Assembly (NCBI RefSeq): GCF_024223415.1
Contig: NZ_CP100500.1
From: Escherichia coli
Lineage (GTDB): Bacteria; Pseudomonadota; Gammaproteobacteria; Enterobacterales; Enterobacteriaceae
Length of the DNA stretch: 64,000 bases
Direction: 5' to 3' (one strand)
In this document: positions 1 to 64,000 of the stretch, one piece after another
How the letters are laid out: every line of letters begins with the position of its first letter
Position numbering within the stretch: the first letter of the stretch is position 1
Program-made: the position numbers and the translations under genes
Notes under the pieces: generated by a model
Databases searched by the model: none
What the model saw: the letters and a program-made list of their open reading frames with translations, nothing else
What the model was told of the DNA's origin: nothing

Positions 1-223
1 AGATTCAGCAACGGATACGGTTTCCCCAACTTGCCTACTTCCATACGTGTCCTCCTTACCAGAAATTTATCCTTAAGCTCCTCAATAACCATTTTCCTGC
101 TAACTAAATTCATGGTTAAGGTTGCATAATGATAGGCAACAAATGTATAACATTTTCTTTACCAAAAGAAATAAACAAAAGCGACCGACAAAAGCATCGG
201 ATTACGGCAGGAGACATAATGGC

Positions 224-1522
224 ATGGCTGAAAGTACTGTAACGGCAGACAGCAAACTGACAAGTAGTGATACACGTCGCCGCATTTGGGCGATTGTGGG
301 GGCCTCTTCAGGTAATCTGGTCGAGTGGTTCGATTTCTATGTCTACTCGTTCTGTTCACTCTACTTTGCCCACATCTTCTTCCCTTCCGGGAACACGACG
401 ACTCAACTACTACAAACAGCAGGTGTTTTTGCTGCGGGATTCCTGATGCGCCCAATAGGCGGTTGGCTATTTGGCCGCATAGCCGATAAACATGGTCGCA
501 AAAAATCGATGCTGCTATCGGTGTGTATGATGTGTTTCGGCTCACTGGTAATCGCCTGTTTGCCTGGTTATGAAACAATCGGTACGTGGGCTCCGGCATT
601 ATTGCTTCTCGCGCGTTTATTTCAGGGATTATCCGTTGGCGGAGAATATGGCACCAGCGCCACCTATATGAGTGAAGTTGCCGTTGAAGGGCGTAAAGGT
701 TTTTACGCATCATTTCAGTATGTGACGTTGATCGGCGGACAACTGCTAGCCCTACTGGTTGTCGTGGTTTTACAACACACCATGGAAGACGCTGCACTCA
801 GAGAGTGGGGATGGCGTATTCCTTTCGCGTTAGGAGCTGTGTTAGCTGTTGTGGCGTTGTGGTTACGTCGTCAGTTAGATGAAACTTCGCAACAAGAAAC
901 GCGCGCTTTAAAAGAAGCTGGATCTCTGAAAGGATTATGGCGCAATCGCCGTGCATTCATCATGGTTCTCGGTTTTACCGCTGCGGGCTCCCTTTGTTTC
1001 TATACCTTCACCACTTATATGCAGAAGTATCTGGTAAATACTGCGGGAATGCATGCCAACGTGGCGAGTGGCATTATGACTGCCGCATTGTTTGTATTCA
1101 TGCTTATTCAACCACTCATTGGCGCGCTGTCGGATAAGATTGGTCGCCGTACCTCAATGTTATGTTTCGGTTCGCTGGCAGCGATTTTTACCGTTCCTAT
1201 TCTCTCAGCATTGCAAAACGTTTCCTCGCCTTATGCCGCTTTTGGTCTGGTGATGTGTGCCCTGCTGATAGTGAGTTTTTATACATCAATCAGTGGAATA
1301 CTGAAGGCTGAGATGTTCCCGGCACAGGTTCGCGCATTAGGCGTTGGTCTGTCATATGCGGTCGCTAATGCTATATTTGGTGGTTCGGCGGAGTACGTAG
1401 CGTTGTCGCTGAAATCAATAGGAATGGAAACAGCCTTCTTCTGGTATGTGACCTTGATGGCCGTGGTGGCGTTTCTGGTTTCTTTGATGCTACATCGCAA
1501 AGGGAAGGGGATGCGTCTTTAG
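224..1522 (+). CDS. kgtP: alpha-ketoglutarate/H+ symporter (MFS)
   Basis: ORF 122..1522. The ATG at 224 gives 432 aa starting [12 protein letters not shown], recognised as E. coli KgtP, with a multi-TM MFS pattern. Confidence 0.95.
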
Positions 1523-1842
1523 TGACGGGTCAGTTGCCAGACGGTATAGCCGGTGCTTGCACCGGCGACATCCCAGGCCAAATCCTTCCAGCTCCAGCCG
1601 CTCCCTTCGGGGCGGCTATCCCAAAGCTCTTTTGACGCCCCCAAACTGACAGAGAACATCAATCCAAACATGGCACTGCGATCCCGGCTCATCCCCTGAT
1701 GCTGTGAATATTCATTTCCGGCGGCGGAAAGCATCGCCGAGGCGATAAAGTGTTGAGCTTTATCCTGCCCGCTCCAGCTATCGTTAGCCATATGGCTGCA
1801 TCCAGAAAGTAACAATAGCGAACAGACAAAAAGAATACGCAA
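1519..1842 (-). CDS. yfiM: small lipoprotein YfiM
   Basis: ORF 1519..1863. TTG at 1842 is preceded by GGAGG. Lipobox LLLSGC follows a signal peptide. Matches recalled YfiM (107 aa). Confidence 0.85.
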
Positions 1843-1862
1843 AACGTGGCCTCCAAAAAACA

Positions 1863-1883
1863 AACCCCGTACAGGACGGGGTT
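1863..1883 (-). terminator. rho-independent terminator downstream of pssA
   Basis: Hairpin aaccccgt/acggggtt followed by a T-run on the minus strand. Confidence 0.6.
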
Positions 1884-1887
1884 GTGA

Positions 1888-3243
1888 TTACAGGATGCGG
1901 CTAATTAATCGGTCGATGCGGATACGGCGCAAACGGCGGATGAGTTTACGAACCTTCACCGGATAATCGGCAATACTTTGCAGATCGCGATAGTGCTTAA
2001 CGATGGTGGTATGCTCGCGGATCAGCTCCAGTTCTTTCTCTCGCTGTGGCGCAAGCTCCAGTTGCGGATCGTGGATCAAAATGGCGTTTTCCAGATCCAG
2101 ACGCCAGGCGCGCGGGTTCAGGTTATTACCGGTGATCAACATCCACTTATCATCAACCCACATCCCTTTCAGGTGATAGGTGTTGTCGTCATCTTTCCAT
2201 AACCGAACCACTAACTGGTCAGTATTGACGTAATACTGCAAACGGCTCAGGAAACGACGCAGATTGATCTCATAGAGATAAGGCAATGCGCCAATTATCT
2301 TGAAAGGTTCATCTTCCGGAATGTAGAAGTCGTTCGCGGTTTTATCACCAACAATAATTTCGACCTTTTTCCCTTCGCGCAGCAACTGGATAATATTGCG
2401 CACAAGGATTGCTGGCAGGTTGAAGTATGGCGTACAGATGGTTAGTTTCTGCTCGGCACAAGGCATAAGATGGAAAATGGTCTTGTTCAACAGACTCGAT
2501 TTCCCCAGCCCCACTAGCGGCGTTACGGAAAGCTGATCGTTGTCGGCATCGCCCTGGAAATGATAAGCGGCATCACGCAGCTCCTGGCGGAACAGACGAA
2601 TATCATTCTTGATTTCCGGGCTTTTTGGCCGATTAACATCATCCAGACGATTAACGCCGCGGCCATTCATAATATTCTGTGTAACCCATTCAAACATAAT
2701 GTCTGACATCTTACGGTTACGGATAAGATGATAACGGTCGTAGCGATATTTATCGTGCTGATGCAGGTAAACATCGTTCAGGCTGGCACCGCTATAAAGT
2801 ACGCTATCGTCGATGATAAAGCCTTTAAAGTGCAGAACGCCAAGGGCTTCACGGGTATTGATTGGAACGCCATAAACCGGAACATCTACGCCCGGATTTT
2901 CCTGCGCCATGCGGCAGTACCAGTCAGCGTTAGTGTTAGATGCCGCAGCGCCAATGCGTCCACGTTGTGCACGATGCCAGTCGACCAGCACCCGCACATC
3001 CAGTTCCGGACGCTGCCTTTTAGCTTCATACAACGCGTTCAGAATGCCTTTGCCACCGTCATCCTGTTCGAGATACAGGGCGACAATGCAAATGCGCTGC
3101 TTCGCGCTGGCTATTTTTTCCAGCAGCGTCTCCCGGAAGTCGGCGGGAGCGTAAAAGAAATCGACATCATCAACTGATTGAGAAATCTTGGGTAGTTGGG
3201 CAAGGTGTTGTTGATGTTTATTACGCTTAAATTTTGACAACAT
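1888..3243 (-). CDS. pssA: phosphatidylserine synthase (PLD superfamily, two HKD motifs)
   Basis: ORF 1888..3246. The sequence MLSKFKRNKHQQHLAQLPK... is recognised as PssA. HFKG and HLKG HKD-type motifs are present. Confidence 0.95.
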   Translation of the reverse strand: MLSKFKRNKHQQHLAQLPKISQSVDDVDFFYAPADFRETLLEKIASAKQRICIVALYLEQDDGGKGILNALYEAKRQRPELDVRVLVDWHRAQRGRIGAAASNTNADWYCRMAQENPGVDVPVYGVPINTREALGVLHFKGFIIDDSVLYSGASLNDVYLHQHDKYRYDRYHLIRNRKMSDIMFEWVTQNIMNGRGVNRLDDVNRPKSPEIKNDIRLFRQELRDAAYHFQGDADNDQLSVTPLVGLGKSSLLNKTIFHLMPCAEQKLTICTPYFNLPAILVRNIIQLLREGKKVEIIVGDKTANDFYIPEDEPFKIIGALPYLYEINLRRFLSRLQYYVNTDQLVVRLWKDDDNTYHLKGMWVDDKWMLITGNNLNPRAWRLDLENAILIHDPQLELAPQREKELELIREHTTIVKHYRDLQSIADYPVKVRKLIRRLRRIRIDRLISRIL

Positions 3244-3356
3244 CACAGTGCATTTCTTCTCTGTTCATTGAAGGGTCCTCTGTGCAATGCAGACGACATA
3301 AGCGGGCAATAATAACACCAGTCCCGATTAAGTGGTCAACATTTCCAGTACCTTAC

Positions 3357-6017
3357 TCATGATTCCTCGCGTTGGGCAAGATTTAGCGTAAGCCCAACGA
3401 TCCCCTCTTCGAGCTGGATATCAACGTTAAACCCGAGCTTGCGGGCCAGCGCCACCATGCCACGATTATTTGGCATCGTAATACCATTCAGACGTTGTAG
3501 TCCGTGATCTCGCGTATAGGTAATCAACTTTTCCATTAAGCGTCGACCTAAGCCTAACCCTTTGAGATCCGAGCGAACCAGCACGGCAAATTCGGCATCG
3601 ATGTTATCAGGGTCGGAGATCGCACGCGTGACGCCGAGGATCTCTTCCGTTTGATCAATACGTCGTACCGCTACAAACGCCATTTCCCGATCGTAGTCGA
3701 TCTGCGTCATGTTGGCTAAATCTTCATGGGTAAATTCGTTGATCTCGCTAAAGTAGCGGTAATAAAGATCTTCTTTGGTGACTCGCGAAATGAATTGCTG
3801 AAGTTGTGGCTCATCTTCTGGCAAAATCGGGCGGAACAAGCAGCGTTCACCGTTTTTCAATTCTACCCATTCTTCCAGCTGATGCGGATAAGGGCGCACT
3901 GCCAGCCGACTCTCGTTATCGCCTTCAAACGGCGCGATATCCAGCGTGACATCCAGCGCGTTAAATTCACTGCCAGAAGCCAGCAAAGGATGAATATCCA
4001 GACGCTGAATTTCCGGGCAATCGACAATCAAGTTGGAAACCTGCACCAGAAGCTGGCTCAAGCCTGCAACATCCAATGGGCGTAGCGCACTGCGCGCACG
4101 AATCTTTTTACTTTTGATCCCCTGAATAACCAGATAGCGGGCCAGGTTCATATTCAGCGGCGGCAGTGCGACGACGGCTTGATCTTCAGGACGCCACTCC
4201 ACACCGCCTTCACCCAGCATGATCAACGGCCCAAAAACCGGATCGTGCTCAACCACAACCCGCAACTCCTGAGCGCCAGCACGGTTAGCCATACTTTGCA
4301 CCAACAGGCCGTGGACCCGCGCCTGCGGCCAGGTCATTTTTACGCGATCGAAAATAGCGTTTGCCGCTTGCTGGACTTCATTGGCTGTACGCAGGTACAG
4401 CATGACGCCCTGAACTTCCGATTTATGTGGAATATCCGGCGAACGCAATTTCAGCGCCACCGGATAACCAATCTGTTCGGCAATATGCACCGCTTCGGTG
4501 CTATCACTGGCAATCCAGGTAGGGAGCGTGTTCATGCCATACGCTTGCAGGATGGGCTGAACTTCATGGGTATCGAGCGACGTAGCCCCTTCGGCAATCG
4601 CCTGTTGCAACAGAAGATGCGCTTTTGCGGTATTGGAAGTCAGATTGCTGGGCAACGCCGGCGTTTCGCGTAGTTGCTTCTGATTACGCCGGTACTCCAC
4701 CATATGCATAAAAGCAGTGATGGTTCCTTCCGGGGTACGGTAGGTCGGCAGCCCGGCTTCGCTGAATAAACGTCGTGCCTCTTGCGAGGAGTGCTCGCCG
4801 CACCAGTTCGTCAGCAGAGAAACATACTTGCTGCGGGGATGATGCTTTACCGCTTCAATTAATGCTTGCGCACTTTCTGTTGCGGGAGCAGCGGCGCTGG
4901 GCGAATGAATAACCATCAGCGCATCAAAATCCTGGCTATGGAGCAGAATGTCCAGCGTTTTGACATAATGCTCGCTGCTGGCGTCATCGCGCAGATCGAG
5001 CGGGTTAGAGATTGCCACATGTCCTGGCAGTGCATCGCGCAGTTTCTGGCAGGTTTCTTCGCTTAGTGTTGCCAGCTTGCCATTGCGTGACCATAAGGCA
5101 TCCAGCGCCAGCGCGGCAGGCGCAGCACCGTTGCTGATAATCATCAACCGGTCGCCACGCAGCGGGCGCATATGGCTAAGGGTTTCTACCGCCGAAAACA
5201 GTTCGTGGGTGTCCTGTACCCGCAACAAACCGGCACGCTGAATAGCCGCATCCCATGCCGGGTCCATTCCTGCCGTCGTGTTGAGCAGTCGCTGTGCCGC
5301 CGGGCTACGTCCGCTTTTAATCACCAGAATCGGTTTATTACGCGAGGCACTACGGGCCGCCGAAACAAAGCGTCGCGCGTCGCTTAACTGTTCGAGATAG
5401 AGCAGGATGGCGCTGGTTTTACTGTCGCGTGCCAGATAGTCAAGCAATTCATCAACGTCGATATCCAGGCTGTCGCCGAGCGCAATAAAGTAGGAAAAGC
5501 CCATCTCACGTTGTTGCGCCCAGTCGAGGATGGTGTTGGAGACGGCAGCCGATTGTGAAATAAACGCCAGCTTGCCGCGTTTAATAGGTACCGGCGAAAA
5601 GCTGGCATTCAGACCTTGCCAGGGAGCCAGTAAACCCAGACTGTTTGGTCCAAGCAGGCGCATGTTATGGCGCAGGGCGCAGGCGCGGAGATCTTCGTGT
5701 TGCGATGCCGGGGCGGAAAGAATAATGCAGGTTTTACAGCCTTTCTCGCCGAGCTCTTCCAGAAGAGCAAGATTACGGCTGGCATTGGTACATAAAACCG
5801 CAAGGTCGGGTGTAAAGGGCAAGCTGGCAATATCCGGCCAGGCCAACACACCCAACACCGCTTTCCAGGCTGGCGTCACCGGGAGTACCGGTCCGTTAAA
5901 GCCTCCCGCCAGCAGGTTACGCATCATCAGGTAACCTGCGCGATTGGGTTTCATCGACGCGCCAATTACCGCTATCGATTTTGGTCGCAGTAGTGCTTCC
6001 AGTCCTCGCTGACTCAT
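3357..6017 (-). CDS. patZ: protein lysine acetyltransferase (CoA-ligase-like domains plus C-terminal GNAT)
   Basis: 886-aa ORF recognised as YfiQ/Pka/PatZ. N-terminal CoA-binding and ATP-grasp-like regions and a C-terminal GNAT motif (RSDLKGLGLGRRLMEKL). Confidence 0.95.
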   Translation of the reverse strand: MSQRGLEALLRPKSIAVIGASMKPNRAGYLMMRNLLAGGFNGPVLPVTPAWKAVLGVLAWPDIASLPFTPDLAVLCTNASRNLALLEELGEKGCKTCIILSAPASQHEDLRACALRHNMRLLGPNSLGLLAPWQGLNASFSPVPIKRGKLAFISQSAAVSNTILDWAQQREMGFSYFIALGDSLDIDVDELLDYLARDSKTSAILLYLEQLSDARRFVSAARSASRNKPILVIKSGRSPAAQRLLNTTAGMDPAWDAAIQRAGLLRVQDTHELFSAVETLSHMRPLRGDRLMIISNGAAPAALALDALWSRNGKLATLSEETCQKLRDALPGHVAISNPLDLRDDASSEHYVKTLDILLHSQDFDALMVIHSPSAAAPATESAQALIEAVKHHPRSKYVSLLTNWCGEHSSQEARRLFSEAGLPTYRTPEGTITAFMHMVEYRRNQKQLRETPALPSNLTSNTAKAHLLLQQAIAEGATSLDTHEVQPILQAYGMNTLPTWIASDSTEAVHIAEQIGYPVALKLRSPDIPHKSEVQGVMLYLRTANEVQQAANAIFDRVKMTWPQARVHGLLVQSMANRAGAQELRVVVEHDPVFGPLIMLGEGGVEWRPEDQAVVALPPLNMNLARYLVIQGIKSKKIRARSALRPLDVAGLSQLLVQVSNLIVDCPEIQRLDIHPLLASGSEFNALDVTLDIAPFEGDNESRLAVRPYPHQLEEWVELKNGERCLFRPILPEDEPQLQQFISRVTKEDLYYRYFSEINEFTHEDLANMTQIDYDREMAFVAVRRIDQTEEILGVTRAISDPDNIDAEFAVLVRSDLKGLGLGRRLMEKLITYTRDHGLQRLNGITMPNNRGMVALARKLGFNVDIQLEEGIVGLTLNLAQREES

Positions 6018-6048
6018 ACCGGTCTCCCGCAGAAGTGACCGAATGATT

Positions 6049-6747
6049 TTAAACGCTTTCTAACTGTTCTGCTGTGATGCTACCCAGATGTTGCGTTTTT
6101 CCTGCCAGATAGCGTGTTTTAAAGCGGGTAAAATGCTCGCCTAACCCTGCTGCCGCCCCGGTATCGCCGGCCATATCTAACAGTGCGATGGCTACCTCGG
6201 CAGTACAATATTGGCCTTCAGCCTGGGCTTCACGCAGGCGATAGGCAGAAAGCCGGGAAAGATCGACGGAAATGACGGGAAGATTATCCAGATACGGACT
6301 TTTACGAAACATCTTGCGAGCTTCCGGCCAGGTACCATCGAGCATGATAAACAGCGGTGGCTTACCGGAAGGCGGGGTGAAGATCACTTCCCGTTGCTCA
6401 TCAGCATACGAGGCTGGAAAGACCACCATTGGCTGATAATCCGGATTTTGTACCAGATCCAGCAAATCCTGCGAGGGTTCGGTACGCGACCATTGAAACG
6501 CAACGGTATCAGGTAAAATATCAGCAATCAGACGCCCGGTATTACTGGGCTTCATTGGCTCGGTGTCGAACATCAGCAAACAGAAGCGACTTTTTGCTTG
6601 TGCTGGGGTAATTGTCGAACAGAGACATAATTTCTCTGGCAAAAGACAGCGTTGGCAGCGACGAACGCGATTACCGCGGGCAAGAAAAGGACGTGTTGCG
6701 CGCGCAATACGCTCGGCGCGTAACTGGAGAACAGCGTTTTCGGTCAT
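6049..6747 (-). CDS. tapT: DTW-domain tRNA-uridine aminocarboxypropyltransferase
   Basis: ORF 6049..6798. The ATG at 6747 gives MTENAVLQLRAERI... (YfiP/TapT). CxxC..CxC cluster and DGTW motif. Confidence 0.85.
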   Translation of the reverse strand: MTENAVLQLRAERIARATRPFLARGNRVRRCQRCLLPEKLCLCSTITPAQAKSRFCLLMFDTEPMKPSNTGRLIADILPDTVAFQWSRTEPSQDLLDLVQNPDYQPMVVFPASYADEQREVIFTPPSGKPPLFIMLDGTWPEARKMFRKSPYLDNLPVISVDLSRLSAYRLREAQAEGQYCTAEVAIALLDMAGDTGAAAGLGEHFTRFKTRYLAGKTQHLGSITAEQLESV

Positions 6748-6815
6748 AAGAGAGCGTCGAAAAAACGCCATTGTCGCAGAGGAGAATACGGGGCACAAGA
6801 TGCGCCCCGGTAAGA

Positions 6816-7235
6816 TTAAAGAGATTCGTTCAGCCAGCTATCGAACGGCGCTTTCGGTACTGCGCCATTAAGCATGTCGACAACCTGACCGTTTTTGAAA
6901 ATCATGATCGTCGGTATACTACGAATTCCAAAGCGACTGCTCAATTCACGTTCAGCTTCGGTATTCACTTTCACAAAGCGCACTTTACCGCTACGCTCTT
7001 GCGCGACATCTTCAAAAATTGGTGCGAAATTACGGCAGGGGCCGCACCACGGTGCCCAGAAGTCGATCACCACTGGTAGATCATCTTTCAGCAATTTGTC
7101 GAGCGTTTCACCGGTCGCATTAATCACCTCTCCGTCAAACAAGTCGTGACCGCAGCGTCCGCATTTTGCCGCATCTTCGATCCGATCGTCGGGAATGCGA
7201 TTGATGGCCTGACAATGGGTACAAACGGTATTCAT
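6816..7235 (-). CDS. trxC: thioredoxin 2 (N-terminal zinc finger plus WCGPC)
   Basis: 139 aa with CxxC...CxxC followed by the WCGPC active site. Confidence 0.95.
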
Positions 7236-7441
7236 AACTAACCTCGGGATGAGTAAGGAGACTTATCGGCAACGACGCCGGTATGTTTCTAATATGTTAC
7301 ATATTATCGGGGACATTGTTCCAGACAACAATCTGTTTTATTCAATAGGTATGATAGTCGCAGGCTTTGGTACGAAATCATGGCGAACCGCGCGGACTTC
7401 GGGTAATCTGCGCGCTTCGCGCAGCGCTGGTGGAGAAAAGC

Positions 7442-8479
7442 ATGAACGATGAAATGAAAGGTAAAAGCGGCAAGGTCAAAGTGATGTATGTCCGCAGTGA
7501 TGATGATTCTGATAAACGTACCCACAACCCGCGTACCGGGAAAGGGGGCGGGCGTCCAGGAAAATCTCGTGCTGACGGTGGCCGTCGCCCCGCCCGCGAT
7601 GACAAACAGAGTCAGCCCCGTGACCGCAAGTGGGAAGAGTCGCCGTGGCGCACGGTTTCCCGCGCGCCGGGTGATGAAACGCCGGAAAAGGCCGATCACG
7701 GTGGCATCAGTGGTAAAAGTTTTATTGATCCAGAAGTTTTGCGTCGTCAGCGTGCGGAAGAAACCCGCGTCTACGGCGAAAATGCATGTCAGGCACTGTT
7801 CCAGAGCCGTCCGGAAGCGATTGTTCGCGCCTGGTTTATCCAGAGCGTAACGCCACGTTTTAAAGAAGCCTTGCGCTGGATGGCGGCAAACCGCAAAGCG
7901 TACCATGTGGTGGATGAAGCGGAATTGACAAAAGCGTCAGGCACGGAACATCACGGTGGCGTTTGCTTCCTGATCAAAAAGCGTAATGGCACAACCGTGC
8001 AGCAGTGGGTAAGCCAGGCAGGTGCGCAGGATTGCGTACTGGCACTGGAAAACGAATCTAACCCGCATAACCTGGGTGGCATGATGCGCAGCTGCGCGCA
8101 CTTCGGCGTGAAAGGCGTTGTGGTGCAGGATGCGGCACTGCTGGAGTCGGGTGCGGCTATCCGTACCGCAGAAGGCGGCGCAGAGCACGTTCAGCCGATT
8201 ACTGGCGACAACATTGTTAACGTGCTGGATGATTTCCGTCAGGCGGGTTACACCGTAGTGACAACTTCCAGCGAGCAGGGGAAACCGCTGTTCAAAACCA
8301 GCCTGCCAGCGAAAATGGTACTGGTGCTGGGTCAGGAATATGAAGGGTTACCGGATGCCGCACGCGATCCGAACGATCTGCGCGTGAAGATTGACGGTAC
8401 GGGCAACGTTGCCGGGCTGAATATCTCTGTCGCAACCGGCGTTTTGCTTGGTGAATGGTGGCGTCAGAATAAAGCCTGA
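7442..8479 (+). CDS. yfiF: SpoU/TrmH-family RNA methyltransferase with basic N-terminal extension
   Basis: ORF 7367..8479. The ATG at 7442 gives [13 protein letters not shown]..., recognised as YfiF, with C-terminal SpoU motifs. Confidence 0.9.
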
Positions 8480-8526
8480 TAAATCAGCCGGGTGGCAACT
8501 CTGCCATCCGGCATTTTCCCGCAAAT

Positions 8527-9216
8527 TTACTCACTCTCTGCCGGTAATACTGGCATCCAGTCAATCGGCGTCTCGCCATGTTGTTCCAGCCACTGATTTG
8601 CCAGCACAAAATGGTTGCAGCCAAAGAATCCACGATGCGCCGAAAGCGGCGACGGATGCGGTGCTTTCAGTACATGATGGCGTTGCTTATCTATAATCGC
8701 CCCTTTCTTTTGCGCATGAGATCCCCACAACAAAAACACCACGCCTTCGCGATGCTGGTTAATCAGGCTGATCACTTTATCGGTGAAGGTTTCCCAGCCG
8801 AGGCTGGCGTGGGAATGCGCCTGACCTGCGCGTACCGTCAACACAGTATTGAGTAGCAGAACGCCCTGACGCGCCCAGCTTTCAAGATAACCATGATTAG
8901 GGCGGGTGAAGCCCGGAATAGTATTTTCGAGCTCTTTATACATATTCAGCAGTGACGGAGGAGTGGCGATTCCGGGGCGAACGGAAAATGCCAGCCCATG
9001 CGCCTGTCCCGGTCCGTGATAAGGATCCTGGCCGAGAATCACCACTTTAACGTCACCCAACTCGGTAAAGCGGAACGCGTTAAAGACATCTTTTTGTGGT
9101 GGATAGATAGTGACGCCGGACTGCCGCTCGCTGGCGACGGTCTGAAGGGTATTAAGAAAATAGGGTTGCTGCTTCTCTTCAGCCAGCACGTCATGCCAGG
9201 TTAATTTGTTAGCCAT
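8527..9216 (-). CDS. ung: uracil-DNA glycosylase
   Basis: 229 aa with [14 protein letters not shown] and HPSPLSA motifs. Confidence 0.97.
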
Positions 9217-9520
9217 CTCGCTCTCCTGCGAATCTTCAATCCGCCTAGCTTAACTGCTTCTTTCTACAGAACAAAATCATGCTCATTTTTTAGACTTAAA
9301 CGAGTGCAAAAAAATGTAAATTGGTAAAATTTCACACCCGCATAAGTTGATGTAAAACAATAAAATCCATTTACGACCACAATCGATGTGTGGTTTCTAT
9401 TGATTTAAATCAAAGAATCAAGGGTGTTTGAGGAGTATATATACACTCAAGCAACAATGGTTTTACCAATTGGCCGCGACAGGCTGAACAAATCAAATAA
9501 TTTTGCCGGGGAGGCATCAC

Positions 9521-9904
9521 ATGATTACAGGTATCCAGATTACTAAAGCCGCTAACGACGATCTGCTGAACTCTTTCTGGCTGCTGGACAGCGAAAAAGG
9601 CGAAGCGCGTTGCATCGTTGCAAAAGCAGGTTATGCAGAAGATGAAGTGGTTGCAGTAAGCAAACTGGGTGACATTGAATACCGTGAAGTTCCAGTAGAA
9701 GTGAAACCAGAAGTTCGCGTTGAAGGTGGTCAACACCTGAACGTAAACGTTCTGCGTCGTGAAACTCTGGAAGATGCAGTTAAGCATCCGGAAAAATATC
9801 CGCAGCTGACCATCCGTGTATCCGGATATGCAGTTCGCTTTAACTCTCTGACTCCGGAACAGCAGCGCGACGTTATTGCTCGTACCTTTACTGAAAGCCT
9901 GTAA
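9521..9904 (+). CDS. grcA: autonomous glycyl radical cofactor
   Basis: ATG at 9521 gives [14 protein letters not shown].... The C-terminal RVSGYAV glycyl-radical motif is present. Confidence 0.95.
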
Positions 9905-9926
9905 GGCTTAAGTAGCAAGTTACTAA

Positions 9927-9957
9927 GCGGAAGAGGGCGACTTCTTCCGCTTTTTTT
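9927..9957. terminator. hairpin terminator between convergent grcA and eamB
   Basis: Stem gcggaaga/tcttccgc followed by T7 on the plus strand. Confidence 0.6.
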
Positions 9958-9959
9958 CG

Positions 9960-10547
9960 TTAATAGAAAATGCGTACCGCGCAATAGACCAGCAACAGTG
10001 CAAGCACGATATTCAACTGGCGACCATACTGGCGAAACAATCGCTGAAACAGATGCCCCGCCAGCGCCCAGCACACATTGCCAAACGTCCCAATCATCGC
10101 CAGCAAAACGCTGACGCCAACTACCCAGCTTAACGCCTGTGTTTGCGGCAGAACAAATGTCGACAGTGCCGTAACACCGTACAAAATGATTTTGACGTTC
10201 ACAAACTGCAAAGCAAAGCTGGCCCAAAAACTGATTGGTTTTGTCTGAAGCCCGTCTTCCTTTGTTGGACTGGTAGCGATTTTCCACGCCAGCCAGACAA
10301 TATATGCCGCCCCCGCCCAACTCAACAGATGCACAGCTGCCGGGTCGATAACAGCCAGTGAAAACGAAATGCCCGCACACAGCAACATGACGATTAAAAA
10401 TCCCAGACTCATCCCTGCCAGCACGCGGGTACTCTGATGAAATCCGTGCGTTGTGGCTGAGCTAAGGGCGAGAATATTGTTCGGTCCTGGCGTCATGGCG
10501 GTAATCAGGGTGTAAGTCCAAAAAGCACTTAAAAGGGTCGGTGTCAC
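9960..10547 (-). CDS. eamB: cysteine/O-acetylserine exporter (LysE/RhtB family)
   Basis: 195-aa polytopic membrane protein recognised as YfiK/EamB. Confidence 0.9.
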   Translation of the reverse strand: MTPTLLSAFWTYTLITAMTPGPNNILALSSATTHGFHQSTRVLAGMSLGFLIVMLLCAGISFSLAVIDPAAVHLLSWAGAAYIVWLAWKIATSPTKEDGLQTKPISFWASFALQFVNVKIILYGVTALSTFVLPQTQALSWVVGVSVLLAMIGTFGNVCWALAGHLFQRLFRQYGRQLNIVLALLLVYCAVRIFY

Positions 10548-10649
10548 TTGTTATCTCCTCTGTTTTGGTAGACAGTACCCGACACGGAATATTTAAAAAA
10601 ATGAATGTTTTTACATTCTAAATTCGATATTTTCGATAGGTTTGGGGTT

Positions 10650-11531
10650 ATGGATCTGCGCCGTTTTATTACGCTTAAAACCGTGGTGGAAGAAGGTTCC
10701 TTTTTGCGAGCTTCGCAAAAATTGTGCTGCACACAATCGACGGTGACTTTTCATATTCAGCAGCTTGAGCAGGAGTTCTCAGTCCAGTTATTTGAGAAAA
10801 TTGGTCGACGAATGTGCCTTACCCGCGAAGGGAAAAAGCTGCTGCCGTACATTTATGAACTCACCAGAGTGATGGATACCCTTCGTGAGGCTGCCAAAAA
10901 GGAGTCGGATCCGGACGGGGAACTACGCGTTGTTTCGGGCGAAACGTTGCTCTCTTACCGAATGCCGCAGGTGTTGCAGCGTTTTCGGCAACGCGCCCCA
11001 AAAGTGCGTTTATCGTTGCAGTCTCTGAACTGTTACGTGATCCGTGATGCGCTATTGAATGATGAGGCCGATGTCGGGGTTTTTTATCGCGTAGGGAATG
11101 ATGATGCCCTGAACCGACGAGAATTGGGTGAGCAATCGCTGGTGCTGGTAGCTTCACCGCAAATTGCAGATGTCGATTTTACTGAGCCGGGAAGACATAA
11201 CGCCTGTAGCTTTATTATCAACGAACCGCAATGTGTATTCCGGCAGATATTTGAGAGCACGCTGCGCCAGCGGCGGATCACGGTGGAAAATACCATTGAG
11301 CTGTTAAGCATTGAAAGTATCAAACGTTGTGTCGCGGCGAATATCGGTGTCAGTTACTTGCCCCGCTTTGCGGTGGAAAAAGAGCTTGAGAGCGGAGAAT
11401 TAATTGAATTGCCTTTTGGCGAACACTCGCAGACCATTACGGCAATGTGCGCTTACCATGCCGGAAAAGCGGTTAGCCCGGCGATGCACACTTTTATTCA
11501 GTGTGTTGAAGATTGTTTTTTGCCGGGATAA
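10650..11531 (+). CDS. yfiE: LysR-type transcriptional regulator
   Basis: ATG at 10650 gives MDLRRFITLKTVVEEGSF.... N-terminal LysR HTH. Divergent from eamB. Confidence 0.85.
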   Translation: MDLRRFITLKTVVEEGSFLRASQKLCCTQSTVTFHIQQLEQEFSVQLFEKIGRRMCLTREGKKLLPYIYELTRVMDTLREAAKKESDPDGELRVVSGETLLSYRMPQVLQRFRQRAPKVRLSLQSLNCYVIRDALLNDEADVGVFYRVGNDDALNRRELGEQSLVLVASPQIADVDFTEPGRHNACSFIINEPQCVFRQIFESTLRQRRITVENTIELLSIESIKRCVAANIGVSYLPRFAVEKELESGELIELPFGEHSQTITAMCAYHAGKAVSPAMHTFIQCVEDCFLPG

Positions 11532-11563
11532 AAATAATGCCGGGCTTAAACCCGGCATTGAGA

Positions 11564-12898
11564 TTACTCTTCTGTCGTTTGCGGTGGCACGCCCGTTCCG
11601 CTTGGTTTACGGCGCTTACCAATATTTTTGGTATCGCGATGGCGTTTTTTCACCCGCGGCTTCTCTTTCTCTTTAGCTTTTTTCTTCTCGGCGCGTTTTG
11701 CCAGTACTTTCTTCGATGGCTTGCCGGTCTGCTTCTCGCTTGGTGCACGCGTTTTCGGGCGTAACTCATCAATTACGCGAGCTTTAATTGGCTCTTCAAT
11801 ATAGCGACCAACTTTGCCCAGCAGCAGATGGTCATGGGCTTCTACCAGCGAAATTGCGGTGCCTTTACGACCGGCGCGCGCGGTACGTCCGATACGGTGC
11901 AAATAAGTATCGCCACTGCGCGGCATATCGAAGTTAAAGACGTGGCTGACGTCAGGAATGTCGATACCGCGCGCAGCAACATCGGTTGCAACCAGTACGT
12001 TTACGCGACCTTCGGTCAAACGCTTGATCGCTTCGTTACGCTTGCCTTGTACCATCTCACCTTCGAGATAGCAGTTGTTGATGCCCGCTTCGCGCAGCCA
12101 GTTTGCCAGCTCATGCACACGTTCACGCTTACGCACAAACACAATTGAGCGGGTCGCTTCCGGCTGTTTTAACAGATGCACCAGCAACGCGGTTTTATGC
12201 TCAAGATCATCGGCGCGGTAATACCACTGATGAATTTTTTTGCGCTCACGGGTGGACGGATTGGCAGAAACTTCCACCGGATCTTCCAGCAGACGCTCGG
12301 CAAAGTCCTGAATCGCATCGCCTTCCAGAGTTGCCGAAAAGAGCAGGGTCTGTTTACGCCAGCGCGTTTCGCCAGCAATATGTTCGATATCCTGAGCGAA
12401 GCCCATATCCAGCATACGGTCTGCTTCGTCGAGGATCAGCGTTTCAACCGCGCGGCAATCGAAGTTCTCTTCTTTTATGTATTGCAGCAGACGTCCGGTC
12501 GTGGCGACCACGATGTCCTGATTTTCGCTGAACACTTCCGCGTGGTTCATATAGGCTACGCCGCCGGTGATGGTGGCGATATCCAGATGCGTATGTTTCG
12601 CCAGTTCGCGGGCATGATCGGCCACCTGCATCGCCAGCTCGCGAGTTGGGGTGAGGATCAAAATACGCGGCGGACCGGATTTCTTACGCGGGAAATCGAG
12701 CAGGTGCTGCAACGCTGGCAGCAGATACGCCGCCGTTTTACCGGTGCCTGTCGGCGCAGAACCGAGTACATCACGGCCATCGAGCGCAGGCGGAATGGCG
12801 GCAGCCTGAATGGCGGTCGGGCGAGTGAAACCTTTATCCTGGAGGGCTTCCAGCAGGCTTTCGTCGAGTTCAAGTTCGGAAAAAGTCGTTACAGTCAT
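11564..12898 (-). CDS. srmB: DEAD-box RNA helicase
   Basis: 444 aa with AxTGTGKT, DEAD ([10 protein letters not shown]), SAT and HRIGRTAR motifs and a basic C-terminal tail. Confidence 0.95.
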
Positions 12899-13029
12899 GT
12901 TCTACCTCTGTGTGGGGCGCTGATTATAGACGTTACGGCTGCAATCTTCATCTGTTTGTATGGATATCGCTTCTCGGGTATTGTTCTCACCCGGTGCTAT
13001 CGCCGTTTTTCCTGCAAGGTTTTATTTTC

Positions 13030-15383
<2,354 letters not shown>

Positions 15384-15671
15384 TTAATTTACTAAACATG
15401 GTTTGGTCAGCATAGCATCATGTTGTGCGAATAAACACCTGCTATTTTAATATTTGTTACAGTGGCTAAACACGCTGACGCAGGGCGGCGAGAAAAAGAG
15501 AAGTTACTGGCTGGTGGAGGATTAGGTGGTGAAATAAAAAGGCCGTTGGGTTACTCTTCAGGCAGTTAAATGGGCATTTCTACACAGATAATGCGATGTT
15601 CAGATTCTGTAGACTTATAATGATAGATAATGATCCGTCTACAGCATGACAAACAAAAACAGATGCGTTAC

Positions 15672-15699
15672 GGAACTTTACAAAAACGAGACACTCTAA
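15672..15699 (+). promoter_or_regulatory. sigma-E-dependent promoter upstream of rpoE
   Basis: GGAACTT (15672-15678), a 16-nt spacer, then TCTAA (15695-15699) match the sigma-E consensus about 85 nt upstream of the rpoE ATG. Confidence 0.75.
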
Positions 15700-15781
15700 C
15701 CCTTTGCTTGCTCAAATTGCAGCTAATGGAGTGGCGTTTCGATAGCGCGTGGAAATTTGGTTTGGGGAGACTTTACCTCGG

Positions 15782-16357
15782 ATGAGCGAGCAGTTAACGG
15801 ACCAGGTCCTGGTTGAACGGGTCCAGAAGGGAGATCAGAAAGCCTTTAACTTACTGGTAGTGCGCTATCAGCATAAAGTGGCGAGTCTGGTTTCCCGCTA
15901 TGTGCCGTCGGGTGATGTTCCCGATGTGGTACAAGAAGCTTTTATTAAAGCCTATCGTGCGCTGGATTCGTTCCGGGGAGATAGCGCTTTTTATACATGG
16001 CTGTATCGGATTGCTGTAAATACAGCGAAAAATTACCTGGTTGCTCAGGGGCGTCGTCCACCTTCCAGTGATGTGGATGCCATTGAAGCTGAAAACTTCG
16101 AAAGTGGCGGCGCGTTGAAAGAAATTTCGAACCCTGAGAACTTAATGTTGTCAGAAGAACTGAGACAGATAGTTTTCCGAACTATTGAGTCCCTCCCGGA
16201 AGATTTACGCATGGCAATAACCTTGCGGGAGCTGGATGGCCTGAGCTATGAAGAGATAGCCGCTATCATGGATTGTCCGGTAGGTACGGTGCGTTCACGT
16301 ATCTTCCGAGCGAGGGAAGCTATTGATAACAAAGTTCAACCGCTTATCAGGCGTTGA
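15782..16357 (+). CDS. rpoE: ECF sigma factor sigma-E
   Basis: ATG at 15782 gives MSEQLTDQVLVERVQKGDQ... (191 aa). Confidence 0.97.
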   Translation: MSEQLTDQVLVERVQKGDQKAFNLLVVRYQHKVASLVSRYVPSGDVPDVVQEAFIKAYRALDSFRGDSAFYTWLYRIAVNTAKNYLVAQGRRPPSSDVDAIEAENFESGGALKEISNPENLMLSEELRQIVFRTIESLPEDLRMAITLRELDGLSYEEIAAIMDCPVGTVRSRIFRAREAIDNKVQPLIRR

Positions 16358-16389
16358 CGATAGCGGGATACTGGATAAGGGTATTAGGC

Positions 16390-17040
16390 ATGCAGAAAGA
16401 ACAACTTTCCGCTTTAATGGATGGCGAAACGCTGGATAGTGAGCTGCTTAACGAACTGGCTCATAACCCAGAAATGCAGAAAACCTGGGAAAGCTATCAC
16501 TTAATCCGTGACTCAATGCGGGGTGATACTCCCGAGGTGCTCCATTTCGATATCTCTTCACGCGTGATGGCCGCCATTGAAGAAGAGCCAGTACGTCAAC
16601 CGGCGACATTGATCCCGGAAGCCCAGCCTGCGCCGCATCAATGGCAGAAAATGCCATTCTGGCAGAAAGTACGTCCGTGGGCGGCACAGCTTACCCAAAT
16701 GGGCGTAGCCGCATGCGTATCGCTTGCAGTTATCGTTGGCGTCCAGCACTATAATGGACAATCTGAAACGTCCCAGCAGCCCGAAACGCCGGTATTTAAT
16801 ACACTGCCGATGATGGGTAAAGCCAGCCCGGTTAGCCTGGGAGTACCTTCTGAAGCGACCGCAAATAATGGTCAACAGCAGCAGGTACAGGAGCAGCGTC
16901 GTCGCATTAATGCAATGTTGCAGGATTACGAACTGCAACGCCGACTCCACTCTGAACAGCTTCAGTTTGAGCAGGCGCAAACCCAGCAAGCCGCTGTACA
17001 GGTGCCAGGAATTCAAACTTTAGGAACGCAATCGCAGTAA
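16390..17040 (+). CDS. rseA: anti-sigma-E factor
   Basis: ATG at 16390 gives MQKEQLSALMDGE.... Central TM segment and Q-rich C-terminus. Confidence 0.95.
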   Translation: MQKEQLSALMDGETLDSELLNELAHNPEMQKTWESYHLIRDSMRGDTPEVLHFDISSRVMAAIEEEPVRQPATLIPEAQPAPHQWQKMPFWQKVRPWAAQLTQMGVAACVSLAVIVGVQHYNGQSETSQQPETPVFNTLPMMGKASPVSLGVPSEATANNGQQQQVQEQRRRINAMLQDYELQRRLHSEQLQFEQAQTQQAAVQVPGIQTLGTQSQ

Positions 17041-17996
17041 TGAAGCAACTTTGGTTTGCCATGTCATTAGTGACAGGTAGCCTGTTATTCTCTGCTAACG
17101 CCTCGGCCACTCCCGCGTCCGGGGCGTTATTACAGCAGATGAACCTGGCCAGTCAGTCACTGAATTACGAGCTGTCATTCATCAGCATCAATAAACAGGG
17201 TGTTGAGTCTCTGCGTTATCGACATGCACGCCTCGATAACCGTCCTCTTGCACAATTGTTGCAAATGGATGGCCCGCGCCGGGAAGTGGTACAGCGCGGC
17301 AATGAAATCAGCTATTTTGAACCGGGACTTGAACCGTTCACGCTTAATGGCGATTACATTGTTGATTCTCTGCCATCGCTCATTTATACCGATTTCAAAC
17401 GCCTTTCTCCTTACTACGACTTTATCTCCGTCGGGCGCACGCGTATTGCTGATCGTCTTTGCGAAGTCATTCGCGTGGTTGCCCGAGATGGTACACGCTA
17501 CAGCTACATCGTGTGGATGGACACCGAATCGAAATTACCGATGCGGGTTGATCTTCTTGATCGCGATGGTGAAACGCTGGAACAATTTCGCGTGATTGCT
17601 TTTAACGTCAATCAGGATATCAGCAGCAGTATGCAGACGCTGGCGAAGGCAAATTTGCCGCCGTTGCTTTCTGTTCCTGTAGGTGAAAAAGCTAAATTCA
17701 GCTGGACGCCAACCTGGTTGCCACAGGGTTTTAGCGAAGTTTCCAGTAGTCGACGTCCGCTACCGACGATGGACAACATGCCTATCGAATCACGTCTCTA
17801 TTCCGACGGATTATTCAGCTTCTCGGTAAACGTTAACCGCGCTACGCCATCGAGCACCGATCAGATGTTGCGCACCGGACGCAGAACCGTCAGTACAAGC
17901 GTACGTGATAACGCCGAAATCACCATTGTCGGTGAACTGCCGCCGCAAACGGCGAAACGCATTGCCGAGAATATTAAGTTCGGGGCAGCGCAATGA
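17040..17996 (+). CDS. rseB: sigma-E regulatory protein RseB
   Basis: 318 aa with a signal peptide, start overlapping the rseA stop; recognised by sequence and synteny. Confidence 0.95.
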   Translation: MKQLWFAMSLVTGSLLFSANASATPASGALLQQMNLASQSLNYELSFISINKQGVESLRYRHARLDNRPLAQLLQMDGPRREVVQRGNEISYFEPGLEPFTLNGDYIVDSLPSLIYTDFKRLSPYYDFISVGRTRIADRLCEVIRVVARDGTRYSYIVWMDTESKLPMRVDLLDRDGETLEQFRVIAFNVNQDISSSMQTLAKANLPPLLSVPVGEKAKFSWTPTWLPQGFSEVSSSRRPLPTMDNMPIESRLYSDGLFSFSVNVNRATPSSTDQMLRTGRRTVSTSVRDNAEITIVGELPPQTAKRIAENIKFGAAQ

Positions 17997-18472
17997 TCAA
18001 AGAGTGGGCTACCGTCGTCTCCTGGCAAAACGGGCAGGCGCTGGTCAGTTGTGATGTTAAAGCCTCATGCAGCAGCTGCGCTTCACGCGCCGGTTGCGGT
18101 AGCCGCGTGTTGAATAAACTTGGCCCGCAAACCACGCATACCATTGTCGTACCCTGTGATGAGCCGTTAGTGCCGGGGCAAAAAGTGGAATTGGGGATCG
18201 CCGAAGGCAGCCTGCTTAGCTCCGCATTACTGGTTTATATGTCGCCGCTGGTGGGATTATTCCTCATCGCTTCGCTATTTCAGCTACTCTTTGCTTCTGA
18301 CGTCGCAGCATTATGTGGTGCGGTCCTCGGCGGTATTGGCGGGTTCCTGATTGCGCGTGGCTACTCGCGTAAGTTTGCTGCCCGGGCAGAATGGCAACCG
18401 ATCATCTTAAGCGTGGCATTGCCGCCTGGCCTTGTGCGATTTGAAACATCTTCGGAAGACGCGAGCCAGTGA
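17993..18472 (+). CDS. rseC: RseC/SoxR-reducing system protein
   Basis: 159 aa with an N-terminal Cys cluster and two TM segments. Overlapping ATGA junction with rseB. Confidence 0.92.
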   Translation: MIKEWATVVSWQNGQALVSCDVKASCSSCASRAGCGSRVLNKLGPQTTHTIVVPCDEPLVPGQKVELGIAEGSLLSSALLVYMSPLVGLFLIASLFQLLFASDVAALCGAVLGGIGGFLIARGYSRKFAARAEWQPIILSVALPPGLVRFETSSEDASQ

Positions 18473-18669
18473 TTTCACTGGCTTTGTTGCATTTTGCATA
18501 ACAAATGCGAGGACGTTTCCAGATACCACAATCCATACGGTATGAACATTTCCTCGCCTCAATGTTGTAGTGTAGAATGCGGCGTTTCTATTAATACAGA
18601 CGTTAAGCTCAGAACAGCGACTTCTAAAAGCCTGGTTAACCGGGCATTAAGGCACAATAATCATACTTT

Positions 18670-20469
<1,800 letters not shown>

Positions 20470-20484
20470 CCCTTAGGAGTTGGC

Positions 20485-21459
20485 ATGGCGAATATGTTTG
20501 CCCTGATTCTGGTGATTGCCACACTGGTGACGGGCATTTTATGGTGCGTGGATAAATTCTTTTTCGCACCTAAACGGCGGGAACGTCAGGCAGCGGCGCA
20601 GGCGGCTGCCGGTGACTCACTGGATAAAGCAACGTTGAAAAAGGTTGCGCCGAAGCCTGGCTGGCTGGAAACCGGTGCTTCTGTTTTTCCGGTACTGGCT
20701 ATCGTATTGATTGTGCGTTCGTTTATTTATGAACCGTTCCAGATCCCGTCAGGTTCGATGATGCCGACTCTGTTAATCGGTGATTTTATTCTGGTAGAGA
20801 AGTTTGCTTATGGCATTAAAGATCCTATCTACCAGAAAACGCTGATCGAAACCGGTCATCCGAAACGCGGCGATATCGTGGTCTTTAAATATCCGGAAGA
20901 TCCAAAGCTTGATTACATCAAGCGCGCGGTGGGTTTACCGGGCGATAAAGTCACTTACGATCCGGTCTCAAAAGAGCTGACGATTCAACCGGGATGCAGT
21001 TCCGGCCAGGCGTGTGAAAACGCGCTGCCGGTCACCTACTCAAACGTGGAACCGAGCGATTTCGTTCAGACCTTCTCACGCCGTAATGGTGGGGAAGCGA
21101 CCAGCGGATTCTTTGAAGTGCCGAAAAACGAAACCAAAGAAAATGGAATTCGTCTTTCCGAGCGTAAAGAGACACTGGGTGATGTGACGCACCGCATTCT
21201 GACAGTGCCGATTGCGCAGGATCAGGTGGGGATGTATTACCAGCAGCCAGGGCAACAACTGGCAACCTGGATTGTTCCGCCGGGACAATACTTCATGATG
21301 GGCGACAACCGCGACAACAGCGCGGACAGCCGTTACTGGGGTTTTGTGCCTGAAGCGAATCTGGTCGGTCGGGCAACGGCTATCTGGATGAGCTTCGATA
21401 AGCAAGAAGGCGAATGGCCGACAGGTGTGCGCTTAAGTCGCATTGGCGGCATCCATTAA
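20485..21459 (+). CDS. lepB: signal peptidase I
   Basis: 324 aa with the catalytic SGSMMPTL serine motif and GDNRDNSADSRYWG box. Confidence 0.97.
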   Translation: MANMFALILVIATLVTGILWCVDKFFFAPKRRERQAAAQAAAGDSLDKATLKKVAPKPGWLETGASVFPVLAIVLIVRSFIYEPFQIPSGSMMPTLLIGDFILVEKFAYGIKDPIYQKTLIETGHPKRGDIVVFKYPEDPKLDYIKRAVGLPGDKVTYDPVSKELTIQPGCSSGQACENALPVTYSNVEPSDFVQTFSRRNGGEATSGFFEVPKNETKENGIRLSERKETLGDVTHRILTVPIAQDQVGMYYQQPGQQLATWIVPPGQYFMMGDNRDNSADSRYWGFVPEANLVGRATAIWMSFDKQEGEWPTGVRLSRIGGIH

Positions 21460-21473
21460 TAGCCATCTTCGTT

Positions 21474-21502
21474 CACGTTGTCGCCGTTATGGCGACAACG
21501 TG
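21474..21502 (+). terminator. lepB terminator hairpin
   Basis: 12-bp perfect stem cacgttgtcgcc/ggcgacaacgtg with a short loop, followed by an AT-rich tail. Confidence 0.6.
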
Positions 21503-21603
21503 AATTATTTATGAGATAAATCTCCCGTGGCTAACGACATCCCCCGTCGTTGTGTATAGAATATTCCCCCGAAGTTTAAGGTTGGCACCTCCAGGTTGCC
21601 ACG

Positions 21604-21696
21604 GCACACGAAACAGCGTTGGTCCCCATATACCGCTAAACTGAAACTGCAGCGAAGCAGTTAGCAGAGCCATGTATATCAGGTCTGTTTCGTGTG
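21604..21696 (+). promoter_or_regulatory. long hairpin in the rnc 5' leader (candidate RNase III autoregulatory site)
   Basis: gcacacgaaacag (21604-) pairs with ctgtttcgtgtgc (-21696). The rnc leader is known to be cut by RNase III; exact cleavage sites cannot be read from sequence. Confidence 0.5.
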
Positions 21697-21700
21697 CTGA

Positions 21701-23313
<1,613 letters not shown>

Positions 23314-23324
23314 GAGTAACTCCG

Positions 23325-24053
23325 ATGGAAGGCTGGCAGCGCGCATTTGTCCTGCATAGTCGCCCGTGGAGCGAAACCAGCCTGATGCTGGACGTCTTCA
23401 CGGAGGAATCGGGGCGCGTGCGTCTGGTTGCCAAAGGCGCACGCTCTAAACGCTCTACCCTGAAAGGTGCATTACAGCCTTTCACCCCTCTCTTGCTACG
23501 TTTTGGCGGGCGTGGCGAAGTCAAAACGCTGCGCAGTGCTGAAGCCGTCTCGCTGGCGCTGCCATTAAGCGGTATCACGCTTTACAGCGGTCTGTACATC
23601 AACGAACTTCTCTCCCGCGTACTGGAATACGAGACGCGCTTCTCTGAACTCTTTTTCGATTACTTGCACTGCATTCAGTCTCTTGCAGGGGGCACTGGTA
23701 CGCCAGAACCCGCGCTGCGCCGCTTTGAACTGGCACTGCTCGGGCATCTGGGTTATGGCGTCAATTTTACCCATTGTGCGGGTAGCGGCGAGCCGGTAGA
23801 TGACACCATGACGTATCGTTATCGCGAAGAAAAAGGGTTTATCGCAAGCGTCGTTATCGACAATAAAACGTTCACCGGAAGGCAGTTAAAAGCGTTAAAC
23901 GCACGGGAATTTCCTGACGCAGACACACTGCGCGCCGCGAAACGCTTTACCCGCATGGCGCTTAAGCCGTATCTTGGCGGTAAACCTTTAAAGAGCAGGG
24001 AACTGTTCCGGCAATTTATGCCTAAGCGAACGGTGAAAACACATTATGAATGA
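23325..24053 (+). CDS. recO: DNA repair protein RecO
   Basis: 242 aa recognised by sequence and rnc-era-recO synteny. Confidence 0.95.
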
Positions 24054-24064
24054 TGAGGATTGTC

Positions 24065-24796
24065 ATGGCTGAATTACTGTTAGGCGTCAACATTGACCAT
24101 ATCGCTACGCTGCGCAACGCGCGCGGTACCGCTTACCCGGATCCGGTGCAGGCCGCGTTTATTGCCGAGCAGGCGGGGGCGGACGGCATTACCGTGCATT
24201 TACGTGAAGATCGCCGCCACATTACTGACCGCGATGTGCGCATCCTGCGTCAGACGCTGGATACCCGCATGAATCTGGAGATGGCGGTGACCGAAGAGAT
24301 GCTGGCGATCGCGGTTGAGACGAAGCCGCATTTTTGCTGCCTGGTACCAGAAAAGCGTCAGGAAGTAACAACCGAAGGCGGCCTGGACGTTGCAGGGCAG
24401 CGTGACAAAATGCGCGATGCCTGCAAACGTCTGGCGGATGCCGGGATTCAGGTTTCTCTGTTTATCGACGCCGATGAAGAGCAGATCAAAGCTGCGGCAG
24501 AGGTTGGCGCACCGTTTATCGAGATCCACACCGGTTGCTATGCTGATGCCAAAACTGACGCCGAACAGGCGCAAGAGCTGGCGCGTATCGCCAAAGCCGC
24601 GACCTTTGCCGCTAGTCTCGGTTTGAAAGTTAACGCTGGACACGGTCTGACCTATCACAACGTAAAAGCCATTGCCGCCATCCCTGAGATGCACGAACTG
24701 AATATCGGTCATGCCATTATTGGTCGTGCAGTGATGACCGGACTGAAAGATGCGGTGGCAGAAATGAAGCGCCTGATGCTGGAAGCGCGTGGCTAA
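24065..24796 (+). CDS. pdxJ: pyridoxine 5'-phosphate synthase
   Basis: ATG at 24065 gives [21 protein letters not shown]... (243 aa). Confidence 0.95.
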
Positions 24797-25176
24797 TGGC
24801 AATATTAGGTTTAGGCACGGATATCGTAGAGATCGCTCGCATAGAAGCAGTGATCGCCCGATCCGGTGAGCGCCTGGCACGCCGCGTATTAAGCGATAAC
24901 GAATGGGAAATTTGGAAAACGCACCACCAGCCGGTGCGTTTTCTGGCGAAACGCTTTGCCGTAAAAGAAGCCGCAGCAAAAGCGTTTGGCACCGGGATCC
25001 GCAATGGTCTGGCGTTTAATCAGTTTGAAGTATTTAACGATGAGCTTGGTAAGCCACGGCTGCGACTGTGGGGCGAGGCATTAAAACTGGCGGAAAAGCT
25101 GGGCGTTGCAAATATGCATGTGACGCTGGCCGATGAGCGCCACTATGCTTGCGCCACGGTAATTATTGAAAGTTAA
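24796..25176 (+). CDS. acpS: holo-ACP synthase
   Basis: 126 aa starting [13 protein letters not shown].... Confidence 0.95.
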
Positions 25177-25202
25177 AAATAATACCGTTCTCTTTAAAAA
25201 GT

Positions 25203-25235
25203 AAAACCCCCGAACTGGTAAGGAACGGGGGTTTT
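25203..25235. terminator. acpS terminator hairpin
   Basis: aaaacccccg...cgggggtttt stem. A near-copy occurs in the prophage at 32499-32533. Confidence 0.65.
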
Positions 25236-25244
25236 ACTTTGTAA

Positions 25245-25305
25245 CTTTAATTTAGTGCAGCACGCACCCTCAACAACAGCGATTATGGATCAGGGTAGTT
25301 ATCTT
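25245..25305 (-). ncRNA. ohsC: candidate OhsC antitoxin sRNA (ends approximate)
   Basis: 22 nt at 25255-25276 (gtgcagcacgcaccctcaacaa) recur with 2 mismatches at 25503-25524 in the shoB leader. A minus-strand RNA over the first copy would pair with the leader, which fits the published divergent ShoB/OhsC layout. Confidence 0.35.
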
Positions 25306-25596
25306 TTACAAGCAACTTGCAATCTTTATCATAAAAACTCGAGCCTTTACGAAGAAAGCGATATTGATGGCAAGATTAACGTGACCGCCAATTCGTAAGT
25401 ACATTAAAATTGGTTTCGTTATTGGCGATTTTGCTGTGCTTTACACCATGCCACAGAATTCCCCCATTGAAACGAGTGGTGTCGTCAAAGCTCTGGTGTG
25501 GAGTGCAGCATGCACCCTCAATAACTCGCACGTTCAGTTTTGGGGAGATGTAAGGGCTAATCTGAACGGCTGCATTCCTTGTTTAAGGAAAAACGA

Positions 25597-25677
25597 ATGA
25601 CTGATTGCCGATACCTTATTAAACGGGCCATTAAAATCATCATTGCTGTTTTACAGCTGATCCTTCTGTTCTTATAA
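25597..25677 (+). CDS. shoB: type I toxin ShoB (26-aa hydrophobic peptide)
   Basis: Absent from the ORF track because it is too short. AAGGA RBS, then ATG, giving MTDCRYLIKRAIKIIIAVLQLILLFL. Matches recalled ShoB with one substitution. Confidence 0.85.
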   Translation: MTDCRYLIKRAIKIIIAVLQLILLFL

Positions 25678-25871
25678 CACAAGGAAACGTACTTAAGGTG
25701 CGTCCGGTGAACCAGTCGAACGCACCTTTAATAACTATAAATAAGTGTCTGGGCAGATACTATATAAATTAACTTAGTGAATGTTTGTGCTAATAATCAT
25801 CAATTAAATAAATATAATAGCGTTAAGGTTTCCCTATAAAATAATTAATACTCTACTTCAGGAGCAGAATA

Positions 25872-26141
<270 letters not shown>

Positions 26142-26346
26142 TTACCGTTAAATCATTTTAAAATCAGTAAGTTGTATCGAGTTTGTATGCTTTACTGTCA
26201 TTAACTTACTGTATGTTGATCCAGTGTATTTAACCTTGATAAACTCAGTCCAGCAACACAAAACCGCAACACATTGCATTTTGTCCCGTAGAAAAGACTT
26301 GTATGTGTGAGCTTGTTTTCTGCGCCTACGCAGATAAGGATTGAGA

Positions 26347-27744
26347 ATGCCGCGCACTGTAACACATAATCCGGATAGCCCCAATAATGACGATGTTTTA
26401 GCCGCTTCTGAAAAATGGGACGCCTGTAAACCCCCCTATACCAGCGCACACATGAAAATCTGTGTTGCTGCCGCCAAAATCATCCTCGCTGCTTCCGGCG
26501 TGGCTCGCCGTTCCAAATACGAAAAAGAGAACTATCTCCGTATCGATTTCAGCAAAGCCGGTAAGGTTACATTTTACGCCGAGTTTCCAAAAAAGATGGG
26601 CCTCAAAGGTAAAAAGCTCGGCGAGTGGCCGGAGCTCGCTATCCAGCTGGCGCGCGAAAAAGCACTAGGTATGGCTGACGGTGGACTGCGGGCAGAGTCC
26701 GTACATGCAGCGCTGGAAATGTACCGGGATGACCTCAAAGCCAAAGTAGCCCGTCAGAAGCTGAGCCCGGACAGTTTCACAACCTATGGGGTGCGTATCG
26801 ACCGGATTAAATCAACGTTCGGCGAGCGCGAGGTGTTCAGCGACGTAACATACAGTCGGCTGGTGGAAGTGCTGGACGAGTGGATCGCCACTCGCTCGAA
26901 CAATAACGCCCTGGAGTTGTTTGCCGAGCTCCGTCGGTTCTGGAAGTTCTGCGCACCTACTCTTTGCAACGGCCGCAATGTTGCCGCCAGTCTGCCAGAT
27001 GATTATGTTTCCTCCCGCGTACAGAAACCCACCCCCACACGGCTTTTTACCGATATTGAGTCAATCGCCCGGCTCTGGCTCAATGTTGCCGCCTGCACCT
27101 CTGTACACCAGAAGAATGCTGTTCGCTTCATGATCATCACCGGAGTTCGTCCGATTAATGTCCATAACCTGCGCTGGGACTACGTTCACGAGGAGGTTGG
27201 TGAAATTGTTTATCCGGAAGGGGTTATCGGCATGCGAGGGGCTATGAAAACACAAAAGGCTTTCCGCCTGCCGATAACGCCTGAGATCCGGCGGATTATC
27301 GACGAGCAGAAAGCCTGGCGTGATTCAGTTCCTGAGTGCAACAGGGATTATGTATTTTTGCAGCCACGTGATCCAATGCAGCCATTTTCAAAACGATCAC
27401 TGGATAAGCTGGTGAAAACATACAGCCCGGACGGGGCTGTAAAAGGAATAAAACATGATGGGACTGTTAAAGGGAAAGACGGTGCATTTAATACGATGTG
27501 CCGTAAATTCCTTAAGAGCAATGTTATTGCCTTGATGAAGGAAAGAGGCTATTCCCGATCAGACCGAAGGGAAATCAGCCTCCTTTGCCTTCACCACTCC
27601 AGCAAGTCAGATGACCCGATGGCAGAACATTACGACTTTTCTGATGAGATTTTACAGGAAGAGATTGCGTTAAAGCGCGAAGCTTTCGAGGCTCACGAGC
27701 GGAGCATACTTGCGCAGGTGGCATTGCTACGGCGGCGAGGTTAA
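26347..27744 (+). CDS. int: tyrosine integrase (P4-like, N-terminal arm-binding-type domain)
   Basis: ORF 26341..27744. ATG at 26347 after AAGGA (a later start at 26453 is possible). C-terminal catalytic region with R (HNLRWDY), LCLHHS and AEHY tyrosine. Confidence 0.85.
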   Translation: MPRTVTHNPDSPNNDDVLAASEKWDACKPPYTSAHMKICVAAAKIILAASGVARRSKYEKENYLRIDFSKAGKVTFYAEFPKKMGLKGKKLGEWPELAIQLAREKALGMADGGLRAESVHAALEMYRDDLKAKVARQKLSPDSFTTYGVRIDRIKSTFGEREVFSDVTYSRLVEVLDEWIATRSNNNALELFAELRRFWKFCAPTLCNGRNVAASLPDDYVSSRVQKPTPTRLFTDIESIARLWLNVAACTSVHQKNAVRFMIITGVRPINVHNLRWDYVHEEVGEIVYPEGVIGMRGAMKTQKAFRLPITPEIRRIIDEQKAWRDSVPECNRDYVFLQPRDPMQPFSKRSLDKLVKTYSPDGAVKGIKHDGTVKGKDGAFNTMCRKFLKSNVIALMKERGYSRSDRREISLLCLHHSSKSDDPMAEHYDFSDEILQEEIALKREAFEAHERSILAQVALLRRRG

Positions 27745-27941
27745 TACCGGCTGCGACACTTTTGAATAAAAGCGTCGACATTGCGGCGCTCATAACGAAC
27801 TACTTTTGCACTGAAACGAATTGGTGCCAGGATAGCCCGATGACGATGCTTAATATTCCACTCACATAGCGTTTTCTGTGTAATACCTAACTTTTGGCAT
27901 ACTTCATCCGGGGTGAGTAAATCGTCGGGTTTCTCGCTCAT
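27741..27941 (-). CDS. xis: excisionase/AlpA-like HTH protein
   Basis: The internal ATG of ORF 27741..28139 gives a 66-aa protein, MSEKPDDLLTPDEVCQKLGITQKTLCEW.... Its ATG overlaps the helicase TGA (ATGA). Confidence 0.7.
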   Translation of the reverse strand: MSEKPDDLLTPDEVCQKLGITQKTLCEWNIKHRHRAILAPIRFSAKVVRYERRNVDAFIQKCRSRY

Positions 27942-29332
27942 GCTATACCTCTCTTTTTCATGGCATCGAGCAGGATGTCCTGCACTGTTCGTTTTGAGTT
28001 GCGCCGCTCTATCACCATTTCGTCCATAGTGTCGGCGGCGATAATGTGGTGAATGAACACCGGGCGGTTGTGTCCGGCCTGAATCTGCCGGGTTGGCCCG
28101 ATGCGTTCGATAATTTGTTGGTACTGCTCCAGATTCCACCAGTGCGAGAAAAACACCAGTATGTTTCCGCCGTCCTGCATGTTCAGGCCGTGGCCCGCGC
28201 TGGCTGGGTGTGCAAAGAGAACAGGAATCTTTCCGGAATTCCAGTCGCGCAGTGTCTGTGGATCCTGGTCGAGGTGACGACCGCGAGGGAATGCTTTAAG
28301 CAAGCGTTCAAGATCGTGTTTCCAGTGATAAGCAACCAGCACAGGTGCGCCAGCTGCTTCGGTCAGTATGCTGTCCAGCGCTTGTAGTTTGGTGTCATGC
28401 AGTTCTGACCAACTTCCGGTGTCGTCTGTGTATACTGCGCCACTGGCGATTTGCAGACATTTCAGTGTCTTTGCCGCGGCGTTCGGTGCTTCGATGCCTT
28501 CGCCATTCAGCTCGAGGAACATTTCCTTTTCCATTTCACGATACTGCTGACGGGCCTTCGGCGGCATATCCACGCGGATTACGTTATGGATGGGGTCTTT
28601 GATATCGAACCAGTCGGCCGCATCCAGCGAGAGGGTCACATCGGCTAATGCTCGCTGTATTTCACCCTGTGAGTGAGCAAAAGGCTCCAGTTTAGTCCAG
28701 CTCTGTCCCGGAAACTGTATCGAGTTGAACCAGCGTGAGGTAAACGCACCGTAAGTGCGCCCGAGACGTTGCCCCTGGTCCACAAACCACGATTGTCCCC
28801 ACAAATCTACCAGGCCGTTCGGTGCTGGCGTACCGGTGAGATTTATCCAGCGCCGGACATACTTATGCGCCACTTTGCCCAGCGCCGCTGCGCGCTTACC
28901 ACCACCTCGCAGCCGGAAGGATTTTAGCCGGGTGCTTTCATCCGGAATGACAGTAACGAACGGCCATCGTTCTCCCAATTCCTCAACCAGCCAGACAAGG
29001 TTATCGTAGTTGATGGTGAACACGCTTGCGTTGCTGTTCGCCAGCGCTGCAGAGCGCGCTTTGGCGTTACCAACAATCGGCTGCACCTCAATATTACGCA
29101 GATGCCCCCATTTCAGCGCTTCATCCGGCCATGTGTTTGCTGCAACACGTAGCGGCGCGAGGACCAGCGCGGGGCGTGTTTCTGCCCCTGCCATAAAGAG
29201 ATCTTCCAGCGTAGTGAGCGTTGCCACGGTTTTACCCATCCCCATCCCTGCCCAGATGTTGCCGCGCAGGGTTTCGGTTTCGTGGTTGATGATGAGGTCC
29301 TGGTAAGGGCGAGGCGTGAAAATTTGTCCCAT
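27938..29332 (-). CDS. SNF2/DEAD-like phage helicase
   Basis: 464 aa with Walker A GMGKT, DEST(R) box, TGTPAPN motif III and C-terminal helicase motifs (GHGLNMQ..., QQIIERIGPTRQ). Confidence 0.85.
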   Translation of the reverse strand: MGQIFTPRPYQDLIINHETETLRGNIWAGMGMGKTVATLTTLEDLFMAGAETRPALVLAPLRVAANTWPDEALKWGHLRNIEVQPIVGNAKARSAALANSNASVFTINYDNLVWLVEELGERWPFVTVIPDESTRLKSFRLRGGGKRAAALGKVAHKYVRRWINLTGTPAPNGLVDLWGQSWFVDQGQRLGRTYGAFTSRWFNSIQFPGQSWTKLEPFAHSQGEIQRALADVTLSLDAADWFDIKDPIHNVIRVDMPPKARQQYREMEKEMFLELNGEGIEAPNAAAKTLKCLQIASGAVYTDDTGSWSELHDTKLQALDSILTEAAGAPVLVAYHWKHDLERLLKAFPRGRHLDQDPQTLRDWNSGKIPVLFAHPASAGHGLNMQDGGNILVFFSHWWNLEQYQQIIERIGPTRQIQAGHNRPVFIHHIIAADTMDEMVIERRNSKRTVQDILLDAMKKRGIA

Positions 29333-29376
29333 AGTATTTTAGCCAGTAGGGCGCGGGATAATCCCGCGCAAGAATG

Positions 29377-30099
29377 TCAGATTAGATCGGCGTAATAGGT
29401 GAAGTTGCCAAACTGCGGATGCCTCCAGCGCTTGCGGTTACCTTTCGGCGGTGTCGATTCGTTTAACAGCTTTTGAGCTGCTTGTTCGATCGCCGGAAGG
29501 TTAACGAGCAATCCCCGAACACCGGTGTCTGAACGTACCGGTATCCTGGCGAAGCCGATCAATTTCCGGCATGTTGAATCAGATAAACCTGTTTTCCATG
29601 CTGCTTTGCTGACGGGGACATATTCACCTTCAACATGAGATAAATTCGCTGGTGCGGCTGGTTGAGAATAGCCAGTTGCATCAAGACAGGCTTTCATTGT
29701 TGCTTCTGCTACGACGCGAGCAAGCTGGACGATGCCGTCGTTGATCGTAATGCTTGGCGCGGGCGCTGCTGATATTTGAACCTGCTCTTTTTCCCTTTCA
29801 AGTTCTTGCCAGCGGTCAACGATTTGTGCAGTGAATTCAGGACAGAGTTGAGCGACTACAACAATGCTATCGCGTCTGCCTTGTTCTCCTTCAAAGTTAT
29901 ATACTTCATCTTTGACTGTGTGGCCTAAGTTATTGATTCTTTCGATAAACGCCGTTGGCGGTTTTCGTATGATATCGCGCTCGACCAGTCTTTCGATGCT
30001 ACGTTTGACGTCACCCGGACGGCTACCTACCAGATCGGCAATCTCCTTATGGGTCATTGAAAGTTGCTTGGTATCGTTTATCAGTGTTAGAGTATTCAT
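29377..30099 (-). CDS. Rha-family phage regulatory protein (antirepressor-like)
   Basis: The N-terminus LSMTHKEIADLVGSRPGDVKRSIERL matches the Phage_pRha pattern. The C-terminal half is uncharacterised. Confidence 0.7.
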   Translation of the reverse strand: MNTLTLINDTKQLSMTHKEIADLVGSRPGDVKRSIERLVERDIIRKPPTAFIERINNLGHTVKDEVYNFEGEQGRRDSIVVVAQLCPEFTAQIVDRWQELEREKEQVQISAAPAPSITINDGIVQLARVVAEATMKACLDATGYSQPAAPANLSHVEGEYVPVSKAAWKTGLSDSTCRKLIGFARIPVRSDTGVRGLLVNLPAIEQAAQKLLNESTPPKGNRKRWRHPQFGNFTYYADLI

Positions 30100-30158
30100 G
30101 CTGTATTCTCCATTCAGTTAAAGACGCGCTGATAGTTACCGCTACCAGTGCGTTTTGT

Positions 30159-30335
30159 TTATTCATCCCACGGCTTGTTTGCAGCCTCCCTTGCGGCCTG
30201 CTGCGCAAAATAAATCAATTCAAAAGCTAACTGTTCTCCTTTTTCCAGCGAACTGAGAAGCCTTGCTGTTTCCAGCATGTCCGCGATATACCCGAAAATA
30301 TCTGCCTGATGTAACTGCGTGATCTTGATAGCCAT
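30159..30335 (-). CDS. hypothetical 58-aa protein
   Basis: The internal ATG at 30335 of ORF 30159..30416 is preceded by GAGG. First gene leftward from the Arc-type operators. Confidence 0.5.
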   Translation of the reverse strand: MAIKITQLHQADIFGYIADMLETARLLSSLEKGEQLAFELIYFAQQAAREAANKPWDE

Positions 30336-30374
30336 AGCGTTAACCTCGATGGAACCACTGCGGTCCATTTTAGT

Positions 30375-30413
30375 AAACCACCGTGGTTTATTGATGTCAA
30401 CACCACCGTGGTG
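30375..30413. promoter_or_regulatory. two palindromic operators sharing the core ACCACCGTGGT
   Basis: AAACCACCGTGGTTT (30375-30389) and CACCACCGTGGTG (30401-30413) lie in the 113-bp divergent intergenic region. Confidence 0.6.
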
Positions 30414-30448
30414 CATACTTTGAGAATCGAGTTTATGAGGTAGTTACT

Positions 30449-30763
30449 ATGAGTCGTGAAGATGCGCAGATGAAGATCCGTTTACCTGCGGAACTGAAAG
30501 AATTATTGGAGAATGCAGCCCGTGCTAACGGTCGTTCGTTGAATGCAGAGGTGCTTCAACGCTTAAGATCTTCATTTCCTGCAATAAATAAGCTGGAAAG
30601 CCAGAATACTCATGCGTTTTTATATCTACGACAAGCTGAAGGTATGGGGCTTGGACGCGAAGCTGAATCTTTGCTTAATGAGTGGGGCAAAAATATTGAA
30701 AAAAACACAGAACTCTTAGAAAGACTGCATGAACTCGTAGAAAATCGTTTGGGGAAAAAATAA
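30449..30763 (+). CDS. Arc/MetJ-type ribbon-helix-helix repressor with C-terminal extension
   Basis: MKIRLPAELKELLENAARANGRSLNAEVLQRL is a classic Arc-family RHH. GAGG RBS. Confidence 0.75.
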   Translation: MSREDAQMKIRLPAELKELLENAARANGRSLNAEVLQRLRSSFPAINKLESQNTHAFLYLRQAEGMGLGREAESLLNEWGKNIEKNTELLERLHELVENRLGKK

Positions 30764-30781
30764 TGTACCGTAACGAAATTG

Positions 30782-30922
30782 TTACTTAAGGTCTTTAGCT
30801 AGCCTGAATAATATTTCTGCATTTACTGAACGCATATTTTTCTTTGCTGTTTTCTTTAACTCCTCCGCTAATGCGCGGGGGATCCGTAATTTAAACTGTA
30901 AGTGCTCATCTGATTTTTTCAC
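30782..30922 (-). CDS. small Arc/Mnt-type RHH protein (46 aa)
   Basis: Not in the ORF track. The GTG at 30922 overlaps the VRR-NUC TGA (GTGA) and follows GGAGGGG. Translation: MKKSDEHLQFKLRIPRALAEELKKTAKKNMRSVNAEILFRLAKDLK. Confidence 0.65.
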   Translation of the reverse strand: MKKSDEHLQFKLRIPRALAEELKKTAKKNMRSVNAEILFRLAKDLK

Positions 30923-31188
30923 AATATCCCCTCCAGATTTTTGCTATCCAGCACCACCACGGTAAAGCCCAGTTTTCGCAGACGTTCATGTTCGCGCAAC
31001 TGGTCAGGTCGTGGTGGTTTGCCTGGCGCTTTGCATTCGACAAAGACGATGCGACCGCCGGGTAGCAGGACAATGCGATCCGGTACCGAGCGGCGACCGG
31101 GAGATACGAACTTAAAGGCCACACCGCCAGCTTTTTTCACTTCAGCGACGAGGTGCTTTTCGATAAGGCTTTCACGTTCACAGGCCAT
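30919..31188 (-). CDS. VRR-NUC domain nuclease
   Basis: 89 aa with PDRIVLLPGGRIVFVECK (D...ExK) and the downstream Q..E pattern typical of VRR-NUC. Confidence 0.8.
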   Translation of the reverse strand: MACERESLIEKHLVAEVKKAGGVAFKFVSPGRRSVPDRIVLLPGGRIVFVECKAPGKPPRPDQLREHERLRKLGFTVVVLDSKNLEGIL

Positions 31189-31399
31189 CGTCTGCCACCT
31201 TACGTTTTTCGCGTATGTTCTGCATCAGGCAAAAATCAGATCTGCGCTCACTCCATTCCTGATTGAGCGCGTTACGTGACTGGCGGTTGGCTTTGGCCCA
31301 GACCTTTGCTGCCCGATCGTACGCGCCGGACTGCTCAAGGCACAAAGCCTCCCGTGCAGTCTGGTAATAAAGTGGACTGTCCCGGTATTTAAATGACAT
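31178..31399 (-). CDS. PerC-family-like small regulator
   Basis: 73 aa. LEQSGAYDRAAKVWAKA...NQEWSERRSDFC resembles the PerC/Pch motif (A..LE..G.W.RAA..W......R.W...RR..C). From memory only. Confidence 0.4.
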   Translation of the reverse strand: MSFKYRDSPLYYQTAREALCLEQSGAYDRAAKVWAKANRQSRNALNQEWSERRSDFCLMQNIREKRKVADDGL

Positions 31400-31415
31400 A
31401 TATTTCGATTCCTGT

Positions 31416-31440
31416 AAAAAGCCCCTGACAGTGCAGGGGC
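31416..31440 (-). terminator. rho-independent terminator after the Bro-N gene
   Basis: gcccctg/caggggc stem followed by T5 on the minus strand. An identical copy lies at 35509-35535 after the AntA/KilAC gene. Confidence 0.7.
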
Positions 31441-31893
31441 GGGATTGATTTGAATTAACGAGGTAAGGCTGGTGGAATGTATTTGCCGATGCGGTCTTCT
31501 ATCGTTGGCAGAATACACATGCTGTCGTTAAAGCGATCGTGCAGTTTGTAGACCAGTTTCGAATCAGCCATTTCAAGCGCTGGCATTAACTGAGTCTGCC
31601 AGATTTCGTTGATGCGCCGGAAGTTATGACAGATCGCACGAAGATTATTAATGAACATTTCCTTCTCTGCGTCAGTGACTTCTGTTTGTGTTTTCTGAAT
31701 ACGCTTTGTGCTGCCGTTCCGGTAAAAGCGTTCCTGCGCAGCGACAGCCTCATCCACAGTCGGATAACAGCCAACGTATACGTTTTTCTCGCCGTCCCAT
31801 GCATAAGCCCGGTACGGATTGTATTTGCTCCGGTGATGGTAAATCATCTTCGGCAGACATTCCCTGTGCGGCGCCAGTATCGTGGAGGACTGC
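31416..31893. repeat. ~480-bp direct repeat, copy A (terminator plus 3' half of the Bro-N gene)
   Basis: Aligns colinearly with 35509-35987, roughly nine in ten bases identical by eye. Confidence 0.9.
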
Positions 31894-32231
31894 GGAACGG
31901 CGGTATCTTTCTCGATAAGGTCAAGCACCCAGCGACGAAATTCTTTGGCTACCGGAGTCGTTGCGAATATTGCTACCAGGTGGGCACCGCGCAGGGAGAA
32001 AACTCGCACATCTTTTTCACGTAAGCTATTGTTTATTCCGTTGAACCTCATTTTGAGGTTGATTGACATACCCGGGGTAAACTCATCTGCGTTGCGGTTG
32101 TATATCTGGGTGATTTTATCGCCGCGCGAATACCCCAGCGCAGTAGCCAGCGTTGCGGCGGTGAACCACTGCCTGCCGTTGTGTTCGGTAGTTTCGAGAA
32201 CGTGAGATTTGAATACGAGTTGGGTACTCAT
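31455..32231 (-). CDS. Bro-N domain protein with AP2-like C-terminal module
   Basis: ATG at 32231 (AAAGGA RBS). N-terminus FKSHVLETTEHNGRQWFTAATLATALGY is Bro-N. C-terminus YRAYAWDGEKNVYVGCYPTVDEAVAAQERFYRNG is AP2-like and shared with the 35547 gene. Confidence 0.75.
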   Translation of the reverse strand: MSTQLVFKSHVLETTEHNGRQWFTAATLATALGYSRGDKITQIYNRNADEFTPGMSINLKMRFNGINNSLREKDVRVFSLRGAHLVAIFATTPVAKEFRRWVLDLIEKDTAVPQSSTILAPHRECLPKMIYHHRSKYNPYRAYAWDGEKNVYVGCYPTVDEAVAAQERFYRNGSTKRIQKTQTEVTDAEKEMFINNLRAICHNFRRINEIWQTQLMPALEMADSKLVYKLHDRFNDSMCILPTIEDRIGKYIPPALPR

Positions 32232-32446
32232 AGTTTTATGTCCTTTGCAATATTTTGAATTCACCCCTTTTGAGAGGGCGGTCAGGCGCTCAAAACCGTG
32301 CAAAGTCGGCGGGCGTATTTCCCTTACGGGTATTGTATTAGCCTCACGCCCGACCATTGAATTCTCAATATCGTGGACATAAAAAATCCGCATGTCTGTC
32401 GGGTGCGGTTTCCGCTTTGCAAGGTGTTTTGAGCACCATGACGCGG

Positions 32447-32476
32447 AATATAGCCCCGTTAACGCGACATTGTCAA
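32447..32476 (-). promoter_or_regulatory. sigma-70-like promoter for the Bro-N gene
   Basis: Minus strand TTGACA, 18 nt, TATATT, about 215 nt upstream of the ATG. Confidence 0.5.
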
Positions 32477-32498
32477 ACTGAAGAATTTTACGGATAGC

Positions 32499-32533
32499 AA
32501 AAACCCCCGAACTGGTGAGGAACAGGGGTTTTT
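32499..32533. terminator. hairpin terminator downstream of the TIR-like gene; near-copy of the host acpS terminator
   Basis: aaaaacccccgaactggtgaggaacaggggttttt compared with host aaaacccccgaactggtaaggaacgggggtttt (25203-25235). Confidence 0.6.
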
Positions 32534-32591
32534 ACTTTACTACTGATTTCGCGGTACGCTGATCTCAAACAGACGAGATTATCACCAGACT

Positions 32592-32606
32592 TGTAAAGTA
32601 AGCAAT
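32592..32606. repeat. 15-bp direct repeat TGTAAAGTAAGCAAT (left copy)
   Basis: Perfect copy of 33366-33380. Lies 7 nt outside the TIR-like stop codon. Confidence 0.95.
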
Positions 32607-32613
32607 GGGCGGA

Positions 32614-33357
32614 TTAAGATGAAGCGTTCGCTATCTGAGCGTCGCTGAATGTGAAACCCGCCTGTTTAAGACGCTGGATTAAGCGGGGTACTGTCTCCCG
32701 AACATGGTCATTAAAGTTGAGATAAAGAATACCGGCGGCATCAGAAGGCTGCTCAAGGTGTTGTTTCTGCAGGATGACCACGTTACTGCGACCGAGTGAA
32801 GATAACAGCATCCCCATTTCTAAAACTACGTTTTGGCGTGCCCTGGGCTGGGCTGCTTCCTGGCCGTCTCTTTTGGCGTATCCCACATCATCGGGAGTGA
32901 GGAGAACAATGCCGAAACGCGTCGCTGTCCGTCCCTGACCAATTTCACGTTCAAGCTCTTCAATTATCGTAAGCCCGGTCCCACCGGTATTCTGCAAAAT
33001 AAAATGGTCAGGTAATCCAAGCTTATGAAGAATAAGTTCAAGCTGCTCTTTTGCTACATGATCGTGACCGTGAACGATGAAAATCTTTTTTGCTGGTTCT
33101 TGCATCATGACTGGAGCGTTACCCAGGTGTTCATTAATAATGGCTTCAACCTCAGGTTTTGCCGCTTGTGAACCCTGAATCAAAATCGTTCCGGTGTGGT
33201 AAAGCGTTATGATGGCACCATTACTTAAACGATAACAATCATGACCGGTTTTGTTTTCTTCTCCGGTAACATCAAATCCGGATTCGACTAAAAATTGACG
33301 AAAAGTATCGACAGCGTATGGGTATTTGAGTGCCATTTCATTGAGTTCCTGCATCAT
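32614..33357 (-). CDS. TIR-like domain protein (Cap12/PycTIR-type TIR_like) with TBP-fold-like N-terminal domain
   Basis: 247 aa. C-terminal KIFIVHGHD...IVLLTPDDVG...ARQNVVLEMGMLLSSLGR...PSDAAGILY matches the TIR-like family, including the conserved Glu. N-terminal NGAIITLYHTGTILIQGSQ resembles the RNase HIII N-domain. Confidence 0.7.
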   Translation of the reverse strand: MMQELNEMALKYPYAVDTFRQFLVESGFDVTGEENKTGHDCYRLSNGAIITLYHTGTILIQGSQAAKPEVEAIINEHLGNAPVMMQEPAKKIFIVHGHDHVAKEQLELILHKLGLPDHFILQNTGGTGLTIIEELEREIGQGRTATRFGIVLLTPDDVGYAKRDGQEAAQPRARQNVVLEMGMLLSSLGRSNVVILQKQHLEQPSDAAGILYLNFNDHVRETVPRLIQRLKQAGFTFSDAQIANASS

Positions 33358-33365
33358 TGTGTTCC

Positions 33366-33380
33366 TGTAAAGTAAGCAAT
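33366..33380. repeat. 15-bp direct repeat TGTAAAGTAAGCAAT (right copy)
   Basis: Perfect copy of 32592-32606. Lies 8 nt outside the TIR-like start codon. Confidence 0.95.
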
Positions 33381-33410
33381 AGTTAACAAAGTTGCAACGA
33401 CAACGATCAC

Positions 33411-35477
33411 CTAATCTTTTCTGTAACGGTACGCCTCGAATCCTCCGGCGTTTAGTGGAATGCTCGTGGCCCAGTCAGGAACGGTTGCCAGTAACTGGCT
33501 GAGATGTTCTGCTGAGTAATCGGGTGAGTCAGGGGCCTCACTTATAATTTCATCGTGTACCGTCAGCACAATGCTGTAACCGGCATCTTCGATAAGCGGC
33601 ATGTTTCCGGCCAGAACGTCGCGGGCGGCCGCCTGGGTGACGTTCTCCACCAGCTTTCCGCCGTAGGTTTTGAGTCGTTGCCATTTACGCGAATAAGAGT
33701 TAACACCCATATAGGTGATATCCCCTTTTTCGATAACCGGAGACGGGTAGCATACAGCGCGTCCGGATGGTAGCTGTATGCGCAGCCACGCGCCATCGCG
33801 GCGGATTTTAAGATAACCGCAATACAATGTTTTTTGCGGTGTGGCGATTGCAGTGCGGACGGTGCGCTCCAGTTCGTACCAGAAATCGCAGGTCGCCGGG
33901 TGCGCCCTGCGCCACAGGCGCTTGAGCGAGTCACATGCGATGAATACACGCTCGGACAGGCCAAAGGTCGACTTACGTTTAACCGATTCGTCGTACCAGC
34001 TTTTCGCCTCGCGGATAACATCGCGGGGAATGTTTGGCAGTGCGGCGTTCGCCAGCTCGTCGAGATCGAGACCGTAAACCAGAGCAAAAGTGATGAAAGC
34101 CGATACACCACCTCCATAACCCAGACCGAGTTCCATGACTTTACCGATCTGACGCATGTGTTTATCAACATCATCTGGTGCAATATCGAAAGCTTTTGCA
34201 TACGCCAGTTTATATAAGTCCGGACCCGTTCCGGCGTCGTACTCTCTGAATGCATTCAGTTTCCATTCTTCTCCCGCCAGCCATGCCAGCATACGGCCTT
34301 CAATGTTCGACAAGTCACTTACCACCAGTTTTTTGCCTGTTGGCGCGATAATGCAGCCACGTAACGCTGAACTGGTTAGTTCCATGATATTGTCAAACAG
34401 CAGGTCTGCACATCCGGCTTTCAGTGCTTCGATGCCTTCGTCTATTTGTTCCTGTTTTAGTGAAGGGCGGGGAAGGTTCTGGGGCTGGAATAGCCGTCCG
34501 GCCCAACGACCGGTACGTGACGCCCCGCAGAACTGTAGCGTACCGCGTAAGCGCCCGTCGTGGCTTACGCCTTTCATCAGTGCCTTGTATTTACTGGTGC
34601 TGGTAGTACTGGCCTGCAGGCGGATAGCCAGCAGTTCTTTCACGGCAGATGGTAAATTGGGGTCGGCAATACGACGTTCCAGAGTACTGCGTTGCATGTC
34701 TGGTAGCTCCACACCGTAGGATTCAACAATGTGCTTAATCAACGCGTCCCGTTGTGTGGCTGCCTGCACTTCGCCATCAGTCATTTCCTGTGTACGCTTT
34801 GCCAGGCGCTTTTGCTCCTGGTCTACCGCTTCGATCGCAGCGCGCGCGAGTTGAATGTCCATGCAGACGCCCCGGTCGTTGATCTGCTGATCACGATGCC
34901 AGAGTGCCAGTTCTGTCCCCTGATAATTCCACTTCGGCAGACGTTTATAGACTTCGCGCATTGCCTCGATATCCAGTCCGGCGTAAGCAACAAAGCGCCG
35001 CCATTCTTCCGGGTGGGTTTTGCTGGTGGCCCGGCGCAGTTTGCTGTTTTTCGGGCGTGGTTTGCACAGTAGCTGAATTAGTGACTTGCCTTCTTTATCC
35101 TTCGCTTTGTCCTGCGGGACGCCCAGCACTTCGCAAAGAGCGCCCAGCGCCCCCGGAAGACCATGCGCCAGCGCCTGCACCATTGTGTCGCGCCAGCGTT
35201 CAGTAGCTGGTGACATGTCTGGCATACAATGACGAAGTATCGTGCGGTCAAAGTGCGAATTGTGCGCCCAAACCTCCACATCCGGGTTTTTGAGTGCGAG
35301 ACGTAATTCCGGGGGGATTTTTTCGCCTGCGGTCAGGTCCCACACCTGCACGGGATCGTTATTGATGGCCCAGGCAAAAAGCATAATTTCAGCGCCTTCT
35401 GCATATGCGTGGGTACCGTTTTTTATCGGTATTTCAGAGAAGGTTTCAAGATCGAGCCAGAGAATGTTTGCAGGCAA
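33411..35477 (-). CDS. family A DNA polymerase with 3'-5' exonuclease domain
   Basis: 688 aa. Exo motifs [22 protein letters not shown]. Pol motifs DLSNIEGR (A), [16 protein letters not shown] (B), VHDEII (C). Confidence 0.9.
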
Positions 35478-35508
35478 AACAGGACCCTCCGTAAATTAAA
35501 CGGCTACA

Positions 35509-35987
35509 AAAAGCCCCTGACAGTGCAGGGGCGGGATTGATTTGAATTAACGAGGTAAGGCTGGTGGAATGTATCTGCCGATGCGGTCTTCTATGGTCGG
35601 CAGAATGCACATGCTGTCGCTGAAGCGGTCATGCAACTGGTAAACCAGTTTAGAATCCATTTTTTCGAGAGCAGGCATTAACTGCGCCCGCCAGATTTCG
35701 TTGATGCGCCGGAAGTTATGACAGACGGCGCGGAGATTGTTGATGAACATTTCCTTCTCTGCGTCAGTGACTTCTGTCTGTGTTTTCTGAATACGCTTTG
35801 TGCTGCCATTCCGATAGAAGCGTTCCTGAGCAGCAACAGCCTCATCCACGGTTGGATAGCACCCTACGTAAACGCTCTTCTCTCCGTTCCATGCGTAGGC
35901 TCTGTACGGGTTGTATTTGCTCCGGTGATGGTAAACCATCTTCGGCAGACACTCCCTGTGTGGCGCCAGTATCGTGGAGGATTGCTG
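35509..35987. repeat. ~480-bp direct repeat, copy B (terminator plus 3' half of the AntA/KilAC gene)
   Basis: Colinear with 31416-31893. Includes an identical terminator hairpin at 35509-35535. Confidence 0.9.
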
Positions 35988-36308
35988 GTGCAGTTTGCGT
36001 TCGCACTCGATGAAGTATCGGCGGATCTGGCGGCCTTTTTCGTTGCGCTCCACCATCGCCAGTTCTTTGGCCGTGTCGAGGGTGAGGTGGTAGTCCTTAC
36101 AAAGAACATTTTTACGCTTTCCAGTTTTGGAAAACGTTACGATATAATCCTGATTTTCAACGAATTCATAGTCTGCAATTCGTGATGTAATCCACGCTGC
36201 AAACACTTTCCCTACCCCAAGGAATGCGTGCAGATCGCGAGCATTGCAGAGCAGGGTGGTTTCGTTGGCGATAGCGCCGTTGAAAACGGGGATGAGTTGA
36301 GTTGCCAT
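35547..36308 (-). CDS. AntA/KilAC-type antirepressor-like protein with AP2-like C-terminal module
   Basis: ATG at 36308 after GAGGT. N-terminus NARDLHAFLGVGKVFAAWITSRI...LTLDTAKELAMVERNEKGRQIRRYFIECE is ANT/KilAC-like. The C-terminal ~150 aa are shared with the Bro-N protein. Confidence 0.7.
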   Translation of the reverse strand: MATQLIPVFNGAIANETTLLCNARDLHAFLGVGKVFAAWITSRIADYEFVENQDYIVTFSKTGKRKNVLCKDYHLTLDTAKELAMVERNEKGRQIRRYFIECERKLHQQSSTILAPHRECLPKMVYHHRSKYNPYRAYAWNGEKSVYVGCYPTVDEAVAAQERFYRNGSTKRIQKTQTEVTDAEKEMFINNLRAVCHNFRRINEIWRAQLMPALEKMDSKLVYQLHDRFSDSMCILPTIEDRIGRYIPPALPR

Positions 36309-36470
36309 CACAGTTACCTCTAACGGTGAAATTCACCGCCACCACTGAGTTGCAAATCTCATATGGGTGGCGAACTGACGAGGTTTGCAATACCGGCGTT
36401 AGAGGAAACCGGCGCGCCGAAGCGCCCCCGCCAGCCCGCCATAATGCGAACGTGGCAAAGCTTGCGACAA

Positions 36471-36492
36471 TAAAAAAGACGCTGGCGCGTCT
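36471..36492 (-). terminator. rho-independent terminator inside the noncoding island
   Basis: agacgc/gcgtct stem followed by T6 on the minus strand. Confidence 0.6.
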
Positions 36493-36651
36493 GGTGTCGC
36501 CCCTAACAATTCCGGGTTGCAAATCCCGATCTCCATTTGGGAGATTCGGTGAGCATAAACCGGAAGGGGGCGATGAGTCAATATCGGGGTAGCAGGGCGA
36601 CTGGGTGCTAACCAGAACAATACAGGTAGCTCCGGGCATATTCCCCTTTGC

Positions 36652-36679
36652 AAAAACACCCGGCGTTTAACCGGGCGTC
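36652..36679 (-). terminator. rho-independent terminator after the DUF2815 gene
   Basis: cccgg/ccggg-cored hairpin followed by T5 on the minus strand. Confidence 0.6.
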
Positions 36680-36691
36680 TGTGAAGCAGGA

Positions 36692-37240
36692 TTAAATCAG
36701 TGCTTCAGCATCAGCACCTTCGCTGATATCGTCGAAATCGTCAGCGCTTGCCACTCCGCCGCCAGCGAATGCATCGCCGTCTCGCAGGAACTGGACTCCG
36801 CCGAGTGAGGCATTAATGCGTTTACCGAAATTATTGTCCTGTGCCCAGATATCGATAACGGCGTTTACATAGCACCCTGCATAGGGACGTCCATCAGCCT
36901 GAGTAAGTGGCGAACGATCGCGATCAAGAACAGCCGGGCGCGCTTTGTTAGCAGCATTCAGGAAGAAATTACCGGGGAAACCTTCATACTCTGCTTTTTC
37001 ATCGCCGTCATGCAGGCACAGATTGAGTTTCTTCTCCAGTTGGTTATAAACAGCCTCCCACTTCTCTCCCCATTTTTCCTTTGCGACCTGCTTCATTGCT
37101 TTACGGATTTCTTCCAGTTGTGGGTGTTCGGGAGACATTAAAAATACAGCGGAGAAACGCGGATCGCCTTCGCCGTTTACAGTTTTAGCTTCAAACAGCG
37201 CAGGAAAAGCCAGACGAACATTGTTCAGCTTCAGTTTCAT
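36692..37240 (-). CDS. DUF2815-family phage protein (SSB-like OB fold)
   Basis: The N-terminus MKLKLNNVRLAFPALFEAK and an acidic C-terminal tail (DDFDDISEGADAEALI) are typical of DUF2815 and SSB tails. Confidence 0.7.
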   Translation of the reverse strand: MKLKLNNVRLAFPALFEAKTVNGEGDPRFSAVFLMSPEHPQLEEIRKAMKQVAKEKWGEKWEAVYNQLEKKLNLCLHDGDEKAEYEGFPGNFFLNAANKARPAVLDRDRSPLTQADGRPYAGCYVNAVIDIWAQDNNFGKRINASLGGVQFLRDGDAFAGGGVASADDFDDISEGADAEALI

Positions 37241-37255
37241 TATATGTCTCCTTAA

Positions 37256-38560
37256 TCAGATGAGGTCAGCGGCGAGCGCGTCGTCGGACACGTCATCGAA
37301 ATCATTTACAGGGTTAATATTGAGTGCGGGGCGCGGATCTGAATCAGGAACGACGGTGGGTTTACCGTCCGCTCGTGTTATCAGGGCCTCGACTTTTGGC
37401 CAGCGGCGCGGACTGGCTTTTTTGATGAGTTTTTCTGCTTTGGCAGGGCTAATCAGTTTAAAGTCGAAAACTTCTTCAGTTTTATACCTGAACTGATCCT
37501 TCAGAAGAGCTCGAGCTGCTTCCTCATCACTCCAGGTCCGGTTACCTTGTTTTCCTGTTACCAGTTTAAACCCCGGTACCGTATGCCCGGCATGGAGTTC
37601 ATTGTGAACCCGGTCACGTAGCGCTTTGCAAAAAGACTCAATCAGGTCAACATGGCTGTAAATGTCTGCCAGTTGTTCAGCGGTCAGTAGTGGTACACGC
37701 TTAACGGCATCTGCGAGTTGCTCGCCAACGGGTCTGCTCAGGTCAACGAAGTCGTCCGCAACGGCGTTAAGTCTGGCCTGTGCTTCTGCTGAACACAGCC
37801 CACCTTTTGCTTTACAGAAGAGGCACTGTTTCTCGCCTGGTGTGAAGTTTTCAGGTGGCAGGGTTTCGACGCCTTCGCAATCGGCGATGTTGAACATCAC
37901 GATCACACTGGCGGCAGCTTCCTGCGCCCGTTTGCCGAATGCCTGCAGTTCCTCCACCGTCAGGGACCACTCTGAAACGTGGTTAATCCGCGGCTGGTGG
38001 ATGAACAGGCGCACCGTCTCGAAGTCGTACAGAAGGCTGAACTGCTCGAGCACGCCCAGGGCATACAGCTGCAACTGCTCGTTCTGCTCAGCGTCGACAC
38101 GCACTCCCTTACCGTATTTCAGGTCGTGGATCTGCAGTTCGTTACCCGCGATGATTATGCAGTCGGCAGTTCCGAAAGAGTCTTCCACACCGACGATGTG
38201 GGAGAAGTCTACGCGTTGCTCAACCAGCAGCGTGTTGCCCTGTGCCAGTGACCAGACTGTATCAACATACCGGCCAACGGCTTCGACCATTTCCTCATCC
38301 ACCTGTGGGCCAGATGTATCATCAGGATTTGCGCGAAGGGGGTATGAGCCGAGAAACATAGAAACATTGCATCCGGCGTAGTGTTCCGGGTGACTTTGCC
38401 TGTTTCGCAGGACTTTTTCTGCAAGCGCGTGCGCCGCAGTACCTTCAACAGCAAAGGATGTTTCTTTGTCAGGCTGAGTGGACTCCAGCGCCAGACTGCC
38501 GCTACAACGCATCCATCTGTGGGCGGCTGATGGAGATAATTTTGCATGAACCTCGGGCAT
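37256..38560 (-). CDS. DUF2800-family PD-(D/E)XK (Cas4-like) nuclease
   Basis: The N-terminus [18 protein letters not shown] is the DUF2800 hallmark, with a later D...DLKYGKG nuclease core and a C..C..C cluster. Confidence 0.7.
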
Positions 38561-38562
38561 AA

Positions 38563-39486
38563 TTAACCCTCCAGCGCTTTTTCAGCAAGGGCTATCACGT
38601 CTGCGAGTTTATCGTCAGCGACTTCACCGAGTTTTCTGGCTCCCTGTTTTTCCAGAATGGCAATAGCTTCTGCCCGGTAACCGCCTTTTGCAAGCTGGAG
38701 GATCAACCCTTCGGCCTGTTTACGCAGTGCAGCAAAATCGGTCTGTTCGCCAGTATCTTCCACGGCATCACCACCAGTTTCGGTACCGCTTTTTGCTGCG
38801 TCTCTGCGTGCAAATTCTTCCTGCAGCTGAAGGTACTCAACACGGTTGATCTCGATATGGCCTTTTTTCAGCATCTCGTTCAACTTGCGTAAGGTGTGGA
38901 GTTCACTGGCTGCTGTGCCGGATACATTTTTGACGTAAAACGGCCCCGTGCGTTCTCCATCTTTGTTACTGGCCTTTTTCGGCTTAACTTCATCACGCCC
39001 ATCTGCAGGTGCATCAAGTAGCTGCTCGGCAAAAGCACGTCGCTCGCCGATAGTTGGCAGGTCGTCCCAGAACTTAAGAATGTTGCGGGACAGGTCCAGA
39101 AGAGCGGGTTTATGCAGTGCCCTGGCTCGTTTGACGCACTGCAATGTGCTGTCGAGAGCATCAATCTGAACTACTCGTTTATCACCTTCAGCATCACGGT
39201 AAGCAACAGCTCGTTGCAGCATGTCTTCAGTAACAGGGGTAGCTGACGGGTAGAAACCAGCCAGTGCGATAACGTCGCTGAACTCCAGATCATCCAGTGT
39301 CATTACCGCTTTATTTTCAGTTTCATCTGCTGTTTCGGTTGCTGTATCCCGACATTCCTGTACTTGTGAAATGGCGTCAGGATGCATAACAATACCTGAT
39401 GCCATTGTGCGGATAAGACGTTCAAGCAGCACATTATGTTGCGCCAGAAGTTGGTTATTAAGTTCGAGACTGGTTTCTAAGCTCAT
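38563..39486 (-). CDS. hypothetical acidic early protein (307 aa)
   Basis: Tightly packed with neighbouring genes. No motif recognised. Confidence 0.6.
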
Positions 39487-39665
39487 ACTGTGGTCCTCGC
39501 TACAAGGAGAATGAAAGTGATGATCAGGCCAAGTGCAGTGGCAACGACCAGACCTGTCATCAAATCGAAGTGTTTACGGCGATAACGGAGAACATCGCGC
39601 CCCGTCAGTCGATGGATGTGTTCAGGTTTCATCGGTTGTATTCCTTTTTTCATATCGGGGAGCAC
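39483..39665 (-). CDS. small tail-anchored membrane protein
   Basis: About 50-60 aa with a C-terminal TM segment (LVVATALGLIITFILLV). Start uncertain (GTG 39665, or ATG 39653 or 39632). Confidence 0.5.
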   Translation of the reverse strand: MLPDMKKGIQPMKPEHIHRLTGRDVLRYRRKHFDLMTGLVVATALGLIITFILLVARTTV

Positions 39666-39748
39666 GCTGTTGCGAGTGCGCTTTCAGACATAAAAAAGCC
39701 CGTCACTTGCGGCGGGCAAAGACTACACACAGCAATTACATGGATGAT

Positions 39749-39943
39749 TCAGTTGGTATTGTGCGTACGTGGTACCACGAGGTTGAAGCGGACACGCCAG
39801 TGCGTTGCAATGGTATGCAGGAAAGCACCACATCTAGGGCAGTGCTCATAACATTCGTTGATTTGGTATCGTTTTGGCTTTGGTGTCTGAAGTTGTGTTT
39901 GGCAAGCAGGGCATTCACCTTTGAGCGGTTTATACGTTTTCAC
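39749..39943 (-). CDS. zinc-ribbon protein (64 aa), first gene of the leftward early operon
   Basis: GTG start after GAGGAA. CPAC...CPRC pairs. Confidence 0.55.
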   Translation of the reverse strand: MKTYKPLKGECPACQTQLQTPKPKRYQINECYEHCPRCGAFLHTIATHWRVRFNLVVPRTHNTN

Positions 39944-40146
39944 GCCGTTTCCTCATTCAGTTCACTTTGGTGGTTCGGCGGCTTCGACTTGTATCAGTAG
40001 ACAGTGCTTCGCCGCACCCCAAAGGGAACTTACTGACCCGTATTGCCGACATCCTGTCCCGCCACGGTCCCGACGCATGGTTTAGAGTCGCGCCGTTCGA
40101 CTTGATGAGGGATAAATTACTATGTTTATTGTATTACGTAAACCAC

Positions 40147-40181
40147 AAATATGGTATTTATGGTTGCAAAAATACCATATT
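40147..40181. promoter_or_regulatory. inverted pair of AAATACCATATT(T) sites (candidate OL operators)
   Basis: aaatatggtattt (40147-40159) and aaataccatatt (40170-40181) are reverse complements. A related AAATACCACATA lies in the cI-cro region. Confidence 0.45.
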
Positions 40182-40266
40182 ATTGATATTTAAGTTAATT
40201 TAGTTGGTAGACAATCGGGGCGGGCGGTATGGCGGGAGGGCTTTTTCGCCCTCTTTCTGGATGGGA

Positions 40267-40890
40267 TTATCTTTTGCGGCGGTAAATACGATGTTCAATC
40301 ATGACCCCTACGATCTGTAAGGGGACATCTGCACTTCGTAGCACGGGATAGTCGGGATTCAGGGGGACCAGTTCAAAATCATCAACGCCGATACCCAACG
40401 GGCGGTATTTTTTGAAAGTGGCCTCATACCCGTTGTTCTTTGCAACGACGAATTCGCCAGGCATGGGGCATAAATCCGGGTCAATTATTACAATATCGCC
40501 TTCCTTAAACTCCGGTTGCATACTGTCACCATCTATCCGCAGGGCGAAGCAGGACTCAGGTACGTCGGAATCCGCGAGAACGTATTCCATATTTCCATCC
40601 ATGTCCGTAGCGTCTTTTGCTTCCGTTAGCGCACCGGCCTGTACGTAACTGAGGATCGGGATGCGGCGGGTACTTATTTCCGCCAGGGGCATTATATTCC
40701 TGCCATTTAAAAGCCAGTCGGGACTGCATTTCAGTGCCTTTGAAAGCTCTATGATGTTGCGGGGCTTCCGGGTCTTTCCGCTTTCAATAGTCTCAATGGA
40801 TTGCTGGCTGACCCCCGCGATTGCTGCAACTTCTGTTTGTGTCATCCCGAGTTCTGTACGGCGTGCTTTAAAGCGTTCTGCAAGTGACAT
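40267..40890 (-). CDS. cI: CI-like repressor (HTH_XRE plus S24 LexA-like peptidase)
   Basis: ATG at 40890 after GGGGG. N-terminal HTH (LGMTQTEVAAIAGVSQQSIETIESG). C-terminal GDSM serine and FKK lysine. Confidence 0.9.
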   Translation of the reverse strand: MSLAERFKARRTELGMTQTEVAAIAGVSQQSIETIESGKTRKPRNIIELSKALKCSPDWLLNGRNIMPLAEISTRRIPILSYVQAGALTEAKDATDMDGNMEYVLADSDVPESCFALRIDGDSMQPEFKEGDIVIIDPDLCPMPGEFVVAKNNGYEATFKKYRPLGIGVDDFELVPLNPDYPVLRSADVPLQIVGVMIEHRIYRRKR

Positions 40891-40928
40891 GGTGTACCCC
40901 CTGATTCCTGATTTTTTGCTCTCCCTTA

Positions 40929-40990
40929 TTAATACAATTTTTGTTGTAGTTGACAAACATCATTTATTGTCGCTAAATACCACATAAATT
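40929..40990. promoter_or_regulatory. divergent cI/cro promoter-operator region
   Basis: Plus strand: TTGACA (40950-40955), 18 nt, TAAATA (40974-40979). Minus strand: TTGTCA, 16 nt, TATTAA. Palindromes TACAAnnnnnnTTGTA and GACAA..TTGTC, plus an AAATACCACATA site. Confidence 0.55.
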
Positions 40991-41006
40991 GTAGGAGACA
41001 ATAATC

Positions 41007-41216
41007 ATGACACTTGCTACCCGAGTAAAAAACCAGCGTAAGGCTCTTGGCCTGACGCAGGTTATGCTGGCAGAACGCACAGGGATTAGCCAGCAGGCCA
41101 TTAACCGCATTGAAAGCGGCCTTATATCCCGTCCCCGTTATCTGCTGGAAATAGCTGTTGCCCTGAACTGCGACCCTAACTGGCTGTTGCATGGTACTCC
41201 CGCGGATAAGACGTAA
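41007..41216 (+). CDS. cro: Cro-like HTH_XRE repressor
   Basis: 69 aa, LGLTQVMLAERTGISQQAINRIESG. Divergent from cI. Confidence 0.85.
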   Translation: MTLATRVKNQRKALGLTQVMLAERTGISQQAINRIESGLISRPRYLLEIAVALNCDPNWLLHGTPADKT

Positions 41217-41219
41217 CTT

Positions 41220-43364
41220 ATGGCCCAGATCAATCTCTCATACGGCCGGGAACTGGTAGACAACCTTCCTGTGCCCTGTACTGATGCCGATTTTAACCGG
41301 ACATTTAAGCGTGTTAAAAAGTGGGCTCGTGCTATCGGCGCAACCAAACAGGATACAAAAAGCCAGCTTAACGCCAAAAAAGCGCGTCTGCCCTACATCT
41401 GGCACGCAATGAAGGACGTCACCAAAGGTCGTAACGCTGCTAATGCGGGCAACCGTGATGTGCTCTTCATGGATATGGACGGCTGTAACGCGCCTGCATG
41501 GGGCGCTTTACGCGATGCGCTGGCCTGTTTCTCATGTTTCACCTATTCAACGCCAAGTCATCTGCACCCCACTGCAAACGGGGAACATCGCTGGCGTATC
41601 TGCCTGGAGCTGAGTCGCCAGGTCACGCCCGAAGAGTACAAGCGTCTTGGCCTTGCGGTTGAAAACTGGCTGATGGATTGTATCAGCCTGCTGGACGATT
41701 ACACCGTCAAGTGGGACCACAGCGTTTACAACCCGGACCATATGGTTTTTGCCCCTGATGAAAAGGCCATCTTTGAACGTTTTACCGGGGAACCTGTTGA
41801 CGTTGATATCCTGTTGGCCAGCGCACCGGAAGTTACCATCCCTGAAAAAGCATCTTCCACAGACCGCGATGATTTGTCACGCGCTGTCGAACTGAACGGC
41901 ATCAGTCAGGAAACTTTTGACGACCTGCGCGAAGTGATGTGGCATCCGGCTGTACTGGCAGACGCTGAGCCGGGTTGCGGTAAATACCATAGCTGGGCGG
42001 CGATGGGAAATCGTCTGGCATGGTTTAAGGGAACCGACTGGGAAGACGCAGCCCGTCAGCTTTGGGTCGACTGGTCGATAGCGGGTGGTGGCGATGGCAT
42101 CAGCGCTGAACATAAATGGGACAGTAACCAGCTTACCGCCGAACGAACCGGTTACCAGGCCATTTTCGCCCATGCGCAGAAAGCAGGGGTCGCTAACCCC
42201 GCGACCGACCGTATGCGCGGTTTTGTCGCCGGTGCGAATGACTTCGACGAGTTGCCACCGGAAAAACCGGAGCTGCCAAAGTCCAGACCGCACACAGGCG
42301 GCTACGGTAAGCCGGGAAAGTTCATCATTGAAGGGATGGTGCCGCACGGGGTGACCATGCTCTATGGAGCTTCGTCATCGTTCAAATCCTATGGCGTTAT
42401 CTCCATGCTCTGCCGTGTGGCGACGAAAACTCATCGCTGGGGCGGGCGTAACCTCAAAGGTGGCGCTGTTCTGTATGTTGCCGCTGAGGGTGGCAGCTCC
42501 GTTATGCCGCGTGTCGGCGCATGGGCGGATAAGTACAATGACGGTAAGCCACTGGATTTGTTCTACACCCTGCCACTGGCGGTTGATCTCTCTGTCCCCG
42601 CAAACGTCACAAAGATGGTAAACGAGATTAAGCGCATAGCGTACCACACCGGCGAACCTGTCCGGCTTGTGGCCGTCGACACGCTGTCGCAGTCCATGAT
42701 GCAGGGCGAGGAAAACAGCGCCAGTGATGTGGCAAAATTCATGGCGGGCGCAACCAGGGTGTTCACCGAAACGGGCGCAGCGGTGATTATCGTTCACCAC
42801 AGCGGCAAAGACAGCAGTAAGGGGATGCGTGGCTCTTCTGCTGCCTTTGCTAACGCCGATGCGGTCATTCGCGTGGAACGCATCGGCGACGCGGTGAACC
42901 TGATTAACGAGAAACAGCGTACCGGTCCGGTACAGCCGACCCGCGGTTACATGGTACCGACAGTGCAGCTTCCTGACGACGTTATCGCGGCTAACGAAAC
43001 GTACGATGATGAGTATACCAGCACTGAAGGGGAAGTATATGACCCTGTAAGGCTTACCACCGAGCGCGTGTTTGAAGATGCACCAATGGCGGAGATCACC
43101 CCACTGCTGGTGGATAAGGGCGACGGGAATACCAAAGGCAGCAGCGATGAATCCTGGGTATGGGAAAAGCTGGAGGCCTCCGGCGGCAGCATCAACCGTT
43201 CTGCGCTTCGCGAGTTATGGAAGGATGAAACCGATAAAAGTACCGGTCAGTTACGTGCGGTTCTGGGGCGCATGAAAGAGAAGTATTACATCGTTGAGCG
43301 CGACGGCGTAATCAGGGATCCGCTATGCAATGGCGTACCACCTGGAGGGGATGAAATTGCTTAA
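41220..43364 (+). CDS. bifunctional primase-polymerase / RepA-like (AAA_25) helicase
   Basis: 714 aa. N-terminal AEP-like motifs (FMDMDG; SHLH). C-terminal RecA-fold with Walker A GASSSFKS, Walker B LVAVDTL and IIVHHSGKD. Confidence 0.75.
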   Translation: MAQINLSYGRELVDNLPVPCTDADFNRTFKRVKKWARAIGATKQDTKSQLNAKKARLPYIWHAMKDVTKGRNAANAGNRDVLFMDMDGCNAPAWGALRDALACFSCFTYSTPSHLHPTANGEHRWRICLELSRQVTPEEYKRLGLAVENWLMDCISLLDDYTVKWDHSVYNPDHMVFAPDEKAIFERFTGEPVDVDILLASAPEVTIPEKASSTDRDDLSRAVELNGISQETFDDLREVMWHPAVLADAEPGCGKYHSWAAMGNRLAWFKGTDWEDAARQLWVDWSIAGGGDGISAEHKWDSNQLTAERTGYQAIFAHAQKAGVANPATDRMRGFVAGANDFDELPPEKPELPKSRPHTGGYGKPGKFIIEGMVPHGVTMLYGASSSFKSYGVISMLCRVATKTHRWGGRNLKGGAVLYVAAEGGSSVMPRVGAWADKYNDGKPLDLFYTLPLAVDLSVPANVTKMVNEIKRIAYHTGEPVRLVAVDTLSQSMMQGEENSASDVAKFMAGATRVFTETGAAVIIVHHSGKDSSKGMRGSSAAFANADAVIRVERIGDAVNLINEKQRTGPVQPTRGYMVPTVQLPDDVIAANETYDDEYTSTEGEVYDPVRLTTERVFEDAPMAEITPLLVDKGDGNTKGSSDESWVWEKLEASGGSINRSALRELWKDETDKSTGQLRAVLGRMKEKYYIVERDGVIRDPLCNGVPPGGDEIA

Positions 43365-43379
43365 TTTTACCAATTTGCA

Positions 43380-43620
43380 GAAAGCTACAAATTTGCATAA
43401 AAATGCAAAAATAAAATATATGCAATTTATTTGCATAAATAGTCAGCGCAACAAAAATTTTAAGCAGCAAGCGCAACACGATGCGCAACAGCGCAACAAA
43501 AAATGTTGCGCCGCTGATTTTAAAGGCTTTTTTAACCGCAACAAGAGCAACACGACGGCTAGCGTAGTGGCGCAACACAATACCCCTCTCCCCCCTTTAG
43601 GGGGGAGGGGTTTGTTGCGC
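43380..43620. repeat. candidate phage replication origin: AT-rich TTGCAT/ATGCAA inverted repeats plus GCGCAACA iterons
   Basis: GCGCAACA at 43446, 43471, 43483, 43491 and 43570. Variants at 43536 and 43546. Inverted TGTTGCGC at 43504 and 43613. G/C hairpin at 43583-43610. Confidence 0.6.
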
Positions 43621-43687
43621 CCGAGCCGTTGCGGTTTTTATTCATTTAAATGCATATGCAATGCTGGTGAATGATAAGGGGGTGCAG

Positions 43688-44386
43688 ATGCTGACAGCAA
43701 TCAACAACGAAAAAATTGTCATCGCAAGGGACGCGCAGAAACCGGGAATTTTCGCCTGCCCGGAATGTGGTGAAGTTGTCACCCTGCGGAAAGGTTCGGT
43801 GAAAGTTCACCATTTCGCCCATCGCAGCACCACATCCTGCGGTTACGGGAAAGGCGAATCTGAGTTGCACATGGATTTGAAAATGCAGGTCTATGACGCG
43901 TTGAACGCGCATCGTGAGGTGGAATATGTTGCGATGGAGGTCGCAGTCGGTGATGTTCGTCCCGATGTGCTGGCGATTATTCGGGGTCAGAAGGTTGCTT
44001 TTGAGATTCAGGTTAGTTCGCTGAGTATTGAAGACCTCTATCGCCGCACGGTTGCGTACGCAGCTCAGGACATTGCGATGATCTGGATCCTGCACTGGCC
44101 TGAAGGTACTGCACTGGACCGGCTTTATCACCCTGCATCATGGGAGCGATGGTTACATACTTGCGGAATGGCAACTCTGTACTTCTGGGCGGGCGATGGC
44201 TGGGTCAGGCCAGTGCGTCTGGGAAACCGACAACATGGATTACAAAGAGCACCTCGTGCCCATCTGGTTGATGATTTCGAACCAAAGCGAACAGGCGGGT
44301 GGATTAAAGGTGATTTTCTGATACCTGCTCGCTTTATCTGGAATCGTGTGCGACGGCAAAAACGTAGAGGTCAGAGCTATGCGTAA
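43688..44386 (+). CDS. CoiA-like PD-(D/E)XK nuclease family protein
   Basis: ATG at 43688 after AGGGGG. CPECG...HFAH...C, then GESELH...E...RPDV...FEIQVS...W pattern as in the competence protein CoiA family. Confidence 0.6.
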   Translation: MLTAINNEKIVIARDAQKPGIFACPECGEVVTLRKGSVKVHHFAHRSTTSCGYGKGESELHMDLKMQVYDALNAHREVEYVAMEVAVGDVRPDVLAIIRGQKVAFEIQVSSLSIEDLYRRTVAYAAQDIAMIWILHWPEGTALDRLYHPASWERWLHTCGMATLYFWAGDGWVRPVRLGNRQHGLQRAPRAHLVDDFEPKRTGGWIKGDFLIPARFIWNRVRRQKRRGQSYA

Positions 44387-44813
44387 TATTCAACAGGTTT
44401 TAGAGCGCTGGGGTGGCTGGGCTGCCAATAGCAACACCACAGTGAGCTGGGCTCCAATAGCGGCGGGATTTAAAGGGCTGGTAGTCAGCAGCCTGCCTGG
44501 CAGGCTGAGTTGCTGCGACGACGATGGCCTGATTATCGATGCTTGCGTCTGTCGGCTGCAGCAGGTCCGTAAGCCTGAGGAACTGGACGTCATTATGCTG
44601 TACTACGTCTACGGGTTAAGCAAACGTGAGATAGGACGGCGGCGTCGATGTTCTGAAGGATTTATCCGCCAGCAGTTGCAGGTAGCTGAGGGATTCATTG
44701 AGGGGTGTCTCTGCATGCTGGGTGTGAGCCTTCAGATGGATCCTGAGGTCGAAATTCAAAGGGATGAAAAAAGTATTAGTGCGCTACGCAAAAACTGCGC
44801 TACGCTGGTATGA
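44379..44813 (+). CDS. Q: late-gene antiterminator Q
   Basis: MRNIQQVLERWGGWAANS...AAGFKGL...CCDDDGLIID matches the recalled Q family of 21/933W-type lambdoid phages. Confidence 0.85.
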   Translation: MRNIQQVLERWGGWAANSNTTVSWAPIAAGFKGLVVSSLPGRLSCCDDDGLIIDACVCRLQQVRKPEELDVIMLYYVYGLSKREIGRRRRCSEGFIRQQLQVAEGFIEGCLCMLGVSLQMDPEVEIQRDEKSISALRKNCATLV

Positions 44814-44839
44814 GTTGAATTTCTGACCTCAACGAAGAG

Positions 44840-44862
44840 CTCCAAATTATTGGGGGTTTTTT
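44840..44862 (+). terminator. hairpin plus T6 just downstream of Q
   Basis: ctccaa/ttgggg stem with a 4-nt loop, followed by tttttt. Confidence 0.5.
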
Positions 44863-44940
44863 GTACGCACAACAGGTAATAGTATTGAACCCGCAGACCT
44901 CGCGGAACTGGTGAAAGGTGCCGCGCAGTGCTCTTATCGT

Positions 44941-45067
44941 TGTGGTGAAGCTCAATGGCGAGCTAGCAGATAGGCGACAGTGAAAATACTAGTCATGTAT
45001 CTGACCGCCGCGCGTACTGCAATCGGCAGCGCACCGATGGAAGCCGGTTCGATTCCGGCCGCCACAA
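44941..45067 (+). ncRNA. non-canonical tRNA-like element (127 nt)
   Basis: Perfect T-arm gccgg-TTCGATT-ccggc. The 3' acceptor cgccaca pairs with tgtggtg at 44941. D-arm gctc-aatggc-gagc. Arm atcgg-cagcgca-ccgat. An extra ~57 nt sits between the D-arm and that arm. Confidence 0.3.
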
Positions 45068-45187
45068 CCCAAACTGAGCCGTAGCCACTGGCTGTCCTGA
45101 ACTCCTCAGTGATAGTTACGCTGCGGCCTTCTTTTTCCCCTTCCTAATACAAGAACTACGCAATCCGTTACTGGCGGAGGCGTTGCT

Positions 45188-45403
45188 ATGAAATCAATGG
45201 ACAAAATCTCAACTGGCATTGCCTACGGAACATCCGCTGGTAGTGCGGGATACTGGTTTTTACAGTGGTTGGATCAGGTCAGTCCGTCACAGTGGGCTGC
45301 TATTGGTGTGCTGGGGAGTCTGGCACTGGGCTTTCTGACTTATCTGACGAATCTGTACTTCAAGATAAAAGAGGACCGTCGCAAGGCGGCGCGGGGAGAG
45401 TAA
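45188..45403 (+). CDS. S: class II pinholin (phage 21 S-type), dual-start motif
   Basis: [45 protein letters not shown]... matches recalled S21 (Met1/Met4 starts, two TM segments). Confidence 0.9.
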
Positions 45404-45407
45404 TTCA

Positions 45408-46343
45408 ATGGAACATAATAATGAAAAATCCAGAGAGCACTCTGGAAACAGCAAACATTATTCCATTGCTCATTCATTCGGCGGCTTTCGTGATGTAGTC
45501 GGACAGGGTGCTGAGAGAGAACAGGAGAGTAATACAATGACTCAAAACCATGAACTGGTTGTTAAAGGAACCCGAAATTTTGAGAATAAAATTGCGGTGA
45601 TTTTAACCCTGCGTGACAAAAAGCGTTTTGCCTGTGAGATATTTGACTTACACATCAACCTTGAACGACAGGAAGGCGCCACTCTGGAGTTTTATGAGTC
45701 AGAGGCAATAAAACGGGCAAAGACATTGTTCCGGGATGTTGCTGCAGGGTTATGTGAAGGGGACGAGCTGTCGCCGGAAAAGCGCCCCATAATTTTACAG
45801 GCGCACAATGTGTGGATAACCTACAAAGGAAAGCTACCGGGAAGAATTACTGGTTCTCTGAAGATGCCGCCGTCAACACTGCGGTCAGAAAAAGAGGCGT
45901 CTTGTCTGCAGTCTGAGTACTCCATTACGGTTAAAAGTGCCGGAGAGGAAGGAAATAAACGTTATTTTATTGCGTCTGCACCTGATAAAGATCAGGAATG
46001 GGAGTGTAACCGGCCATCCTTTGTTGTATACGGAGATGGCGGGAAAATAACCATCTCAGAAAATGGGAAATTAACACCGCCATCGCACCAGCATAGTGAG
46101 GCGCTCATTGAATTTGCCATTGATTACCTGAAGAACAATAAAAAGCAGGGGCTGATGAAGCGCATTGGTCGTTGCATGGGATATCTGCAGGTAGCAGCTG
46201 AGATTGAAATGATGGCCAGTGGTGCTGACAATGATGCAGTTGTGCTGGAGGCTCTTCTGCGTGATTTTGATAATACGCCCTTTAAGAAAGCACCTGTTGA
46301 CTGGATGCAGCCGGGGATGACTTATCTGAAAGGGCGTATATAA
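45408..46343 (+). CDS. hypothetical protein inserted in the lysis cassette
   Basis: ORF of 311 aa. An alternative ATG at 45537 with an AGGAGA RBS gives 268 aa. No recognisable motif. Confidence 0.6.
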   Translation: MEHNNEKSREHSGNSKHYSIAHSFGGFRDVVGQGAEREQESNTMTQNHELVVKGTRNFENKIAVILTLRDKKRFACEIFDLHINLERQEGATLEFYESEAIKRAKTLFRDVAAGLCEGDELSPEKRPIILQAHNVWITYKGKLPGRITGSLKMPPSTLRSEKEASCLQSEYSITVKSAGEEGNKRYFIASAPDKDQEWECNRPSFVVYGDGGKITISENGKLTPPSHQHSEALIEFAIDYLKNNKKQGLMKRIGRCMGYLQVAAEIEMMASGADNDAVVLEALLRDFDNTPFKKAPVDWMQPGMTYLKGRI

Positions 46344-46352
46344 GGTGGCTCG

Positions 46353-46667
46353 TTATCTGTTGCTGGATAATCGACTGAAGATGCGTTCTTTTTGTGTTTT
46401 TGCGTAATGATTGTCCCACTCACAATCAAGGTAGCTTAATTCTTCATTCAACCAGTTATTTATATTGGTCTTAATACGCATAAGCATGGGCTGTGTTAAT
46501 GCTCTGGCGATAATGCCGAGAGTCACAGGTGTGAGATGTCCATACGGCTCAGCCTGAATGGATTTTACTGCATCGTGTTCTTGTGGGAGGAGTAAGAGGC
46601 ACTCTGATTTTACCCGCTCATTTATGGCTTGCAGGCATAAATCATAATTATGTTGATCGTTATGCAT
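46353..46667 (-). CDS. hypothetical 104-aa protein (possibly YdfR/DUF826-like)
   Basis: Convergent with the preceding gene and antisense to late transcription. Its position between holin and lysozyme recalls ydfR in the Qin prophage. Weak recall only. Confidence 0.5.
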   Translation of the reverse strand: MHNDQHNYDLCLQAINERVKSECLLLLPQEHDAVKSIQAEPYGHLTPVTLGIIARALTQPMLMRIKTNINNWLNEELSYLDCEWDNHYAKTQKERIFSRLSSNR

Positions 46668-46795
46668 GGTTAATCCTCTACTGAAATTGTCAGATATATT
46701 TCAGCCATCAGGAAAAACGCCAGTGTCCTACCGCTGGCGGGCTGAAGATTTAACATATCCAGGGATTCGGAACCGATAAATCCTGATAAATATCC

Positions 46796-47329
46796 ATGAA
46801 CACCAAAATCAAATATGGCCTGTCGGCTGCCGTTCTGGCACTGATTGCCGTCGGTGCGCCTGCGCCTGATATTCTCGACCAGTTTCTGGATGAAAAAGAA
46901 GGTAACCACACAACGGCATACCGCGATGGTTCCGGTATATGGACCATCTGTCGTGGTGCCACAATGGTGGATGGTAAGCCCGTCATACCGGGAATGAAGC
47001 TGTCGAAGGAAAAATGCGTTCAGGTTAATGCCATTGAGCGTGATAGGGCGCTGGCATGGGTGGAGCGCAATATTAAAGTACCTCTGACCGAAGCACAGAA
47101 AGCGGGTATTGCGTCATTCTGTCCCTATAACATTGGCCCCGGTAAGTGTTTCCCGTCGACGTTTTATAAGCGGCTTAATGCCGGTGATCGTAAAGGTGCC
47201 TGTGAGTCGATTCGCTGGTGGATTAAGGACGGTGGGCGTGATTGCCGCACACGTTCAAATAACTGCTACGGACAGGTTATTCGTCGTGACCAGGAAGCAG
47301 CACTTGTGTGCTGGGATATCGACAGATGA
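46796..47329 (+). CDS. R: SAR endolysin (T4-lysozyme-type, phage 21 R-like)
   Basis: N-terminal signal-anchor-release segment GLSAAVLALIAVGA followed by the E-x8-D-x5-T catalytic triad (EGNHTTAYRDGSGIWT). Confidence 0.9.
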   Translation: MNTKIKYGLSAAVLALIAVGAPAPDILDQFLDEKEGNHTTAYRDGSGIWTICRGATMVDGKPVIPGMKLSKEKCVQVNAIERDRALAWVERNIKVPLTEAQKAGIASFCPYNIGPGKCFPSTFYKRLNAGDRKGACESIRWWIKDGGRDCRTRSNNCYGQVIRRDQEAALVCWDIDR

Positions 47330-47334
47330 GCAGA
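47262..47334. repeat. R 3' end / Rz start segment, copy 1
   Basis: About 70 bp that recur, diverged, at 47819-47889. Confidence 0.8.
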
Positions 47335-47421
47335 ATATTTTGCTGAAAAATGACGTTGGCCAACGCGGACGGATAACACGATATTCGACATAAATGAATT
47401 TAAATAGTGAATAAAAGCAGA

Positions 47422-47456
47422 AACCCCGATTGTTGGTCGCAATCGGGGTTTTGTGT
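47422..47456. terminator. strong hairpin terminator inside the R-Rz insertion
   Basis: aaccccgattg/caatcggggtt stem followed by a T-rich tail. Confidence 0.65.
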
Positions 47457-47514
47457 TTCTGGCAGTAAGTTATGGGAGGCTGCCTTGATTAATTTTAGCG
47501 GAGGAGACTGGATT

Positions 47515-47652
47515 GTGGAAGCTCTGAAATTGCTCGAAAGAAGTCCGGTTCTGAGAAGAATGTTTTATATAGCTCTTATAGTTATCGGAGCATTCGCCGT
47601 TGCGAAATCACTTCCGGGAATAGCTGAAATCATAAAGGCGCTGAATGCATAA
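47515..47652 (+). CDS. 45-aa single-TM protein
   Basis: GTG after GGAGGAG. VEALKLLERSPVLRRMFYIALIVIGAFAVAKSLPGIAEIIKALNA. Part of track ORF 47407..47652. Confidence 0.45.
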   Translation: MEALKLLERSPVLRRMFYIALIVIGAFAVAKSLPGIAEIIKALNA

Positions 47653-47818
47653 AGAATACCTGGCTGAGGCTGACAAACAGGTCTCTGAATTGAAAGCTCC
47701 GGTAACCGATGACATCAGCGGAGCGGTGGCTTTTGCCATTAAGTGGGTGGCAGTCGGCGTTGCTATATCACCGGTACTGTATGGGCTGGCAAAGCTGGTT
47801 ATTGCGTTGAAATCATAA
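47645..47818 (+). CDS. 57-aa single-TM protein
   Basis: Not in the ORF track. Its ATG overlaps the upstream stop (ATGCATAA). MHKEYLAEADKQVSELKAPVTDDISGAVAFAIKWVAVGVAISPVLYGLAKLVIALKS. Confidence 0.45.
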   Translation: MHKEYLAEADKQVSELKAPVTDDISGAVAFAIKWVAVGVAISPVLYGLAKLVIALKS

Positions 47819-47889
47819 CTGTTACGGCCAGGTTATTCGTCGTGACCAGGAAAGTGCATTAGCCTGTTGGGGGATAGATCAGTGAGCAG
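47819..47889. repeat. relic R 3' end fused to the intact Rz start, copy 2
   Basis: ctgttacggccaggttattcgtcgtgaccaggaa... parallels 47262-47334. Confidence 0.8.
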
Positions 47890-48349
47890 AGTCGCCGCGA
47901 TTATTTATGCTCTGGTTATCTGCATCATCGTCTGCCTGTCGTGGGCGGTCAATCATTACCGTGATAACGCCATCGCCTACAAAGAACAGCGTGATAAAAA
48001 AGTCAGTGAGCTGAAGCAGGCGACCGCCACCATTACTGACATGCAGCAACGCCAGCGTGCTGCTGATGTACTCGATGCTAAATACACGAAGGAGTTGGCT
48101 GATGCGAAAGCTGAAAATGATGCTCTTCGGCGCAAGCTTGATAATGGTGGTCGGGTGCTCGTCAAAGGAAAATGCTCTGTGCCATCCTCAGCCGAAACCT
48201 CCAGCGCCTCCGGCATGGGCAATGATGCCACCGTCGAACTCTCTCCAGTTGCTGGACGAAACGTTCTCGGTATCCGGGACGGAATCATCAGAGACCAGAC
48301 AGCACTGAGAACGCTTCAGGAATATATCAGGACGCAATGCCTTCGATGA
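47882..48349 (+). CDS. Rz: i-spanin Rz
   Basis: GTG at 47882. [39 protein letters not shown]... closely matches recalled lambda Rz. Confidence 0.9.
48102..48308 (+). CDS. Rz1: o-spanin Rz1 (embedded, +1 frame)
   Basis: [19 protein letters not shown] lipobox followed by a proline-rich region, nested in Rz. Confidence 0.85.
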
Positions 48350-48523
48350 TAGCGATAATTTTACTGATCATCCTTCACATCTGGCTCTGTAGACAGGGTG
48401 GTGATCACTTCTGGAGTGAATCCAGATTAAACATCTCATTGCTGATGCTTGAAGTTGAGCATCTGGCGCGCGGTAAGGGGCTGCGTTGAAATAAGAGCCA
48501 GTCATTAAAAATACCTGGATTTA

Positions 48524-48546
48524 GCCTCGCATTCGCGGGGCTTTTT
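48524..48546 (+). terminator. terminator downstream of Rz
   Basis: gcctcgc/gcggggc stem followed by ttttt. Confidence 0.55.
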
Positions 48547-48550
48547 ATTG

Positions 48551-48852
48551 CCATTACAAAAGCCACTCCCTACAGAGTGGCTTTGATAATGGCTTATACC
48601 CTACACGGGATAACTTAACTGATATCCCTTTTAACGGATAAAGGTATTCAAGCCTGACACATCATGCGCTGTATCGTCGCCGTATTCCCGTATTAACAGA
48701 GACCGTAGCCCGACGGGGAACTCCTTCTGCGAGAGTGTGCGGGAATAATCAAAAACGATGCACACCGGGTTTTTACCGCGCTAATGATTCGCGGGTTTGT
48801 CCCTCATGCTCGCCAGTCCTGTGCGAGGGTGGAAGAAACAGGGCATGTATTC
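48551..48852. repeat. ~300-bp direct repeat, copy 1
   Basis: 48551-48775 matches 50338-50561 with about six mismatches by eye. Weaker similarity continues to 48852 / 50638. The repeat begins with the hairpin agccactc/gagtggct. Confidence 0.95.
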
Positions 48853-48899
48853 AGGAGCGTGCGACCGTGGTCGCACGGTATCTTTGTCAGGAGGTTTTG

Positions 48900-49760
48900 A
48901 TGAAAGAGTTGCAAAAAATTAATTCAATAATGGAAAGGTTAAGTGCTCTTGAGCGTAAGCTGGACGATTGTGGAAAGCTGTGTGTTGAAAAGCAAAATGA
49001 GCTTTACCGGGAATTTTTTACAATCGTAAGTGAGCTGATGCCAATTGTTAATAACTGCCTGATGACATCCAGATTTTTTAATGTCGATGCTACTACATCC
49101 AGAAAATTTTCTGTGAAAATTCAAGAAAGAGTTTCTGGTAGTGTGACAAGAGAGATGGCTGAACAGTTGGTGGCAATGAGCAATAAAACAAAAAGAAAAA
49201 AGGCATTGCTTGTAACAGCAAATCAGCTTTCAGGGCGCGTTGACTTTCAGGTCAGACAGGGTGGGCGTGTACTGGTAAATGATGCGTTCGTTGGACGTAG
49301 CTTTAGTCCTTACTCGATAAAATATGATGTTGATGCAGATGATCAGGATATCAGCATTTCCTGGAAATCTGAGACAGCAGGGATTGTATTAACAGCAGAG
49401 TTGTTGAGTGATGATAAAAATGATGTCCAGCATCATTTGGACGAAAAGAATCATATTTCTGAAATTTGTATGAAGCCACGCAGCGGAATGACTTTATTGT
49501 CACGCACTCTTGCTGCTGGCTTTTCTGCACCGGAAAAACGTGTGCTTCTGGTAGTGCCTGAAGATGCAGATATTCGACCACTGAATGGCTGTGATGTTAT
49601 TAGTGCAAAAACATTGCATACCCGCGTCATTCCTGTACCGGATGTGGTCATTATTGATGATGTTGAGAAATGCAAGTCTGTTTCCTCAACTGCCACAATC
49701 AAGCGAATTTTACGTTGTAGCACGTCGGCTGTTGTATTCCGGAAGCAGTTACATAACTAA
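48900..49760 (+). CDS. hypothetical 286-aa protein (N-terminal coiled coil; C-terminal degenerate P-loop-like region)
   Basis: ATG at 48900 after AGGAGG. AT-rich. PRSGMTLLSRTLA...RVLLVVPEDAD...DVVIIDDVEK resembles Walker A (Lys replaced by Met) and Walker B spacing. Inference only. Confidence 0.6.
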   Translation: MKELQKINSIMERLSALERKLDDCGKLCVEKQNELYREFFTIVSELMPIVNNCLMTSRFFNVDATTSRKFSVKIQERVSGSVTREMAEQLVAMSNKTKRKKALLVTANQLSGRVDFQVRQGGRVLVNDAFVGRSFSPYSIKYDVDADDQDISISWKSETAGIVLTAELLSDDKNDVQHHLDEKNHISEICMKPRSGMTLLSRTLAAGFSAPEKRVLLVVPEDADIRPLNGCDVISAKTLHTRVIPVPDVVIIDDVEKCKSVSSTATIKRILRCSTSAVVFRKQLHN

Positions 49761-49886
49761 CCAGTTTTGTTTTGCAGAACATCCTCAACTAAAAGCTTAT
49801 AGAAAGAGAGCCTGAGATATTTTTTCTGTCTCTCGTAGTTGTTTGTTTTTTTTTTCGAACAGGCTTACAACTTACAGGATATAAAC

Positions 49887-50336
49887 ATGCAAGAAGAAGC
49901 AAATAAAATTCTTGTTGATTTATTGAAGAAGGCCAGCGATGGAATTGATTCCGCCATTGCATTCAGTCAGGCTCAGATTCCGGATGTTGTTCATCAGTTG
50001 CTGGTATGGAATATGGTTGATAGCCTGATTAAAACATTAATAGCCATTTCAACAATCCCTCTGGTTTTCTGGTTTATGAAGAAGCAGTGCCAAAGAGTTG
50101 AGACAGGTAAAATCGGTGATGAAGGATATTCATGGGAGAAGGGAAATCCCAAATACAGGCCGACAATGGTTTGGGATAGCAAAGGTGATATTAATCTTCT
50201 TATCGTGCCATTGGTTGGAGTTTTGACTATGTGGGGGATTTTTATTATTTGTGCAGTAACCAATATGACATGGTTAAAAATCTGGCTGGCACCTAAGTTA
50301 TATCTAATCGAATACGCAGCATCACTAATTAAATAG
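49887..50336 (+). CDS. hypothetical 149-aa membrane protein (two predicted TM segments)
   Basis: ATG at 49887. TM segments LIKTLIAISTIPLVFWFM and LLIVPLVGVLTMWGIFIICAV. Confidence 0.55.
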   Translation: MQEEANKILVDLLKKASDGIDSAIAFSQAQIPDVVHQLLVWNMVDSLIKTLIAISTIPLVFWFMKKQCQRVETGKIGDEGYSWEKGNPKYRPTMVWDSKGDINLLIVPLVGVLTMWGIFIICAVTNMTWLKIWLAPKLYLIEYAASLIK

Positions 50337-50337
50337 T

Positions 50338-50638
50338 CCATTACAAAAGCCATTCGCTACAGAGTGGCTTTGATAATGGTTTATACCCTGTACGGGATAA
50401 CTTAACTGATATCCCTTTTAACGGATAAAGGTATTCAAGCCTGACACATCATGCGCTGTATCGTCGCCGTATTCCCGTATTAACAGAGACCGTAGCCCGA
50501 CGGGGAACTCCTTCTGCGCGAGTGTGCGGGAATAATCAAAAACGATGCACACCGGGTTTTACTGTGCTGACAGACGCAGGGTTACTCTCATAGTCGCTTT
50601 TCCGGTGCGATGGTGGAAGAAACCGGGATGTTTATTCA
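50338..50638. repeat. ~300-bp direct repeat, copy 2
   Basis: See copy 1. This copy ends at the stop codon of the ylcI-like gene. Confidence 0.95.
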
Positions 50639-50826
50639 TCATCTATTTGGATTGATGTATATGCTCTCTTTTCTGACGTTAGTCTCCGACGGCAGGCTTC
50701 AATGACCCAGGCTGAGAAATTCCCGGACCCTTTTTGCTCAAGAGCGATGTTAATTTGTTCAATCATTTGGTTAGGAAAGCGGATGTTGCGGGTTGTTGTT
50801 CTGCGGGTTTTGTTCTTCGTTGACAT
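50632..50826 (-). CDS. YlcI/YnfO-family (DUF3950) small RHH-like protein
   Basis: MSTKNKTRRTTTRNIRFPNQMIEQINIALEQKGSGNFSAWVIEACRRRL matches recalled DLP12 YlcI, which also sits just upstream of a Nu1 homolog. Confidence 0.7.
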   Translation of the reverse strand: MSTKNKTRRTTTRNIRFPNQMIEQINIALEQKGSGNFSAWVIEACRRRLTSEKRAYTSIQIDDE

Positions 50827-51024
50827 GAGGTTGCCCCGTATTCAGTGTCGCTGATTTGTATTGTCTGAAGTTGTTTTTACGTTAAGTTGATGCAGATCAA
50901 TTAATACGATACCTGCGTCATAATTTATTATTTGACGTGGTTTGATGGCGTAGATGCACGTTGTGACATGTAGATGATAATTATTATCATTTTGCGGGTC
51001 CTTTCCGGCATGTGGACCGTTACG

Positions 51025-51036
51025 GGGCGTCGACCT
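51025..51036. other. cos: cosN cohesive-end sequence GGGCGTCGACCT
   Basis: The flanks (cgttaagttgatgcagatcaattaatacgatacctgcgtcataat...gggtcctttccgg...ttacg | ...cgcggtttttcgctatttatga) match the recalled lambda right and left ends. One G-to-T change relative to lambda GGGCGGCGACCT. Confidence 0.85.
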
Positions 51037-51074
51037 CGCGGTTTTTCGCTATTTATGAGATTTTTTGAGGGGGT

Positions 51075-51220
51075 GGTTGTTGTTTAATTGTTTGGTATAT
51101 CTAATTGATAAGTAAGGTGAAAATAAAATAAATACAACAACCTTACGATGTGCTTTGATGTCATTAATGTGAAAAAATTAAATGATATCAAATGGTTTTG
51201 TAAAAACACATGGTTGTTGT
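51075..51220. promoter_or_regulatory. candidate cosB: three GGTTGTTGT sites
   Basis: GGTTGTTGT at 51075-51083 and 51212-51220. Inverted ACAACAACC at 51134-51142. AT-rich between them. Confidence 0.5.
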
Positions 51221-51252
51221 ATCGCTTTTTATCGATGACTTATGGAGAGGAG

Positions 51253-51759
51253 ATGGCCTTTTTATTGAATAAAAGTGATATGGCCTCCTCCATCGGTATC
51301 TCTGTTCAGGCATTTGATAAATGGGGTGTTCCTCCTGTCGAGCGTCGGGGGAGGGAAGTTTTTTATGACGTTAAAACTGTACTGGAGATAGATCGCGAGC
51401 GGCGACAACACAATCATAGAACACCTGATGACGGGGGCGATCTGGAGGAAAGGCTGCTTCGGGCCAGAGCTGAACTGACAGAAGAACAGGCCGTAGCTCA
51501 AAAACTTAAAAATCAGGTAACCGAAGGTAAGCTCATCGATTCAGACTTCTGCGTTTTCGCCCTCAGCAAGCTGGCGATGGCATTGTCCAGTACGCTTGAT
51601 TCTATTCCGTTATCCATGCAGCGACAGTTCCCGGATTTAACGCCACGTCATCTTGACCATCTGAAAACCCTTATTGCGAAGGGCGCAAATCAGTGTGCGC
51701 GGGCAGGGGATAAATTACCGGATTTGCTGGATGAATATATCAGAGCAACAACTGAATAA
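51253..51759 (+). CDS. nu1: terminase small subunit (Nu1-like, non-lambda specificity)
   Basis: ATG at 51253 after GGAGAGGAG. LNKSDMASSIGISVQAFDKWGVPP...VFYDVKTVLE parallels the Nu1 winged-HTH region. Overlaps the start of gene A as in lambda. Confidence 0.8.
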   Translation: MAFLLNKSDMASSIGISVQAFDKWGVPPVERRGREVFYDVKTVLEIDRERRQHNHRTPDDGGDLEERLLRARAELTEEQAVAQKLKNQVTEGKLIDSDFCVFALSKLAMALSSTLDSIPLSMQRQFPDLTPRHLDHLKTLIAKGANQCARAGDKLPDLLDEYIRATTE

Positions 51760-53659
51760 TCTGATGGCTGCCGTTTCGGTTGCGCTGCAGCCTCTGGTCA
51801 GGGTTGTACCGATGACGGCAGTTGAATGGGCTGATCAAAATTATTATCTGCCGAAAGAATCCTCATACGGTGACGGCGAATGGAAAACGCTGCCGTTCCA
51901 GATCGCCATCATGAACAGTATGGGGAATGATCAGGTCCGCACTGTTAATCTGATTAAATCTGCCCGTATTGGTTATACAAAGATGTTGCTGGGGGTGGTC
52001 GGGTATTTTATTGAGCATAAATCCCGAAACAGTCTGCTTTTTCAGCCCACGGATTCTGCCGCTGAAGATTTTATGAAGTCTCACGTGGAGACGACGATTA
52101 GGGACGTGCCATGCCTGAAAGACCTTTCCCCATGGCTGGGTCGTAAACATCGTGATAATACCCTCACGCTGAAACGCTTTTCATCGGGCGTCGGTTTCTG
52201 GTGCCTGGGCGGCGCTGCCGCCAAAAACTACCGTGAAAAATCCGTGGACGTGGTCTGCTATGACGAACTCTCATCGTTTGAACCTGATGTTGAAAAAGAG
52301 GGCTCGCCAACCCTGCTGGGGGATAAGCGTATTGAGGGCTCTGTATGGCCAAAATCCATTCGCGGCTCGACGCCTAAAATCAAAGGCTCCTGCCAGATCG
52401 AAAAAGCCGCTAACGAGTCGGCACATTTCATGCGTTTTTATGTGCCCTGTCCGCACTGTGGGGAGGAGCAGTATCTGAAATTTGGTGATGATGCCTCGGC
52501 TTTCGGTCTTAAGTGGGAGAAGAATAAGCCAGAAAGTGTTTTCTACCTTTGTGAGCATCATGGCTGTGTGATCCATCAGTCTGAGCTTGACCAGAGTAAC
52601 GGGCGGTGGATCTGTGAAAACACGGGGATGTGGACCCGTGACGGTCTGACGTTTTTCAGCGCCCGGGGTGATGAAATTCCGCCGCCGCGCTCCATCACTT
52701 TCCATATCTGGACGGCGTACAGTCCGTTCACCACCTGGGTACAGATAGTCTATGACTGGCTGGATGCACTGAAAGATCCCAACGGCCTGAAAACCTTTGT
52801 GAACACCACGCTGGGCGAGACCTGGGAAGAGGCCGTGGGCGAAAAACTCGATCACCAGGTACTGATGGATAAGGTTGTGCGTTACACGGCGGCGGTGCCT
52901 GCCCGGGTGGTTTATCTGACGGCGGGCATTGACTCGCAGCGAAACCGTTTTGAGATGTATGTCTGGGGATGGGCTCCGGGAGAGGAAGCCTTTCTGGTGG
53001 ATAAAATCATCATTATGGGACGTCCCGATGAGGAAGAGACGCTGTTACGTGTGGATGCGGCGATCAACAAAAAATACTGCCATGCAGACGGAACCGAAAT
53101 GACCATTTCCCGTGTCTGCTGGGACATCGGGGGGATCGATGGCGAAATCGTTTATCAGAGGTCAAAAAAACACGGTGTTTTCCGGGTGCTGCCGGTAAAA
53201 GGCGCATCTGTCTATGGCAAGCCGGTGATCACCATGCCAAAAACCCGCAATCAGCGGGGCGTGTATCTGTGTGAAGTGGGGACGGACACCGCAAAAGAAA
53301 TTCTCTATGCCCGTATGAAAGCCGCTCCCACGCCTGCGGATGAATCCACGTCGTATGCCATCCGTTTTCCTGATGATCCGGAGATTTTTTCGCAGACAGA
53401 GGCGCAGCAACTGGTCGCGGAAGAGCTTGTGGAGAAGTGGGAAAAAGGAAAGATGCGTCTGCTGTGGGATAACAAAAAGCGGCGTAACGAAGCGCTGGAC
53501 TGCCTGGTGTATGCCTACGCGGCATTACGTGTGTCCGTGCAACGCTGGCAGCTTGATCTGGCTGTACTGGCAAAATCCCGGGAAGAAGAGACGACCCGGC
53601 CAACCCTTAAAGAACTGGCAGCGAAGCTGTCCGGAGGAGTGAATGGTTACAGTCGCTGA
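51731..53659 (+). CDS. A: terminase large subunit gpA
   Basis: MNISEQQLNNL... The sequence is colinear with recalled lambda gpA (KSARIGYTKMLLG, YDELSSF, CPHCGEEQYLKFGD). Confidence 0.95.
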   Translation: MNISEQQLNNLMAAVSVALQPLVRVVPMTAVEWADQNYYLPKESSYGDGEWKTLPFQIAIMNSMGNDQVRTVNLIKSARIGYTKMLLGVVGYFIEHKSRNSLLFQPTDSAAEDFMKSHVETTIRDVPCLKDLSPWLGRKHRDNTLTLKRFSSGVGFWCLGGAAAKNYREKSVDVVCYDELSSFEPDVEKEGSPTLLGDKRIEGSVWPKSIRGSTPKIKGSCQIEKAANESAHFMRFYVPCPHCGEEQYLKFGDDASAFGLKWEKNKPESVFYLCEHHGCVIHQSELDQSNGRWICENTGMWTRDGLTFFSARGDEIPPPRSITFHIWTAYSPFTTWVQIVYDWLDALKDPNGLKTFVNTTLGETWEEAVGEKLDHQVLMDKVVRYTAAVPARVVYLTAGIDSQRNRFEMYVWGWAPGEEAFLVDKIIIMGRPDEEETLLRVDAAINKKYCHADGTEMTISRVCWDIGGIDGEIVYQRSKKHGVFRVLPVKGASVYGKPVITMPKTRNQRGVYLCEVGTDTAKEILYARMKAAPTPADESTSYAIRFPDDPEIFSQTEAQQLVAEELVEKWEKGKMRLLWDNKKRRNEALDCLVYAYAALRVSVQRWQLDLAVLAKSREEETTRPTLKELAAKLSGGVNGYSR

Positions 53660-53849
53660 ACTGCAGGCGCTGCGTCAGGCGCGCCTTGATTTATTAACCG
53701 GTAAACGGGTGGTGTCTGTCCAGAAAGATGGTCGCAGAATTGAATATACGGCGGCTTCTCTGGATGAGCTTAACCGGGCGATCAATGATGCGGAGTCGGT
53801 ACTGGGGACAACCCGACGTCGCCGTCGTCCGCTGGGAGTGAGGTTATGA
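53643..53849 (+). CDS. W: head-tail joining protein gpW
   Basis: 68 aa. LLTGKRVVSVQKDGRRIEYTAAS matches the lambda W core. Confidence 0.9.
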   Translation: MVTVAELQALRQARLDLLTGKRVVSVQKDGRRIEYTAASLDELNRAINDAESVLGTTRRRRRPLGVRL

Positions 53850-55438
53850 AAAGAACGCCTGTCCTGATTGATGTGAACGGCGTTCCGCTTCGTGAGAGTC
53901 TCAGCTACAACGGGGGCGGCGCAGGATTTGGCGGGCAAATGGCGGAGTGGTTGCCACCGGCGCAGAGTGTCGATGCGGCCCTGCTGCCCGCGTTGCGTCT
54001 GGGGAATGCCCGGGCAGATGATCTGGTGCGCAATAACGGAATAGCGGCTAATGCGGTGGCCCTGCATAAGGATCACATAGTCGGGCATATGTTTCTGATC
54101 AGCTACCGTCCGAACTGGCGCTGGCTGGGGATGCGGGAGACCGCAGCAAAAAGCTTTGTCGATGAGGTGGAGGCGGCCTGGTCGGAATACGCCGAAGGGA
54201 TGTCTGGCGAGATCGACGTGGAAGGAAAACGCACGTTCACGGAATTTATCCGTGAAGGTGTGGGCGTTCATGCGTTTAACGGCGAAATCTTTGTGCAGCC
54301 GGTCTGGGATACGGAAACCACGCAGTTATTCCGTACGCGTTTTAAAGCCGTGAGTCCGAAACGGGTGGACACGCCTGGACACGGTATGGGGAACCGCTTT
54401 CTGCGGGCCGGGGTGGAGGTCGATCGGCATGGACGGGCCGTTGCGTACCATATCTGTGAGGATGATTTTCCGCTCTCTGGTAGTGGACGATGGGAACGGA
54501 TCCCGCGTGAACTTCCCACCGGGCGTCCGGCCATGCTGCATATTTTCGAGCCGGTTGAGGACGGGCAGACCCGTGGGGCTAATCAGTTTTACAGCGTCAT
54601 GGAACGGCTGAAAATGCTCGATTCCCTGCAGGCAACACAGCTTCAGTCAGCCATAGTGAAGGCGATGTATGCAGCGACGATTGAAAGTGAACTTGATACC
54701 GAAAAGGCCTTTGAATATATCGCCGGTGCGCCGGAGGGGCAGAAGGATAATCCGCTTATTAATATTCTGGAGAAGTTCTCCAGCTGGTATGACACGAATA
54801 ACGTGACACTGGGCGGTGTCAAAATTCCGCACCTTTTCCCCGGTGATGATCTGAAACTACAGACTGCGCAGGATTCAGACAATGGATTTTCTGCGCTTGA
54901 ACAGGCGCTGCTGCGGTATATCGCCGCCGGTCTTGGCGTTTCCTACGAACAGTTGTCCCGTGATTACTCGAAGGTCAGTTATTCAAGTGCCCGCGCCTCC
55001 GCCAATGAGTCGTGGCGCTATTTTATGGGGCGGCGAAAATTTATTGCGGCCCGGCTGGCCACGCAGATGTTTTCCTGCTGGCTGGAAGAGGCTCTTCTGC
55101 GGGGGATTATTCGTCCGCCACGGGCGCGTTTTGATTTTTATCAGGCGCGTTCATCCTGGTCACGGGCAGAGTGGATTGGAGCCGGAAGAATGGCCATTGA
55201 CGGGCTCAAGGAGGTCCAGGAATCGGTGATGCGCATTGAGGCCGGACTGAGCACGTATGAGAAAGAGCTGGCGCTGATGGGTGAGGATTATCAGGACATT
55301 TTCCGCCAGCAGGTCAGGGAATCTGCAGAGCGGGAAAAAGCCGGACTCTCACGTCCGGTGTGGATAGCGCAGGCGTATCAGCAGCAGATAGCGGCGAGTC
55401 GCAGGCCGGAAGAGGAGACAACACCACGTGAGACGTAA
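53846..55438 (+). CDS. B: portal protein gpB
   Basis: 530 aa at the lambda B position, with a similar GGGAGFGGQ motif. Confidence 0.93.
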   Translation: MKRTPVLIDVNGVPLRESLSYNGGGAGFGGQMAEWLPPAQSVDAALLPALRLGNARADDLVRNNGIAANAVALHKDHIVGHMFLISYRPNWRWLGMRETAAKSFVDEVEAAWSEYAEGMSGEIDVEGKRTFTEFIREGVGVHAFNGEIFVQPVWDTETTQLFRTRFKAVSPKRVDTPGHGMGNRFLRAGVEVDRHGRAVAYHICEDDFPLSGSGRWERIPRELPTGRPAMLHIFEPVEDGQTRGANQFYSVMERLKMLDSLQATQLQSAIVKAMYAATIESELDTEKAFEYIAGAPEGQKDNPLINILEKFSSWYDTNNVTLGGVKIPHLFPGDDLKLQTAQDSDNGFSALEQALLRYIAAGLGVSYEQLSRDYSKVSYSSARASANESWRYFMGRRKFIAARLATQMFSCWLEEALLRGIIRPPRARFDFYQARSSWSRAEWIGAGRMAIDGLKEVQESVMRIEAGLSTYEKELALMGEDYQDIFRQQVRESAEREKAGLSRPVWIAQAYQQQIAASRRPEEETTPRET

Positions 55439-56933
55439 TCTTTCACACATTATTGCCGCAGCATTCAATGAACCGCTGCTTCTGGAGCCCGCCTATGCGC
55501 GGGTTTTCTTTTGCGCGCTCGGGCGCGAGATGGGGGCAGCAAGTCTTTCGGTACCACAACAGCAGGTACAGCTTGATGCTCCCGGAATGCTGGCTGAAAC
55601 GGACGAGTACATGGCCGGAGGTAAACGACCGGCCCGTGTTTACCGGGTGGTGAACGGTATTGCTGTACTGCCGGTGACCGGCATGCTGGTGCACCGGCTG
55701 GGTGGTATGCGGCCATTTTCCGGAATGACAGGCTATGACGGCATTGTCGCCTGTCTTCAGCAGGCAATGGCGGACACCGCTGTCCGGGGCGTACTGCTGG
55801 ACATTGACAGTCCGGGCGGGCAGGTCGCAGGCGCGTTTGACTGCGCTGACATGATTTACCGCCTCCGTCAGCAGAAGCCGGTCTGGGCACTGTGCAATGA
55901 CACGGCCTGTTCTGCAGCCATGCTGCTGGCGTCGGCCTGCTCCCGACGGCTGGTTACCCAGACATCCCGTATCGGCTCCATTGGCGTGATGATGAGCCAT
56001 CTCAGCTATGCCGGTCATCTGGCGCAGGCCGGTGTGGATATCACGCTGATTTATGCCGGGGCGCACAAGGTGGATGGCAATCAGTTTGAAGCCTTACCGG
56101 AAGAGGTGCGTCAGGACATGCAGCAGCGCATTGATGCGGCACACCGGATGTTTGCCGAAAAAGTGGCGATGTATACCGGGCTGTCTGTGGATGTGGTCAC
56201 GGGAACAGAGGCCGCCGTTTTTGAAGGTCAGTCCGGCATTGAGGCCGGGCTGGCGGATGAATTAGTCAATGCGTCGGATGCCATCAGTGTGATGACCACG
56301 GCGCTGTACACACATGATACAGGAGGCACTATGCCGCAATTAACTGCAACGGAAGCCGCCGCGCAGGAGAACCAGCGAGTGATGGGGATCCTGACGAGTA
56401 AGGAAGCGAAAGGACGTGAACAGCTTGCCACGATGCTGGCGGGACAACAGGGCATGAGCGTTGAACAGGCCCGGGAGATCCTGGCCGCGGCGGCACCACA
56501 GCAGCCGGTGGCATCCGCGCAGAGTGAAGCCGATCGCATTATGGCGTGTGAAGAGGCGAAAGGTCGTGAACAACTGGCGGCAACGCTGGCGGCGATGCCG
56601 GAGATGACGGTGGAAAAAGCCCGCCCGATCCTGGCAGCTTCACCGCAGGCGGATGCCGGACCATCACTCCGTGATCAGATCATGGCCCTGGATGAGGCAA
56701 AAGGGGCTGAGGCGCAGGCTGAACAGCTGGCTGCCTGCCCGGGAATGACCGTGGAGAACGCCCGGGCTGTGCTGGCTGCGGGATCAGGTAAGGCAGAACC
56801 GGTCTCTGCATCCACAACCGCCATGTTTGAACATTTCATGGCGAACCATTCACCGGCAGCGGTACAGGGTGGCGTGCCACAGACGTCAGCAGACGGTGAT
56901 GCGGACGTGAAAATGCTCATGGCCATGCCATGA
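55428..56933 (+). CDS. C: head maturation protease gpC (S49/ClpP-like) with nested Nu3 scaffold region
   Basis: IAAAFNEPLLLEPAYARVFFCAL... and GSIGVMMSH match lambda gpC. The C-terminal region carries three tandem repeat units. Confidence 0.92.
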   Translation: MRRNLSHIIAAAFNEPLLLEPAYARVFFCALGREMGAASLSVPQQQVQLDAPGMLAETDEYMAGGKRPARVYRVVNGIAVLPVTGMLVHRLGGMRPFSGMTGYDGIVACLQQAMADTAVRGVLLDIDSPGGQVAGAFDCADMIYRLRQQKPVWALCNDTACSAAMLLASACSRRLVTQTSRIGSIGVMMSHLSYAGHLAQAGVDITLIYAGAHKVDGNQFEALPEEVRQDMQQRIDAAHRMFAEKVAMYTGLSVDVVTGTEAAVFEGQSGIEAGLADELVNASDAISVMTTALYTHDTGGTMPQLTATEAAAQENQRVMGILTSKEAKGREQLATMLAGQQGMSVEQAREILAAAAPQQPVASAQSEADRIMACEEAKGREQLAATLAAMPEMTVEKARPILAASPQADAGPSLRDQIMALDEAKGAEAQAEQLAACPGMTVENARAVLAAGSGKAEPVSASTTAMFEHFMANHSPAAVQGGVPQTSADGDADVKMLMAMP

Positions 56934-56969
56934 AGCCAGTGCTGACCATCAATAGGAGGTTTTTACAAT

Positions 56970-57317
56970 ATGGTAACGAAAACCATCACTGAACAGCGTG
57001 CGGAAGTACGTATTTTTGCCGGTAATGATCCGGCTCATACCGCCACAGGCAGCAGCGGGATTTCCTCGCCAACACCGGCACTGACGCCCCTGATGCTGGA
57101 TGAAGCCACCGGGAAACTGGTGGTCTGGGACGGACAGAAAGCCGGTAGTGCGGTTGGCATACTGGTACTGCCGCTTGAAGGCACAGAGACGGTGCTGACG
57201 TATTACAAGTCGGGAACCTTTGCGACGGAGGCAATCCGCTGGCCTGACAGTGTGGATGAACACAAAAAGGCCAACGCCTTTGCCGGTAGTGCCCTGAGTC
57301 ACGCGGCGCTGCCGTAA
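56970..57317 (+). CDS. D: head decoration protein gpD
   Basis: DPAHTATG...TPLMLD...KLVVWDG...YKSGTF...AFAG matches lambda D. Confidence 0.93.
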   Translation: MVTKTITEQRAEVRIFAGNDPAHTATGSSGISSPTPALTPLMLDEATGKLVVWDGQKAGSAVGILVLPLEGTETVLTYYKSGTFATEAIRWPDSVDEHKKANAFAGSALSHAALP

Positions 57318-57374
57318 CACGTTATCAGGCCACCGCGGTGGCCTGACTGATTTCTGAATGAAAGGAACTGATTT

Positions 57375-58403
57375 ATGGGATTGTTTACGACCCGCCAGTT
57401 ACTCGGTTATACCGAACAAAAAGTGAAATTTCGTGCGCTGTTTCTGGAGCTGTTTTTCCGTCGTACGGTGAATTTCCATACCGAAGAGGTGATGCTGGAC
57501 AAAATTACCGGAAAAACGCCGGTGGCGGCCTATGTCTCCCCGGTTGTTGAAGGAAAAGTGCTGCGTCATCGTGGTGGTGAAACCCGCGTGTTGCGTCCGG
57601 GCTACGTCAAGCCGAAACACGAATTTAATTCCCGGCAGGCGGTTGAGCGCCTTCCTGGTGAAGATCCGGCTCAACTGAACGATCCGGCTTACCGCCGTCT
57701 GCGTATCATTACCGATAACCTCAAACAGGAAGAGCACGCGATTGTCCAGGTGGAAGAAATGCAGGCGGTAAATGCCGTGCTGTATGGCAAATACACCATG
57801 GAAGGAGACCAGTTCGAGAAAATTGAGGTCGATTTTGGCAGGTCGACGAAGAATAACATTACGCAGGCCAGTGGTAAAAAATGGTCTGAGCACGATCGTG
57901 ACACGTTCGATCCTGCGCATGATATTGACCTCTACTGCGACCAGGCCAGCGGCCTTGTGAATATTGCCATTATGGACGGTACCGTCTGGCGTCTGCTGAA
58001 TGGTTTTAAGCTGTTCCGCGAAAAACTGGATACCCGTCGCGGTTCAAATTCGCAACTCGAAACGGCAGTGAAAGACCTGGGGGCGGTGGTGTCTTTCAAA
58101 GGGTATTACGGTGATCTGGCCATTGTGGTGGCGAAAACGTCTTATGTGGCAGAGGACGGTACCGAAAAACGTTATCTGCCAGACGGCACGCTGGTCCTGG
58201 GGAATACTGCTGCAGATGGGATCCGTTGTTACGGTGCCATTCAGGATGCACAGGCGTTGTCTGAAGGAGTGGTGGCCTCTTCCCGTTATCCGAAACACTG
58301 GCTGACGGTGGGGGATCCCGCCCGTGAATTTACCATGACGCAGTCCGCGCCGCTGATGGTGTTGCCGGACCCGGATGAGTTTGTGGTGGTACAGGTGAAA
58401 TAA
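57375..58403 (+). CDS. E: major capsid protein gpE
   Basis: 342 aa colinear with recalled lambda E (PGYVKPKHE, VEEMQAVNAVLYGKYTM, TGDPAREFTM). Confidence 0.95.
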   Translation: MGLFTTRQLLGYTEQKVKFRALFLELFFRRTVNFHTEEVMLDKITGKTPVAAYVSPVVEGKVLRHRGGETRVLRPGYVKPKHEFNSRQAVERLPGEDPAQLNDPAYRRLRIITDNLKQEEHAIVQVEEMQAVNAVLYGKYTMEGDQFEKIEVDFGRSTKNNITQASGKKWSEHDRDTFDPAHDIDLYCDQASGLVNIAIMDGTVWRLLNGFKLFREKLDTRRGSNSQLETAVKDLGAVVSFKGYYGDLAIVVAKTSYVAEDGTEKRYLPDGTLVLGNTAADGIRCYGAIQDAQALSEGVVASSRYPKHWLTVGDPAREFTMTQSAPLMVLPDPDEFVVVQVK

Positions 58404-58454
58404 TCCGTGAGCGGGGGCGAAATGCCCCCGTGTCTTTTTTCACAGGGGGCTGAT

Positions 58455-58817
58455 ATGGCAACGAAAGAGCAAAATCTGAAACGGCTTGATGAACTGGCCC
58501 TGATTCTGGGGCGTGAGCCGGATATATCCGGGAGTGCCGCAGAGATAGCGCAGCGGGTGGCGGAATGGGAAGAGGAAGCAGAGGACAAAAACCAGGAGAG
58601 TGATGAGAACGAAAGGCATTTGATGACGTATAGCCACTCCACTGGCGGGGATGAAATGAGCACTGTTCGTGTACTCAAAACCCTGCATGTGGCGGGAAAA
58701 CATCCGCATGATGACAGTGATATGGAGATTGTTGTTACAGGTATGACTGTCAGAGTTGATCCAGTGAATGTTGCGGAACTTGTCCTGGAGGGGCTTGTTA
58801 CAGATGAAAGTTATTAA
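58455..58817 (+). CDS. FI: DNA packaging accessory protein gpFI
   Basis: ATG at 58455. Same position and acidic-linker architecture as lambda FI. Confidence 0.8.
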   Translation: MATKEQNLKRLDELALILGREPDISGSAAEIAQRVAEWEEEAEDKNQESDENERHLMTYSHSTGGDEMSTVRVLKTLHVAGKHPHDDSDMEIVVTGMTVRVDPVNVAELVLEGLVTDESY

Positions 58818-59166
58818 TATCAGGGATAACGGTTTTGATACAGCCATTGCCCGGGCTGATGAAACGATACGCGGGCATATGGGAACGTCAGCCACCATTA
58901 CATCCGGTGAGCAGCCCGGCGCAGTAATACGTGGTGTTTTTGATGACCCTGAAAATATCAGCTATGCCGGACAGGGCGTGCGCGTTGAAGGCTCCAGCCC
59001 GTCCCTGTTTGTCCGGACTGATGATGTGCGGCAACTGCGGCGTGGAGACACGCTGACCATCGGTGAGGAAAACTTCTGGATAGACCGGGTTTCGCCGGAT
59101 GATGGCGGAAGCTGTCATCTCTGGCTTGGGCGGGGCGTACCGCCTGCCGTTAATCGTCGCCGCTGA
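58804..59166 (+). CDS. FII: head-tail connector gpFII
   Basis: ATG at 58804. AIARADETIRGHMGTSATITSGEQPGAVIRGVFDDPENISYAGQGVRVEG... is nearly identical to recalled lambda FII. Confidence 0.93.
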   Translation: MKVINIRDNGFDTAIARADETIRGHMGTSATITSGEQPGAVIRGVFDDPENISYAGQGVRVEGSSPSLFVRTDDVRQLRRGDTLTIGEENFWIDRVSPDDGGSCHLWLGRGVPPAVNRRR

Positions 59167-59177
59167 AAGGGGGATGT

Positions 59178-59753
59178 ATGGCCATACAGGGTCTTGAGCA
59201 GGCCGTTGAAAACCTCAGCCGTATCAGCAGAACGGCGGTGCCTGGTGCCGCCGCAATGGCCATTAACCGCGTGGCCACAACGGCGATTAATCAGTCTTCG
59301 TCTCAGGTCGCCCGTGAAACCCGGGTGCCGAGAAAACTTGTTAAAGAGCGATCCAGACTGAAACGGGCTACGGTCAGAAATCCGAACGCAAAAATTATCG
59401 TTAACCGCGGCGATCTTCCTGTGATTAAGCTGGGGATCAGGATGCTGGGACGTCGCCCGAACAGCATACTCAAAGCCGGTCAGCATCGTTATCAGCGGGC
59501 ATTCATCCAGCGACTGAATAATGGGCGCTGGCATGTTATGCAACGTCTGCCAGAAGCCAGGTATGCGAAGGGCAATGACGATAAGGGAAGGAAAAAGCGT
59601 AATCGTCTTCCCATTCAGGTGGTGAAAATTCCGATGTCGGCCCCACTGAAACAGGCTTTTGATGAGAACGTTAACCGTATCCGACGCGAACGTCTGCCAA
59701 AAGAACTGAGCTATGCGCTGAAACAACAACTGAGGATTGTGATAAAGCGATGA
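59178..59753 (+). CDS. Z: tail completion protein gpZ
   Basis: MAIQGLEQAVENLSRIS...[23 protein letters not shown] matches lambda Z. Confidence 0.93.
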   Translation: MAIQGLEQAVENLSRISRTAVPGAAAMAINRVATTAINQSSSQVARETRVPRKLVKERSRLKRATVRNPNAKIIVNRGDLPVIKLGIRMLGRRPNSILKAGQHRYQRAFIQRLNNGRWHVMQRLPEARYAKGNDDKGRKKRNRLPIQVVKIPMSAPLKQAFDENVNRIRRERLPKELSYALKQQLRIVIKR

Positions 59754-60145
59754 AAAATACTGATATCCGTACAGCCGTACTGGATGCACTGGAGAAGCAT
59801 GACACCGGGGCGACGTTTTTTGATGGTCGCCCCGCTGTTTTTGATGAGGCGGATTTTCCGGCAGTTGCCGTTTATCTCACCGGCGCTGAATACACGGGCG
59901 AAGAGCTGGACAGCGATACCTGGCAGGCGGAGCTGCATATTGAAGTTTTCCTGCCTGCTCAGGTGCCGGATTCAGAGCTGGATTCGTGGATGGAGTCCCG
60001 GATTTATCCGGTGATGAGCGATATCCCGGCACTGTCAGATTTGATCACCAGTATGGTGGCCAGTGGCTATGACTACCGGCGCGACGATGATGCGGGCCTG
60101 TGGAGTTCAGCCGATCTGACTTATGTCATTACCTATGAAATGTGA
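59750..60145 (+). CDS. U: tail terminator gpU
   Basis: [59 protein letters not shown] is nearly identical to lambda U. Confidence 0.95.
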
Positions 60146-60152
60146 GGACGAT

Positions 60153-60905
60153 ATGCCAACACCAAATCCTCTGGCACCGGTGAAAGGGGCCGGGACCACA
60201 CTGTGGGTTTATAAGGGGAACGGTGACCCTTATGCGAATCCGCTTTCAGACAATGACTGGTCGCGTCTGGCTAAAGTTAAAGACCTGACGCCCGGCGAAC
60301 TGACCGCTGAGTCCTATGACGACAGTTATCTCGATGATGAAGATGCGGACTGGGCCGCGACCGGACAGGGGCAGAAATCCGCCGGAGATACCAGCTTCAC
60401 GCTGGCGTGGATGCCCGGAGAGCAGGGGCAGCAGGCGCTGCTGGCGTGGTTTAATGAAGGTGATACCCGTGCCTATAAAATCCGCTTCCCGAACGGCACG
60501 GTCGATGTGTTCCGCGGCTGGGTCAGCAGCATCGGTAAGGCGGTGACAGCGAAGGAAGTGATCACCCGCACGGTGAAAGTCACTAACGTGGGTAAACCTT
60601 CTGTAGCGGAAGAACGCAGCAAAATTACGCCGGTCAGTGCGATTAAGGTGACGCCGACATCCGGTACGGTGGCAAAAGGGAAAACAACCACCCTGACGGT
60701 TTCTTTTGAGCCGGAAAGTGCAACCGACAAGACGTTCAGAGCGGTTTCCGCCGATCCGTCGAAAGCCACCATTAGTGTGAAAGATATGACAATTACGGTA
60801 AACGGCGTGGCGACAGGTAAGGTGCAGATCCCTGTGGTGAGCGGAAATGGTCAGTTCGCCGCAGTGGCTGAAGTCACCGTTACTGAAGCGGGCGCTGCAG
60901 GGTAA
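60153..60905 (+). CDS. V: major tail tube protein gpV with C-terminal Ig-like domain
   Basis: ATG at 60153. [22 protein letters not shown]... matches lambda V. The C-terminus is Big_2-like. Confidence 0.95.
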
Positions 60906-60918
60906 ACGGAGGTAATAC

Positions 60919-61341
60919 ATGTTTCTGAAAACAGAACAATTTGAATATAACGGTGTGTCTGTCACGCTTTCCGAATTGTCTGCGCTGCAGCGTATCGAGC
61001 ATCTTGCCCTCCTGAAACGGCGTGCAGAACAGGCAGAATCCAGCGGCAACCTGCAGGTAAGCGTGGAAGATCTCGTCAGAACCGGCGCGTTTCTGGTGGC
61101 GATGTCCCTGTGGCATAACCATCCACAGAAAACGCAGATGCCGTCCATGAATGAAGCCGTTAAACAGATTGAGCAGGAAGTGCTTACCACCTGGCCCACG
61201 CAGGCAATTTCTCATGCTCAAAACGTGGTGTACCGGCTGTCCGGAATGTATGAGTTTGTGGTGAATAATGCCCCTGAACAGACAGAGGACGCCGGGCCCG
61301 CAGAGCCTGTTTCTGCGGGAAAGTGTTCGACGGTGAGCTGA
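60919..61341 (+). CDS. G: tail assembly chaperone gpG
   Basis: MFLKTEQFEYNGVSVTLSELSALQRIEHLALLKR... matches lambda G. Confidence 0.93.
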   Translation: MFLKTEQFEYNGVSVTLSELSALQRIEHLALLKRRAEQAESSGNLQVSVEDLVRTGAFLVAMSLWHNHPQKTQMPSMNEAVKQIEQEVLTTWPTQAISHAQNVVYRLSGMYEFVVNNAPEQTEDAGPAEPVSAGKCSTVS

Positions 61342-61757
61342 GTTTTGCCCTGAAACTGGCGCGCGAGATGGGGCGACCCGACTGGCGCGCCATGCTTGCC
61401 GGGATGTCATCCACGGAGTATGCCGACTGGCACCGCTTTTACAGTACCCATTATTTTCATGATGTTCTGCTGGATATGCACTTTTCCGGGCTGACGTACA
61501 CCGTGCTCAGCCTGTTTTTCAGCGATCCGGATATGCATCCGCTGGATTTCAGTCTGCTGAACCGGCGCGAGGCTGACGAAGAGCCTGAAGATGATGTGCT
61601 GATGCAGAAAGCGGCAGGGCTTGCCGGAGGCGTCCGCTTTGGCCCGGACGGGAATGAAGTTATCCCTGCATCCCCGGATGTGGCGGACATGACGGAGGAT
61701 GACGTAATGCTGATGACAGTATCAGAAGGGATCGCAGGAGGAGTCCGGTATGGCTGA
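60919..61757 (+). CDS. T: gpG-T frameshift fusion chaperone
   Basis: The T-frame ORF 61323..61757 lacks its own RBS and is reached by a -1 slip at 61317-61323. Confidence 0.85.
61317..61323 (+). other. G-T programmed -1 frameshift slippery heptamer GGGAAAG
   Basis: G GGA AAG lies near the end of G, and the -1 frame stays open to 61757 (T segment), as in lambda. Confidence 0.85.
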
Positions 61758-64000
61758 ACCGGTAGGCGATCTGGTCGTTGATTTAAGTCTGGATGCGGCC
61801 AGGTTTGACGAGCAGATGGCCAGAGTCAGGCGTCATTTTTCCGGTACGGAAAGTGATGCGAAAAAAACAGCGGCAGTCGTTGAACAGTCAATGAACCGGC
61901 AGGCGCTGGCTGCACAGAAAGCGGGGATTTCCGTCGGACAGTATAAAGCCGCCATGCGTATGCTGCCTGCACAGTTCACCGACGTGGCCACACAGCTTGC
62001 AGGCGGGCAGAGTCCGTGGCTGATCCTGCTGCAACAGGGTGGTCAGGTGAAGGACTCCTTCGGCGGGATGATCCCCATGTTCAGGGGGCTTGCCGGTGCG
62101 ATCACCCTGCCGATGGTCGGGGCCACCTCGCTGGCGGTGGCGACCGGTGCGCTGGCGTATGCCTGGTATCAGGGCAACTCAACCCTGTCCGATTTCAACA
62201 AAACGCTGGTCCTTTCCGGCAATCAGGCGGGACTGACGGCAGATCGTATGCTGGTCCTGTCCAGAGCCGGGCAGGCGGCAGGGCTGACGTTTAACCAGAC
62301 CAGCGAGTCACTCAGCGCACTGGTTAAGGCGGGGGTAAGCGGTGAGGCTCAGATTGCGTCCATCAGCCAGAGTGTGGCGCGTTTCTCCTCTGCATCCGGC
62401 GTGGAGGTGGACAAGGTCGCTGAAGCCTTCGGGAAGCTGACCACAGACCCGACGTCGGGGCTGACGGCGATGGCGCGCCAGTTCCATAACGTGACGGCGG
62501 AGCAGATTGCGTATGTTGCTCAGTTGCAGCGTTCCGGCGATGAGGCAGGGGCATTGCAGGCGGCGAACGAGGCCGCAACGAAAGGGTTTGATGACCAGAC
62601 CCGCCGCCTGAAAGAGAACATGGGCACGCTGGAGACCTGGGCAGACAGGACAGCGCGGGCATTCAAATCCATGTGGGATGCGGTGCTGGATATTGGTCGC
62701 CCGGACACTGCCCGGGAAATGCTGGAGAAAGCAGAAAAGGCTTTTGATGAGGCGGACAAAAAATGGCAGTGGTATCAGAGCCGGAGCCACCGGCGCGGTA
62801 AAGCCTCAGCATTTCTTGCCAATCTCCGGGGAGCATGGGAGGACAGAGCGAATGCGCAACTTGGGCTTTCAGCCGCCACGTTGCAGGCCGATCTTGAAAA
62901 GGCCAGAGAGATGGCAGCAAAGGACTGGGCCGACTCTGAGGCATCACGGCTGAAATATACCGAAGAGGCGCAGAAGGCTTACGAACGCCTGCAGACGCCG
63001 CTGGAGAAATATACCGCCCGTCAGGAAGAACTGAACAAGGCACTGAAAGACGGAAAAATCCTGCAGGCAGATTACAACACGCTGATGGCGGCGGCGAAAA
63101 AGGATTATGAAGCGACGCTGAAAAAGCCGAAACAGTCCGGCGTGAAGGTGTCTGCGGGCGATCGTCAGGAAGACAGTGCTCATGCCGCCCTGCTGACGCT
63201 TCAGGCAGAACTCCGGACGCTGGAGAAGCATGCCGGAGCAAATGAGAAAATCAGCCAGCAGCGCCGGGATTTGTGGAAGGCGGAGAGTCAGTTCGCGGTA
63301 CTGGAGGAGGCGGCGCAACGTCGCCAGCTGTCTGCACAGGAGAAATCCCTGCTGGCGCATAAAGATGAGACGCTGGAGTACAAACGCCAGCTGGCTGCAC
63401 TTGGCGACAAGGTTACGTATCAGGAGCGCCTGAACGCGCTGGCGCAGCAGGCGGATAAATTCGCACAGCAGCAACGGGCAAAACGGGCCGCCATTGATGC
63501 GAAAAGCCGGGGGCTGACTGACCGGCAGACAGAACGGGAAGCCACGGAACAGCGCCTGAAGGAACAGTATGGCGATAATCCGCTGGCGCTGAATAACGTC
63601 ATGTCAGAGCAGAAAAAGACCTGGGCGGCTGAAGACCAGCTTCGCGGGAACTGGATGGCAGGCCTGAAGTCCGGCTGGAGTGAGTGGGAAGAGAGCGCCA
63701 CGGACAGTATGTCGCAGGTAAAAAGTGCAGCCACGCAGACCTTTGATGGAATTGCACAGAATATGGCGGCGATGCTGACCGGCAGTGAGCAGAACTGGCG
63801 CAGCTTCACCCGTTCCGTGCTGTCCATGATGACAGAAATTCTGCTTAAGCAGGCAATGGTGGGGATTGTCGGGAGTATCGGCAGCGTCATTGGCGGTGCT
63901 GCCGGTGGTGGCGCATCAGTGTCAGGCGGTACAGCCATTCAGGCTGCTGCGGCAAAATTCCATTTTGCGACCGGAGGATTTACGGGAACCGGCGGCAAAT
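61750..64000 (+). CDS. H: tail tape measure protein gpH (5' partial, runs off the window)
   Basis: ATG at 61750. MAEPVGDLVVDLSLDAARFDEQMARVRRHFSGTESDAKK... matches lambda H. The frame is open to the window end, so it is absent from the ORF track. Confidence 0.93.
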   Translation, partial: MAEPVGDLVVDLSLDAARFDEQMARVRRHFSGTESDAKKTAAVVEQSMNRQALAAQKAGISVGQYKAAMRMLPAQFTDVATQLAGGQSPWLILLQQGGQVKDSFGGMIPMFRGLAGAITLPMVGATSLAVATGALAYAWYQGNSTLSDFNKTLVLSGNQAGLTADRMLVLSRAGQAAGLTFNQTSESLSALVKAGVSGEAQIASISQSVARFSSASGVEVDKVAEAFGKLTTDPTSGLTAMARQFHNVTAEQIAYVAQLQRSGDEAGALQAANEAATKGFDDQTRRLKENMGTLETWADRTARAFKSMWDAVLDIGRPDTAREMLEKAEKAFDEADKKWQWYQSRSHRRGKASAFLANLRGAWEDRANAQLGLSAATLQADLEKAREMAAKDWADSEASRLKYTEEAQKAYERLQTPLEKYTARQEELNKALKDGKILQADYNTLMAAAKKDYEATLKKPKQSGVKVSAGDRQEDSAHAALLTLQAELRTLEKHAGANEKISQQRRDLWKAESQFAVLEEAAQRRQLSAQEKSLLAHKDETLEYKRQLAALGDKVTYQERLNALAQQADKFAQQQRAKRAAIDAKSRGLTDRQTEREATEQRLKEQYGDNPLALNNVMSEQKKTWAAEDQLRGNWMAGLKSGWSEWEESATDSMSQVKSAATQTFDGIAQNMAAMLTGSEQNWRSFTRSVLSMMTEILLKQAMVGIVGSIGSVIGGAAGGGASVSGGTAIQAAAAKFHFATGGFTGTGGK

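What the first reader, a model, noticed from the sequence alone, without database searches (positions are those of the whole stretch)
43380..43620. Candidate replication origin: AT-rich TTGCAT/ATGCAA inverted repeats followed by at least eight GCGCAACA iterons
Immediately after the primase-helicase stop codon there is an ~80-bp AT-rich block full of inverted TTGCAT/ATGCAA hexamers, for example tttgcataaaaatgcaaa. It is followed by the octamer GCGCAACA in direct orientation at 43446, 43471, 43483, 43491 and 43570. Close variants lie at 43536 and 43546, and inverted copies (TGTTGCGC) at 43504 and 43613. A G/C-rich hairpin closes the block at 43583-43610. This is the classic arrangement of an iteron array plus a DNA-unwinding element placed next to the initiator gene. 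The track ORF 43330..43674 merely reads through the repeats.
Basis: seen in the sequence. Interest (0 to 1): 0.45.

Follow-up and report, generated by a model that had tools for sequence, protein, structure and literature searches.

The report
Prophage replication origin with initiator-matched repeats
The 300 bases after a prophage's primase-helicase gene hold ten copies of an 8-base motif that changes in step with the enzyme's DNA-binding tip across related phages, so this is almost certainly the phage's replication origin, an uncharacterised example of a known type.

Summary
Seven exact GCGCAACA copies, two one-mismatch copies and one two-mismatch copy lie in 43446-43634, against four copies in the other 63.8 kb. 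An 81-bp block at 78% A+T precedes them, and a G/C hairpin sits at 43583-43610.

The origin reading is well supported in silico.
- Thirteen related loci in ten bacterial genera or samples keep the same layout: direct repeats, a central AT box, more direct repeats, a GC hairpin, then inverted repeats.
- Every repeat copy switches together among seven to eight motifs (GCGCAACA, GCGGGACA, GCGTGGCA, GCGTGACA, GCGTAACA, GCGTTACA, GTGTGCCA).
- Repeat type tracks the recognition helix of a C-terminal winged-helix domain in the 714-aa protein (Mantel p=0.0012). It does not track the protein core or the Cro type.
- The protein is an AEP primase-polymerase joined to a RepA-like helicase and a winged helix.
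- The annotated ORF 43330-43674 is not coding.

Two refinements:
- The element conserved across the family is the 21-bp AT box (43515-43535) between oppositely oriented repeats, not the left AT block.
- The closest analogues are the SaPI/PICI rep-ori modules and P4 alpha/crr, not classic plasmid iterons.

No replication or binding experiment exists for this family. Verdict: new member of a known kind, of moderate interest.

The parts
41220..43364 (+). Initiator gene, 714 aa. Domains: AEP primase-polymerase (about aa 1-205), a PriCT-2-like helical region (about aa 225-340), a RepA/DnaB-like helicase (AAA_25, aa 368-532), a linker, and a C-terminal winged helix.
   Evidence: Pfam AAA_25 scores E=3.9e-28. 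A profile of the family hits RSF1010 RepA, PDB 1g8y. The N-terminal AlphaFold2 model (pLDDT 82.7) matches AEP prim-pol folds, with cyanophage S-2L PrimPol at E=5e-5. D85xD87 and S113-H114-x-H116 are invariant. Orthologues carry Pfam PriCT_2.
43143..43319 (+). Codons for the C-terminal winged-helix domain (aa 642-700). The recognition helix H3 is aa 675-687 (TGQLRAVLGRMKE), at nt 43242-43280.
   Evidence: The AlphaFold2 model has topology H-b-H-H-b-b with pLDDT 85-89. All Foldseek matches are winged-helix domains. H3 identity tracks repeat type.
43365..43445 (.). Left AT-rich block (78% A+T) with five TGCA-centred repeats: TTTGCAG, TTTGCAT, ATGCAA, ATGCAA and TTGCAT. It is a possible auxiliary unwinding or bending region.
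   Evidence: It is present in most relatives but absent in the Xenorhabdus loci and L022.
43446..43453 (+). Repeat 1, GCGCAACA
43471..43478 (+). Repeat 2, GCGCAACA
43483..43490 (+). Repeat 3, GCGCAACA
43491..43498 (+). Repeat 4, GCGCAACA. It abuts repeat 3 and forms the palindrome GCGCAACA-AAAAA-TGTTGCGC with repeat 5.
43504..43511 (-). Repeat 5, inverted (TGTTGCGC on the + strand)
43515..43535 (.). Central AT box TGATTTTAAAGGCTTTTTTAA, flanked by oppositely oriented repeats 5 and 6. This is the proposed melting site.
   Evidence: It is nearly invariant in the six-locus alignment. A 77-95% A+T box sits at the same place in the layout in 11 of 13 loci by script. The box is also visible in L004 and L015.
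43536..43543 (+). Repeat 6, CCGCAACA (one mismatch)
   Evidence: the slot covaries in relatives
43545..43552 (+). Repeat 7, GAGCAACA (one mismatch). It is exact GCGCAACA in E. coli F1022.
43570..43577 (+). Repeat 8, GCGCAACA. It is the left outer arm of the long palindrome 43569-43621.
43583..43610 (.). G/C-rich hairpin CCCCTCTCCCCCC-TTTA-GGGGGGAGGGG
   Evidence: Folding z-scores are -4.8 as DNA and -5.3 as RNA. Compensatory changes occur in relatives: CG to AU in three loci and CG to UA in two.
43613..43620 (-). Repeat 9, inverted. It is the right outer arm of the palindrome.
43627..43634 (-). Repeat 10, inverted and degenerate (CGTTGCGG, two mismatches)
   Evidence: Read from the sequence. 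The slot carries the locus-specific motif in relatives.
43635..43664 (.). Right-hand conserved flank, TTTTTATTCA followed by CATATGCAATGC. Its role is unknown.
   Evidence: It is conserved in six loci even where the downstream gene differs.
43330..43674 (+). ORF that reads through the repeats. RefSeq annotates it as a hypothetical protein in F1022. It is judged not to be a gene.
   Evidence: Substitutions show no codon-phase bias (20/10/21, 13/13/15, 21/14/20, 33/28/32), whereas the helicase control gives 27/20/81 and similar. The frame is broken in seven or more relatives. Only 14 close homologues exist among 5.8 billion proteins. It has no Pfam or PHROG hit.

Best explanation
The interval 43365-43664 is the origin of vegetative replication of a lambdoid E. 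coli prophage. The origin is recognised by the 714-aa protein encoded immediately upstream.

Proposed mechanism:
1. After induction, rightward early transcription (cro, then the initiator gene) makes the AEP primase / RepA-like helicase / winged-helix protein and also passes through the origin.
2. The winged-helix recognition helix (aa 675-687) binds the ten GCGCAACA repeats. These sit as two groups around a conserved 21-bp AT box. The repeats next to the box point in opposite directions.
3. Helicase rings assemble on the repeat arrays and melt the AT box. The 81-bp left AT block may help.
4. The rings load themselves onto single strands without a separate loader.
5. The protein's own AEP domain lays the first primers. 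The phage's family-A polymerase, Enc34-type single-strand-binding protein and nuclease module then take over.
6. The conserved GC hairpin, clamped between an inverted pair of repeats, is either a single-strand priming or structural signal of the origin, or a weak terminator that meters read-through towards the antiterminator Q gene.

Shown here: the repeat cluster, its conserved layout, the concerted motif switching, its association with the recognition helix, the three domain folds, and the non-coding status of the ORF.

Inferred: binding, the melting site, self-loading, priming, and the direction of replication.
For: Cluster statistics.

Genomic context:
- The region lies between the replicase gene and the CoiA and Q genes of a prophage.
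- The prophage has a cI/Cro switch and its own PolA, single-strand-binding protein, DUF2800 nuclease and SNF2 helicase module.

Conserved layout: thirteen related loci keep the order of 3-5 direct repeats, the AT box, 2-4 direct repeats, the GC hairpin and 1-3 inverted repeats. The sources are Mixta, Salmonella, Arsenophonus, Erwinia, Klebsiella, Serratia, Xenorhabdus, an IMG/VR contig and others.

Concerted switching:
- All copies switch together among seven 6-mer cores, and the cross-count matrix is cleanly diagonal.
- The spacers, AT box and hairpin stay alignable across motif types.
- Relative to the spacers, repeat columns are more conserved between same-type loci (9% against 17% different). 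They are more diverged between different-type loci (41-44% against 26-28%).

Link to the winged helix:
- Repeat distance correlates with recognition-helix identity (Mantel r=-0.50, p=0.0012) but not with the protein core (r=+0.18, p=0.91).
- The Klebsiella protein is 81% identical in the core yet has a different repeat.
- The Arsenophonus protein is 59% identical yet has the same repeat.

Independence from the immunity region: the Cro proteins of L014 and L015 are 70% identical while their repeats differ. The window's Cro is unrelated to that of L015 while the repeats are the same.

Domain folds.

Parallel cases:
- Sister replicases with a VapE-type helicase (APSE-1 and a Salmonella prophage) carry their own repeats around an (AT)n core at the same position.
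- A PICI-like element with a homologous helicase and winged helix also carries its own repeats at the same position.
- Experimentally characterised analogues have the same design. These are the SaPI Rep/ori (PMC9371898), the Gram-negative PICI rep-ori (PMC6092414) and P4 alpha with crr.
Against: - There is no experimental evidence of binding, melting or autonomous replication for this family.
- No isolated phage or plasmid in the searched collections carries the full-length protein.
- The winged-helix codons lie within 50-220 bp of the repeats. Co-inheritance by recombination alone would therefore produce some association. The argument against pure linkage is that the spacers stay conserved while ten dispersed copies change identically.
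- The hairpin followed by TTTGTT also scores as an intrinsic terminator, so part of the region may serve transcription.
- Repeat spacing is irregular: 25, 12, 8, 13, 32, 9, 25, 43 and 14 bp.
- GC skew cannot help. Its change near 42-43 kb coincides with the switch in gene orientation.
Confidence: 0.8

Rival explanations
1. The array is an auxiliary cis site, not the start site of replication. On this reading it works like the P4 crr enhancer, or as a copy-control or handcuffing site. The helicase still binds it, but DNA opening and priming occur elsewhere in the prophage.
For: In P4 the repeat array directly after the alpha gene is crr, and the origin proper lies 4.5 kb away. The layout here is positionally the same as crr.
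Against: No second GCGCAACA cluster exists in the 64-kb window. None exists in the rest of the closely related F1022 prophage. In SaPI and PICI elements, the array downstream of rep is itself the origin. A conserved AT box sits inside the array.
Confidence: 0.1
2. The region is mainly a transcriptional control region between the replication gene and the CoiA and Q genes. The hairpin is a tR2-like terminator, and the repeats bind a regulator that times late-gene expression, with no role in replication.
For: The terminator scan flags 43585-43610 followed by TTTGTTGC, and also 43491-43511. The hairpin folds strongly as RNA. Transcription must cross this region to reach Q.
Against: The T-run after the stem is short, and it is lost in the Xenorhabdus (TGTCACG) and Serratia (CTGTTACG) loci even though the hairpin is kept. 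Repeats do not track the Cro or cI type, but they do track the helicase's winged helix. The array stays with the helicase gene when the downstream gene changes, as in Mixta, L009, L011 and L015.
Confidence: 0.07
3. The region encodes a real small protein: ORF 43330/43351-43674, which RefSeq annotates as hypothetical protein WP_029490148.1 in E. coli F1022. On this reading the repeats are just a repetitive coding sequence.
For: The ORF is open for 112-125 codons in the window, L015, L017, L004 and L008. Automatic pipelines call it a gene.
Against: Substitutions are spread evenly over the three codon phases, whereas the adjacent helicase shows a 3- to 5-fold third-position excess. The frame is interrupted in L011, L002, L009, L010, L014, L003, L024 and L022 while the DNA layout is kept. 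Only 14 homologues exist, all from close relatives. It has no Pfam or PHROG match.
Confidence: 0.03

Closest known systems
SaPI and PICI rep-ori replicons: S. aureus pathogenicity islands (PMC9371898) and Gram-negative PICIs such as EcCICFT073 (PMC6092414)
   Same: The origin lies immediately 3' of the initiator-helicase gene. It has 6-12 very short repeats in two sets flanking an AT-rich centre, with repeats on the two sides in opposite orientation. The repeats are recognised by a C-terminal winged helix of a self-loading helicase, and a primase is fused or adjacent. A PICI-like E. coli element carries a homologous helicase and winged helix (29% identity, E=5e-30) followed by its own AAGTGAGG repeats.
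   Different: This element is a full-size lambdoid prophage with structural genes, not a satellite. SaPI Reps are AAA+ helicases related to the MCM and SF3 groups, whereas this helicase is RecA-fold AAA_25/RepA-like. The EcCICFT073 replicase is annotated as a 'DNA primase family protein' and shares only about 100 nt with the RepA-type PICI gene, so the experimentally tested PICI origin belongs to a different replicase. The repeats here are 8 bp. A conserved GC hairpin sits between inverted repeats, which the passages I read do not mention for SaPI or PICI origins.
Satellite phage P4: alpha protein with ori and crr
   Same: One polypeptide combines primase, helicase and a C-terminal winged-helix origin binder. 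The repeats are 8 bp (TGTTCACC), occur in both orientations, and are packed at 9-10 bp spacing. An array lies directly downstream of the gene after a hairpin or terminator. An automatically predicted ORF reads through the repeats there too (the domain roles come from established knowledge and the discussion in PMC4234260).
   Different: P4 alpha is, by established knowledge, a TOPRIM primase with an SF3 helicase, whereas this protein is AEP plus RepA-like. The C-terminal domains show no sequence similarity (E=2.6). P4 needs two separated sites, ori and crr, whereas only one cluster exists here.
IncQ plasmid RSF1010: RepA helicase, RepB' primase, RepC iteron binder and oriV
   Same: RSF1010 RepA is the nearest solved helicase by sequence. 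By established knowledge, oriV combines iterons, an AT-rich stretch and hairpin-forming single-strand initiation signals used by a plasmid primase. That parallels the repeats, AT box and hairpin found here.
   Different: Three separate proteins in RSF1010 correspond to one fused polypeptide here. RSF1010 iterons are about 20 bp, all direct, and bound by RepC. The similarity to RepA is weak (E=0.0037 over 57 residues).
pRN1 ORF904 of Sulfolobus and related phage replicases
   Same: The protein is an AEP prim-pol plus helicase plus C-terminal winged helix. The origin lies just downstream of the gene and contains an essential stem-loop (PMC4234260).
   Different: The pRN1 helicase is SF3, and its origin has no iterons (as stated in PMC4234260). 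Here the repeats dominate and the hairpin is short.
Phage lambda O protein and ori-lambda
   Same: Both are lambdoid early-right operon replicons. Both have an origin made of repeats plus an AT-rich region, with transcription passing through it (established knowledge).
   Different: The lambda origin lies inside the O gene, has four 18-19-bp repeats, and needs P protein plus host DnaB and DnaG. Here the origin is intergenic, and the initiator itself carries the helicase and primase.

Membership tests
Iteron-type replication origin (generic) | A cluster of at least three copies of a short motif, far above chance | tested here: met
   There are 7 exact and 3 near copies in 190 bp, against 4 copies in 63.8 kb elsewhere.
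Iteron-type replication origin (generic) | An AT-rich, easily melted stretch adjoining or inside the array | tested here: met
   The left block is 81 bp at 78% A+T. The central box region is 71-77% A+T and conserved.
Iteron-type replication origin (generic) | The cognate initiator is encoded next to the array and has a sequence-specific DNA-binding domain for the repeats | tested here: inconclusive
   The gene is adjacent, and a winged-helix fold is predicted. Repeat type covaries with the recognition helix. Binding itself was not measured.
Iteron-type replication origin (generic) | The fragment supports replication when the initiator is supplied | not testable with these tools
   This needs trans-complementation or marker-frequency experiments.
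SaPI/PICI rep-ori organisation | The origin lies immediately 3' of rep. Two sets of short repeats flank an AT-rich centre, with opposite orientations on the two sides. | tested here: met
   Repeat 5 (-) and repeat 6 (+) flank the AT box at 43515-43535. The layout is conserved in 13 loci.
SaPI/PICI rep-ori organisation | The element is a phage-dependent satellite island with no full set of structural genes | tested here: not met
   The terminase, portal, capsid, tail, lysis, Q and cI/Cro genes are all present.
SaPI Rep helicase family | An AAA+ ATPase core related to the MCM and SF3 groups | tested here: not met
   The core is Pfam AAA_25 (E=3.9e-28), and the nearest structure is RSF1010 RepA.
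P4 alpha family | A TOPRIM primase plus an SF3 (D5-like) helicase | tested here: not met
   The N-terminus has the AEP fold and the helicase is AAA_25.
P4 alpha family | A bipartite cis requirement, with ori and a distant crr | tested here: not met
   There is a single cluster in the window and in the rest of the F1022 prophage.
AEP primase-polymerase superfamily (N-terminal domain) | The AEP fold with the acidic DxD motif and the sxH motif | tested here: met
   Foldseek's best hits are AEP prim-pols. D85, D87, S113, H114 and H116 are invariant in 17-35 homologues.
Protein-coding gene (ORF 43330-43674) | Third-codon-position excess of substitutions, and a reading frame conserved among relatives | tested here: not met
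   Phase counts are flat and the frame is broken in eight relatives.
Intrinsic (rho-independent) terminator (hairpin 43583-43610) | A GC-rich stem followed directly by a conserved U-tract | tested here: inconclusive
   The stem is conserved with compensatory changes. The tail TTTGTTGC passes the scan in the window but is not kept in Xenorhabdus or Serratia.
Known RNA families (Rfam 15) | A match at or above the gathering score | tested here: not met
   The only hits are sub-threshold chance matches: SprD at 21 bits against a threshold of 100, and DapZ at 20 bits against 56.

The most novel reading that the evidence does not exclude
The last roughly 75 codons of the replicase (the winged helix) and the adjoining repeat array form a single swappable specificity cassette. 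It has diversified into at least seven or eight mutually orthogonal replicon types: GCGCAACA, GCGGGACA, GCGTGGCA, GCG/GTGTGACA, GCGTAACA, GCGTTACA and GTGTGCCA.

If so, three things would follow:
- Residues 2-3 and 5 positions after the invariant Arg of helix H3 (AV-G, RE-N, KE-K, VT-G, LA-Y and so on) would specify bases 4-6 of the repeat. That would be a readable recognition code.
- The cassette would set replication compatibility between co-resident prophages and PICI satellites that use homologous helicases.
- The GC hairpin clamped by inverted repeats would be a single-strand initiation signal for the fused AEP primase, analogous to the RSF1010 ssi sites, and not a terminator.
Probability: 0.3. 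Interest if true: 0.6.

Novelty: new member of a known kind. Interest (0 to 1): 0.45.

Why it matters
- It gives a precise, testable cis-acting origin and a candidate protein-DNA recognition code for a replicon. That replicon is common in prophages of Salmonella and also found in E. coli, Klebsiella, Serratia, Erwinia and insect symbionts. It is absent from the isolated-phage and plasmid collections I searched.
- It shows that the origin organisation described as unique to PICI satellites (PMC6092414) also occurs in complete temperate phages, including the APSE phages of aphid symbionts. This bears on where satellite replicons came from.
- It flags mis-annotated 'hypothetical proteins' that are only repeat arrays, here and probably APSE-1 P4.
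- The seven or eight naturally orthogonal repeat and winged-helix pairs could be used as compatible replicon parts.

Tried and rejected
- DNA searches with the origin region found nothing in the phage collection. In E. coli they found a single genome out of 5426. Comparative work therefore had to start from the protein.
- The scan of one genome per species returned only six loci.
- A viral-contig scan with the AT-box pattern was a poor choice. The pattern is AT-rich, so nearly all 120 stretches were chance hits. Only two carried the hairpin nearby, and both were already known.
- Pfam on the isolated N- and C-terminal parts found nothing. Structure prediction was needed.
- The plasmid search found no full-length homologue, so there is no natural mini-replicon to lean on.
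- Literature searches for the APSE or lambdoid primase-helicase origins found nothing specific.
- GC skew was considered as origin evidence and rejected, because it is confounded with gene orientation.
- DnaA boxes were considered. TTATGCAAA occurs twice on the - strand (43392-43400 and 43430-43438, 8 of 9 matches). TTATTCA(C/T)N lies at the right edge, and the Salmonella locus L015 has a perfect TTATTCACA there. In relatives the left-block motif degenerates to phased TGCAAAA, so I do not claim DnaA involvement.
- An IHF site in the AT box was considered and dropped. Only the ATCA(A/G) core matches; the TTR part does not (my reading).
- The sigma-70 scan found no promoter in the region.
Full report
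**1. What is there**

The window holds host genes up to about 26.3 kb. A lambdoid prophage follows, integrated next to yfhL.
- The prophage's left arm carries an integrase (26341-27744), an SNF2 helicase, a TIR-domain protein and a family-A DNA polymerase (33411-35477).
- It also carries an Enc34-type single-strand-binding protein (36692-37240) and a DUF2800 nuclease (37256-38560). All of these genes except the integrase (+ strand) are on the minus strand.
- Next come a LexA-like cI repressor (40267-40956, -) and a Cro-like gene (41007-41216, +).
- These are followed by a 714-aa ORF (41220-43364, +), a non-coding gap, a CoiA-like nuclease gene, and the antiterminator Q gene (44346-44813).
- The stretch 41376-45410 is 96.5% identical to a prophage of E. 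coli F1022. The rest of the element is mosaic relative to that prophage.
- The origin region itself matched only that one genome out of 5426 complete E. coli genomes, and no record in the phage collection.

**2. The observation**

- GCGCAACA occurs seven times exactly in 43446-43620. It occurs four times in the remaining 63.8 kb.
- With a shuffle mean of 4.57 per 64 kb, 175 bp should hold about 0.012 copies. The Poisson probability of seven or more is of order 1e-17. This is my arithmetic; the script underflowed to 0.
- It is the top local 8-mer cluster in the window.
- Two one-mismatch copies lie at 43536 and 43545. A two-mismatch inverted copy at 43627-43634 brings the total to ten.
- The block 43365-43445 is 78% A+T and holds four of the window's 29 TTGCAT/ATGCAA hexamers.
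- The hairpin at 43583-43610 is real. It is the core of a longer palindrome, 43569-43621, whose outer arms are repeats 8 and 9.

**3. The protein upstream**

- Pfam finds only AAA_25 (aa 368-532, E=3.9e-28). A profile of 17 homologues hits RSF1010 RepA in the PDB.
- An AlphaFold2 model of aa 1-345 (pLDDT 82.7) matches AEP primase-polymerases. The matches include cyanophage S-2L PrimPol (E=5e-5), the LigD polymerase domain, Prim-PolC and herpesvirus primase.
- The acidic DxD motif (D85, D87) and S113-H114-x-H116 are invariant. Xenorhabdus orthologues score for Pfam PriCT_2.
- A model of aa 601-714 shows a disordered linker followed by a confident winged helix (aa 642-700, pLDDT 85-89). Its structural neighbours are all winged-helix domains, including the MCM C-terminal domain, BlaI/MecI, Z-alpha and Crp/FNR.
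In addition, the protein ends in a DNA-binding domain.

**4. Comparative evidence (the decisive part)**

Homologues range from 89% down to 51% identity. I recovered their loci from genome, viral and assembly collections.

*Conserved layout.* Every locus has the same layout just after the stop codon: 3-5 direct repeats (often with one inverted copy), an AT box of 77-95% A+T, 2-4 direct repeats, a GC hairpin, and then 1-3 inverted repeats.

*Concerted motif switching.* The motif differs from locus to locus:

| Motif | Loci |
|---|---|
| GCGCAACA | E. coli, Mixta, Salmonella L015, L017, Arsenophonus, Izhakiella |
| GCGGGACA | Erwinia |
| GCGTGGCA | Klebsiella |
| GCGTGACA or GTGTGACA | Xenorhabdus, L009 |
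| GCGTAACA | Serratia |
| GCGTTACA | L014 |
| GTGTGCCA | L022 |

- A cross-count of the 6-mer cores is cleanly diagonal, with 6-9 copies of each locus's own core and none of the others.
- In the six-locus alignment, several elements stay aligned while every repeat slot flips to the local motif. They are the AT box TGATTTTAAAGGnTTTTTTAA, the spacer ACGGCTAGCG, the hairpin, CCGAGCC, and the right flank TTTTTATTCA...CATATGCAATGC.
- Repeat columns are better conserved than spacers between same-type loci (9% against 17% different).
- Repeat columns are worse conserved between different-type loci (41-44% against 26-28%, Fisher p=0.02-0.03).

*Association with the recognition helix.*
- Repeat type does not follow overall relatedness. 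The Klebsiella protein is 81% identical to the window's over aa 1-620 but uses GCGTGGCA. The Arsenophonus protein is 59% identical and uses GCGCAACA.
- Repeat type does follow the winged helix. Mean helix-H3 identity is 0.74 for same-repeat pairs and 0.38 for different-repeat pairs.
- The Mantel correlation is r=-0.50 (p=0.0012) for H3 and r=+0.18 (p=0.91) for the core.
- H3 reads (Q/I)(L/F)R(A/T)V(L/I)(G/S)RMK in all GCGCAACA loci.
- For the other motifs H3 reads as follows:

| H3 sequence | Repeat |
|---|---|
| TFRRELNRMK | GGGACA type |
| TLRKEIKRMR | GTGGCA type |
| SFRVTLGRLK | GTAACA type |
| SLRLALYRMK | GTTACA type |

*Caveat on linkage.* The winged-helix codons and the repeats are neighbours on the DNA. 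Linkage alone would therefore give some association. Linkage does not explain ten dispersed sites changing identically while their spacers persist.

*Independence from immunity.* The repeats do not track the immunity region. L014 and L015 have 70%-identical Cro proteins but different repeats. The window and L015 have unrelated Cro proteins but the same repeat.

**5. The ORF**

The ORF 43330-43674 is annotated in RefSeq as a hypothetical protein.
- Substitutions against four relatives fall evenly on the three codon phases (20/10/21, 13/13/15, 21/14/20, 33/28/32).
- The last 600 nt of the helicase gene give 27/20/81, 26/18/96, 22/18/93 and 38/31/85.
- The frame is interrupted in eight relatives that keep the DNA layout.
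- Only 14 proteins among 5.8 billion resemble it, all from close relatives.
- It has no family match.
- The motif contains no stop codon in any frame on either strand, which explains why the frame stays open.

**6. The hairpin**

- The inner stem shows compensatory changes: CG to AU in three loci and CG to UA in two. The structure is therefore selected.
- The outer-stem 'covariation' is simply the repeat switch and is not independent evidence.
- The hairpin folds strongly both as DNA (z=-4.8) and as RNA (z=-5.3).
- The terminator scan accepts it. However, the T-run is only TTTG before the next repeat. It is lost in Xenorhabdus and Serratia, where the hairpin persists.
- I therefore leave two roles open: an origin structural or priming element, or a weak terminator that modulates read-through to Q. 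These two roles are not exclusive.
- No Rfam family matches.

**7. Which AT-rich part matters**

- The 81-bp left block with the TGCA-centred repeats is present in most loci. It is absent in the two Xenorhabdus loci and in L022, where the first repeat starts 17-18 nt after the stop codon.
- The central box is found everywhere and is flanked by repeats of opposite orientation.
[quoted passage not shown] The left block would then be an accessory.
- This is an inference. Under superhelical stress, the longer left block could open first in this particular phage.

**8. Comparison with known systems**

- The layout is that of SaPI/PICI rep-ori modules (PMC9371898, PMC6092414) and of P4 alpha with crr (GenBank annotation).
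- The proteins are not members of those families. This helicase is RepA-like and the primase is AEP. The winged helix shows no sequence similarity to that of P4 alpha.
- Only one repeat cluster exists in the prophage.
- Sister replicases share the N-terminal AEP domain but carry a VapE-type helicase (APSE-1 and a Salmonella prophage). They have their own repeats (GGTTGTTAC and GGTTGGGAC) in inverted sets around an (AT)n core at the same position.
- A PICI-like element has a homologous helicase and winged helix (29% identity, E=5e-30) followed by AAGTGAGG repeats. That gene type occurs in at least 557 of 5426 E. coli genomes.
- The experimentally validated EcCICFT073 replicon appears to use a different replicase. 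It supports the design, not this family.
[quoted passage not shown] The present loci show it in complete temperate phages.

**9. Verdict**

- This is a previously uncharacterised member of a known kind of origin. A neat natural series of switched specificities makes it experimentally attractive.
- Confidence that it is the origin bound by the upstream protein is about 0.8. Interest is 0.45.

Noticed in passing
window 32614-33357 (-): A 247-aa ORF in the prophage's early-left arm, next to the polymerase gene, carries a CAP12/Pycsar-effector-type TIR domain (Pfam PF10137, E=5.6e-31). It may be defence or counter-defence cargo.
   Followed up: no
window 43324-43332, 43419-43427, 43655-43663: The motif TATGCAAT(G/T) occurs three times and brackets the repeat array. 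The right-hand copy lies in a block, CATATGCAATGC, that is invariant in six loci even when the downstream gene differs. Together with the TGCA-centred repeats of the left block, it may be a site for a second, unidentified factor.
   Followed up: partly
window 43392-43400 and 43430-43438 (- strand); 43637-43645: There are DnaA-box-like 9-mers. TTATGCAAA occurs twice (8 of 9 matches to TTATNCACA). TTATTCATT lies at the right edge, and the same slot is a perfect TTATTCACA in the Salmonella locus L015. The whole window has 53 such near-matches, and the left-block copies are not conserved in relatives.
   Followed up: partly
window 43545-43552 vs L001 20246-20253: One of the few differences between the window and E. 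coli F1022 in this region lies in repeat 7. The window has GAGCAACA and F1022 has the exact GCGCAACA.
   Followed up: yes
L012 (APSE-1, NC_000935.1) 3342-3700; L013 5018-5200: Replicases with the same AEP N-terminus but a VapE-type helicase have their own repeats (GGTTGTTAC in APSE-1, GGTTGGGAC in Salmonella). These sit as inverted sets around an ATATATATAT core directly after the gene. The annotated APSE-1 ORF P4 (3445-3666) reads through them and may be spurious, like the ORF here.
   Followed up: partly
L149 (E. coli plasmid NZ_CP031350.1) 2566-4170: A PICI-like element (AlpA, Icd-like, PerC and capsid genes) encodes a 466-aa RepA-family helicase with a similar C-terminal winged helix, followed by AAGTGAGG repeats in both orientations. 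This gene type is found in 1395 of 5426 complete E. coli genomes, 557 of them at 80% coverage or more. CFT073 shares only its first ~100 nt, under a 'DNA primase family protein' annotation.
   Followed up: partly
window 43688-44386 (+): A CoiA-like nuclease gene sits between the origin and Q. Its start is probably the ATG at 43688, not the one at 43661. The gene is present in the Erwinia, Xenorhabdus, Klebsiella and Serratia loci and in L022. It is absent in Mixta, L009, L011 and L015, so it is optional cargo and not part of the origin module.
   Followed up: partly
window 21302-21492: This is the second-best local 8-mer cluster (GCGACAAC, four copies). It lies at the 3' end of lepB, where the codons GDNRDNS repeat the motif, and in the hairpin just after the gene. 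It is ordinary.
   Followed up: yes
window 26300-64000 vs L001: The prophage is mosaic relative to the F1022 prophage at the same yfhL-side integration site. Blocks of 88-98% identity alternate with unrelated segments at 29.3-33.5, 35.3-36.7, 39.8-41.4 and 48.6-51.8 kb.
   Followed up: no
protein aa ~625-640 (nt ~43090-43140): Identity to relatives drops abruptly at the helicase/winged-helix linker. For the Klebsiella protein it falls from 81% before the linker to 40% after it. This suggests a recurrent recombination joint that moves the winged helix and the origin together.
   Followed up: partly

What the first reader, a model, noticed from the sequence alone, without database searches (positions are those of the whole stretch)
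45404..46795. Pinholin and SAR endolysin are separated by a 1.4-kb insertion with a convergent gene pair
The holin is phage-21 S-type and the endolysin is a SAR lysozyme of the phage-21 R type. In phage 21 these genes are contiguous. Here about 1.4 kb lies between them. It carries a 268-311-aa ORF on the plus strand (45408 or 45537..46343) and a 104-aa ORF on the minus strand (46353..46667). The minus-strand gene is antisense to the Q-dependent late transcript and has its own upstream region (46668-46795). Neither protein has a motif I can name; the small one may be YdfR/DUF826-like, which in the Qin prophage also sits between holin and lysozyme. A gene transcribed against late transcription, inside the lysis cassette, is likely to be lysogen-expressed. 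That suggests a moron, exclusion or lysis-timing function rather than a lysis function.
Basis: partly seen in the sequence, partly recalled or inferred. Interest (0 to 1): 0.6.

Follow-up and report, generated by a model that had tools for sequence, protein, structure and literature searches.

The report
Accessory gene pair in lysis cassette
The stretch between the prophage's holin and lysozyme genes is not a foreign insertion into a phage-21 cassette: it is the usual YdfR-type late gene of this cassette type, enlarged by an extra domain, followed by a small backward-facing add-on gene that always travels with that domain and whose function is still unknown.

Summary
The ORFs and coordinates are real. 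The framing, "a 1.4-kb insertion into a phage-21 S/R cassette", is not. The holin is S21-type. The lysozyme is the Qin RrrQ allele (89% identity to RrrQ, 32% to R21). In 50 of 51 S21/RrrQ cassettes sampled, a ydfR (DUF1327) gene lies between S and R. Only R21-type cassettes are contiguous.

The plus-strand gene, not the minus-strand one, is the YdfR homologue. Its first 74 residues are 55% identical to K-12 YdfR, the part reported to bind the catalytic half of RNase E. It also carries a disordered linker and a C-terminal domain (phrog_1085).

The 104-aa minus-strand gene (phrog_1853) is predicted as a confident five-helix bundle with no known relative. It lies in a clean 410-bp present/absent segment (46363-46772) of low GC (42% against 51%). 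It is under purifying selection. In every lineage examined it is convergent with a C-domain gene or its remnant, beside three different holin families. The C-domain gene often occurs without it.

A promoter-like site and a two-tier stem-loop leader upstream of it are conserved across lineages.

The arrangement is already annotated, for example in Stx2 phage 86 and E. coli O104:H4. About 1.7% of complete E. coli genomes carry it. Expression and function remain untested. Overall it is a moderately interesting, moron-like accessory module.

The parts
44346..44813 (+). Antiterminator Q gene (context). A terminator-like hairpin follows at 44840-44855, so the genes downstream on the plus strand form the Q-dependent late operon.
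   Evidence: PF06530 at E 2.5e-50; plus-strand terminator-like site at 44840-44855.
45188..45403 (+). S21-type class II holin (pinholin family), 71 aa, with the dual-start motif M1-K-S-M4.
   Evidence: PF04971 at E 1.1e-35; phrog_9876 and phrog_20, holin; 97% identical to the holin of an R21-type cassette.
45411..45539 (+). Rare 129-nt insertion placed directly after the ancestral ydfR start codon (ATG at 45408). It ends in a second copy of the ribosome-binding site plus ATG (GGAGAGTAAT[T/A]CAATG), so the gene has two equivalent in-frame starts, giving 311 or 268 aa. It contains a minus-strand terminator-like hairpin at 45446-45429.
   Evidence: Alignment with phage 86, a short-ydfR phage and Qin; found in only 2 of 5426 complete E. 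coli genomes; hairpin.
45537..46343 (+). Long YdfR-family late gene, 268 aa. It has an N-terminal DUF1327 domain (about residues 1-75, 45537-45761), a predicted disordered linker (about residues 66-152), and a C-terminal domain (about residues 150-268, 45984-46343) that belongs to phrog_1085/phrog_26186.
   Evidence: PF07041 at 99.1 bits against a cut-off of 25; phrog_1085 at E 2.8e-138; residues 1-74 are 55% identical to K-12 YdfR; AlphaFold2 domain layout, mean pLDDT 50; dN/dS of the C-domain 0.27-0.35; RefSeq annotates homologues as 'YdfR family protein' with the 268-aa start.
46353..46667 (-). Small gene, 104 aa. The product is soluble, mildly acidic (pI 6.2) and predicted as a five-helix bundle. 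It belongs to phrog_1853, of unknown function. It is convergent with the C-domain gene, with the two stop codons 9 nt apart.
   Evidence: ORF; phrog_1853 at E 8e-50; AlphaFold2 pLDDT 88.8, pTM 0.82; no meaningful fold or sequence relatives; dN/dS 0.14-0.44; homologues down to 26% identity always lie next to a C-domain gene.
46363..46772 (.). 410-nt present/absent segment. It holds all but the last 10 nt of the small ORF, plus its leader and -10 element. GC is 42%. The junctions show CCG(G)ATAA microhomology.
   Evidence: Alignment with loci that lack the small gene (L156, L163) and with L180, which has a different junction; GC content; 53 of 80 C-domain loci lack the segment.
46668..46795 (-). 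Upstream region of the small gene.
- Promoter-like -35 TTTATC at 46780-46775 and -10 TATGTT at 46757-46752.
- Two-tier stem-loop starting about at the predicted transcript start. The outer stem is 46745-46740 paired with 46706-46701; the inner stem is 46739-46734 paired with 46723-46718. A U5 run follows.
- Conserved ATGGCTG at 46708-46702, which opens a 12-codon upstream ORF ending in TAA at 46672-46670, 2 nt before the main ATG.
- GAGGA Shine-Dalgarno sequence.
   Evidence: Sequence. The same elements occupy the same register in three lineages whose proteins are 37-68% identical. 97% of cells are paired, and the three one-sided changes are G-U wobbles valid only on the minus-strand RNA. Fold z-score -2.3. 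The consensus promoter scan did not list this site.
46796..47329 (+). RrrQ-type lysozyme, 177 aa. It has a Gly/Ala-rich, signal-arrest-release (SAR)-like N-terminus and the E35/D44/T50 triad.
   Evidence: PF00959 at E 7e-24; 89% identical to K-12 RrrQ; 32% identical to R21; PDB matches 3HDE and 4ZPU only at E 1e-15 to 1e-16.
47867..48349 (+). Rz-like spanin gene (context). It is separated from R by a second variable segment, 47330-47866.
   Evidence: PF03245 at E 9e-29; phrog_13.

Best explanation
This is a Qin-type lysis cassette: S21-type holin, ydfR, RrrQ-type lysozyme, Rz. An older two-gene accessory module has been joined to its resident ydfR gene.

The module has two genes.
1. A late-strand gene encoding a conserved roughly 120-aa C-terminal domain (phrog_1085). 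Here it is fused in frame behind the DUF1327 domain and linker of YdfR.
2. A convergent 104-aa gene (phrog_1853) with its own leader.

Shown:
- The layered anatomy and the borders of each layer.
- Both genes are real and under purifying selection.
- The small gene is never found without a C-domain gene or its remnant next to it, across lineages and holin types. The C-domain gene often stands alone.
- A conserved promoter-like site and a 5' stem-loop precede the small ORF.

Inferred:
- The long YdfR protein is made late from the Q-dependent transcript. Through its DUF1327 domain it contacts the catalytic half of RNase E, as reported for K-12 YdfR.
- The small gene is a moron-like unit transcribed from its own sigma-70 promoter in the lysogen, with a 5'-terminal hairpin that stabilises or gates its mRNA.
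- It is silenced when antiterminated late transcription runs through it head-on.
- Its helical protein acts on the C-domain protein, as a regulator or neutraliser, rather than taking a direct part in lysis.
For: Cassette type:
- R is 89% identical to RrrQ and 32% to R21.
- 50 of 51 RrrQ-type loci have ydfR between S and R, and 25 of 25 R21-type loci are contiguous.
- K-12 Qin has the order essQ-ydfR-rrrQ-rzpQ.

YdfR identity:
- PF07041 at 99 bits.
- 55% identity to K-12 YdfR over residues 1-74.
- That region bound the N-terminal half of RNase E in two-hybrid and co-purification assays, and it pulled down RNA (PMC13232886).

Layering: alignments define a 129-nt scar, divergence from short ydfR at about 45866, and a 410-nt indel at 46363-46772.

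Pairing of the two genes:
- 42 of 42 IMG/VR loci with the small gene have it convergent with a C-domain gene.
- Remote pairs are at 26-43% (small protein) and 33-42% (C-domain) identity. They sit upstream of an S21-type holin in L127 and in Salmonella L217, upstream of a lambda-S-type holin in L211-213, and next to a holin_2_3 holin in L214.
- 53 of 80 C-domain loci lack the small gene, with at least two different deletion junctions.

Selection: dN/dS 0.14-0.44 for the small gene and 0.27-0.35 for the C-domain.

Moron features: GC 41-42% against 51-52%; opposite strand; present in 94 of 5426 complete E. coli genomes.

Leader: -10-like TAYGKT lies 6 nt before a conserved TCAGCC...GGCTGA / CGYCAG...CTGGYG two-tier stem in three lineages. 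Wobble changes are valid only on the small gene's strand.

Late-operon context: Q and a tR'-like terminator lie upstream.
Against: - There are no expression data for either strand. The strict promoter scan did not call the proposed promoter. Its -35 matches only 3 of 6 positions and its -10 only 4 of 6.
- No intrinsic terminator was found after the small ORF.
- There is no evidence of physical contact between the two proteins. Small-gene alleles swap independently of the C-domain: L176 has a C-domain 82% identical to the window's but a small protein only 48% identical. This argues against tight co-evolution.
- In L128-130 the small gene is intact beside a 65-aa C-domain remnant, so it can persist without a functional partner.
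- The leader structure rests on sequence conservation and three wobble changes, with no compensatory pair. It could equally be a DNA operator.
- RNase E binding is extrapolated from a 55%-identical domain, and overproducing that protein had little effect on the transcriptome (PMC13232886).
- The long-YdfR structure model is poor (pLDDT 50).
Confidence: 0.5

Rival explanations
1. The small gene is an independent lysogen-expressed moron, for example a superinfection-exclusion, anti-phage or host-fitness factor. Its function has nothing to do with the C-domain protein. The adjacency reflects shared descent and a recombination hot spot at the promoter-proximal end of the late operon.
For: - Discrete indel, low GC and opposite strand.
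- Allelic variants at 100, 68 and 48% identity sit between conserved flanks, as expected for a diversifying immunity-like gene.
- It survives intact beside a decayed partner in L128-130.
- Other cargo, such as HicAB, a methyltransferase, Rha-like genes and stx-associated genes, occupies the same Q-to-R region in relatives.
Against: - Linkage to a C-domain gene is kept in every lineage examined, down to 26-39% identity. It holds at two different cassette positions and next to three holin families. Hitch-hiking alone explains this poorly.
- No PADLOC match.
- The protein has no membrane segment, unlike many exclusion proteins.
Confidence: 0.28
2. The unit works mainly at the RNA level. The minus-strand transcript and its structured leader are antisense to the late mRNA between ydfR and R. 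They tune how S and R expression are coupled, and so set lysis timing. The encoded protein is secondary.
For: - The convergent layout has 3' ends 9 nt apart here and overlapping by 8-33 nt in relatives.
- No terminator follows the small ORF, so transcripts would run antisense into ydfR.
- The leader is more conserved than the coding sequence.
- 452 untranslated nucleotides separate ydfR from R on the late mRNA.
Against: - The ORF is under purifying selection at the protein level and folds confidently.
- In Salmonella and other lineages the pair lies upstream of S, not between S and R, so an effect on S-R coupling cannot be the general role.
Confidence: 0.1
3. The pair is a toxin-antidote or addiction module. 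The C-domain protein is toxic and the small protein neutralises it.
For: - The dependence is one-sided: the small gene always has a C-domain gene beside it.
- An intact small gene persists next to a decayed partner in L128-130, as with orphan antidotes.
Against: - The genes are convergent, not co-transcribed.
- Most C-domain genes lack the small gene (53 of 80), so no antidote is needed for carriage.
- No match to known toxin, antitoxin or defence profiles.
- Overproduced K-12 YdfR was not reported as toxic (PMC13232886), although it lacks the C-domain.
Confidence: 0.08
4. The minus-strand ORF is a chance or decaying reading frame, and the segment is non-functional filler.
For: No family annotation. 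It is lost frequently. It is rare in genomes, at 1.7%.
Against: dN/dS is well below 1, with synonymous sites saturated in distant pairs. The frame is kept open in homologues from 26 to 100% identity. The fold is confident. The ribosome-binding site and leader are conserved.
Confidence: 0.04

Closest known systems
Qin cryptic prophage lysis cassette of E. coli K-12 (essQ-ydfR-rrrQ-rzpQ)
   Same: Same gene order and the same alleles. The holin is S21-type. A DUF1327/YdfR gene lies directly after the holin stop codon. The lysozyme is 89% identical to RrrQ, and Rz follows.
   Different: Qin YdfR is 103 aa, and its gene overlaps rrrQ. The window's gene is 268 (or 311) aa, with an added linker and C-domain. 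A 104-aa gene on the opposite strand follows it. Qin has neither.
Phage 21 lysis cassette (S21, R21, Rz/Rz1): pinholin plus signal-arrest-release endolysin
   Same: The holin family and dual-start motif match, and the holin is 97% identical to that of an R21-type cassette. The lysozyme belongs to the same fold family, with E35/D44/T50 and a SAR-like N-terminus (sequence).
   Different: The lysozyme is only 32% identical to R21. S and R overlap in all 25 R21-type loci sampled, with nothing between them.
Stx2-converting phage 86 genes gp05 and gp06 (also prophages of E. coli O104:H4 2011C-3493, 55989 and EC332)
   Same: The same four-gene arrangement. The small protein is 100% identical, and the C-domain and leader are identical from about 45790 to 46840. 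The genes are annotated 'YdfR family protein' and 'hypothetical protein'.
   Different: The N-terminal DUF1327 part and the holin are diverged alleles (holin 77% identical). Those phages lack the 129-nt insertion. R and Rz are interrupted by different cargo.
Morons of lambdoid phages (for example lambda bor and lom, and the HK97/HK022 morons; own knowledge of Juhala et al. 2000 and Hendrix et al.)
   Same: A discrete extra transcription unit between conserved late genes. It is present in some relatives and precisely absent in others, has atypical base composition, and is often on the opposite strand.
   Different: Prophage expression is not shown and no terminator was found. Unlike typical single-gene morons, this one is persistently linked to one particular neighbouring late gene.
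Phage-encoded modulators of RNase E (T7 gp0.7, T4 Srd, phiKZ Dip; own knowledge)
   Same: What the YdfR part may work like: a phage protein that contacts host RNase E. The homologous K-12 domain binds the catalytic half of RNase E (PMC13232886).
   Different: No sequence or fold relationship to these proteins. No effect of YdfR on RNA decay has been shown. Binding was not tested for this protein.

Membership tests
S21-type pinholin (Pfam PF04971, class II holin) | Profile match above the curated cut-off | tested here: met
   121.8 bits against a cut-off of 26, E 1.1e-35.
S21-type pinholin (Pfam PF04971, class II holin) | Dual-start motif giving antiholin and holin (Met1 ... Met4) | tested here: met
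   The sequence begins MKSMDK. It is 97% identical to the holin next to an R21 lysozyme.
S21-type pinholin (Pfam PF04971, class II holin) | Forms small pinholes that depolarise the membrane and release a SAR endolysin | not testable with these tools
   Needs physiology.
Phage 21 R (R21) signal-arrest-release endolysin | T4-lysozyme-family domain with the E-x8-D-x5-T triad | tested here: met
   PF00959 at E 7e-24. E35, D44 and T50 were read from the translation.
Phage 21 R (R21) signal-arrest-release endolysin | Close sequence relationship to R21 (PDB 3HDE) | tested here: not met
   32% identity and PDB match at E 6e-16 only. The protein is 89% identical to RrrQ instead.
Phage 21 R (R21) signal-arrest-release endolysin | N-terminal weakly hydrophobic, Gly/Ala-rich SAR segment that exits the membrane | tested here: inconclusive
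   Residues 8-24 (GLSAAVLALIAVGAPAP) look SAR-like. Release from the membrane cannot be tested here.
YdfR / DUF1327 (PF07041), for the plus-strand gene | Profile match above the curated cut-off | tested here: met
   99.1 bits against a cut-off of 25, covering residues 1-100 of the 268-aa form.
YdfR / DUF1327 (PF07041), for the plus-strand gene | Homology to K-12 YdfR and the same position between holin and RrrQ-type lysozyme | tested here: met
   55% identity over residues 1-74. The position matches Qin and 50 of 51 RrrQ-type loci.
YdfR / DUF1327 (PF07041), for the plus-strand gene | Binding to the N-terminal half of RNase E, reported for K-12 YdfR residues 1-72 | not testable with these tools
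   Known only from PMC13232886, and for the K-12 protein.
   No Pfam family at E up to 0.1. DUF826 genes are separate genes upstream of the holin in relatives.
Moron (autonomous accessory transcription unit in a lambdoid late region) | Precisely present or absent between two conserved phage genes | tested here: met
   410-nt indel at 46363-46772 with clean junctions. 27 of 80 C-domain loci have it and 53 lack it.
Moron (autonomous accessory transcription unit in a lambdoid late region) | Base composition different from the neighbours | tested here: met
   GC is 41.0% for the gene and 42.2% for the indel, against 51-52% for S, R and Rz and 51.4% for the window.
Moron (autonomous accessory transcription unit in a lambdoid late region) | Own promoter and own terminator | tested here: inconclusive
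   A positionally conserved promoter-like site lies before a conserved leader, but it falls below the consensus-scan threshold. No terminator was found downstream of the ORF.
Moron (autonomous accessory transcription unit in a lambdoid late region) | Expressed from the repressed prophage | not testable with these tools
   No transcriptome data were reachable, and literature searches were empty.
Known anti-phage defence or toxin-antitoxin systems | Match of either protein to a defence, toxin or antitoxin profile | tested here: not met
   PADLOC gave nothing at E up to 1. NCBIfam gave nothing. Pfam gave nothing beyond DUF1327.

The most novel reading that the evidence does not exclude
The C-domain late protein and the small helical protein form a previously undescribed antagonistic pair, wired by convergent transcription. 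The prophage makes the small protein from a leader-controlled promoter. It uses the protein to neutralise the late effector, which in E. coli phages is tethered to RNase E through DUF1327. This effector may come from its own leaky late transcription or from incoming related phages. On induction, Q-driven transcription switches the small gene off. That would make the pair a new kind of lysogeny/lysis-phase switch or exclusion device, sitting next to holins of several families.
Probability: 0.12. Interest if true: 0.7.

Novelty: new member of a known kind. Interest (0 to 1): 0.38.

Why it matters
The S-to-R interval of S21/RrrQ cassettes, and the stretch just upstream of holins, turn out to hold a recurrent and entirely uncharacterised gene pair. 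The pair occurs in clinically relevant prophages, including Stx2 phage 86 and a prophage of the O104:H4 outbreak strain. One partner carries a domain recently reported to bind RNase E, so the pair may link late phage development to host RNA decay.

Practical consequences:
- Lysis-cassette comparisons should use the Qin-type cassette, not phage 21, as the baseline.
- NCBI's PGAP annotation pipeline marks intact long ydfR genes as pseudogenes in some reference genomes.
- The 410-bp unit is a clean target for a deletion experiment.

The arrangement itself is already in public annotation, so the value lies in defining the module rather than in discovering it.

Tried and rejected
1. Profile searches of the small protein against Pfam, NCBIfam, PADLOC and PDB sequences, both as a single sequence and as an 11-sequence profile, found nothing.
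4. The search of 1.84 billion representative proteins found only about 8 true distant small-protein homologues. Hits to giant repetitive adhesins (P0138, P0139, P0148) were rejected as repeat-driven artefacts after reading the sequences.
5. The genome-contig scan for the small protein found none, so one-genome-per-species sampling misses this rare accessory gene.
6. The profile search with the C-domain alignment found no informative domain fusions other than DUF1327. The family is limited to E. coli, Shigella and Salmonella.
7. Rfam found nothing relevant in 44300-48500.
8. I first read the hairpin plus T-run at 46739-46713 as a terminator upstream of the small gene. I dropped this because the T-run is not conserved in Salmonella-type and L211-type leaders, whereas the two-tier stem is.
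9. I first thought ydfR was decayed in O104:H4 and 55989, as annotated. Translation shows an intact 268-aa frame.
10. I first thought the C-domain and the small gene were strictly co-inherited. I corrected this after 53 of 80 C-domain loci proved to lack the small gene.
11. Literature searches by family name, gene name, protein accession and locus tag found nothing, apart from one 2026 paper on K-12 YdfR.
Full report
**What is in the sequence**

The window carries a compact lambdoid prophage. It has a CI-like repressor gene at 40267-40956 (-), a replication gene, a Q antiterminator gene at 44346-44813 followed by a terminator-like hairpin, lysis genes, and terminase genes from 51148.

Within the finding's coordinates the ORFs are as described:
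- holin, 45188-45403 (+)
- a plus-strand ORF, 45537-46343 (268 aa), with an in-frame upstream ATG at 45408 that would give 311 aa
- a minus-strand ORF, 46353-46667 (104 aa)
- lysozyme, 46796-47329 (+)

The holin is S21-type (PF04971, E 1e-35, MKSM dual start). It is 97% identical to the holin of a genuine R21 cassette.

**The baseline is the Qin-type cassette, not phage 21**

The lysozyme is only 32% identical to the 165-aa R21 protein, which I identified in locus L047 by its match to PDB 3HDE. It is 89% identical to RrrQ of the K-12 Qin prophage. It does keep E35/D44/T50 and a Gly/Ala-rich N-terminus, so it belongs to the same functional class.

Among the 80 IMG/VR loci with the closest holins, 76 were informative:
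- All 25 with an R21-type lysozyme have S and R overlapping.
- 50 of the 51 with an RrrQ-type lysozyme have a DUF1327 gene between S and R, with spacers of 312 to 1263 nt.

K-12 Qin itself reads essQ-ydfR-rrrQ-rzpQ. A gene between S and R is therefore the rule for this cassette type.

**Which gene is YdfR**

The plus-strand protein is the YdfR homologue. It matches PF07041 (DUF1327) at 99 bits, and its residues 1-74 are 55% identical to K-12 YdfR.

The small minus-strand protein matches no Pfam, NCBIfam, PADLOC or PDB entry. It matches only phrog_1853, which has no known function. DUF826 genes are separate genes upstream of the holin in some relatives.

The only functional study found is PMC13232886. 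It reports that residues 1-72 of K-12 YdfR bind the N-terminal catalytic half of RNase E, by two-hybrid assay and co-purification. YdfR preparations also carried RNA, and overproduction changed few transcripts.

**Layers of the 1.4 kb**

Alignment with phage 86, E. coli EC332, a short-ydfR phage and Qin, and with loci lacking the small gene, resolves four layers.

1. *The canonical start of ydfR.* It lies 4 nt after the holin stop (ATG at 45408).
2. *A 129-nt insertion, 45411-45539.* It ends in a duplicate of the ribosome-binding site plus ATG, so there are two equivalent in-frame starts. It occurs in only 2 of 5426 complete E. coli genomes.
3. *Replacement of the short ydfR tail.* From about 45866, the short 3' end is replaced by a longer linker and a C-terminal domain of about 120 aa (phrog_1085/phrog_26186).
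4. *A clean 410-nt segment, 46363-46772.* It contains the small gene and most of its upstream region. Its junctions show CCG(G)ATAA microhomology.

Loci without the small gene keep the last 10 nt of its ORF (L156, L163) or a different piece of its leader (L180). This points to at least two independent losses. Leader remnants next to R occur in about 210 more E. coli genomes and about 80 phage records.

**The two genes form an old, mobile pair**

All 42 IMG/VR loci that encode the small protein have it convergent with a gene carrying the C-domain, whether or not that gene has the DUF1327 N-terminus.

A search of 1.84 billion representative proteins found only a handful of distant homologues, at 26-43% identity. 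Their contexts are informative:
- *L127 and Salmonella L217/218.* A stand-alone C-domain protein of 185 or 321 aa (42% identical) converges on the small gene directly upstream of an S21-type holin. That holin is contiguous with an R21-type (165-aa) lysozyme in L217, and overlaps its lysozyme gene in L127.
- *L211-213.* The pair has a 184/185-aa partner (33-35% identical) and a 33-nt 3' overlap. It sits upstream of a lambda-S-type holin, PF05106.
- *L214.* The pair sits next to a holin_2_3 holin.
- *L128-130.* An intact small gene sits beside a 65-aa remnant of the C-domain.

The reverse does not hold. 53 of 80 C-domain loci, and Salmonella L219/220, lack the small gene. Small-gene alleles also swap independently of the C-domain: L176 has a C-domain 82% identical to the window's but a small protein only 48% identical. 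The dependence is therefore one-sided.

**Are the genes real?**

Both are under purifying selection:

| Gene | dN/dS | Comparison |
|---|---|---|
| Small gene | 0.44 | alleles at 68% identity |
| Small gene | 0.14-0.15 | alleles at 43-48% identity |
| C-domain | 0.27-0.35 | all comparisons |

The small protein is predicted with confidence as a five-helix bundle (pLDDT 88.8, pTM 0.82). It is soluble and has a pI of 6.2.

The long YdfR model is poor overall (pLDDT 50). It shows a three-strand-plus-helix N-domain, a disordered stretch over residues 66-152, and a moderately confident C-domain. Fold and profile searches gave nothing.

**Upstream region of the small gene**

The 128-nt spacer between the small ORF and R has the same length in the E. 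coli alleles. The same elements recur in the same register in three lineages whose proteins are only 37-68% identical (E. coli, Salmonella-type, L211-type):
- a -10-like hexamer TAYGKT (window TATGTT, 46757-46752), with a weak -35 (TTTATC, 46780-46775) at 17 nt
- six nucleotides further on, a two-tier stem: TCAGCC/GGCTGA enclosing CGYCAG/CTGGYG (window 46745-46701)
- a conserved ATGGCTG in the 3' arm of the outer stem

The ATGGCTG opens a short upstream ORF. In the window it has 12 codons and ends 2 nt before the main ATG. It has 6 and 4 codons in the other two lineages. In some E. coli alleles it is fused in frame to the main ORF.

On eight distinct sequences, 97% of cells pair. The only three changes are one-sided G-U wobbles, which are valid on the minus-strand RNA but would be A-C mismatches on the late transcript. 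There is no compensatory pair.

The U-run after the inner hairpin is not conserved outside E. coli, so I do not read it as a general terminator. The strict consensus scan did not list this promoter, and no terminator follows the ORF. The evidence for a promoter and a 5' leader is thus comparative and suggestive, not proof.

**Distribution and prior knowledge**

The small-gene segment occurs in 94 of 5426 complete E. coli genomes, always on the chromosome, and 53 of these copies are at least 99% identical. It occurs in four phage records, including Stx2 phage 86.

From about 45790 to 46840 the window is essentially identical to phage 86 and EC332, although the holins differ (77-94% identity). 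The module has therefore spread recently by recombination.

The genes are already annotated as 'YdfR family protein' and 'hypothetical protein' in these records. In O104:H4 2011C-3493 and 55989 the long ydfR is flagged as a pseudogene, but it translates as an intact 268-aa frame.

**Interpretation**

The best-supported reading is a Qin-type lysis cassette whose ydfR gene has been fused to an older accessory pair. The small gene behaves as a moron-like unit functionally tied to the C-domain gene.

The following are inferences, not findings:
- The long YdfR protein is made late and contacts RNase E.
- The small gene is expressed in the lysogen from its own promoter, with a protective or gating 5' stem-loop, and is switched off by head-on late transcription.
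- The small protein acts on the C-domain protein.

The main rival is an independent moron that is linked only by descent. It cannot be excluded, because alleles swap independently and the small gene survives beside a decayed partner.

A direct lysis role is unlikely. Both proteins lack membrane segments, and the pair sits next to three unrelated holin families at two different positions.

**Verdict**

The insertion framing and the YdfR assignment were wrong. What remains of interest is an uncharacterised, recurrent gene pair beside holins, with a conserved leader and a possible link to RNase E.

Noticed in passing
window 47330-47866: R and Rz are also separated, by about 540 nt. The segment holds a strong bidirectional terminator-like hairpin (47420-47452, 14-bp stem) and two small ORFs: 47407-47652 (81 aa, no family) and 47645-47818 (57 aa, phrog_1115). 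Relatives carry different cargo here, for example ant in phage 86, or nothing at all, as in EC332. This is a second variable slot in the cassette.
   Followed up: partly
window 45411-45539: The rare 129-nt insertion duplicates the ribosome-binding site and ATG of ydfR and keeps the frame open for 43 codons. It contains a 25-codon ORF (45421-45498) and a minus-strand terminator-like hairpin (45446-45429). That hairpin would be the first terminator met by any antisense transcript coming from the small gene. The insertion occurs in only 2 of 5426 complete E. coli genomes.
   Followed up: partly
L215 2378-3184 (E. coli 55989) and L216 2378-3184 (O104:H4 2011C-3493): RefSeq/PGAP marks the long ydfR gene as an incomplete pseudogene ('missing C-terminus'), but the 268-aa frame is intact. 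This looks like an annotation artefact caused by a family model built on short YdfR proteins.
   Followed up: yes
window 45012-45070: A weak match to the tRNA-like 3' end of tmRNA (20 bits, below the gathering score) lies between Q and the holin. Related phages carry tRNA genes at this position. It is probably a tRNA remnant; ARAGORN finds no intact tRNA.
   Followed up: no
window 48735-49760 and 49839-50336: Two plus-strand ORFs of unknown function (341 aa, phrog_2571; 165 aa, phrog_3054) lie in a low-GC stretch (39-44%) between Rz and the terminase small subunit. Relatives carry bor/iss at this position. Neither has a Pfam or PADLOC match. They may be further accessory cargo.
   Followed up: partly
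window 43661-44386: A CoiA-like nuclease-domain protein (PF06054 and PF25164) is encoded directly upstream of Q and overlaps its start. It has a weak N-terminal match to Druantia DruB in PADLOC (E 9e-6, over 44 residues only).
   Followed up: no
L127 6195-6833; L224 2344-2730: Relatives carry other cargo in the same late-operon neighbourhood: a HicA/HicB pair between Q and the C-domain gene in L127, and a Panacea-domain protein after R in E. coli A34. This fits the idea that the region is a hot spot for accessory genes.
   Followed up: no
Representative-library hits P0138, P0139, P0148: Giant repetitive adhesin-like proteins (2532-6458 aa) scored E 1e-7 to 1e-21 against the small-protein profile through many short repeated stretches. 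Reading the sequences shows these are repeat-driven false positives.
   Followed up: yes

What the first reader, a model, noticed from the sequence alone, without database searches (positions are those of the whole stretch)
47262..47889. Second insertion at the R/Rz junction: duplicated junction sequence, truncated Rz start, and two overlapping mini-membrane-protein genes
The last ~70 bp of R, together with the Rz start, occur twice. At 47262-47334 an intact R end is followed by ATGAGCAGA..., which encodes only MSRIFC before a stop. At 47819-47889 a relic R 3' end (...[12 protein letters not shown]-like) is fused to the intact Rz start (GTG 47882). The ~480 bp between them hold three elements. 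There is a strong hairpin terminator (47422-47456). There is a 45-aa single-TM ORF (47515..47652) with a GGAGGAG RBS. There is a 57-aa single-TM ORF (47645..47818) coupled through an ATGCATAA overlap. This looks like cassette capture by recombination between R-Rz junctions of two different phages. A terminator placed between R and Rz also raises the question of how the spanins are expressed.
Basis: seen in the sequence. Interest (0 to 1): 0.5.

Follow-up and report, generated by a model that had tools for sequence, protein, structure and literature searches.

The report
Mini-membrane-gene cassette between R and Rz
A 556-bp mosaic insert carrying two tiny, conserved membrane-protein genes sits in the overlapping endolysin/spanin junction of an E. 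coli lambdoid prophage; it is one variant of a common, uncharacterised type of insert, so it is real but fairly ordinary.

Summary
The 3' end of R plus the first bases of Rz occur twice (47259-47334 and 47815-47890; 76 nt, 78% identical). They flank a 556-bp insert that phage Perceval lacks. The insert holds a strong, covarying terminator hairpin (47420-47452) and two overlapping small genes.

Both genes appear to be real. ORF2 (57 aa) matches phrog_1115 and has relatives in 1593 of 5426 complete E. coli genomes; 88 of 90 loci place them between R and Rz. ORF1 is rare. It travels with the hairpin and a fixed ribosome-binding region. It follows endolysin genes of four Pfam families, or lies among tail genes. 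In both genes pN/pS is about 0.3 in frame and 0.8-2.6 out of frame.

This was not one capture event. The leader and hairpin are shared by hundreds of lambdoid phages, and the modules have separate histories. The duplicated R end keeps Rz's native ribosome-binding site.

The terminator is not a puzzle. The prophage encodes Q, and plaque-forming phages carry the same hairpin.

No sense-strand promoter-like site was found, so late co-expression with the lysis genes is inferred. Function is unknown; my best guess is a late-acting membrane accessory that tunes lysis. ORF1 probably starts at TTG 47485 (55 aa).

The parts
44346..44813 (+). Q-type late antiterminator of the prophage. It would allow read-through of the hairpin.
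   Evidence: PF06530 Phage_antitermQ, E 2.5e-50
45188..45403 (+). P21-type class II holin (pinholin-type), the first gene of the lysis operon
   Evidence: PF04971 Phage_holin_2_1, E 1.1e-35
46796..47329 (+). R, an endolysin with a weakly hydrophobic, Gly/Ala-rich N-terminus (SAR-type by inspection)
   Evidence: PF00959 E 7e-24; phrog_7 endolysin. It is 100% identical to the Perceval endolysin up to 47296.
47259..47334 (.). Left copy of the junction repeat: the functional R 3' end plus the first bases of Rz
   Evidence: the repeat finder family D1. The crossover with Perceval-type R lies inside 47259-47296.
47326..47346 (+). MSRIFC stub, the remnant of the Rz start overlapping the R stop. Probably not a gene.
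   Evidence: Read. The ATG is absent in other cassette-bearing loci, which have TAA at this position.
47330..47411 (+). Conserved non-coding leader of R-Rz cassettes
   Evidence: 76-87% identical to L002-L007. The piece 47329-47384 also occurs downstream of a 60-aa lipoprotein gene in GH108 cassettes L015 and L016. GC falls to 41-43% here.
47420..47452 (.). Bidirectional intrinsic-terminator-like hairpin. It marks the left edge of the portable ORF1 unit.
   Evidence: z = -5.2; 5 of 13 pairs with compensatory changes. It travels with ORF1 into unrelated contexts.
47474..47514 (+). Portable translation-initiation region: SD GGGAGG, TTG 47485, then (M)INFSGGDWIV, which contains the second SD GGAGGAG
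   Evidence: This is the most conserved stretch of alignment A4. Distant relatives start MNF(S/N)xG(E/D)WIV from ATG. Its first five codons are shared with the unrelated IDFSKL gene family.
47485..47652 (+). ORF1, a small membrane protein of 55 aa from TTG 47485. The conserved core of 45 aa runs from GTG 47515.
   Evidence: 8 clusters at 62-98% identity and 12 representative clusters. pN/pS is 0.31 in frame and 0.96 and 1.59 in shifted frames. Hydrophobic segment has KD 2.0-2.6 and the flanks give an N-in prediction. AlphaFold helix 11-44, pLDDT 86.
47645..47818 (+). ORF2, a 57-aa small membrane protein translationally coupled to ORF1 through ATGCATAA
   Evidence: phrog_1115 E 1e-26. 90 clusters from E. 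coli, Salmonella and a few other sources. Relatives in 1593 of 5426 E. coli genomes. 88 of 90 loci lie between R and Rz. pN/pS is 0.28 in frame and 0.82 and 2.60 in shifted frames. AlphaFold predicts a single helix 2-56, pLDDT 83.
47815..47890 (.). Right copy of the junction repeat. The relic R 3' end (47817-47885) carries the native Rz ribosome-binding site (GGGGGA 47869-47874) and start.
   Evidence: It is nearly identical to Perceval's native R/Rz junction. The relic is also present after the ORF2 homologue in L003.
47882..48349 (+). Rz i-spanin, with an embedded Rz1 o-spanin frame (about 48102-48308, lipobox MVVGC)
   Evidence: PF03245 E 8e-29; phrog_13 E 3e-72. The Rz1 frame appears in the ORF listing output.

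Best explanation
This is a mosaic accessory-gene cassette lodged in the overlapping R/Rz junction of a P21-type (pinholin plus SAR-type endolysin) lysis operon in an E. coli lambdoid prophage.

SHOWN
- Relative to phages in which the R stop overlaps the Rz start, 556 bp have been inserted.
- Because the two genes overlap, and the Rz ribosome-binding site lies inside R, the last ~70 bp of R are present on both sides. The left copy completes R. The right copy is a relic that keeps Rz's native initiation region.
- The insert has three modules with separate histories:
  (i) a leader plus a covarying bidirectional terminator hairpin, common to R-Rz cassettes of many lambdoid and Stx phages;
  (ii) a portable unit of hairpin, fixed translation-initiation region and ORF1;
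  (iii) ORF2, a member of a common prophage family (phrog_1115).
- Both proteins are predicted as single long helices. Each has one hydrophobic segment near the C-terminus and a very short tail after it. Both show purifying selection.

INFERRED
- No sense-strand promoter-like site was found, and a terminator lies upstream. The pair is therefore made only when Q-modified polymerase from pR' reads through, that is, late and together with holin, endolysin and spanins.
- ORF2 is translated by coupling to ORF1.

INFERRED, WEAKER (about 0.3)
- They act in the cytoplasmic membrane as dispensable modulators of the holin/endolysin step (lysis timing).

The near-identical 38-nt blocks flanking the insert should also allow it to be lost or transferred by homologous recombination.
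For: Insertion and duplication.

Module histories, from blastn of 47150-48000 against 31 loci:
- leader and hairpin are shared with L002-L007;
- 47411-47651 is shared with loci behind GH19 (L012) and GH108 (L015, L016) endolysins and with baseplate/tail loci (L013, L019, L023), while a shorter stretch covering the TIR and start of ORF1 (47492-47567) matches a second PF00959-type cassette (L025-L030); an ORF1+ORF2 pair also follows an M15 endolysin (L116-L118);
- 47671-47849 is shared with L003.

Hairpin.

Coding evidence:
- PHROG match;
- homologues;
- pN/pS 0.31 and 0.28 in frame against 0.8-2.6 in shifted frames.

Position bias: ORF2 relatives lie between R and Rz in 88 of 90 loci. ORF1 directly follows an endolysin in 5 of about 9 distinct contexts.

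Coupling: the ORF1 stop overlaps a downstream start in almost every locus.

Expression:
- no plus-strand promoter-like site in 46300-48700;
- Q and holin are present.

Foreign composition: GC is 41-43% in the insert against 50-52% in the flanks.

Membrane character.

Precedents for small membrane proteins needed in SAR-endolysin lysis: Mu gp25 (PMC9239132) and LambdaSo Lcc6 (bioRxiv 10.1101/2024.01.23.576932).
Against: - There is no functional evidence of any kind.
- Neither ORF matches Pfam, NCBIfam or PADLOC.
- The cassette is dispensable. Perceval has no insert, and from general knowledge neither do lambda and phage 21.
- Both families also occur outside lysis cassettes. ORF1 occurs among baseplate/tail genes and at prophage ends. 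ORF2 paralogues follow a Salmonella tailspike gene. This fits a generic moron better than a lysis factor.
- Both families were found only in temperate phages and prophages.
- Their layout (C-terminal hydrophobic segment) is the reverse of gp25, Lcc6 and HK97 gp15.
- The promoter scan is a simple sigma-70 consensus and could miss a weak or non-canonical promoter.
- The pN/pS values come from few, non-independent pairs.
Confidence: 0.6

Rival explanations
1. It is a lysogenic-conversion or superinfection-exclusion moron. The two small inner-membrane proteins would protect the lysogen or the infected cell, for example by blocking DNA entry of incoming phages as HK97 gp15 does. Their position after the endolysin would only reflect a permissive insertion site.
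For: - Both families also sit at classic moron sites: within or after tail genes and at prophage ends.
- L031 carries an ORF1-like gene just downstream of two short ORFs that follow a 217-aa ORF and that I took, unverified, to be tail-assembly chaperones; the role of the downstream ORF was not determined. If that reading is right, this is the site HK97 gp15 occupies.
- Presence and absence are patchy, composition is foreign, and the families are restricted to temperate phages.
- Neighbouring morons such as Ivy and LprI lysozyme inhibitors lie nearby in some loci.
Against: - No promoter-like site lies between the hairpin and the genes, and a terminator lies directly upstream. Expression in an uninduced lysogen is therefore not expected.
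- There is no sequence similarity to HK97 gp15 (E >= 0.84), and the layout is opposite.
- 88 of 90 ORF2-family loci lie in the R-Rz gap.
Confidence: 0.25
2. It is a non-functional recombination scar. The ORFs would be fortuitous or decaying remnants carried along because recombination in the flanking R and Rz homology spreads the segment.
For: - The relic R end, the MSRIFC stub and the leader clearly are scars.
- ORF start sites and N-termini vary between loci.
- Truncated partner ORFs exist in L010 and L017.
- PGAP leaves ORF1 unannotated in the two complete E. coli genomes listed with near-full-length ORF1 matches (H73, H74).
Against: - Third-position-biased variation and pN/pS of about 0.3 occur only in the proposed frames.
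- ORF1 is kept intact at 53-98% protein identity in at least nine different genomic contexts, with an invariant SD and start.
- The ORF2 core has 14 invariant columns across 16 diverse sequences.
Confidence: 0.07
3. It is a type I toxin-antitoxin-like module. ORF1 would be a small hydrophobic toxin. An antisense RNA of about 70 nt would start near 47485 on the minus strand and end at the bidirectional hairpin, repressing ORF1's initiation region. This would explain why the hairpin always lies at a fixed distance upstream of ORF1.
For: - A minus-strand promoter-like site lies at 47519-47492 (TCCACA-16-TAAAAT), and the hairpin scores as a terminator on the minus strand with a good T-run.
- The promoter hexamers fall in the most conserved block of the ORF1 unit.
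- Hairpin and ORF1 move together.
Against: - The promoter-like site is no better than chance expectation (2 found against 3.9 expected).
- It is destroyed in L012 by a 130-nt insertion and degraded in L025, although ORF1 stays intact there.
- No promoter for the 'toxin' mRNA was found.
- No Rfam family matches. The only weak hit, BSnc120, scores 23.5 bits against a gathering threshold of 114.
- The conserved block is equally explained by the SD, the start codon and N-terminal coding.
Confidence: 0.06

Closest known systems
Morons of lambdoid phages (Juhala et al. 2000 concept, as cited in PMC4104026). The best-studied example is the HK97 gp15 moron, described from my own recall as a superinfection-exclusion protein.
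   Same: - Extra DNA lies between genes that are adjacent in related phages.
- Base composition differs from the flanks.
- It encodes a very small membrane protein.
- It sits inside a Q-dependent late operon.
- An ORF1-like gene in L031 may occupy the same inter-gene site as gp15 (tail-gene identities there were not verified).
   Different: - A classical moron carries its own promoter upstream and terminator downstream, as annotated for HK97 gp15. Here the terminator is upstream and no promoter-like site was found.
- There is no sequence similarity to gp15.
- gp15 has an N-terminal TMD, whereas these proteins have a C-terminal hydrophobic segment.
Mu gp25 'releasin' (DUF2730) and Shewanella LambdaSo Lcc6
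   Same: They are small single-TMD proteins of phages with SAR endolysins. They act at the cytoplasmic membrane in the holin/endolysin step and are encoded near the endolysin (gp25) or required with a pinholin (Lcc6) (PMC9239132; bioRxiv 10.1101/2024.01.23.576932).
   Different: - Neither ORF gave any Pfam match, DUF2730 included.
- gp25 (99 aa) and Lcc6 (65 aa) have N-terminal TMDs and cytoplasmic C-domains.
- Both are essential for lysis in their phages, whereas this cassette is absent from many close relatives.
- Lcc6 is encoded far from the lysis genes.
Other R-Rz junction cassettes of Stx and lambdoid phages (for example the E. coli O104:H4 prophage L005, O157:H7 FRIK944 L033, vB_EcoS-569R3, PhiR12_2)
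   Same: - The insertion point, leader and hairpin are the same.
- The first gene uses the same initiation region.
- ORF2-family genes lie immediately before, or one gene before, Rz.
   Different: - Those cassettes carry other first genes (the IDFSKL...NWKF family) and extra tiny genes (a 43-aa MSDKLI family and ...IRWW peptides).
- Most lack the relic R end.
- The ORF1+ORF2 combination occurs in no complete E. coli genome of the collection. It was found only in two draft assemblies at 98% identity.
PHROG families 1115 / 4493 / 3246 (unknown function)
   Same: ORF2 residues 11-57 match phrog_1115 over profile positions 21-67 of 67, E 1e-26.
   Different: The N-terminal 14-20 residues are specific to this lineage. 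The family has no assigned function.

Membership tests
Moron (lambdoid accessory insertion) | Inserted between genes that are adjacent in related phages | tested here: met
   In Perceval R overlaps Rz directly. The window matches it up to 47296 and again from 47815.
Moron (lambdoid accessory insertion) | Base composition differs from the flanking phage genes | tested here: met
   GC is 0.41-0.43 over 47300-47675 against 0.50-0.52 in R and Rz.
Moron (lambdoid accessory insertion) | Own promoter upstream and own terminator downstream, allowing expression from the repressed prophage | tested here: not met
   No plus-strand sigma-70-like site occurs in 46300-48700, and the only strong terminator of the insert lies upstream of the genes. 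The scan is a simple consensus, so a weak promoter cannot be excluded.
phrog_1115 (ORF2) | Significant match to the family profile | tested here: met
   E 1.1e-26, 93 bits, residues 11-57. 90 homologous clusters.
Holin / antiholin | Match to a holin family, or the holin hallmarks of TMD(s) plus a charged, hydrophilic C-terminal cytoplasmic tail | tested here: not met
   There are no Pfam or PHROG holin hits. The C-terminal tails after the hydrophobic segment are 8 aa and 4 aa, each with a single basic residue. The operon already has a PF04971 holin.
Mu releasin (DUF2730) | [quoted passage not shown] | tested here: not met
   Neither ORF matched any Pfam family, DUF2730 included, at E <= 1. The hydrophobic segment is C-terminal. 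Family definition is from PMC9239132.
LambdaSo Lcc6-like lysis factor | Sequence similarity to Lcc6 (65 aa, TMD at residues 5-22) | not tested
The layout differs, since Lcc6 has an N-terminal TMD (bioRxiv 10.1101/2024.01.23.576932).
HK97 gp15-type superinfection-exclusion protein | Sequence similarity to gp15 | tested here: not met
   BLASTP of ORF1 and ORF2 against gp15 gives E >= 0.84.
Spanin (i-, o- or u-spanin) | An N-terminal TMD with a long periplasmic domain, or a lipobox | tested here: not met
   Neither ORF matches PF03245 or any spanin PHROG. Neither has a lipobox. Only 4-8 residues lie beyond the hydrophobic segment. Intact Rz and Rz1 follow.
Type I toxin-antitoxin | Small hydrophobic toxin, a promoter for the toxin mRNA, and a conserved antisense or divergent sRNA gene | tested here: inconclusive
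   The hydrophobic peptide is present. A minus-strand promoter-like site and terminator exist, but they are not conserved in L012 and L025. No toxin promoter was found and there is no Rfam match.

The most novel reading that the evidence does not exclude
The unit of hairpin, fixed initiation region, ORF1 and a translationally coupled partner may be a previously unrecognised, mobile class of lysis-accessory module. It would encode tail-anchored mini-proteins that act on the holin/endolysin step, setting lysis timing or endolysin release. It would move between phages independently of endolysin type: it was found after PF00959 (two different cassettes), GH19, GH108 and Peptidase_M15_4 endolysins. 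The many other tiny one-helix genes in R-Rz gaps would be functional alternatives of the same kind.
Probability: 0.15. Interest if true: 0.65.

Novelty: new member of a known kind. Interest (0 to 1): 0.35.

Why it matters
The endolysin-spanin junction of enterobacterial temperate phages turns out to be a busy exchange site for very small membrane-protein genes. About 29% of complete E. coli genomes carry an ORF2-family gene there, and none of these genes has a known function.

Small single-helix proteins have recently proved essential for lysis in phage Mu and LambdaSo. These cassettes are therefore an obvious, testable pool of further lysis regulators, or of exclusion factors.

The locus also illustrates a general rule. 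An insertion into overlapping genes has to duplicate the junction so that both genes stay expressed.

For annotation, ORF1 was unannotated in the two complete E. coli genomes listed with near-full-length ORF1 matches, and its start codon is called inconsistently elsewhere.

Tried and rejected
- Rfam. The gathering search of the whole window and the E-value search of 46300-48700 found no family for the hairpin or leader. The only hit was a sub-threshold BSnc120 match.
- Protein families. Pfam, NCBIfam and PADLOC gave nothing for ORF1 or ORF2. PHROGs gave nothing for ORF1.
- Phage genomes. tblastn of ORF1 against 50,697 phage genomes found no match.
- Genome-contig scan with the ORF1 profile. 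44 pattern matches were found, but none was confirmed.
- Prophage sRNAs. The anti-sRNAs of Tree et al. lie 3' of pR'/stx, and the Pas sRNAs lie between the esterase and holin genes. Neither is at R-Rz.
- The survey of Stx phage lysis cassettes (PMC8136144) does not mention the small genes in the passages retrieved.
- ORF1 family versus the IDFSKL first-gene family. hhalign probability is 1.4%, so they share only the initiation region and five codons.
- HK97 gp15 shows no similarity.
- AlphaFold models show only single helices. I did not run fold searches, because a lone helix gives meaningless matches.
- The 81-aa ORF from GTG 47407, which some pipelines annotate. I rejected it as a start because it runs through the terminator hairpin.
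- An ORF2-Rz similarity (DKQVSELK versus DKKVSELK; E 0.002 in a 7-sequence database). I judged it probably coincidental.
Full report
SETTING. The window is E. coli chromosome. The lepA-era region is 100% identical to several E. coli genomes. It carries a lambdoid prophage with a P21-type lysis operon. The components are Q antiterminator 44346-44813 (PF06530), class II holin 45188-45403 (PF04971), endolysin R 46796-47329 (PF00959), and Rz 47882-48349 (PF03245) with an embedded Rz1 frame.

OBSERVATION.
- The only repeat family in 46700-48500 is 47259-47334 / 47815-47890, 76 nt at 78% identity.
- The left copy ends an intact R. ATG 47326 overlaps the R stop and reads MSRIFC-stop.
- The right copy (47817-47885) still encodes a complete R C-terminus, [22 protein letters not shown]-stop. 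Its TGA overlaps the Rz start GTG 47882.
- The hairpin 47420-47452 has a 14-bp stem and scores as a terminator on both strands. It folds at -25.5 kcal/mol, z = -5.2. Five of 13 pairs change compensatorily among 16 variants.
- ORF1 (47515-47652) and ORF2 (47645-47818) are present, with the ATGCATAA overlap.

IT IS AN INSERTION, AND WHY THE JUNCTION IS DOUBLED. In phage Perceval R and Rz overlap directly. Perceval is 100% identical to the window from 47150 to 47296, then matches again from 47815 to 48000 at 90%. The same 38 Perceval bases align to both copies. The window's R is therefore a recombinant whose crossover lies inside the conserved 38-nt block. The right-hand copy is essentially Perceval's native R/Rz junction. 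The R stop overlaps the Rz start, and the Rz Shine-Dalgarno (GGGGGA, 47869-47874) lies inside R. An insertion that keeps both genes working must therefore carry the R 3' end twice. I infer from this that the duplication is functional rather than mere scar. The two near-identical 38-nt blocks should also allow the 556 bp to be lost or transferred by homologous recombination (inference).

NOT ONE EVENT BUT A MOSAIC. I compared 47150-48000 by blastn with 31 related loci.
(i) Leader and hairpin. R's end, the leader and the hairpin (to about 47460 or 47499) are shared at 76-87% identity with all other cassette-bearing phages examined, including 569R3, E7-1N7, 2012C-4221, the O104:H4 prophage, PhiR12_2 and phiSTEC1589. 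The same segment is hit in hundreds of phage records and thousands of E. coli genomes. Those phages have TAA instead of TGA at the R stop, so the 'MSRIFC' ATG is peculiar to this allele. Only about 8 nt are actually shared with the Rz start.
(ii) The ORF1 unit. 47411-47651 (hairpin, initiation region, ORF1) is shared with loci of quite different context, described below.
(iii) ORF2 and the relic. 47671-47849 (ORF2 core plus relic R end) is 92.7% identical to E. coli E7-1N7 (L003). The right junction therefore predates the present arrangement.
The exact ORF1+ORF2 combination is in none of 5426 complete E. coli genomes. It occurs in two draft assemblies at 98% identity. GC drops to 41-43% across leader and ORF1, against 50-52% in R and Rz.

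ORF2.
- It matches phrog_1115 (E 1e-26), phrog_4493 and phrog_3246, all of unknown function.
- It has 90 homologous clusters, nearly all from E. coli and Salmonella.
- Related DNA is present in 1593 of 5426 complete E. coli genomes, usually annotated 'hypothetical protein'.
- Of 90 loci with the conserved 43-residue core, 88 lie between an R homologue and an Rz homologue.
- The core has 14 invariant columns, while the N-terminus varies.
- Variation is concentrated at third codon positions. Pooled pN/pS is 0.28 in frame and 0.82 and 2.60 in the shifted frames.
- Members also occur after a Peptidase_M15_4 endolysin, paired with ORF1 (L116-L118), and as tandem paralogues after a Salmonella tailspike gene (L119).

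ORF1.
- It is rare. There are 8 clusters at 62-98% identity and 12 clusters in the 1.84-billion-protein representative library. It covers at least 80% of the query in only 29 complete E. coli genomes, and the two such genomes listed have no annotation there.
- pN/pS is 0.31 in frame and 0.96 and 1.59 out of frame.
- It travels with the hairpin and a nearly invariant block, GTGATTAATTTTAGCGGAGGAGACTGGATTGTG.
- Its contexts are varied:
  - after this PF00959 endolysin;
  - after a second PF00959-type cassette (L025-L030);
  - after a GH19 endolysin (L012);
  - after GH108 endolysins (L015, L016);
  - after an M15 endolysin (L116-L118);
  - between baseplate genes (L013, L017-L024, L032);
  - at prophage ends after tail-fibre genes (L010, L011);
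  - among putative tail genes, upstream of an ORF of undetermined role (L031).
- In almost every locus the ORF1 stop overlaps the start of a following ORF (ATGGATAG, ATGGATAA or ATGCATAA). The partner differs: an ORF2-family gene, a 54-aa one-helix protein, a 41-aa '...IRWW' peptide, a 95-aa soluble protein or a 60-aa lipoprotein.

START OF ORF1. Distant relatives begin MNF(S/N)xG(E/D)WIV from an ATG. Near relatives have GTG, and the window has TTG 47485, at the equivalent position behind a GGAGG-type SD. The 55-aa form is therefore probably the real product here. The short form from GTG 47515 remains possible. L016 has a frameshift and L012 has a whole extra gene between the two starts, yet both keep the 45-aa core and its GGAGGAG. 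The first five codons and the initiation region are shared with the unrelated first gene (IDFSKL...NWKF family) of common Stx-phage cassettes. Beyond that, profile comparison gives no support for homology (probability 1.4%). The block thus behaves as a portable initiation region and crossover point.

PROTEIN CHARACTER. Each protein has one hydrophobic stretch (19-residue Kyte-Doolittle mean about 2.0) close to the C-terminus, leaving tails of 8 and 4 residues. For ORF1 the basic residues lie on the N-terminal side, which predicts N-in. AlphaFold predicts single long helices with pLDDT 86 and 83. No Pfam, NCBIfam or PADLOC family matches.

EXPRESSION (INFERRED). No plus-strand promoter-like site was found in 46300-48700. 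Only about 25-45 nt separate the hairpin from the SD in any locus. The genes should therefore be transcribed from pR' by Q-modified polymerase, which ignores intrinsic terminators; that is established lambdoid biology, and Q is present. Isolated phages recorded with K-12 or E. coli C as host, such as PhiR12_2, have the same hairpin between R and Rz. In the repressed prophage the hairpin would block stray read-through.

FUNCTION (WEAKEST STEP). Arguments for a lysis-related accessory role:
- both families have a strong positional tie to the gene after the endolysin, across four endolysin Pfam families;
- they are co-transcribed and translationally coupled with the lysis genes;
- there are recent precedents of small membrane proteins needed with SAR endolysins, namely Mu gp25 (PMC9239132) and LambdaSo Lcc6 (bioRxiv 10.1101/2024.01.23.576932).
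Arguments against:
- the cassette is dispensable;
- both families also sit in tail clusters and at prophage ends, the classic positions of conversion or exclusion morons such as HK97 gp15;
- their layout is the reverse of gp25, Lcc6 and gp15, and there is no sequence similarity to gp15.
I put the lysis-tuning reading at about 0.3, an exclusion or conversion role at about 0.25, a pure scar at about 0.07 and a type I toxin/antisense-RNA module at about 0.06. For the last, a minus-strand promoter-like site at 47519-47492 and the bidirectional terminator would give an RNA of about 70 nt. That site is lost in L012 and L025, where ORF1 is intact.

VERDICT. The locus is one variant of a widespread, uncharacterised class of tiny-gene cassettes at the endolysin/spanin junction. 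It is a new member of a known kind (lambdoid mosaic accessory insertion) and of moderate interest, mainly as a pointer to a large pool of untested small membrane proteins next to lysis genes.

Noticed in passing
window 45408-46667: The S-R gap also holds an insertion. It comprises a 311-aa DUF1327 / phrog_1085 protein (45408-46343, +) and a 104-aa phrog_1853 ORF on the minus strand (46353-46667). Other phages carry YdfR or DUF1327 genes at this position.
   Followed up: partly
window 48337-48489: A 50-aa ORF with an N-terminal hydrophobic segment overlaps the Rz stop. It matches phrog_11822 (E 9e-38) and is annotated or called in other loci (L005, L008). A terminator follows at 48523-48542.
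   Followed up: partly
window 47329-47384; L015 4368-4423; L016 3762-3792: The first ~55 nt of the R-Rz leader recur at 82-94% identity downstream of a 60-aa lipoprotein gene in GH108-endolysin cassettes, on the other side of the ORF1 unit. No explanation was found.
   Followed up: partly
window 47412-47519, minus strand: A promoter-like site (TCCACA-16-TAAAAT, 47519-47492) together with the minus-strand reading of the hairpin terminator would give an antisense RNA of about 70 nt across the ORF1 initiation region. The site is not conserved in L012 or L025.
   Followed up: partly
L002, L003, L005, L012, L025, L031 (R-Rz or equivalent gaps): Tiny one-helix ORFs ending in ...(I/V)RWW stop exactly at the start of the next gene; where I read the DNA (L012) the end is CGCTGGTGGTGA. 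Protein P0100 is a chimera of the ORF1 N-half with an ...IRWW C-end.
   Followed up: partly
window 47654-47695 compared with 47978-48022: The lineage-specific N-terminus of ORF2 (EYLAEADKQVSELKAPVTD) resembles Rz residues 33-53 ([22 protein letters not shown]). BLASTP gives E 0.002 in a 7-sequence database, and I counted about 53% nucleotide identity by eye. It could be coincidence or an old Rz fragment.
   Followed up: no
L015 4583-5005; L016 3977-4399; L032 5446-6192: Lysozyme-inhibitor genes lie within 2 kb of ORF1 units: Ivy (PF08816) and an LprI family protein. This suggests clustering of accessory genes.
   Followed up: no
L015 4174-4356; L016 3568-3750; L116 3172-3354: A 60-aa lipoprotein (lipobox LAGC) with no Pfam match follows ORF1, or ORF1 plus an ORF2-family gene, in holin_8/holin_3_7 lysis cassettes. 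No Rz-type gene was called in the DNA held for these loci.
   Followed up: partly
window 17957-36545: Rfam gathering-level hits elsewhere in the window: AsrC (17957-18788), rncO (21571-21785), ohsC (25198-25274), sRNA-Xcc1 (32272-32355), C4 antisense RNA (36363-36446) and isrK (36472-36545).
   Followed up: no
window 48735-49760: A 341-aa ORF downstream of the lysis operon has no significant Pfam or PADLOC match.
   Followed up: no

What the first reader, a model, noticed from the sequence alone, without database searches (positions are those of the whole stretch)
48551..50638. AT-rich two-gene cassette (degenerate P-loop-like protein plus membrane protein) bracketed by ~300-bp direct repeats between Rz/Rz1 and cos
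The intergenic element that normally separates Rz from the ylcI-like gene is present twice. 48551-48775 and 50338-50561 differ at only about six positions by eye, and weaker similarity continues to 48852 and 50638. Between the copies sit two co-oriented genes that are visibly more AT-rich than their surroundings. The first is 48900..49760 (286 aa). It has an N-terminal coiled coil, a beta-rich middle, and a C-terminus with Walker-A-like PRSGMTLLS (Lys replaced by Met) and Walker-B-like VVIIDDVE. The second is 49887..50336 (149 aa, two TM segments). Neither matches a family I recognise. The first gene has a strong AGGAGG RBS and an 8-bp hairpin (cgtgcgac/gtcgcacg, 48857-48876) just upstream. 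A soluble sensor-like protein paired with a small membrane protein, sitting in a moron hotspot next to the lysis genes and flanked by recombination-competent repeats, is typical of phage-encoded defence or exclusion modules.
Basis: partly seen in the sequence, partly recalled or inferred. Interest (0 to 1): 0.8.

Follow-up and report, generated by a model that had tools for sequence, protein, structure and literature searches.

The report
Repeat-flanked phage accessory gene pair
Two uncharacterised phage genes, one for a rare soluble protein and one for a widespread small membrane protein, sit between two copies of a conserved spacer in the known variable region between the lysis genes and the DNA-packaging site of a lambda-like prophage; they are real and move independently, and nothing found here shows they form a defence system.

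Summary
The repeats 48551-48773 and 50338-50560 differ at 6 of 223 bases, and about 70% similarity continues for roughly 80-100 bases more. Between them lie two co-oriented, AT-rich genes (39-41% GC against about 49% in the flanks).

The repeat is a conserved non-coding block that is single-copy between Rz and the terminase genes in lambdoid phages. Variable cargo sits on either side of it (bor, a 74-aa protein, TonB_C, ylcI, p78/p79, HNH). A site with the same flanks, one repeat copy and no cassette exists in other E. coli.

The two genes are separable. Gene 2 (phrog_3054, two transmembrane segments) occurs alone in many phages, some of them virulent, and often in early operons. An identical allele sits at this same site without gene 1. 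Gene 1 (phrog_2571) was found only in Escherichia and Shigella, mostly on N15-like phage-plasmids. It is composite: its middle domain matches a 74-aa family found just after Rz, and its C-terminal domain has Walker-like motifs with Met in place of the catalytic Lys.

There were no hits to defence models or RexAB, and no promoter was found. The genes point the same way as the late operon, downstream of a terminator. The defence-pair reading is not supported, though membrane-level exclusion by gene 2 remains possible. Function is unknown and interest is modest.

The parts
47867..48349 (+). Rz spanin gene, last recognised lysis gene (Rz1 is embedded in it)
   Evidence: Pfam Phage_lysis, E=9e-29
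48337..48489 (+). orf50, a conserved 50-aa hydrophobic ORF that overlaps the Rz stop codon
   Evidence: phrog_11822, E=8.6e-38. Annotated in the same position in L007, L008 and L144.
48523..48550 (+). Intrinsic terminator-like hairpin with a T-run, immediately before the left repeat
   Evidence: 8-bp stem with 6 GC pairs, followed by TTTTTATT
48551..48852 (.). Left copy of the conserved Rz-to-terminase spacer element. Its most conserved core is about 48665-48775.
   Evidence: 97% identical to the right copy over 223 nt. From 48701 onward it is 97-100% identical to the left copy in N15-like elements.
48858..48877 (+). 8-bp-stem hairpin. It is a remnant of the 5' end of an HNH endonuclease ORF and a recurrent mosaic junction.
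   Evidence: In L001 and L010 the same sequence lies inside an annotated partial HNH endonuclease gene. In PhiR46_1 it occurs on both sides of the partial left element.
48889..48894 (+). AGGAGG ribosome-binding site of gene 1
   Evidence: Read directly from the sequence
48900..49760 (+). Gene 1, 286 aa, phrog_2571. It has an N-terminal helical hairpin, a central beta domain (about residues 100-172) homologous to a 74-aa family found after Rz, and a C-terminal alpha/beta domain of about 100 aa carrying KPRSGMT and DVVIIDD motifs.
   Evidence: dN/dS is 0.32 against the CUVM3 allele.
49761..49886 (+). AT-rich spacer (34% GC) between the two genes. The right-hand boundary of the gene 1 module falls within it, at about 49831.
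49887..50336 (+). Gene 2, 149 aa, phrog_3054. A small membrane protein with two predicted transmembrane segments and conserved N- and C-terminal helices. It is a self-contained module.
   Evidence: dN/dS is 0.11-0.17 against copies in pL operons.
50338..50640 (.). Right copy of the spacer element. It starts one base after the gene 2 stop codon and overlaps the 3' end of ylcI. Its core is about 50452-50562.
50632..50826 (-). ylcI/ynfO-like gene (DUF3950)
   Evidence: Pfam DUF3950, E=1.7e-20
51025..51041 (+). cosN-like site, GGGCGTCGACCTCGCGG
   Evidence: Unique match in the window. The resemblance to lambda cosN (GGGCGGCGACCT) rests on my own knowledge.
51148..51759 (+). Nu1-type small terminase gene, where the packaging and head genes begin
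   Evidence: Pfam Phage_Nu1, E=2e-20

Best explanation
This is ordinary mosaic cargo in the hypervariable interval between Rz and cos in the late operon of a lambdoid prophage. It is not a dedicated two-component system.

The bracketing repeats are two copies of a conserved non-coding block that lambdoid phages normally carry once between the lysis and terminase genes. The duplication is what unequal homologous exchange would produce between a phage carrying only Rz-orf50-block-ylcI and a donor of the N15-like phage-plasmid or TUM1886 type, in which the cargo sits between two block copies or to the left of a single one. The same repeats allow the cassette to be lost or passed on by homologous recombination (inferred).

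The cargo is two independently mobile single-gene modules.
- Gene 2 is a self-sufficient small inner-membrane protein of a family spread across temperate and virulent phages of Proteobacteria.
- Gene 1 is a young composite protein found only in Escherichia and Shigella. It combines a helical hairpin, a beta domain related to the 74-aa proteins that occupy the slot just after Rz, and a P-loop-like domain that lacks the catalytic lysine and so is probably non-catalytic.

Both genes point the same way as the late operon, follow a terminator and have no recognisable promoter. I infer that they are transcribed by Q-antiterminated read-through during lytic growth (about 0.6).

My best guess at function concerns gene 2 acting alone at the cell envelope during the lytic cycle. 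Most plausibly it blocks superinfection or DNA entry in the manner of T4 Imm or Sp (about 0.3-0.35). Modulating lysis timing is less likely (about 0.15). Gene 1 would be a cytoplasmic accessory of unknown role that does not need gene 2.
For: Repeat and element:
- The repeat is confirmed.
- The block is present in 3559 of 5426 complete E. coli genomes and in 499 phage records, including lambda.
- In 120 IMG/VR loci the core motif occurs once per locus. To its left lies nothing, orf50, bor, the 74-aa gene, or, in one locus, DUF4406-gene1-gene2. To its right lie combinations of ylcI, p78, p79, TonB_C and HNH, or nothing.
- A site with the same flanks, one block copy and no cassette is contiguous in E. 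coli XB2 (98.0% identity) and ZH142 (97.3%).
- Mosaic ancestry: 48701 to about 50050 is 95-100% identical to N15-like elements, and 48901-50900 is 98-100% identical to TUM1886.

Separability of the genes:
- Homology of gene 2 to phages Oslo and Stx2_EH2086 is confined to the ORF.
- Gene 2 lies in the pL operon between N and cIII in Oslo, Sf6 and strain EJN001, and in virulent phi92, N4-like and Pseudomonas phages.
- An identical gene 2 sits at the same site in strain 135 without gene 1. The junctions on both sides fall at TGTC|TCTC.
- Gene 1 is in 34 of 5426 genomes and gene 2 in 135.

Gene 1:
- A search of 1.84 billion representatives found only its own cluster at full length, plus fragments and weak partial hits.
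- The beta domain matches the 74-aa family at E down to 1e-31. That family sits immediately after Rz.
- Walker-like motifs align with cystovirus P4 NTPase and with Wzc at E about 0.1.

Both genes are under purifying selection. No promoter was found, and a terminator lies upstream. There are no defence, Pfam or NCBIfam hits.
Against: - No function was demonstrated for either protein.
- The structure models are poor (mean pLDDT 48 and 65), and the fold searches were uninformative.
- The promoter scan tests only a sigma-70 consensus and cannot exclude weak or atypical promoters in the AT-rich DNA. Expression in lysogens is therefore not excluded.
- Gene 1 stays next to gene 2 across two gene 2 alleles that differ by 10-13%. 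This could reflect selection for the pairing.
- In Vibrio phage K366 the gene 2 homologue lies on the opposite strand inside a tail gene cluster, like a moron expressed in lysogens.
- The superinfection-exclusion role is an analogy based on size, membrane location and genomic context. It is not a result.
Confidence: 0.6

Rival explanations
1. One reading: a two-component exclusion or abortive-infection system that works like lambda RexAB. The soluble 286-aa protein senses an infecting phage, and the 149-aa membrane protein kills or depolarises the cell, or blocks entry.
For: - The sizes and order mirror RexA (279 aa) and RexB (144 aa).
- The cassette is AT-rich cargo in a hotspot where the lysogen-expressed genes bor and iss also sit.
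- Every intact gene 1 copy seen is followed by gene 2, across two different gene 2 alleles.
- A catalytically dead P-loop-like domain could act as a sensor or switch.
Against: - Gene 2 is found alone in most phages that carry it, including virulent ones and pL early operons. An identical allele sits at the same site without gene 1.
- All gene 1 copies are one recent lineage, so co-occurrence with gene 2 is not independent evidence.
- There are no PADLOC hits.
- hhalign probability is 2.3% against RexA and 0.1% against RexB. A short match to RexA (pairwise E=0.005) disappears when the family profile is used.
- No promoter was found, and the genes point the same way as the late operon behind a terminator.
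- Gene 1 is truncated in 7 of the 34 genomes that carry it.
Confidence: 0.12
2. A lysis accessory. Gene 2 is a holin-, antiholin- or spanin-associated membrane protein that adjusts lysis timing, and it is expressed with the neighbouring lysis genes.
For: - It is a small protein with two transmembrane segments, which is the general shape of a class II holin.
- It lies just downstream of holin, endolysin and Rz, in the same orientation, on the late transcript.
Against: - It matches no holin, antiholin or spanin family in Pfam or PHROGs.
- In other phages it lies far from the lysis genes, in early operons.
- The prophage already has a class II holin at 45188-45403.
Confidence: 0.1
3. Functionless hitch-hiking DNA. 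The cassette is a neutral by-product of recombination between lambdoid phages and N15-like phage-plasmids, and gene 1 in particular is a decaying chimera.
For: - Gene 1 has a very narrow distribution and a composite make-up.
- Truncated or deleted versions occur in 7 of 34 genomes and in phage YDC107_1.
- Sites with the same flanks and no cassette are common.
Against: - The ORFs are intact, and dN/dS is 0.32 for gene 1 and 0.11-0.17 for gene 2.
- Gene 1 has a strong ribosome-binding site.
- Gene 2 is conserved from Escherichia to Vibrio, Pseudomonas and Ralstonia phages.
Confidence: 0.1

Closest known systems
The cargo (moron) hotspot between Rz and cos in lambdoid phages, for example bor in lambda and iss/bor in DLP12-like prophages
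   Same: The cassette lies in the same interval, next to the same conserved non-coding block. Its base composition is foreign, and it is present or absent among otherwise similar phages.
   Different: bor and iss are transcribed leftwards, and the HK630 record annotates a leftward promoter just upstream of bor. That bor is expressed in lysogens rests on my own knowledge. Genes 1 and 2 point the same way as the late operon and have no detectable promoter. The cassette is also bracketed by a duplication of the block, which was not seen in any of the 120 surveyed loci.
Lambda RexA/RexB exclusion system
   Same: A soluble protein of about 280 aa is followed by a membrane protein of about 145 aa, both encoded by a lambdoid phage.
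   Different: There is no detectable homology. RexB is described as a four-transmembrane protein (my own knowledge), whereas gene 2 has two predicted segments. rexAB lies next to cI and is expressed in lysogens (my own knowledge), whereas this pair lies in the late operon. Gene 2 usually occurs without gene 1.
Small inner-membrane superinfection-exclusion proteins made during lytic growth (T4 Imm and Sp; P22 SieA)
   Same: Gene 2 is a small phage-encoded membrane protein. It is found in early regions of virulent phages and beside sieB and ral in pL operons.
   Different: There is no sequence relationship to any PHROG annotated for superinfection exclusion. The comparison is an analogy and has not been tested.
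P-loop NTPases with a deviant Walker A of the MinD/ParA/BY-kinase type (KGGxGK[ST]), and the cystovirus P4 packaging NTPase
   Same: KPRSGMT has the spacing K-x3-G-x-T of the deviant Walker A. The following helix and the strand KRVLLVV align with Wzc. SGMT and DVVIIDD align with the Walker A and Walker B of P4.
   Different: The E-values are only 0.1-0.8. The catalytic Lys is Met in every family member. The best Wzc match is to the engineered K540M dead mutant; that identification rests on my own knowledge of entry 3LA6. The domain is only about 100 aa, far shorter than real family members.
The 74-aa family found just after Rz, which is the short form of phrog_2571 (for example P0183 in E. coli O55:H7 CB9615)
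   Same: It is homologous to residues 100-172 of gene 1. It occupies the same late-operon slot, directly after Rz and to the left of the conserved block.
   Different: It is a stand-alone beta domain, without the helical N-terminus or the P-loop-like C-terminus. Its function is also unknown.

Membership tests
phrog_2571 (function unknown) | Full-length match to the family profile | tested here: met
   Gene 1 scores E=6.7e-164 over profile positions 1-291 of 291. The 74-aa proteins match profile positions 100-172.
phrog_3054 (function unknown) | Full-length match to the family profile | tested here: met
   Gene 2 scores E=6.2e-61 over profile positions 1-137 of 137.
Known anti-phage defence systems (PADLOC-DB v2.0.0) | Either protein matches any model of a defence-system component | tested here: not met
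   No families matched either protein at E up to 1.
Lambda RexAB | Homology of the soluble protein to RexA | tested here: not met
   hhalign probability is 2.3% with the gene 1 family and 0.3% with the beta-domain family. A 38-residue BLASTP match (E=0.005 for the single pair) is not kept by the profile.
Lambda RexAB | Homology of the membrane protein to RexB, described as having four transmembrane segments | tested here: not met
   hhalign probability is 0.1%. Gene 2 has two hydrophobic segments. The four-segment description of RexB rests on my own knowledge.
Lambda RexAB | Located in the immunity region and transcribed with the repressor in lysogens | tested here: not met
   The cassette lies 8 kb downstream of the cI-like gene (40267-40956), inside the late operon between Rz and cos.
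P-loop NTPase | Walker A motif GxxxxGK[ST] with the catalytic lysine | tested here: not met
   The sequence is KPRSGMT. Met197 is invariant among the family members aligned.
P-loop NTPase | Walker B motif: a hydrophobic strand ending in D[DE] | tested here: met
   DVVIIDD (residues 248-254). D248, V249, V250, I251, D253 and D254 are invariant. The motif aligns with the Walker B region of P4. This holds at motif level only.
P-loop NTPase | Alpha/beta P-loop fold, or significant sequence similarity to family members | tested here: inconclusive
   AF2 predicts a beta-alpha-beta pattern for residues 199-284 at pLDDT about 52-76. The best PDB profile hits have E=0.096-0.8. Fold searches gave nothing usable.
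Moron in the sense of Juhala et al. 2000 (definition from my own knowledge) | Base composition differs from the surrounding phage genes | tested here: met
   The genes are 38.7-40.7% GC against about 49% in the flanks.
Moron in the sense of Juhala et al. 2000 | Its own promoter upstream and its own terminator downstream, allowing expression from the prophage | tested here: inconclusive
   No sigma-70-like site lies upstream of either gene. The only strong terminator lies upstream of the cassette. The scan tests a consensus only.
Holins, antiholins and spanins | Match to a holin, antiholin or spanin family | tested here: not met
   Gene 2 has no such Pfam or PHROG match. The prophage already has a class II holin at 45188-45403.
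Annotated superinfection-exclusion families (PHROGs) | Sequence match to a family annotated as superinfection exclusion | tested here: not met
   Only phrog_3054 (function unknown) matches significantly. Whether gene 2 works like such proteins cannot be tested with these tools.
Transposon or insertion-sequence type mobile element | A transposase or recombinase gene, terminal inverted repeats and a short target-site duplication | tested here: not met
   The cassette holds only the two ORFs. The flanking direct repeats are about 300 bp of pre-existing phage sequence, not a short duplication.

The most novel reading that the evidence does not exclude
The gene 2 family (phrog_3054) could be a widespread, uncharacterised phage inner-membrane exclusion or effector protein, used alone by virulent and temperate phages. 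In the Escherichia N15-like and lambdoid lineage it may have been coupled to a newly assembled pseudo-NTPase partner (gene 1). Together they would form a young two-component exclusion system that works like RexAB but is unrelated to it.
Probability: 0.12. Interest if true: 0.6.

Novelty: new member of a known kind. Interest (0 to 1): 0.3.

Why it matters
As it stands, this is a clean example of how lambdoid phages and N15-like phage-plasmids exchange single-gene cargo around a conserved non-coding anchor next to cos. It also shows one way a new multi-domain protein can be assembled from locally available parts.

It would matter more if gene 2 proved to have a defined activity. Its family occurs in many phages of Escherichia, Salmonella, Vibrio, Pseudomonas and Ralstonia and has no assigned function. 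Any membrane-level role found for it, such as exclusion, lysis control or host takeover, would annotate a large family at once. Gene 1 alone is too narrowly distributed to be of wide interest unless it turns out to be a specific partner of gene 2.

Tried and rejected
- Gene 2 structure. The AF2 model (pLDDT 65) searched against BFVD found only its own family.
- Resemblance of gene 1's KPRSGMT and DVVIIDD to the Walker motifs of the prophage's own lambda-A-type terminase. BLASTP did not support it.
- Resemblance of the gene 1 N-terminus to the C-terminal helices of P0145, or to the neighbouring DUF1327 protein. Not supported.
- A short match to RexA (E=0.005 for the pair) disappeared when the broader beta-domain profile was used.
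- The repeat element as a small RNA or as a promoter unit like lambda P_bor. Rfam found nothing in 47000-52000 apart from one weak, unrelated hit elsewhere. The -35 and -10 hexamers annotated in HK630 are not conserved in the window copies. RNAalifold found no consensus structure on either strand across 76 variants. There is no codon periodicity, and the 44-58-aa minus-strand ORF is frameshifted in HK630.
- Literature. Searches by accession number, PHROG id and phage name found nothing about either protein.
Full report
**Observation**

The window carries a lambdoid prophage. Its recognisable genes, in order, are:
- a cI-like repressor (40267-40956, minus strand);
- a replication gene with an AAA_25 domain;
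- the Q antiterminator (44346-44813);
- a class II holin (45188-45403);
- a DUF1327-family gene;
- the lysozyme gene (46796-47329);
- Rz (47867-48349);
- after the region in question, a Nu1-type small terminase gene (51148-51759) and the large terminase gene.

A cosN-like site, GGGCGTCGACCTCGCGG, lies at 51025-51041.

48551-48773 and 50338-50560 differ at 6 of 223 positions, with a longest perfect run of 127 nt. Similarity of about 70-80% continues for roughly another 80-100 nt. Between the copies lie 48900-49760 (286 aa, AGGAGG 5 nt upstream of the start) and 49887-50336 (149 aa). These are 40.7% and 38.7% GC, and the spacer between them is 34%. The neighbouring late genes and the left repeat are about 49% GC. 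The same element-cassette-element layout recurs in independent assemblies of N15-like linear phage-plasmids and in phage PhiR46_1, so it is not an assembly artefact.

**What the repeat is**

The element is widespread. It occurs in 3559 of 5426 complete E. coli genomes, with up to 8 copies per genome, and in 499 phage records. Lambda itself carries it at about 46867-46973, and the homologous stretch of HK630 holds an annotated leftward promoter just upstream of bor.

I surveyed 120 IMG/VR loci fetched with the core motif GTATTCCCGNATTAAC. The motif occurs once in every locus, between Rz and the terminase genes, and the cargo on each side varies:
- To the left: nothing, orf50, bor (minus strand), a 74-aa gene, or, in one locus of 120, DUF4406-gene1-gene2.
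- To the right: nothing, ylcI, p78, p79, TonB_C or HNH, in various combinations.
- Beyond that: one of three types of small terminase gene.

An artificial joint of the left flank, one repeat copy and the right flank is found as one contiguous piece in E. coli XB2 (98.0% identity) and ZH142 (97.3%). The site therefore exists in nature with the same flanks, one repeat copy and no cassette.

I found no sign that the block codes for a protein or a structured RNA:
- Rfam gave nothing relevant.
- RNAalifold found no consensus structure on either strand across 76 variants.
- There is no codon periodicity.
- The short minus-strand ORF is frameshifted in HK630.
- The promoter hexamers annotated in HK630 are not conserved in the window copies.

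Its role is unknown. Its effect in practice is to act as a recombination anchor.

**Mosaic ancestry**

- From 48701 to about 50050 the window is 95-100% identical to the N15-like elements.
- From 48901 to at least 50900 it is 98-100% identical to the chromosomal prophage of strain TUM1886. That prophage has only the right-hand block and carries a partial HNH endonuclease gene upstream of gene 1.
- The hairpin at 48858-48877 is the tail of that HNH remnant. In PhiR46_1 it recurs on both sides of the truncated left block, so it is a repeated junction.
- Left of 48666 the window instead resembles prophages with Rz-orf50-terminator-block.

This pattern is what unequal homologous exchange between block copies of different phages would produce. 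That step is inferred.

**The two genes are separable**

Gene 2 (phrog_3054, E=6.2e-61) has 490 relatives in the 5.8-billion-protein search and matches in 178 phage records. Several observations show that it stands alone:
- Its homology to Salmonella phage Oslo and to an Stx2a phage starts at the ATG and ends at the stop codon. The flanks are unrelated.
- In Oslo, Sf6 and E. coli strain EJN001 it lies in the pL early operon between N and cIII, next to sieB or ral.
- In phi92, an N4-like Salmonella phage and Pseudomonas phage Bjorn it lies among early genes. In Vibrio phage K366 it lies on the opposite strand inside a tail gene cluster.
- No neighbouring gene is conserved across these contexts.
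- E. coli strain 135 carries a 100% identical gene 2 at this same site without gene 1. Its junction reads GGTATCTTTGTC|TCTC, whereas the window reads ...TTTGTC|AGGAGG-gene1-...TCTGTC|TCTC.

Gene 1 occurs in 34 of 5426 complete genomes, 14 of them on plasmids. It is truncated in 7 of the 34. Gene 2 occurs in 135 genomes. Gene 1 is also found in 24 PLSDB plasmids, all from Escherichia or Shigella. All gene 1 copies are at least 95.8% identical at the DNA level. They are one recent lineage, so their constant adjacency to gene 2 is weak evidence of a functional link. One observation points the other way: gene 1 sits next to two gene 2 alleles whose 3' halves are only 75-83% identical.

**Gene 1**

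Gene 1 belongs to phrog_2571 (E=6.7e-164). It has no Pfam, NCBIfam or PADLOC match. A phmmer scan of 1.84 billion representatives found only one full-length cluster.

A profile built from two weak partial hits led to a family of proteins of about 74 aa in E. coli and Salmonella. These align with residues 100-172 of gene 1 and with positions 100-172 of the PHROG profile. They sit immediately after Rz, overlapping its stop codon, and to the left of the conserved block. A 181-aa relative lies between Q and the holin gene in another prophage. The central domain of gene 1 therefore derives from a family native to late-operon slots.

AF2 predicts an N-terminal helical hairpin, six strands for the central domain and a beta-alpha-beta C-terminal domain. 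Confidence is low: mean pLDDT is 48 overall and 52-76 in the C-terminal domain.

A profile of the C-terminal domain finds cystovirus P4 packaging NTPase at E about 0.1. Its GGKT aligns with SGMT, and DVLYVD aligns with DVVIID. It also finds the Wzc kinase, where SPSIGMTFV...KRVLLID aligns with KPRSGMTLL...KRVLLVV. From my own knowledge, that Wzc entry is the engineered K540M dead mutant. These hits are not statistically significant, but both motifs line up with the corresponding Walker regions of those two proteins. Met197 is invariant in the family, so canonical hydrolysis is unlikely.

**Gene 2**

- It has two hydrophobic segments, about 43-65 and 102-127. The N-terminal (about 1-41) and C-terminal (about 127-149) helices are strongly conserved.
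- The density of Lys and Arg favours a cytoplasmic loop and periplasmic termini. This is an inference from the positive-inside rule.
- dN/dS is 0.11-0.17 against the copies in pL operons. Gene 1 gives 0.32. Both genes are under purifying selection.

**Expression**

A strong intrinsic terminator (48523-48550) precedes the left repeat. No sigma-70-like promoter was found upstream of either gene. Both genes point the same way as the late operon, which in lambda-type phages runs from pR' across cos into the head genes (plus my own knowledge of lambda late transcription). I therefore infer expression by Q-antiterminated read-through during lytic growth, with a probability of about 0.6. This fits the positions of gene 2 elsewhere, in early or delayed-early lytic operons. 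It does not fit a gene whose role is to protect the lysogen.

**Comparison with known systems**

- RexAB. The sizes and order of the pair recall lambda RexA (279 aa) and RexB (144 aa). Profile comparisons give probabilities of 2.3% and 0.1%. A short match to RexA (pairwise E=0.005) disappears with the broader family profile.
- Defence, holin and superinfection-exclusion families. None match.
- bor and iss. The closest known thing is the hotspot itself, where bor and iss reside. Those genes are transcribed leftwards. That bor is expressed in lysogens rests on my own knowledge.

**Verdict**

This is repeat-bracketed accessory cargo made of two independent modules of unknown function. The most likely active component is gene 2, acting alone at the membrane during lytic growth. 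Exclusion of superinfecting phage is the leading guess, at about 0.3-0.35. A two-component system that works like RexAB remains possible, at roughly 0.12. I rate the novelty as a new member of a known kind and the interest as modest.

Noticed in passing
window 48665-48775 and 50452-50562: A conserved non-coding block of about 110 nt, also present in lambda at about 46867-46973. It is the single-copy anchor between Rz and the terminase genes in lambdoid phages. I found no RNA consensus structure and no coding signal. The promoter hexamers annotated in HK630 are not conserved here. Its function is unknown.
   Followed up: yes
L016 5001-5225 (E. coli O55:H7 CB9615); also L017-L019: A family of 74-aa all-beta proteins is encoded directly after Rz, overlapping its stop codon, in prophages with an HNH endonuclease gene and a Terminase_2-type small terminase gene. 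It is homologous to residues 100-172 of gene 1. Its function is unknown.
   Followed up: partly
window 48337-48489 and 48523-48550: A conserved 50-aa hydrophobic ORF (phrog_11822) overlaps the end of Rz and is followed by a strong intrinsic terminator. The same arrangement is seen in other E. coli prophages.
   Followed up: partly
window 47407-47818: Two small ORFs (81 aa and 57 aa, the second matching phrog_1115) lie between the lysozyme gene and Rz, splitting the usual contiguous lysis cassette.
   Followed up: no
window 46353-46667 (minus strand): A 104-aa ORF (phrog_1853, function unknown) lies on the opposite strand between the DUF1327-family gene and the lysozyme gene. Its placement resembles that of a moron.
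   Followed up: no
window 48858-48877; L006 about 5750-5770 and 5960-5980: The hairpin upstream of gene 1 is the tail of a truncated HNH endonuclease ORF (MPSRIPRACRKRGCAG...KHRVRPW in L001 and L010). It recurs as a junction sequence on both sides of the partial left element in PhiR46_1.
   Followed up: partly
window 50050-50336: The 3' half of gene 2 is only 75-83% identical between the window/TUM1886 allele and the N15-like allele. Whole-gene dN/dS against the N15-like-type alleles is 0.33-0.72, compared with 0.11-0.17 against the pL-operon copies. This points to a recombination breakpoint inside the gene, and possibly to faster evolution of the loop and the second transmembrane segment.
   Followed up: partly
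L144 (E. coli AR_0089) 2438-3606: This locus has the same left flank as the window. Gene 1 is truncated to 104 aa, and gene 2 and ylcI are deleted. It is a decayed version of the cassette.
   Followed up: yes
window 49347-49460 (gene 1 residues 150-187): A short similarity to lambda RexA residues 215-240 (15 of 38 identical, pairwise E=0.005). It is not kept when the family profile is used, so I judge it to be chance.
   Followed up: yes
window 43661-44386: A CoiA-like nuclease gene (Pfam CoiA_N and CoiA_nuc) lies immediately upstream of the Q antiterminator gene and overlaps its predicted start.
   Followed up: no
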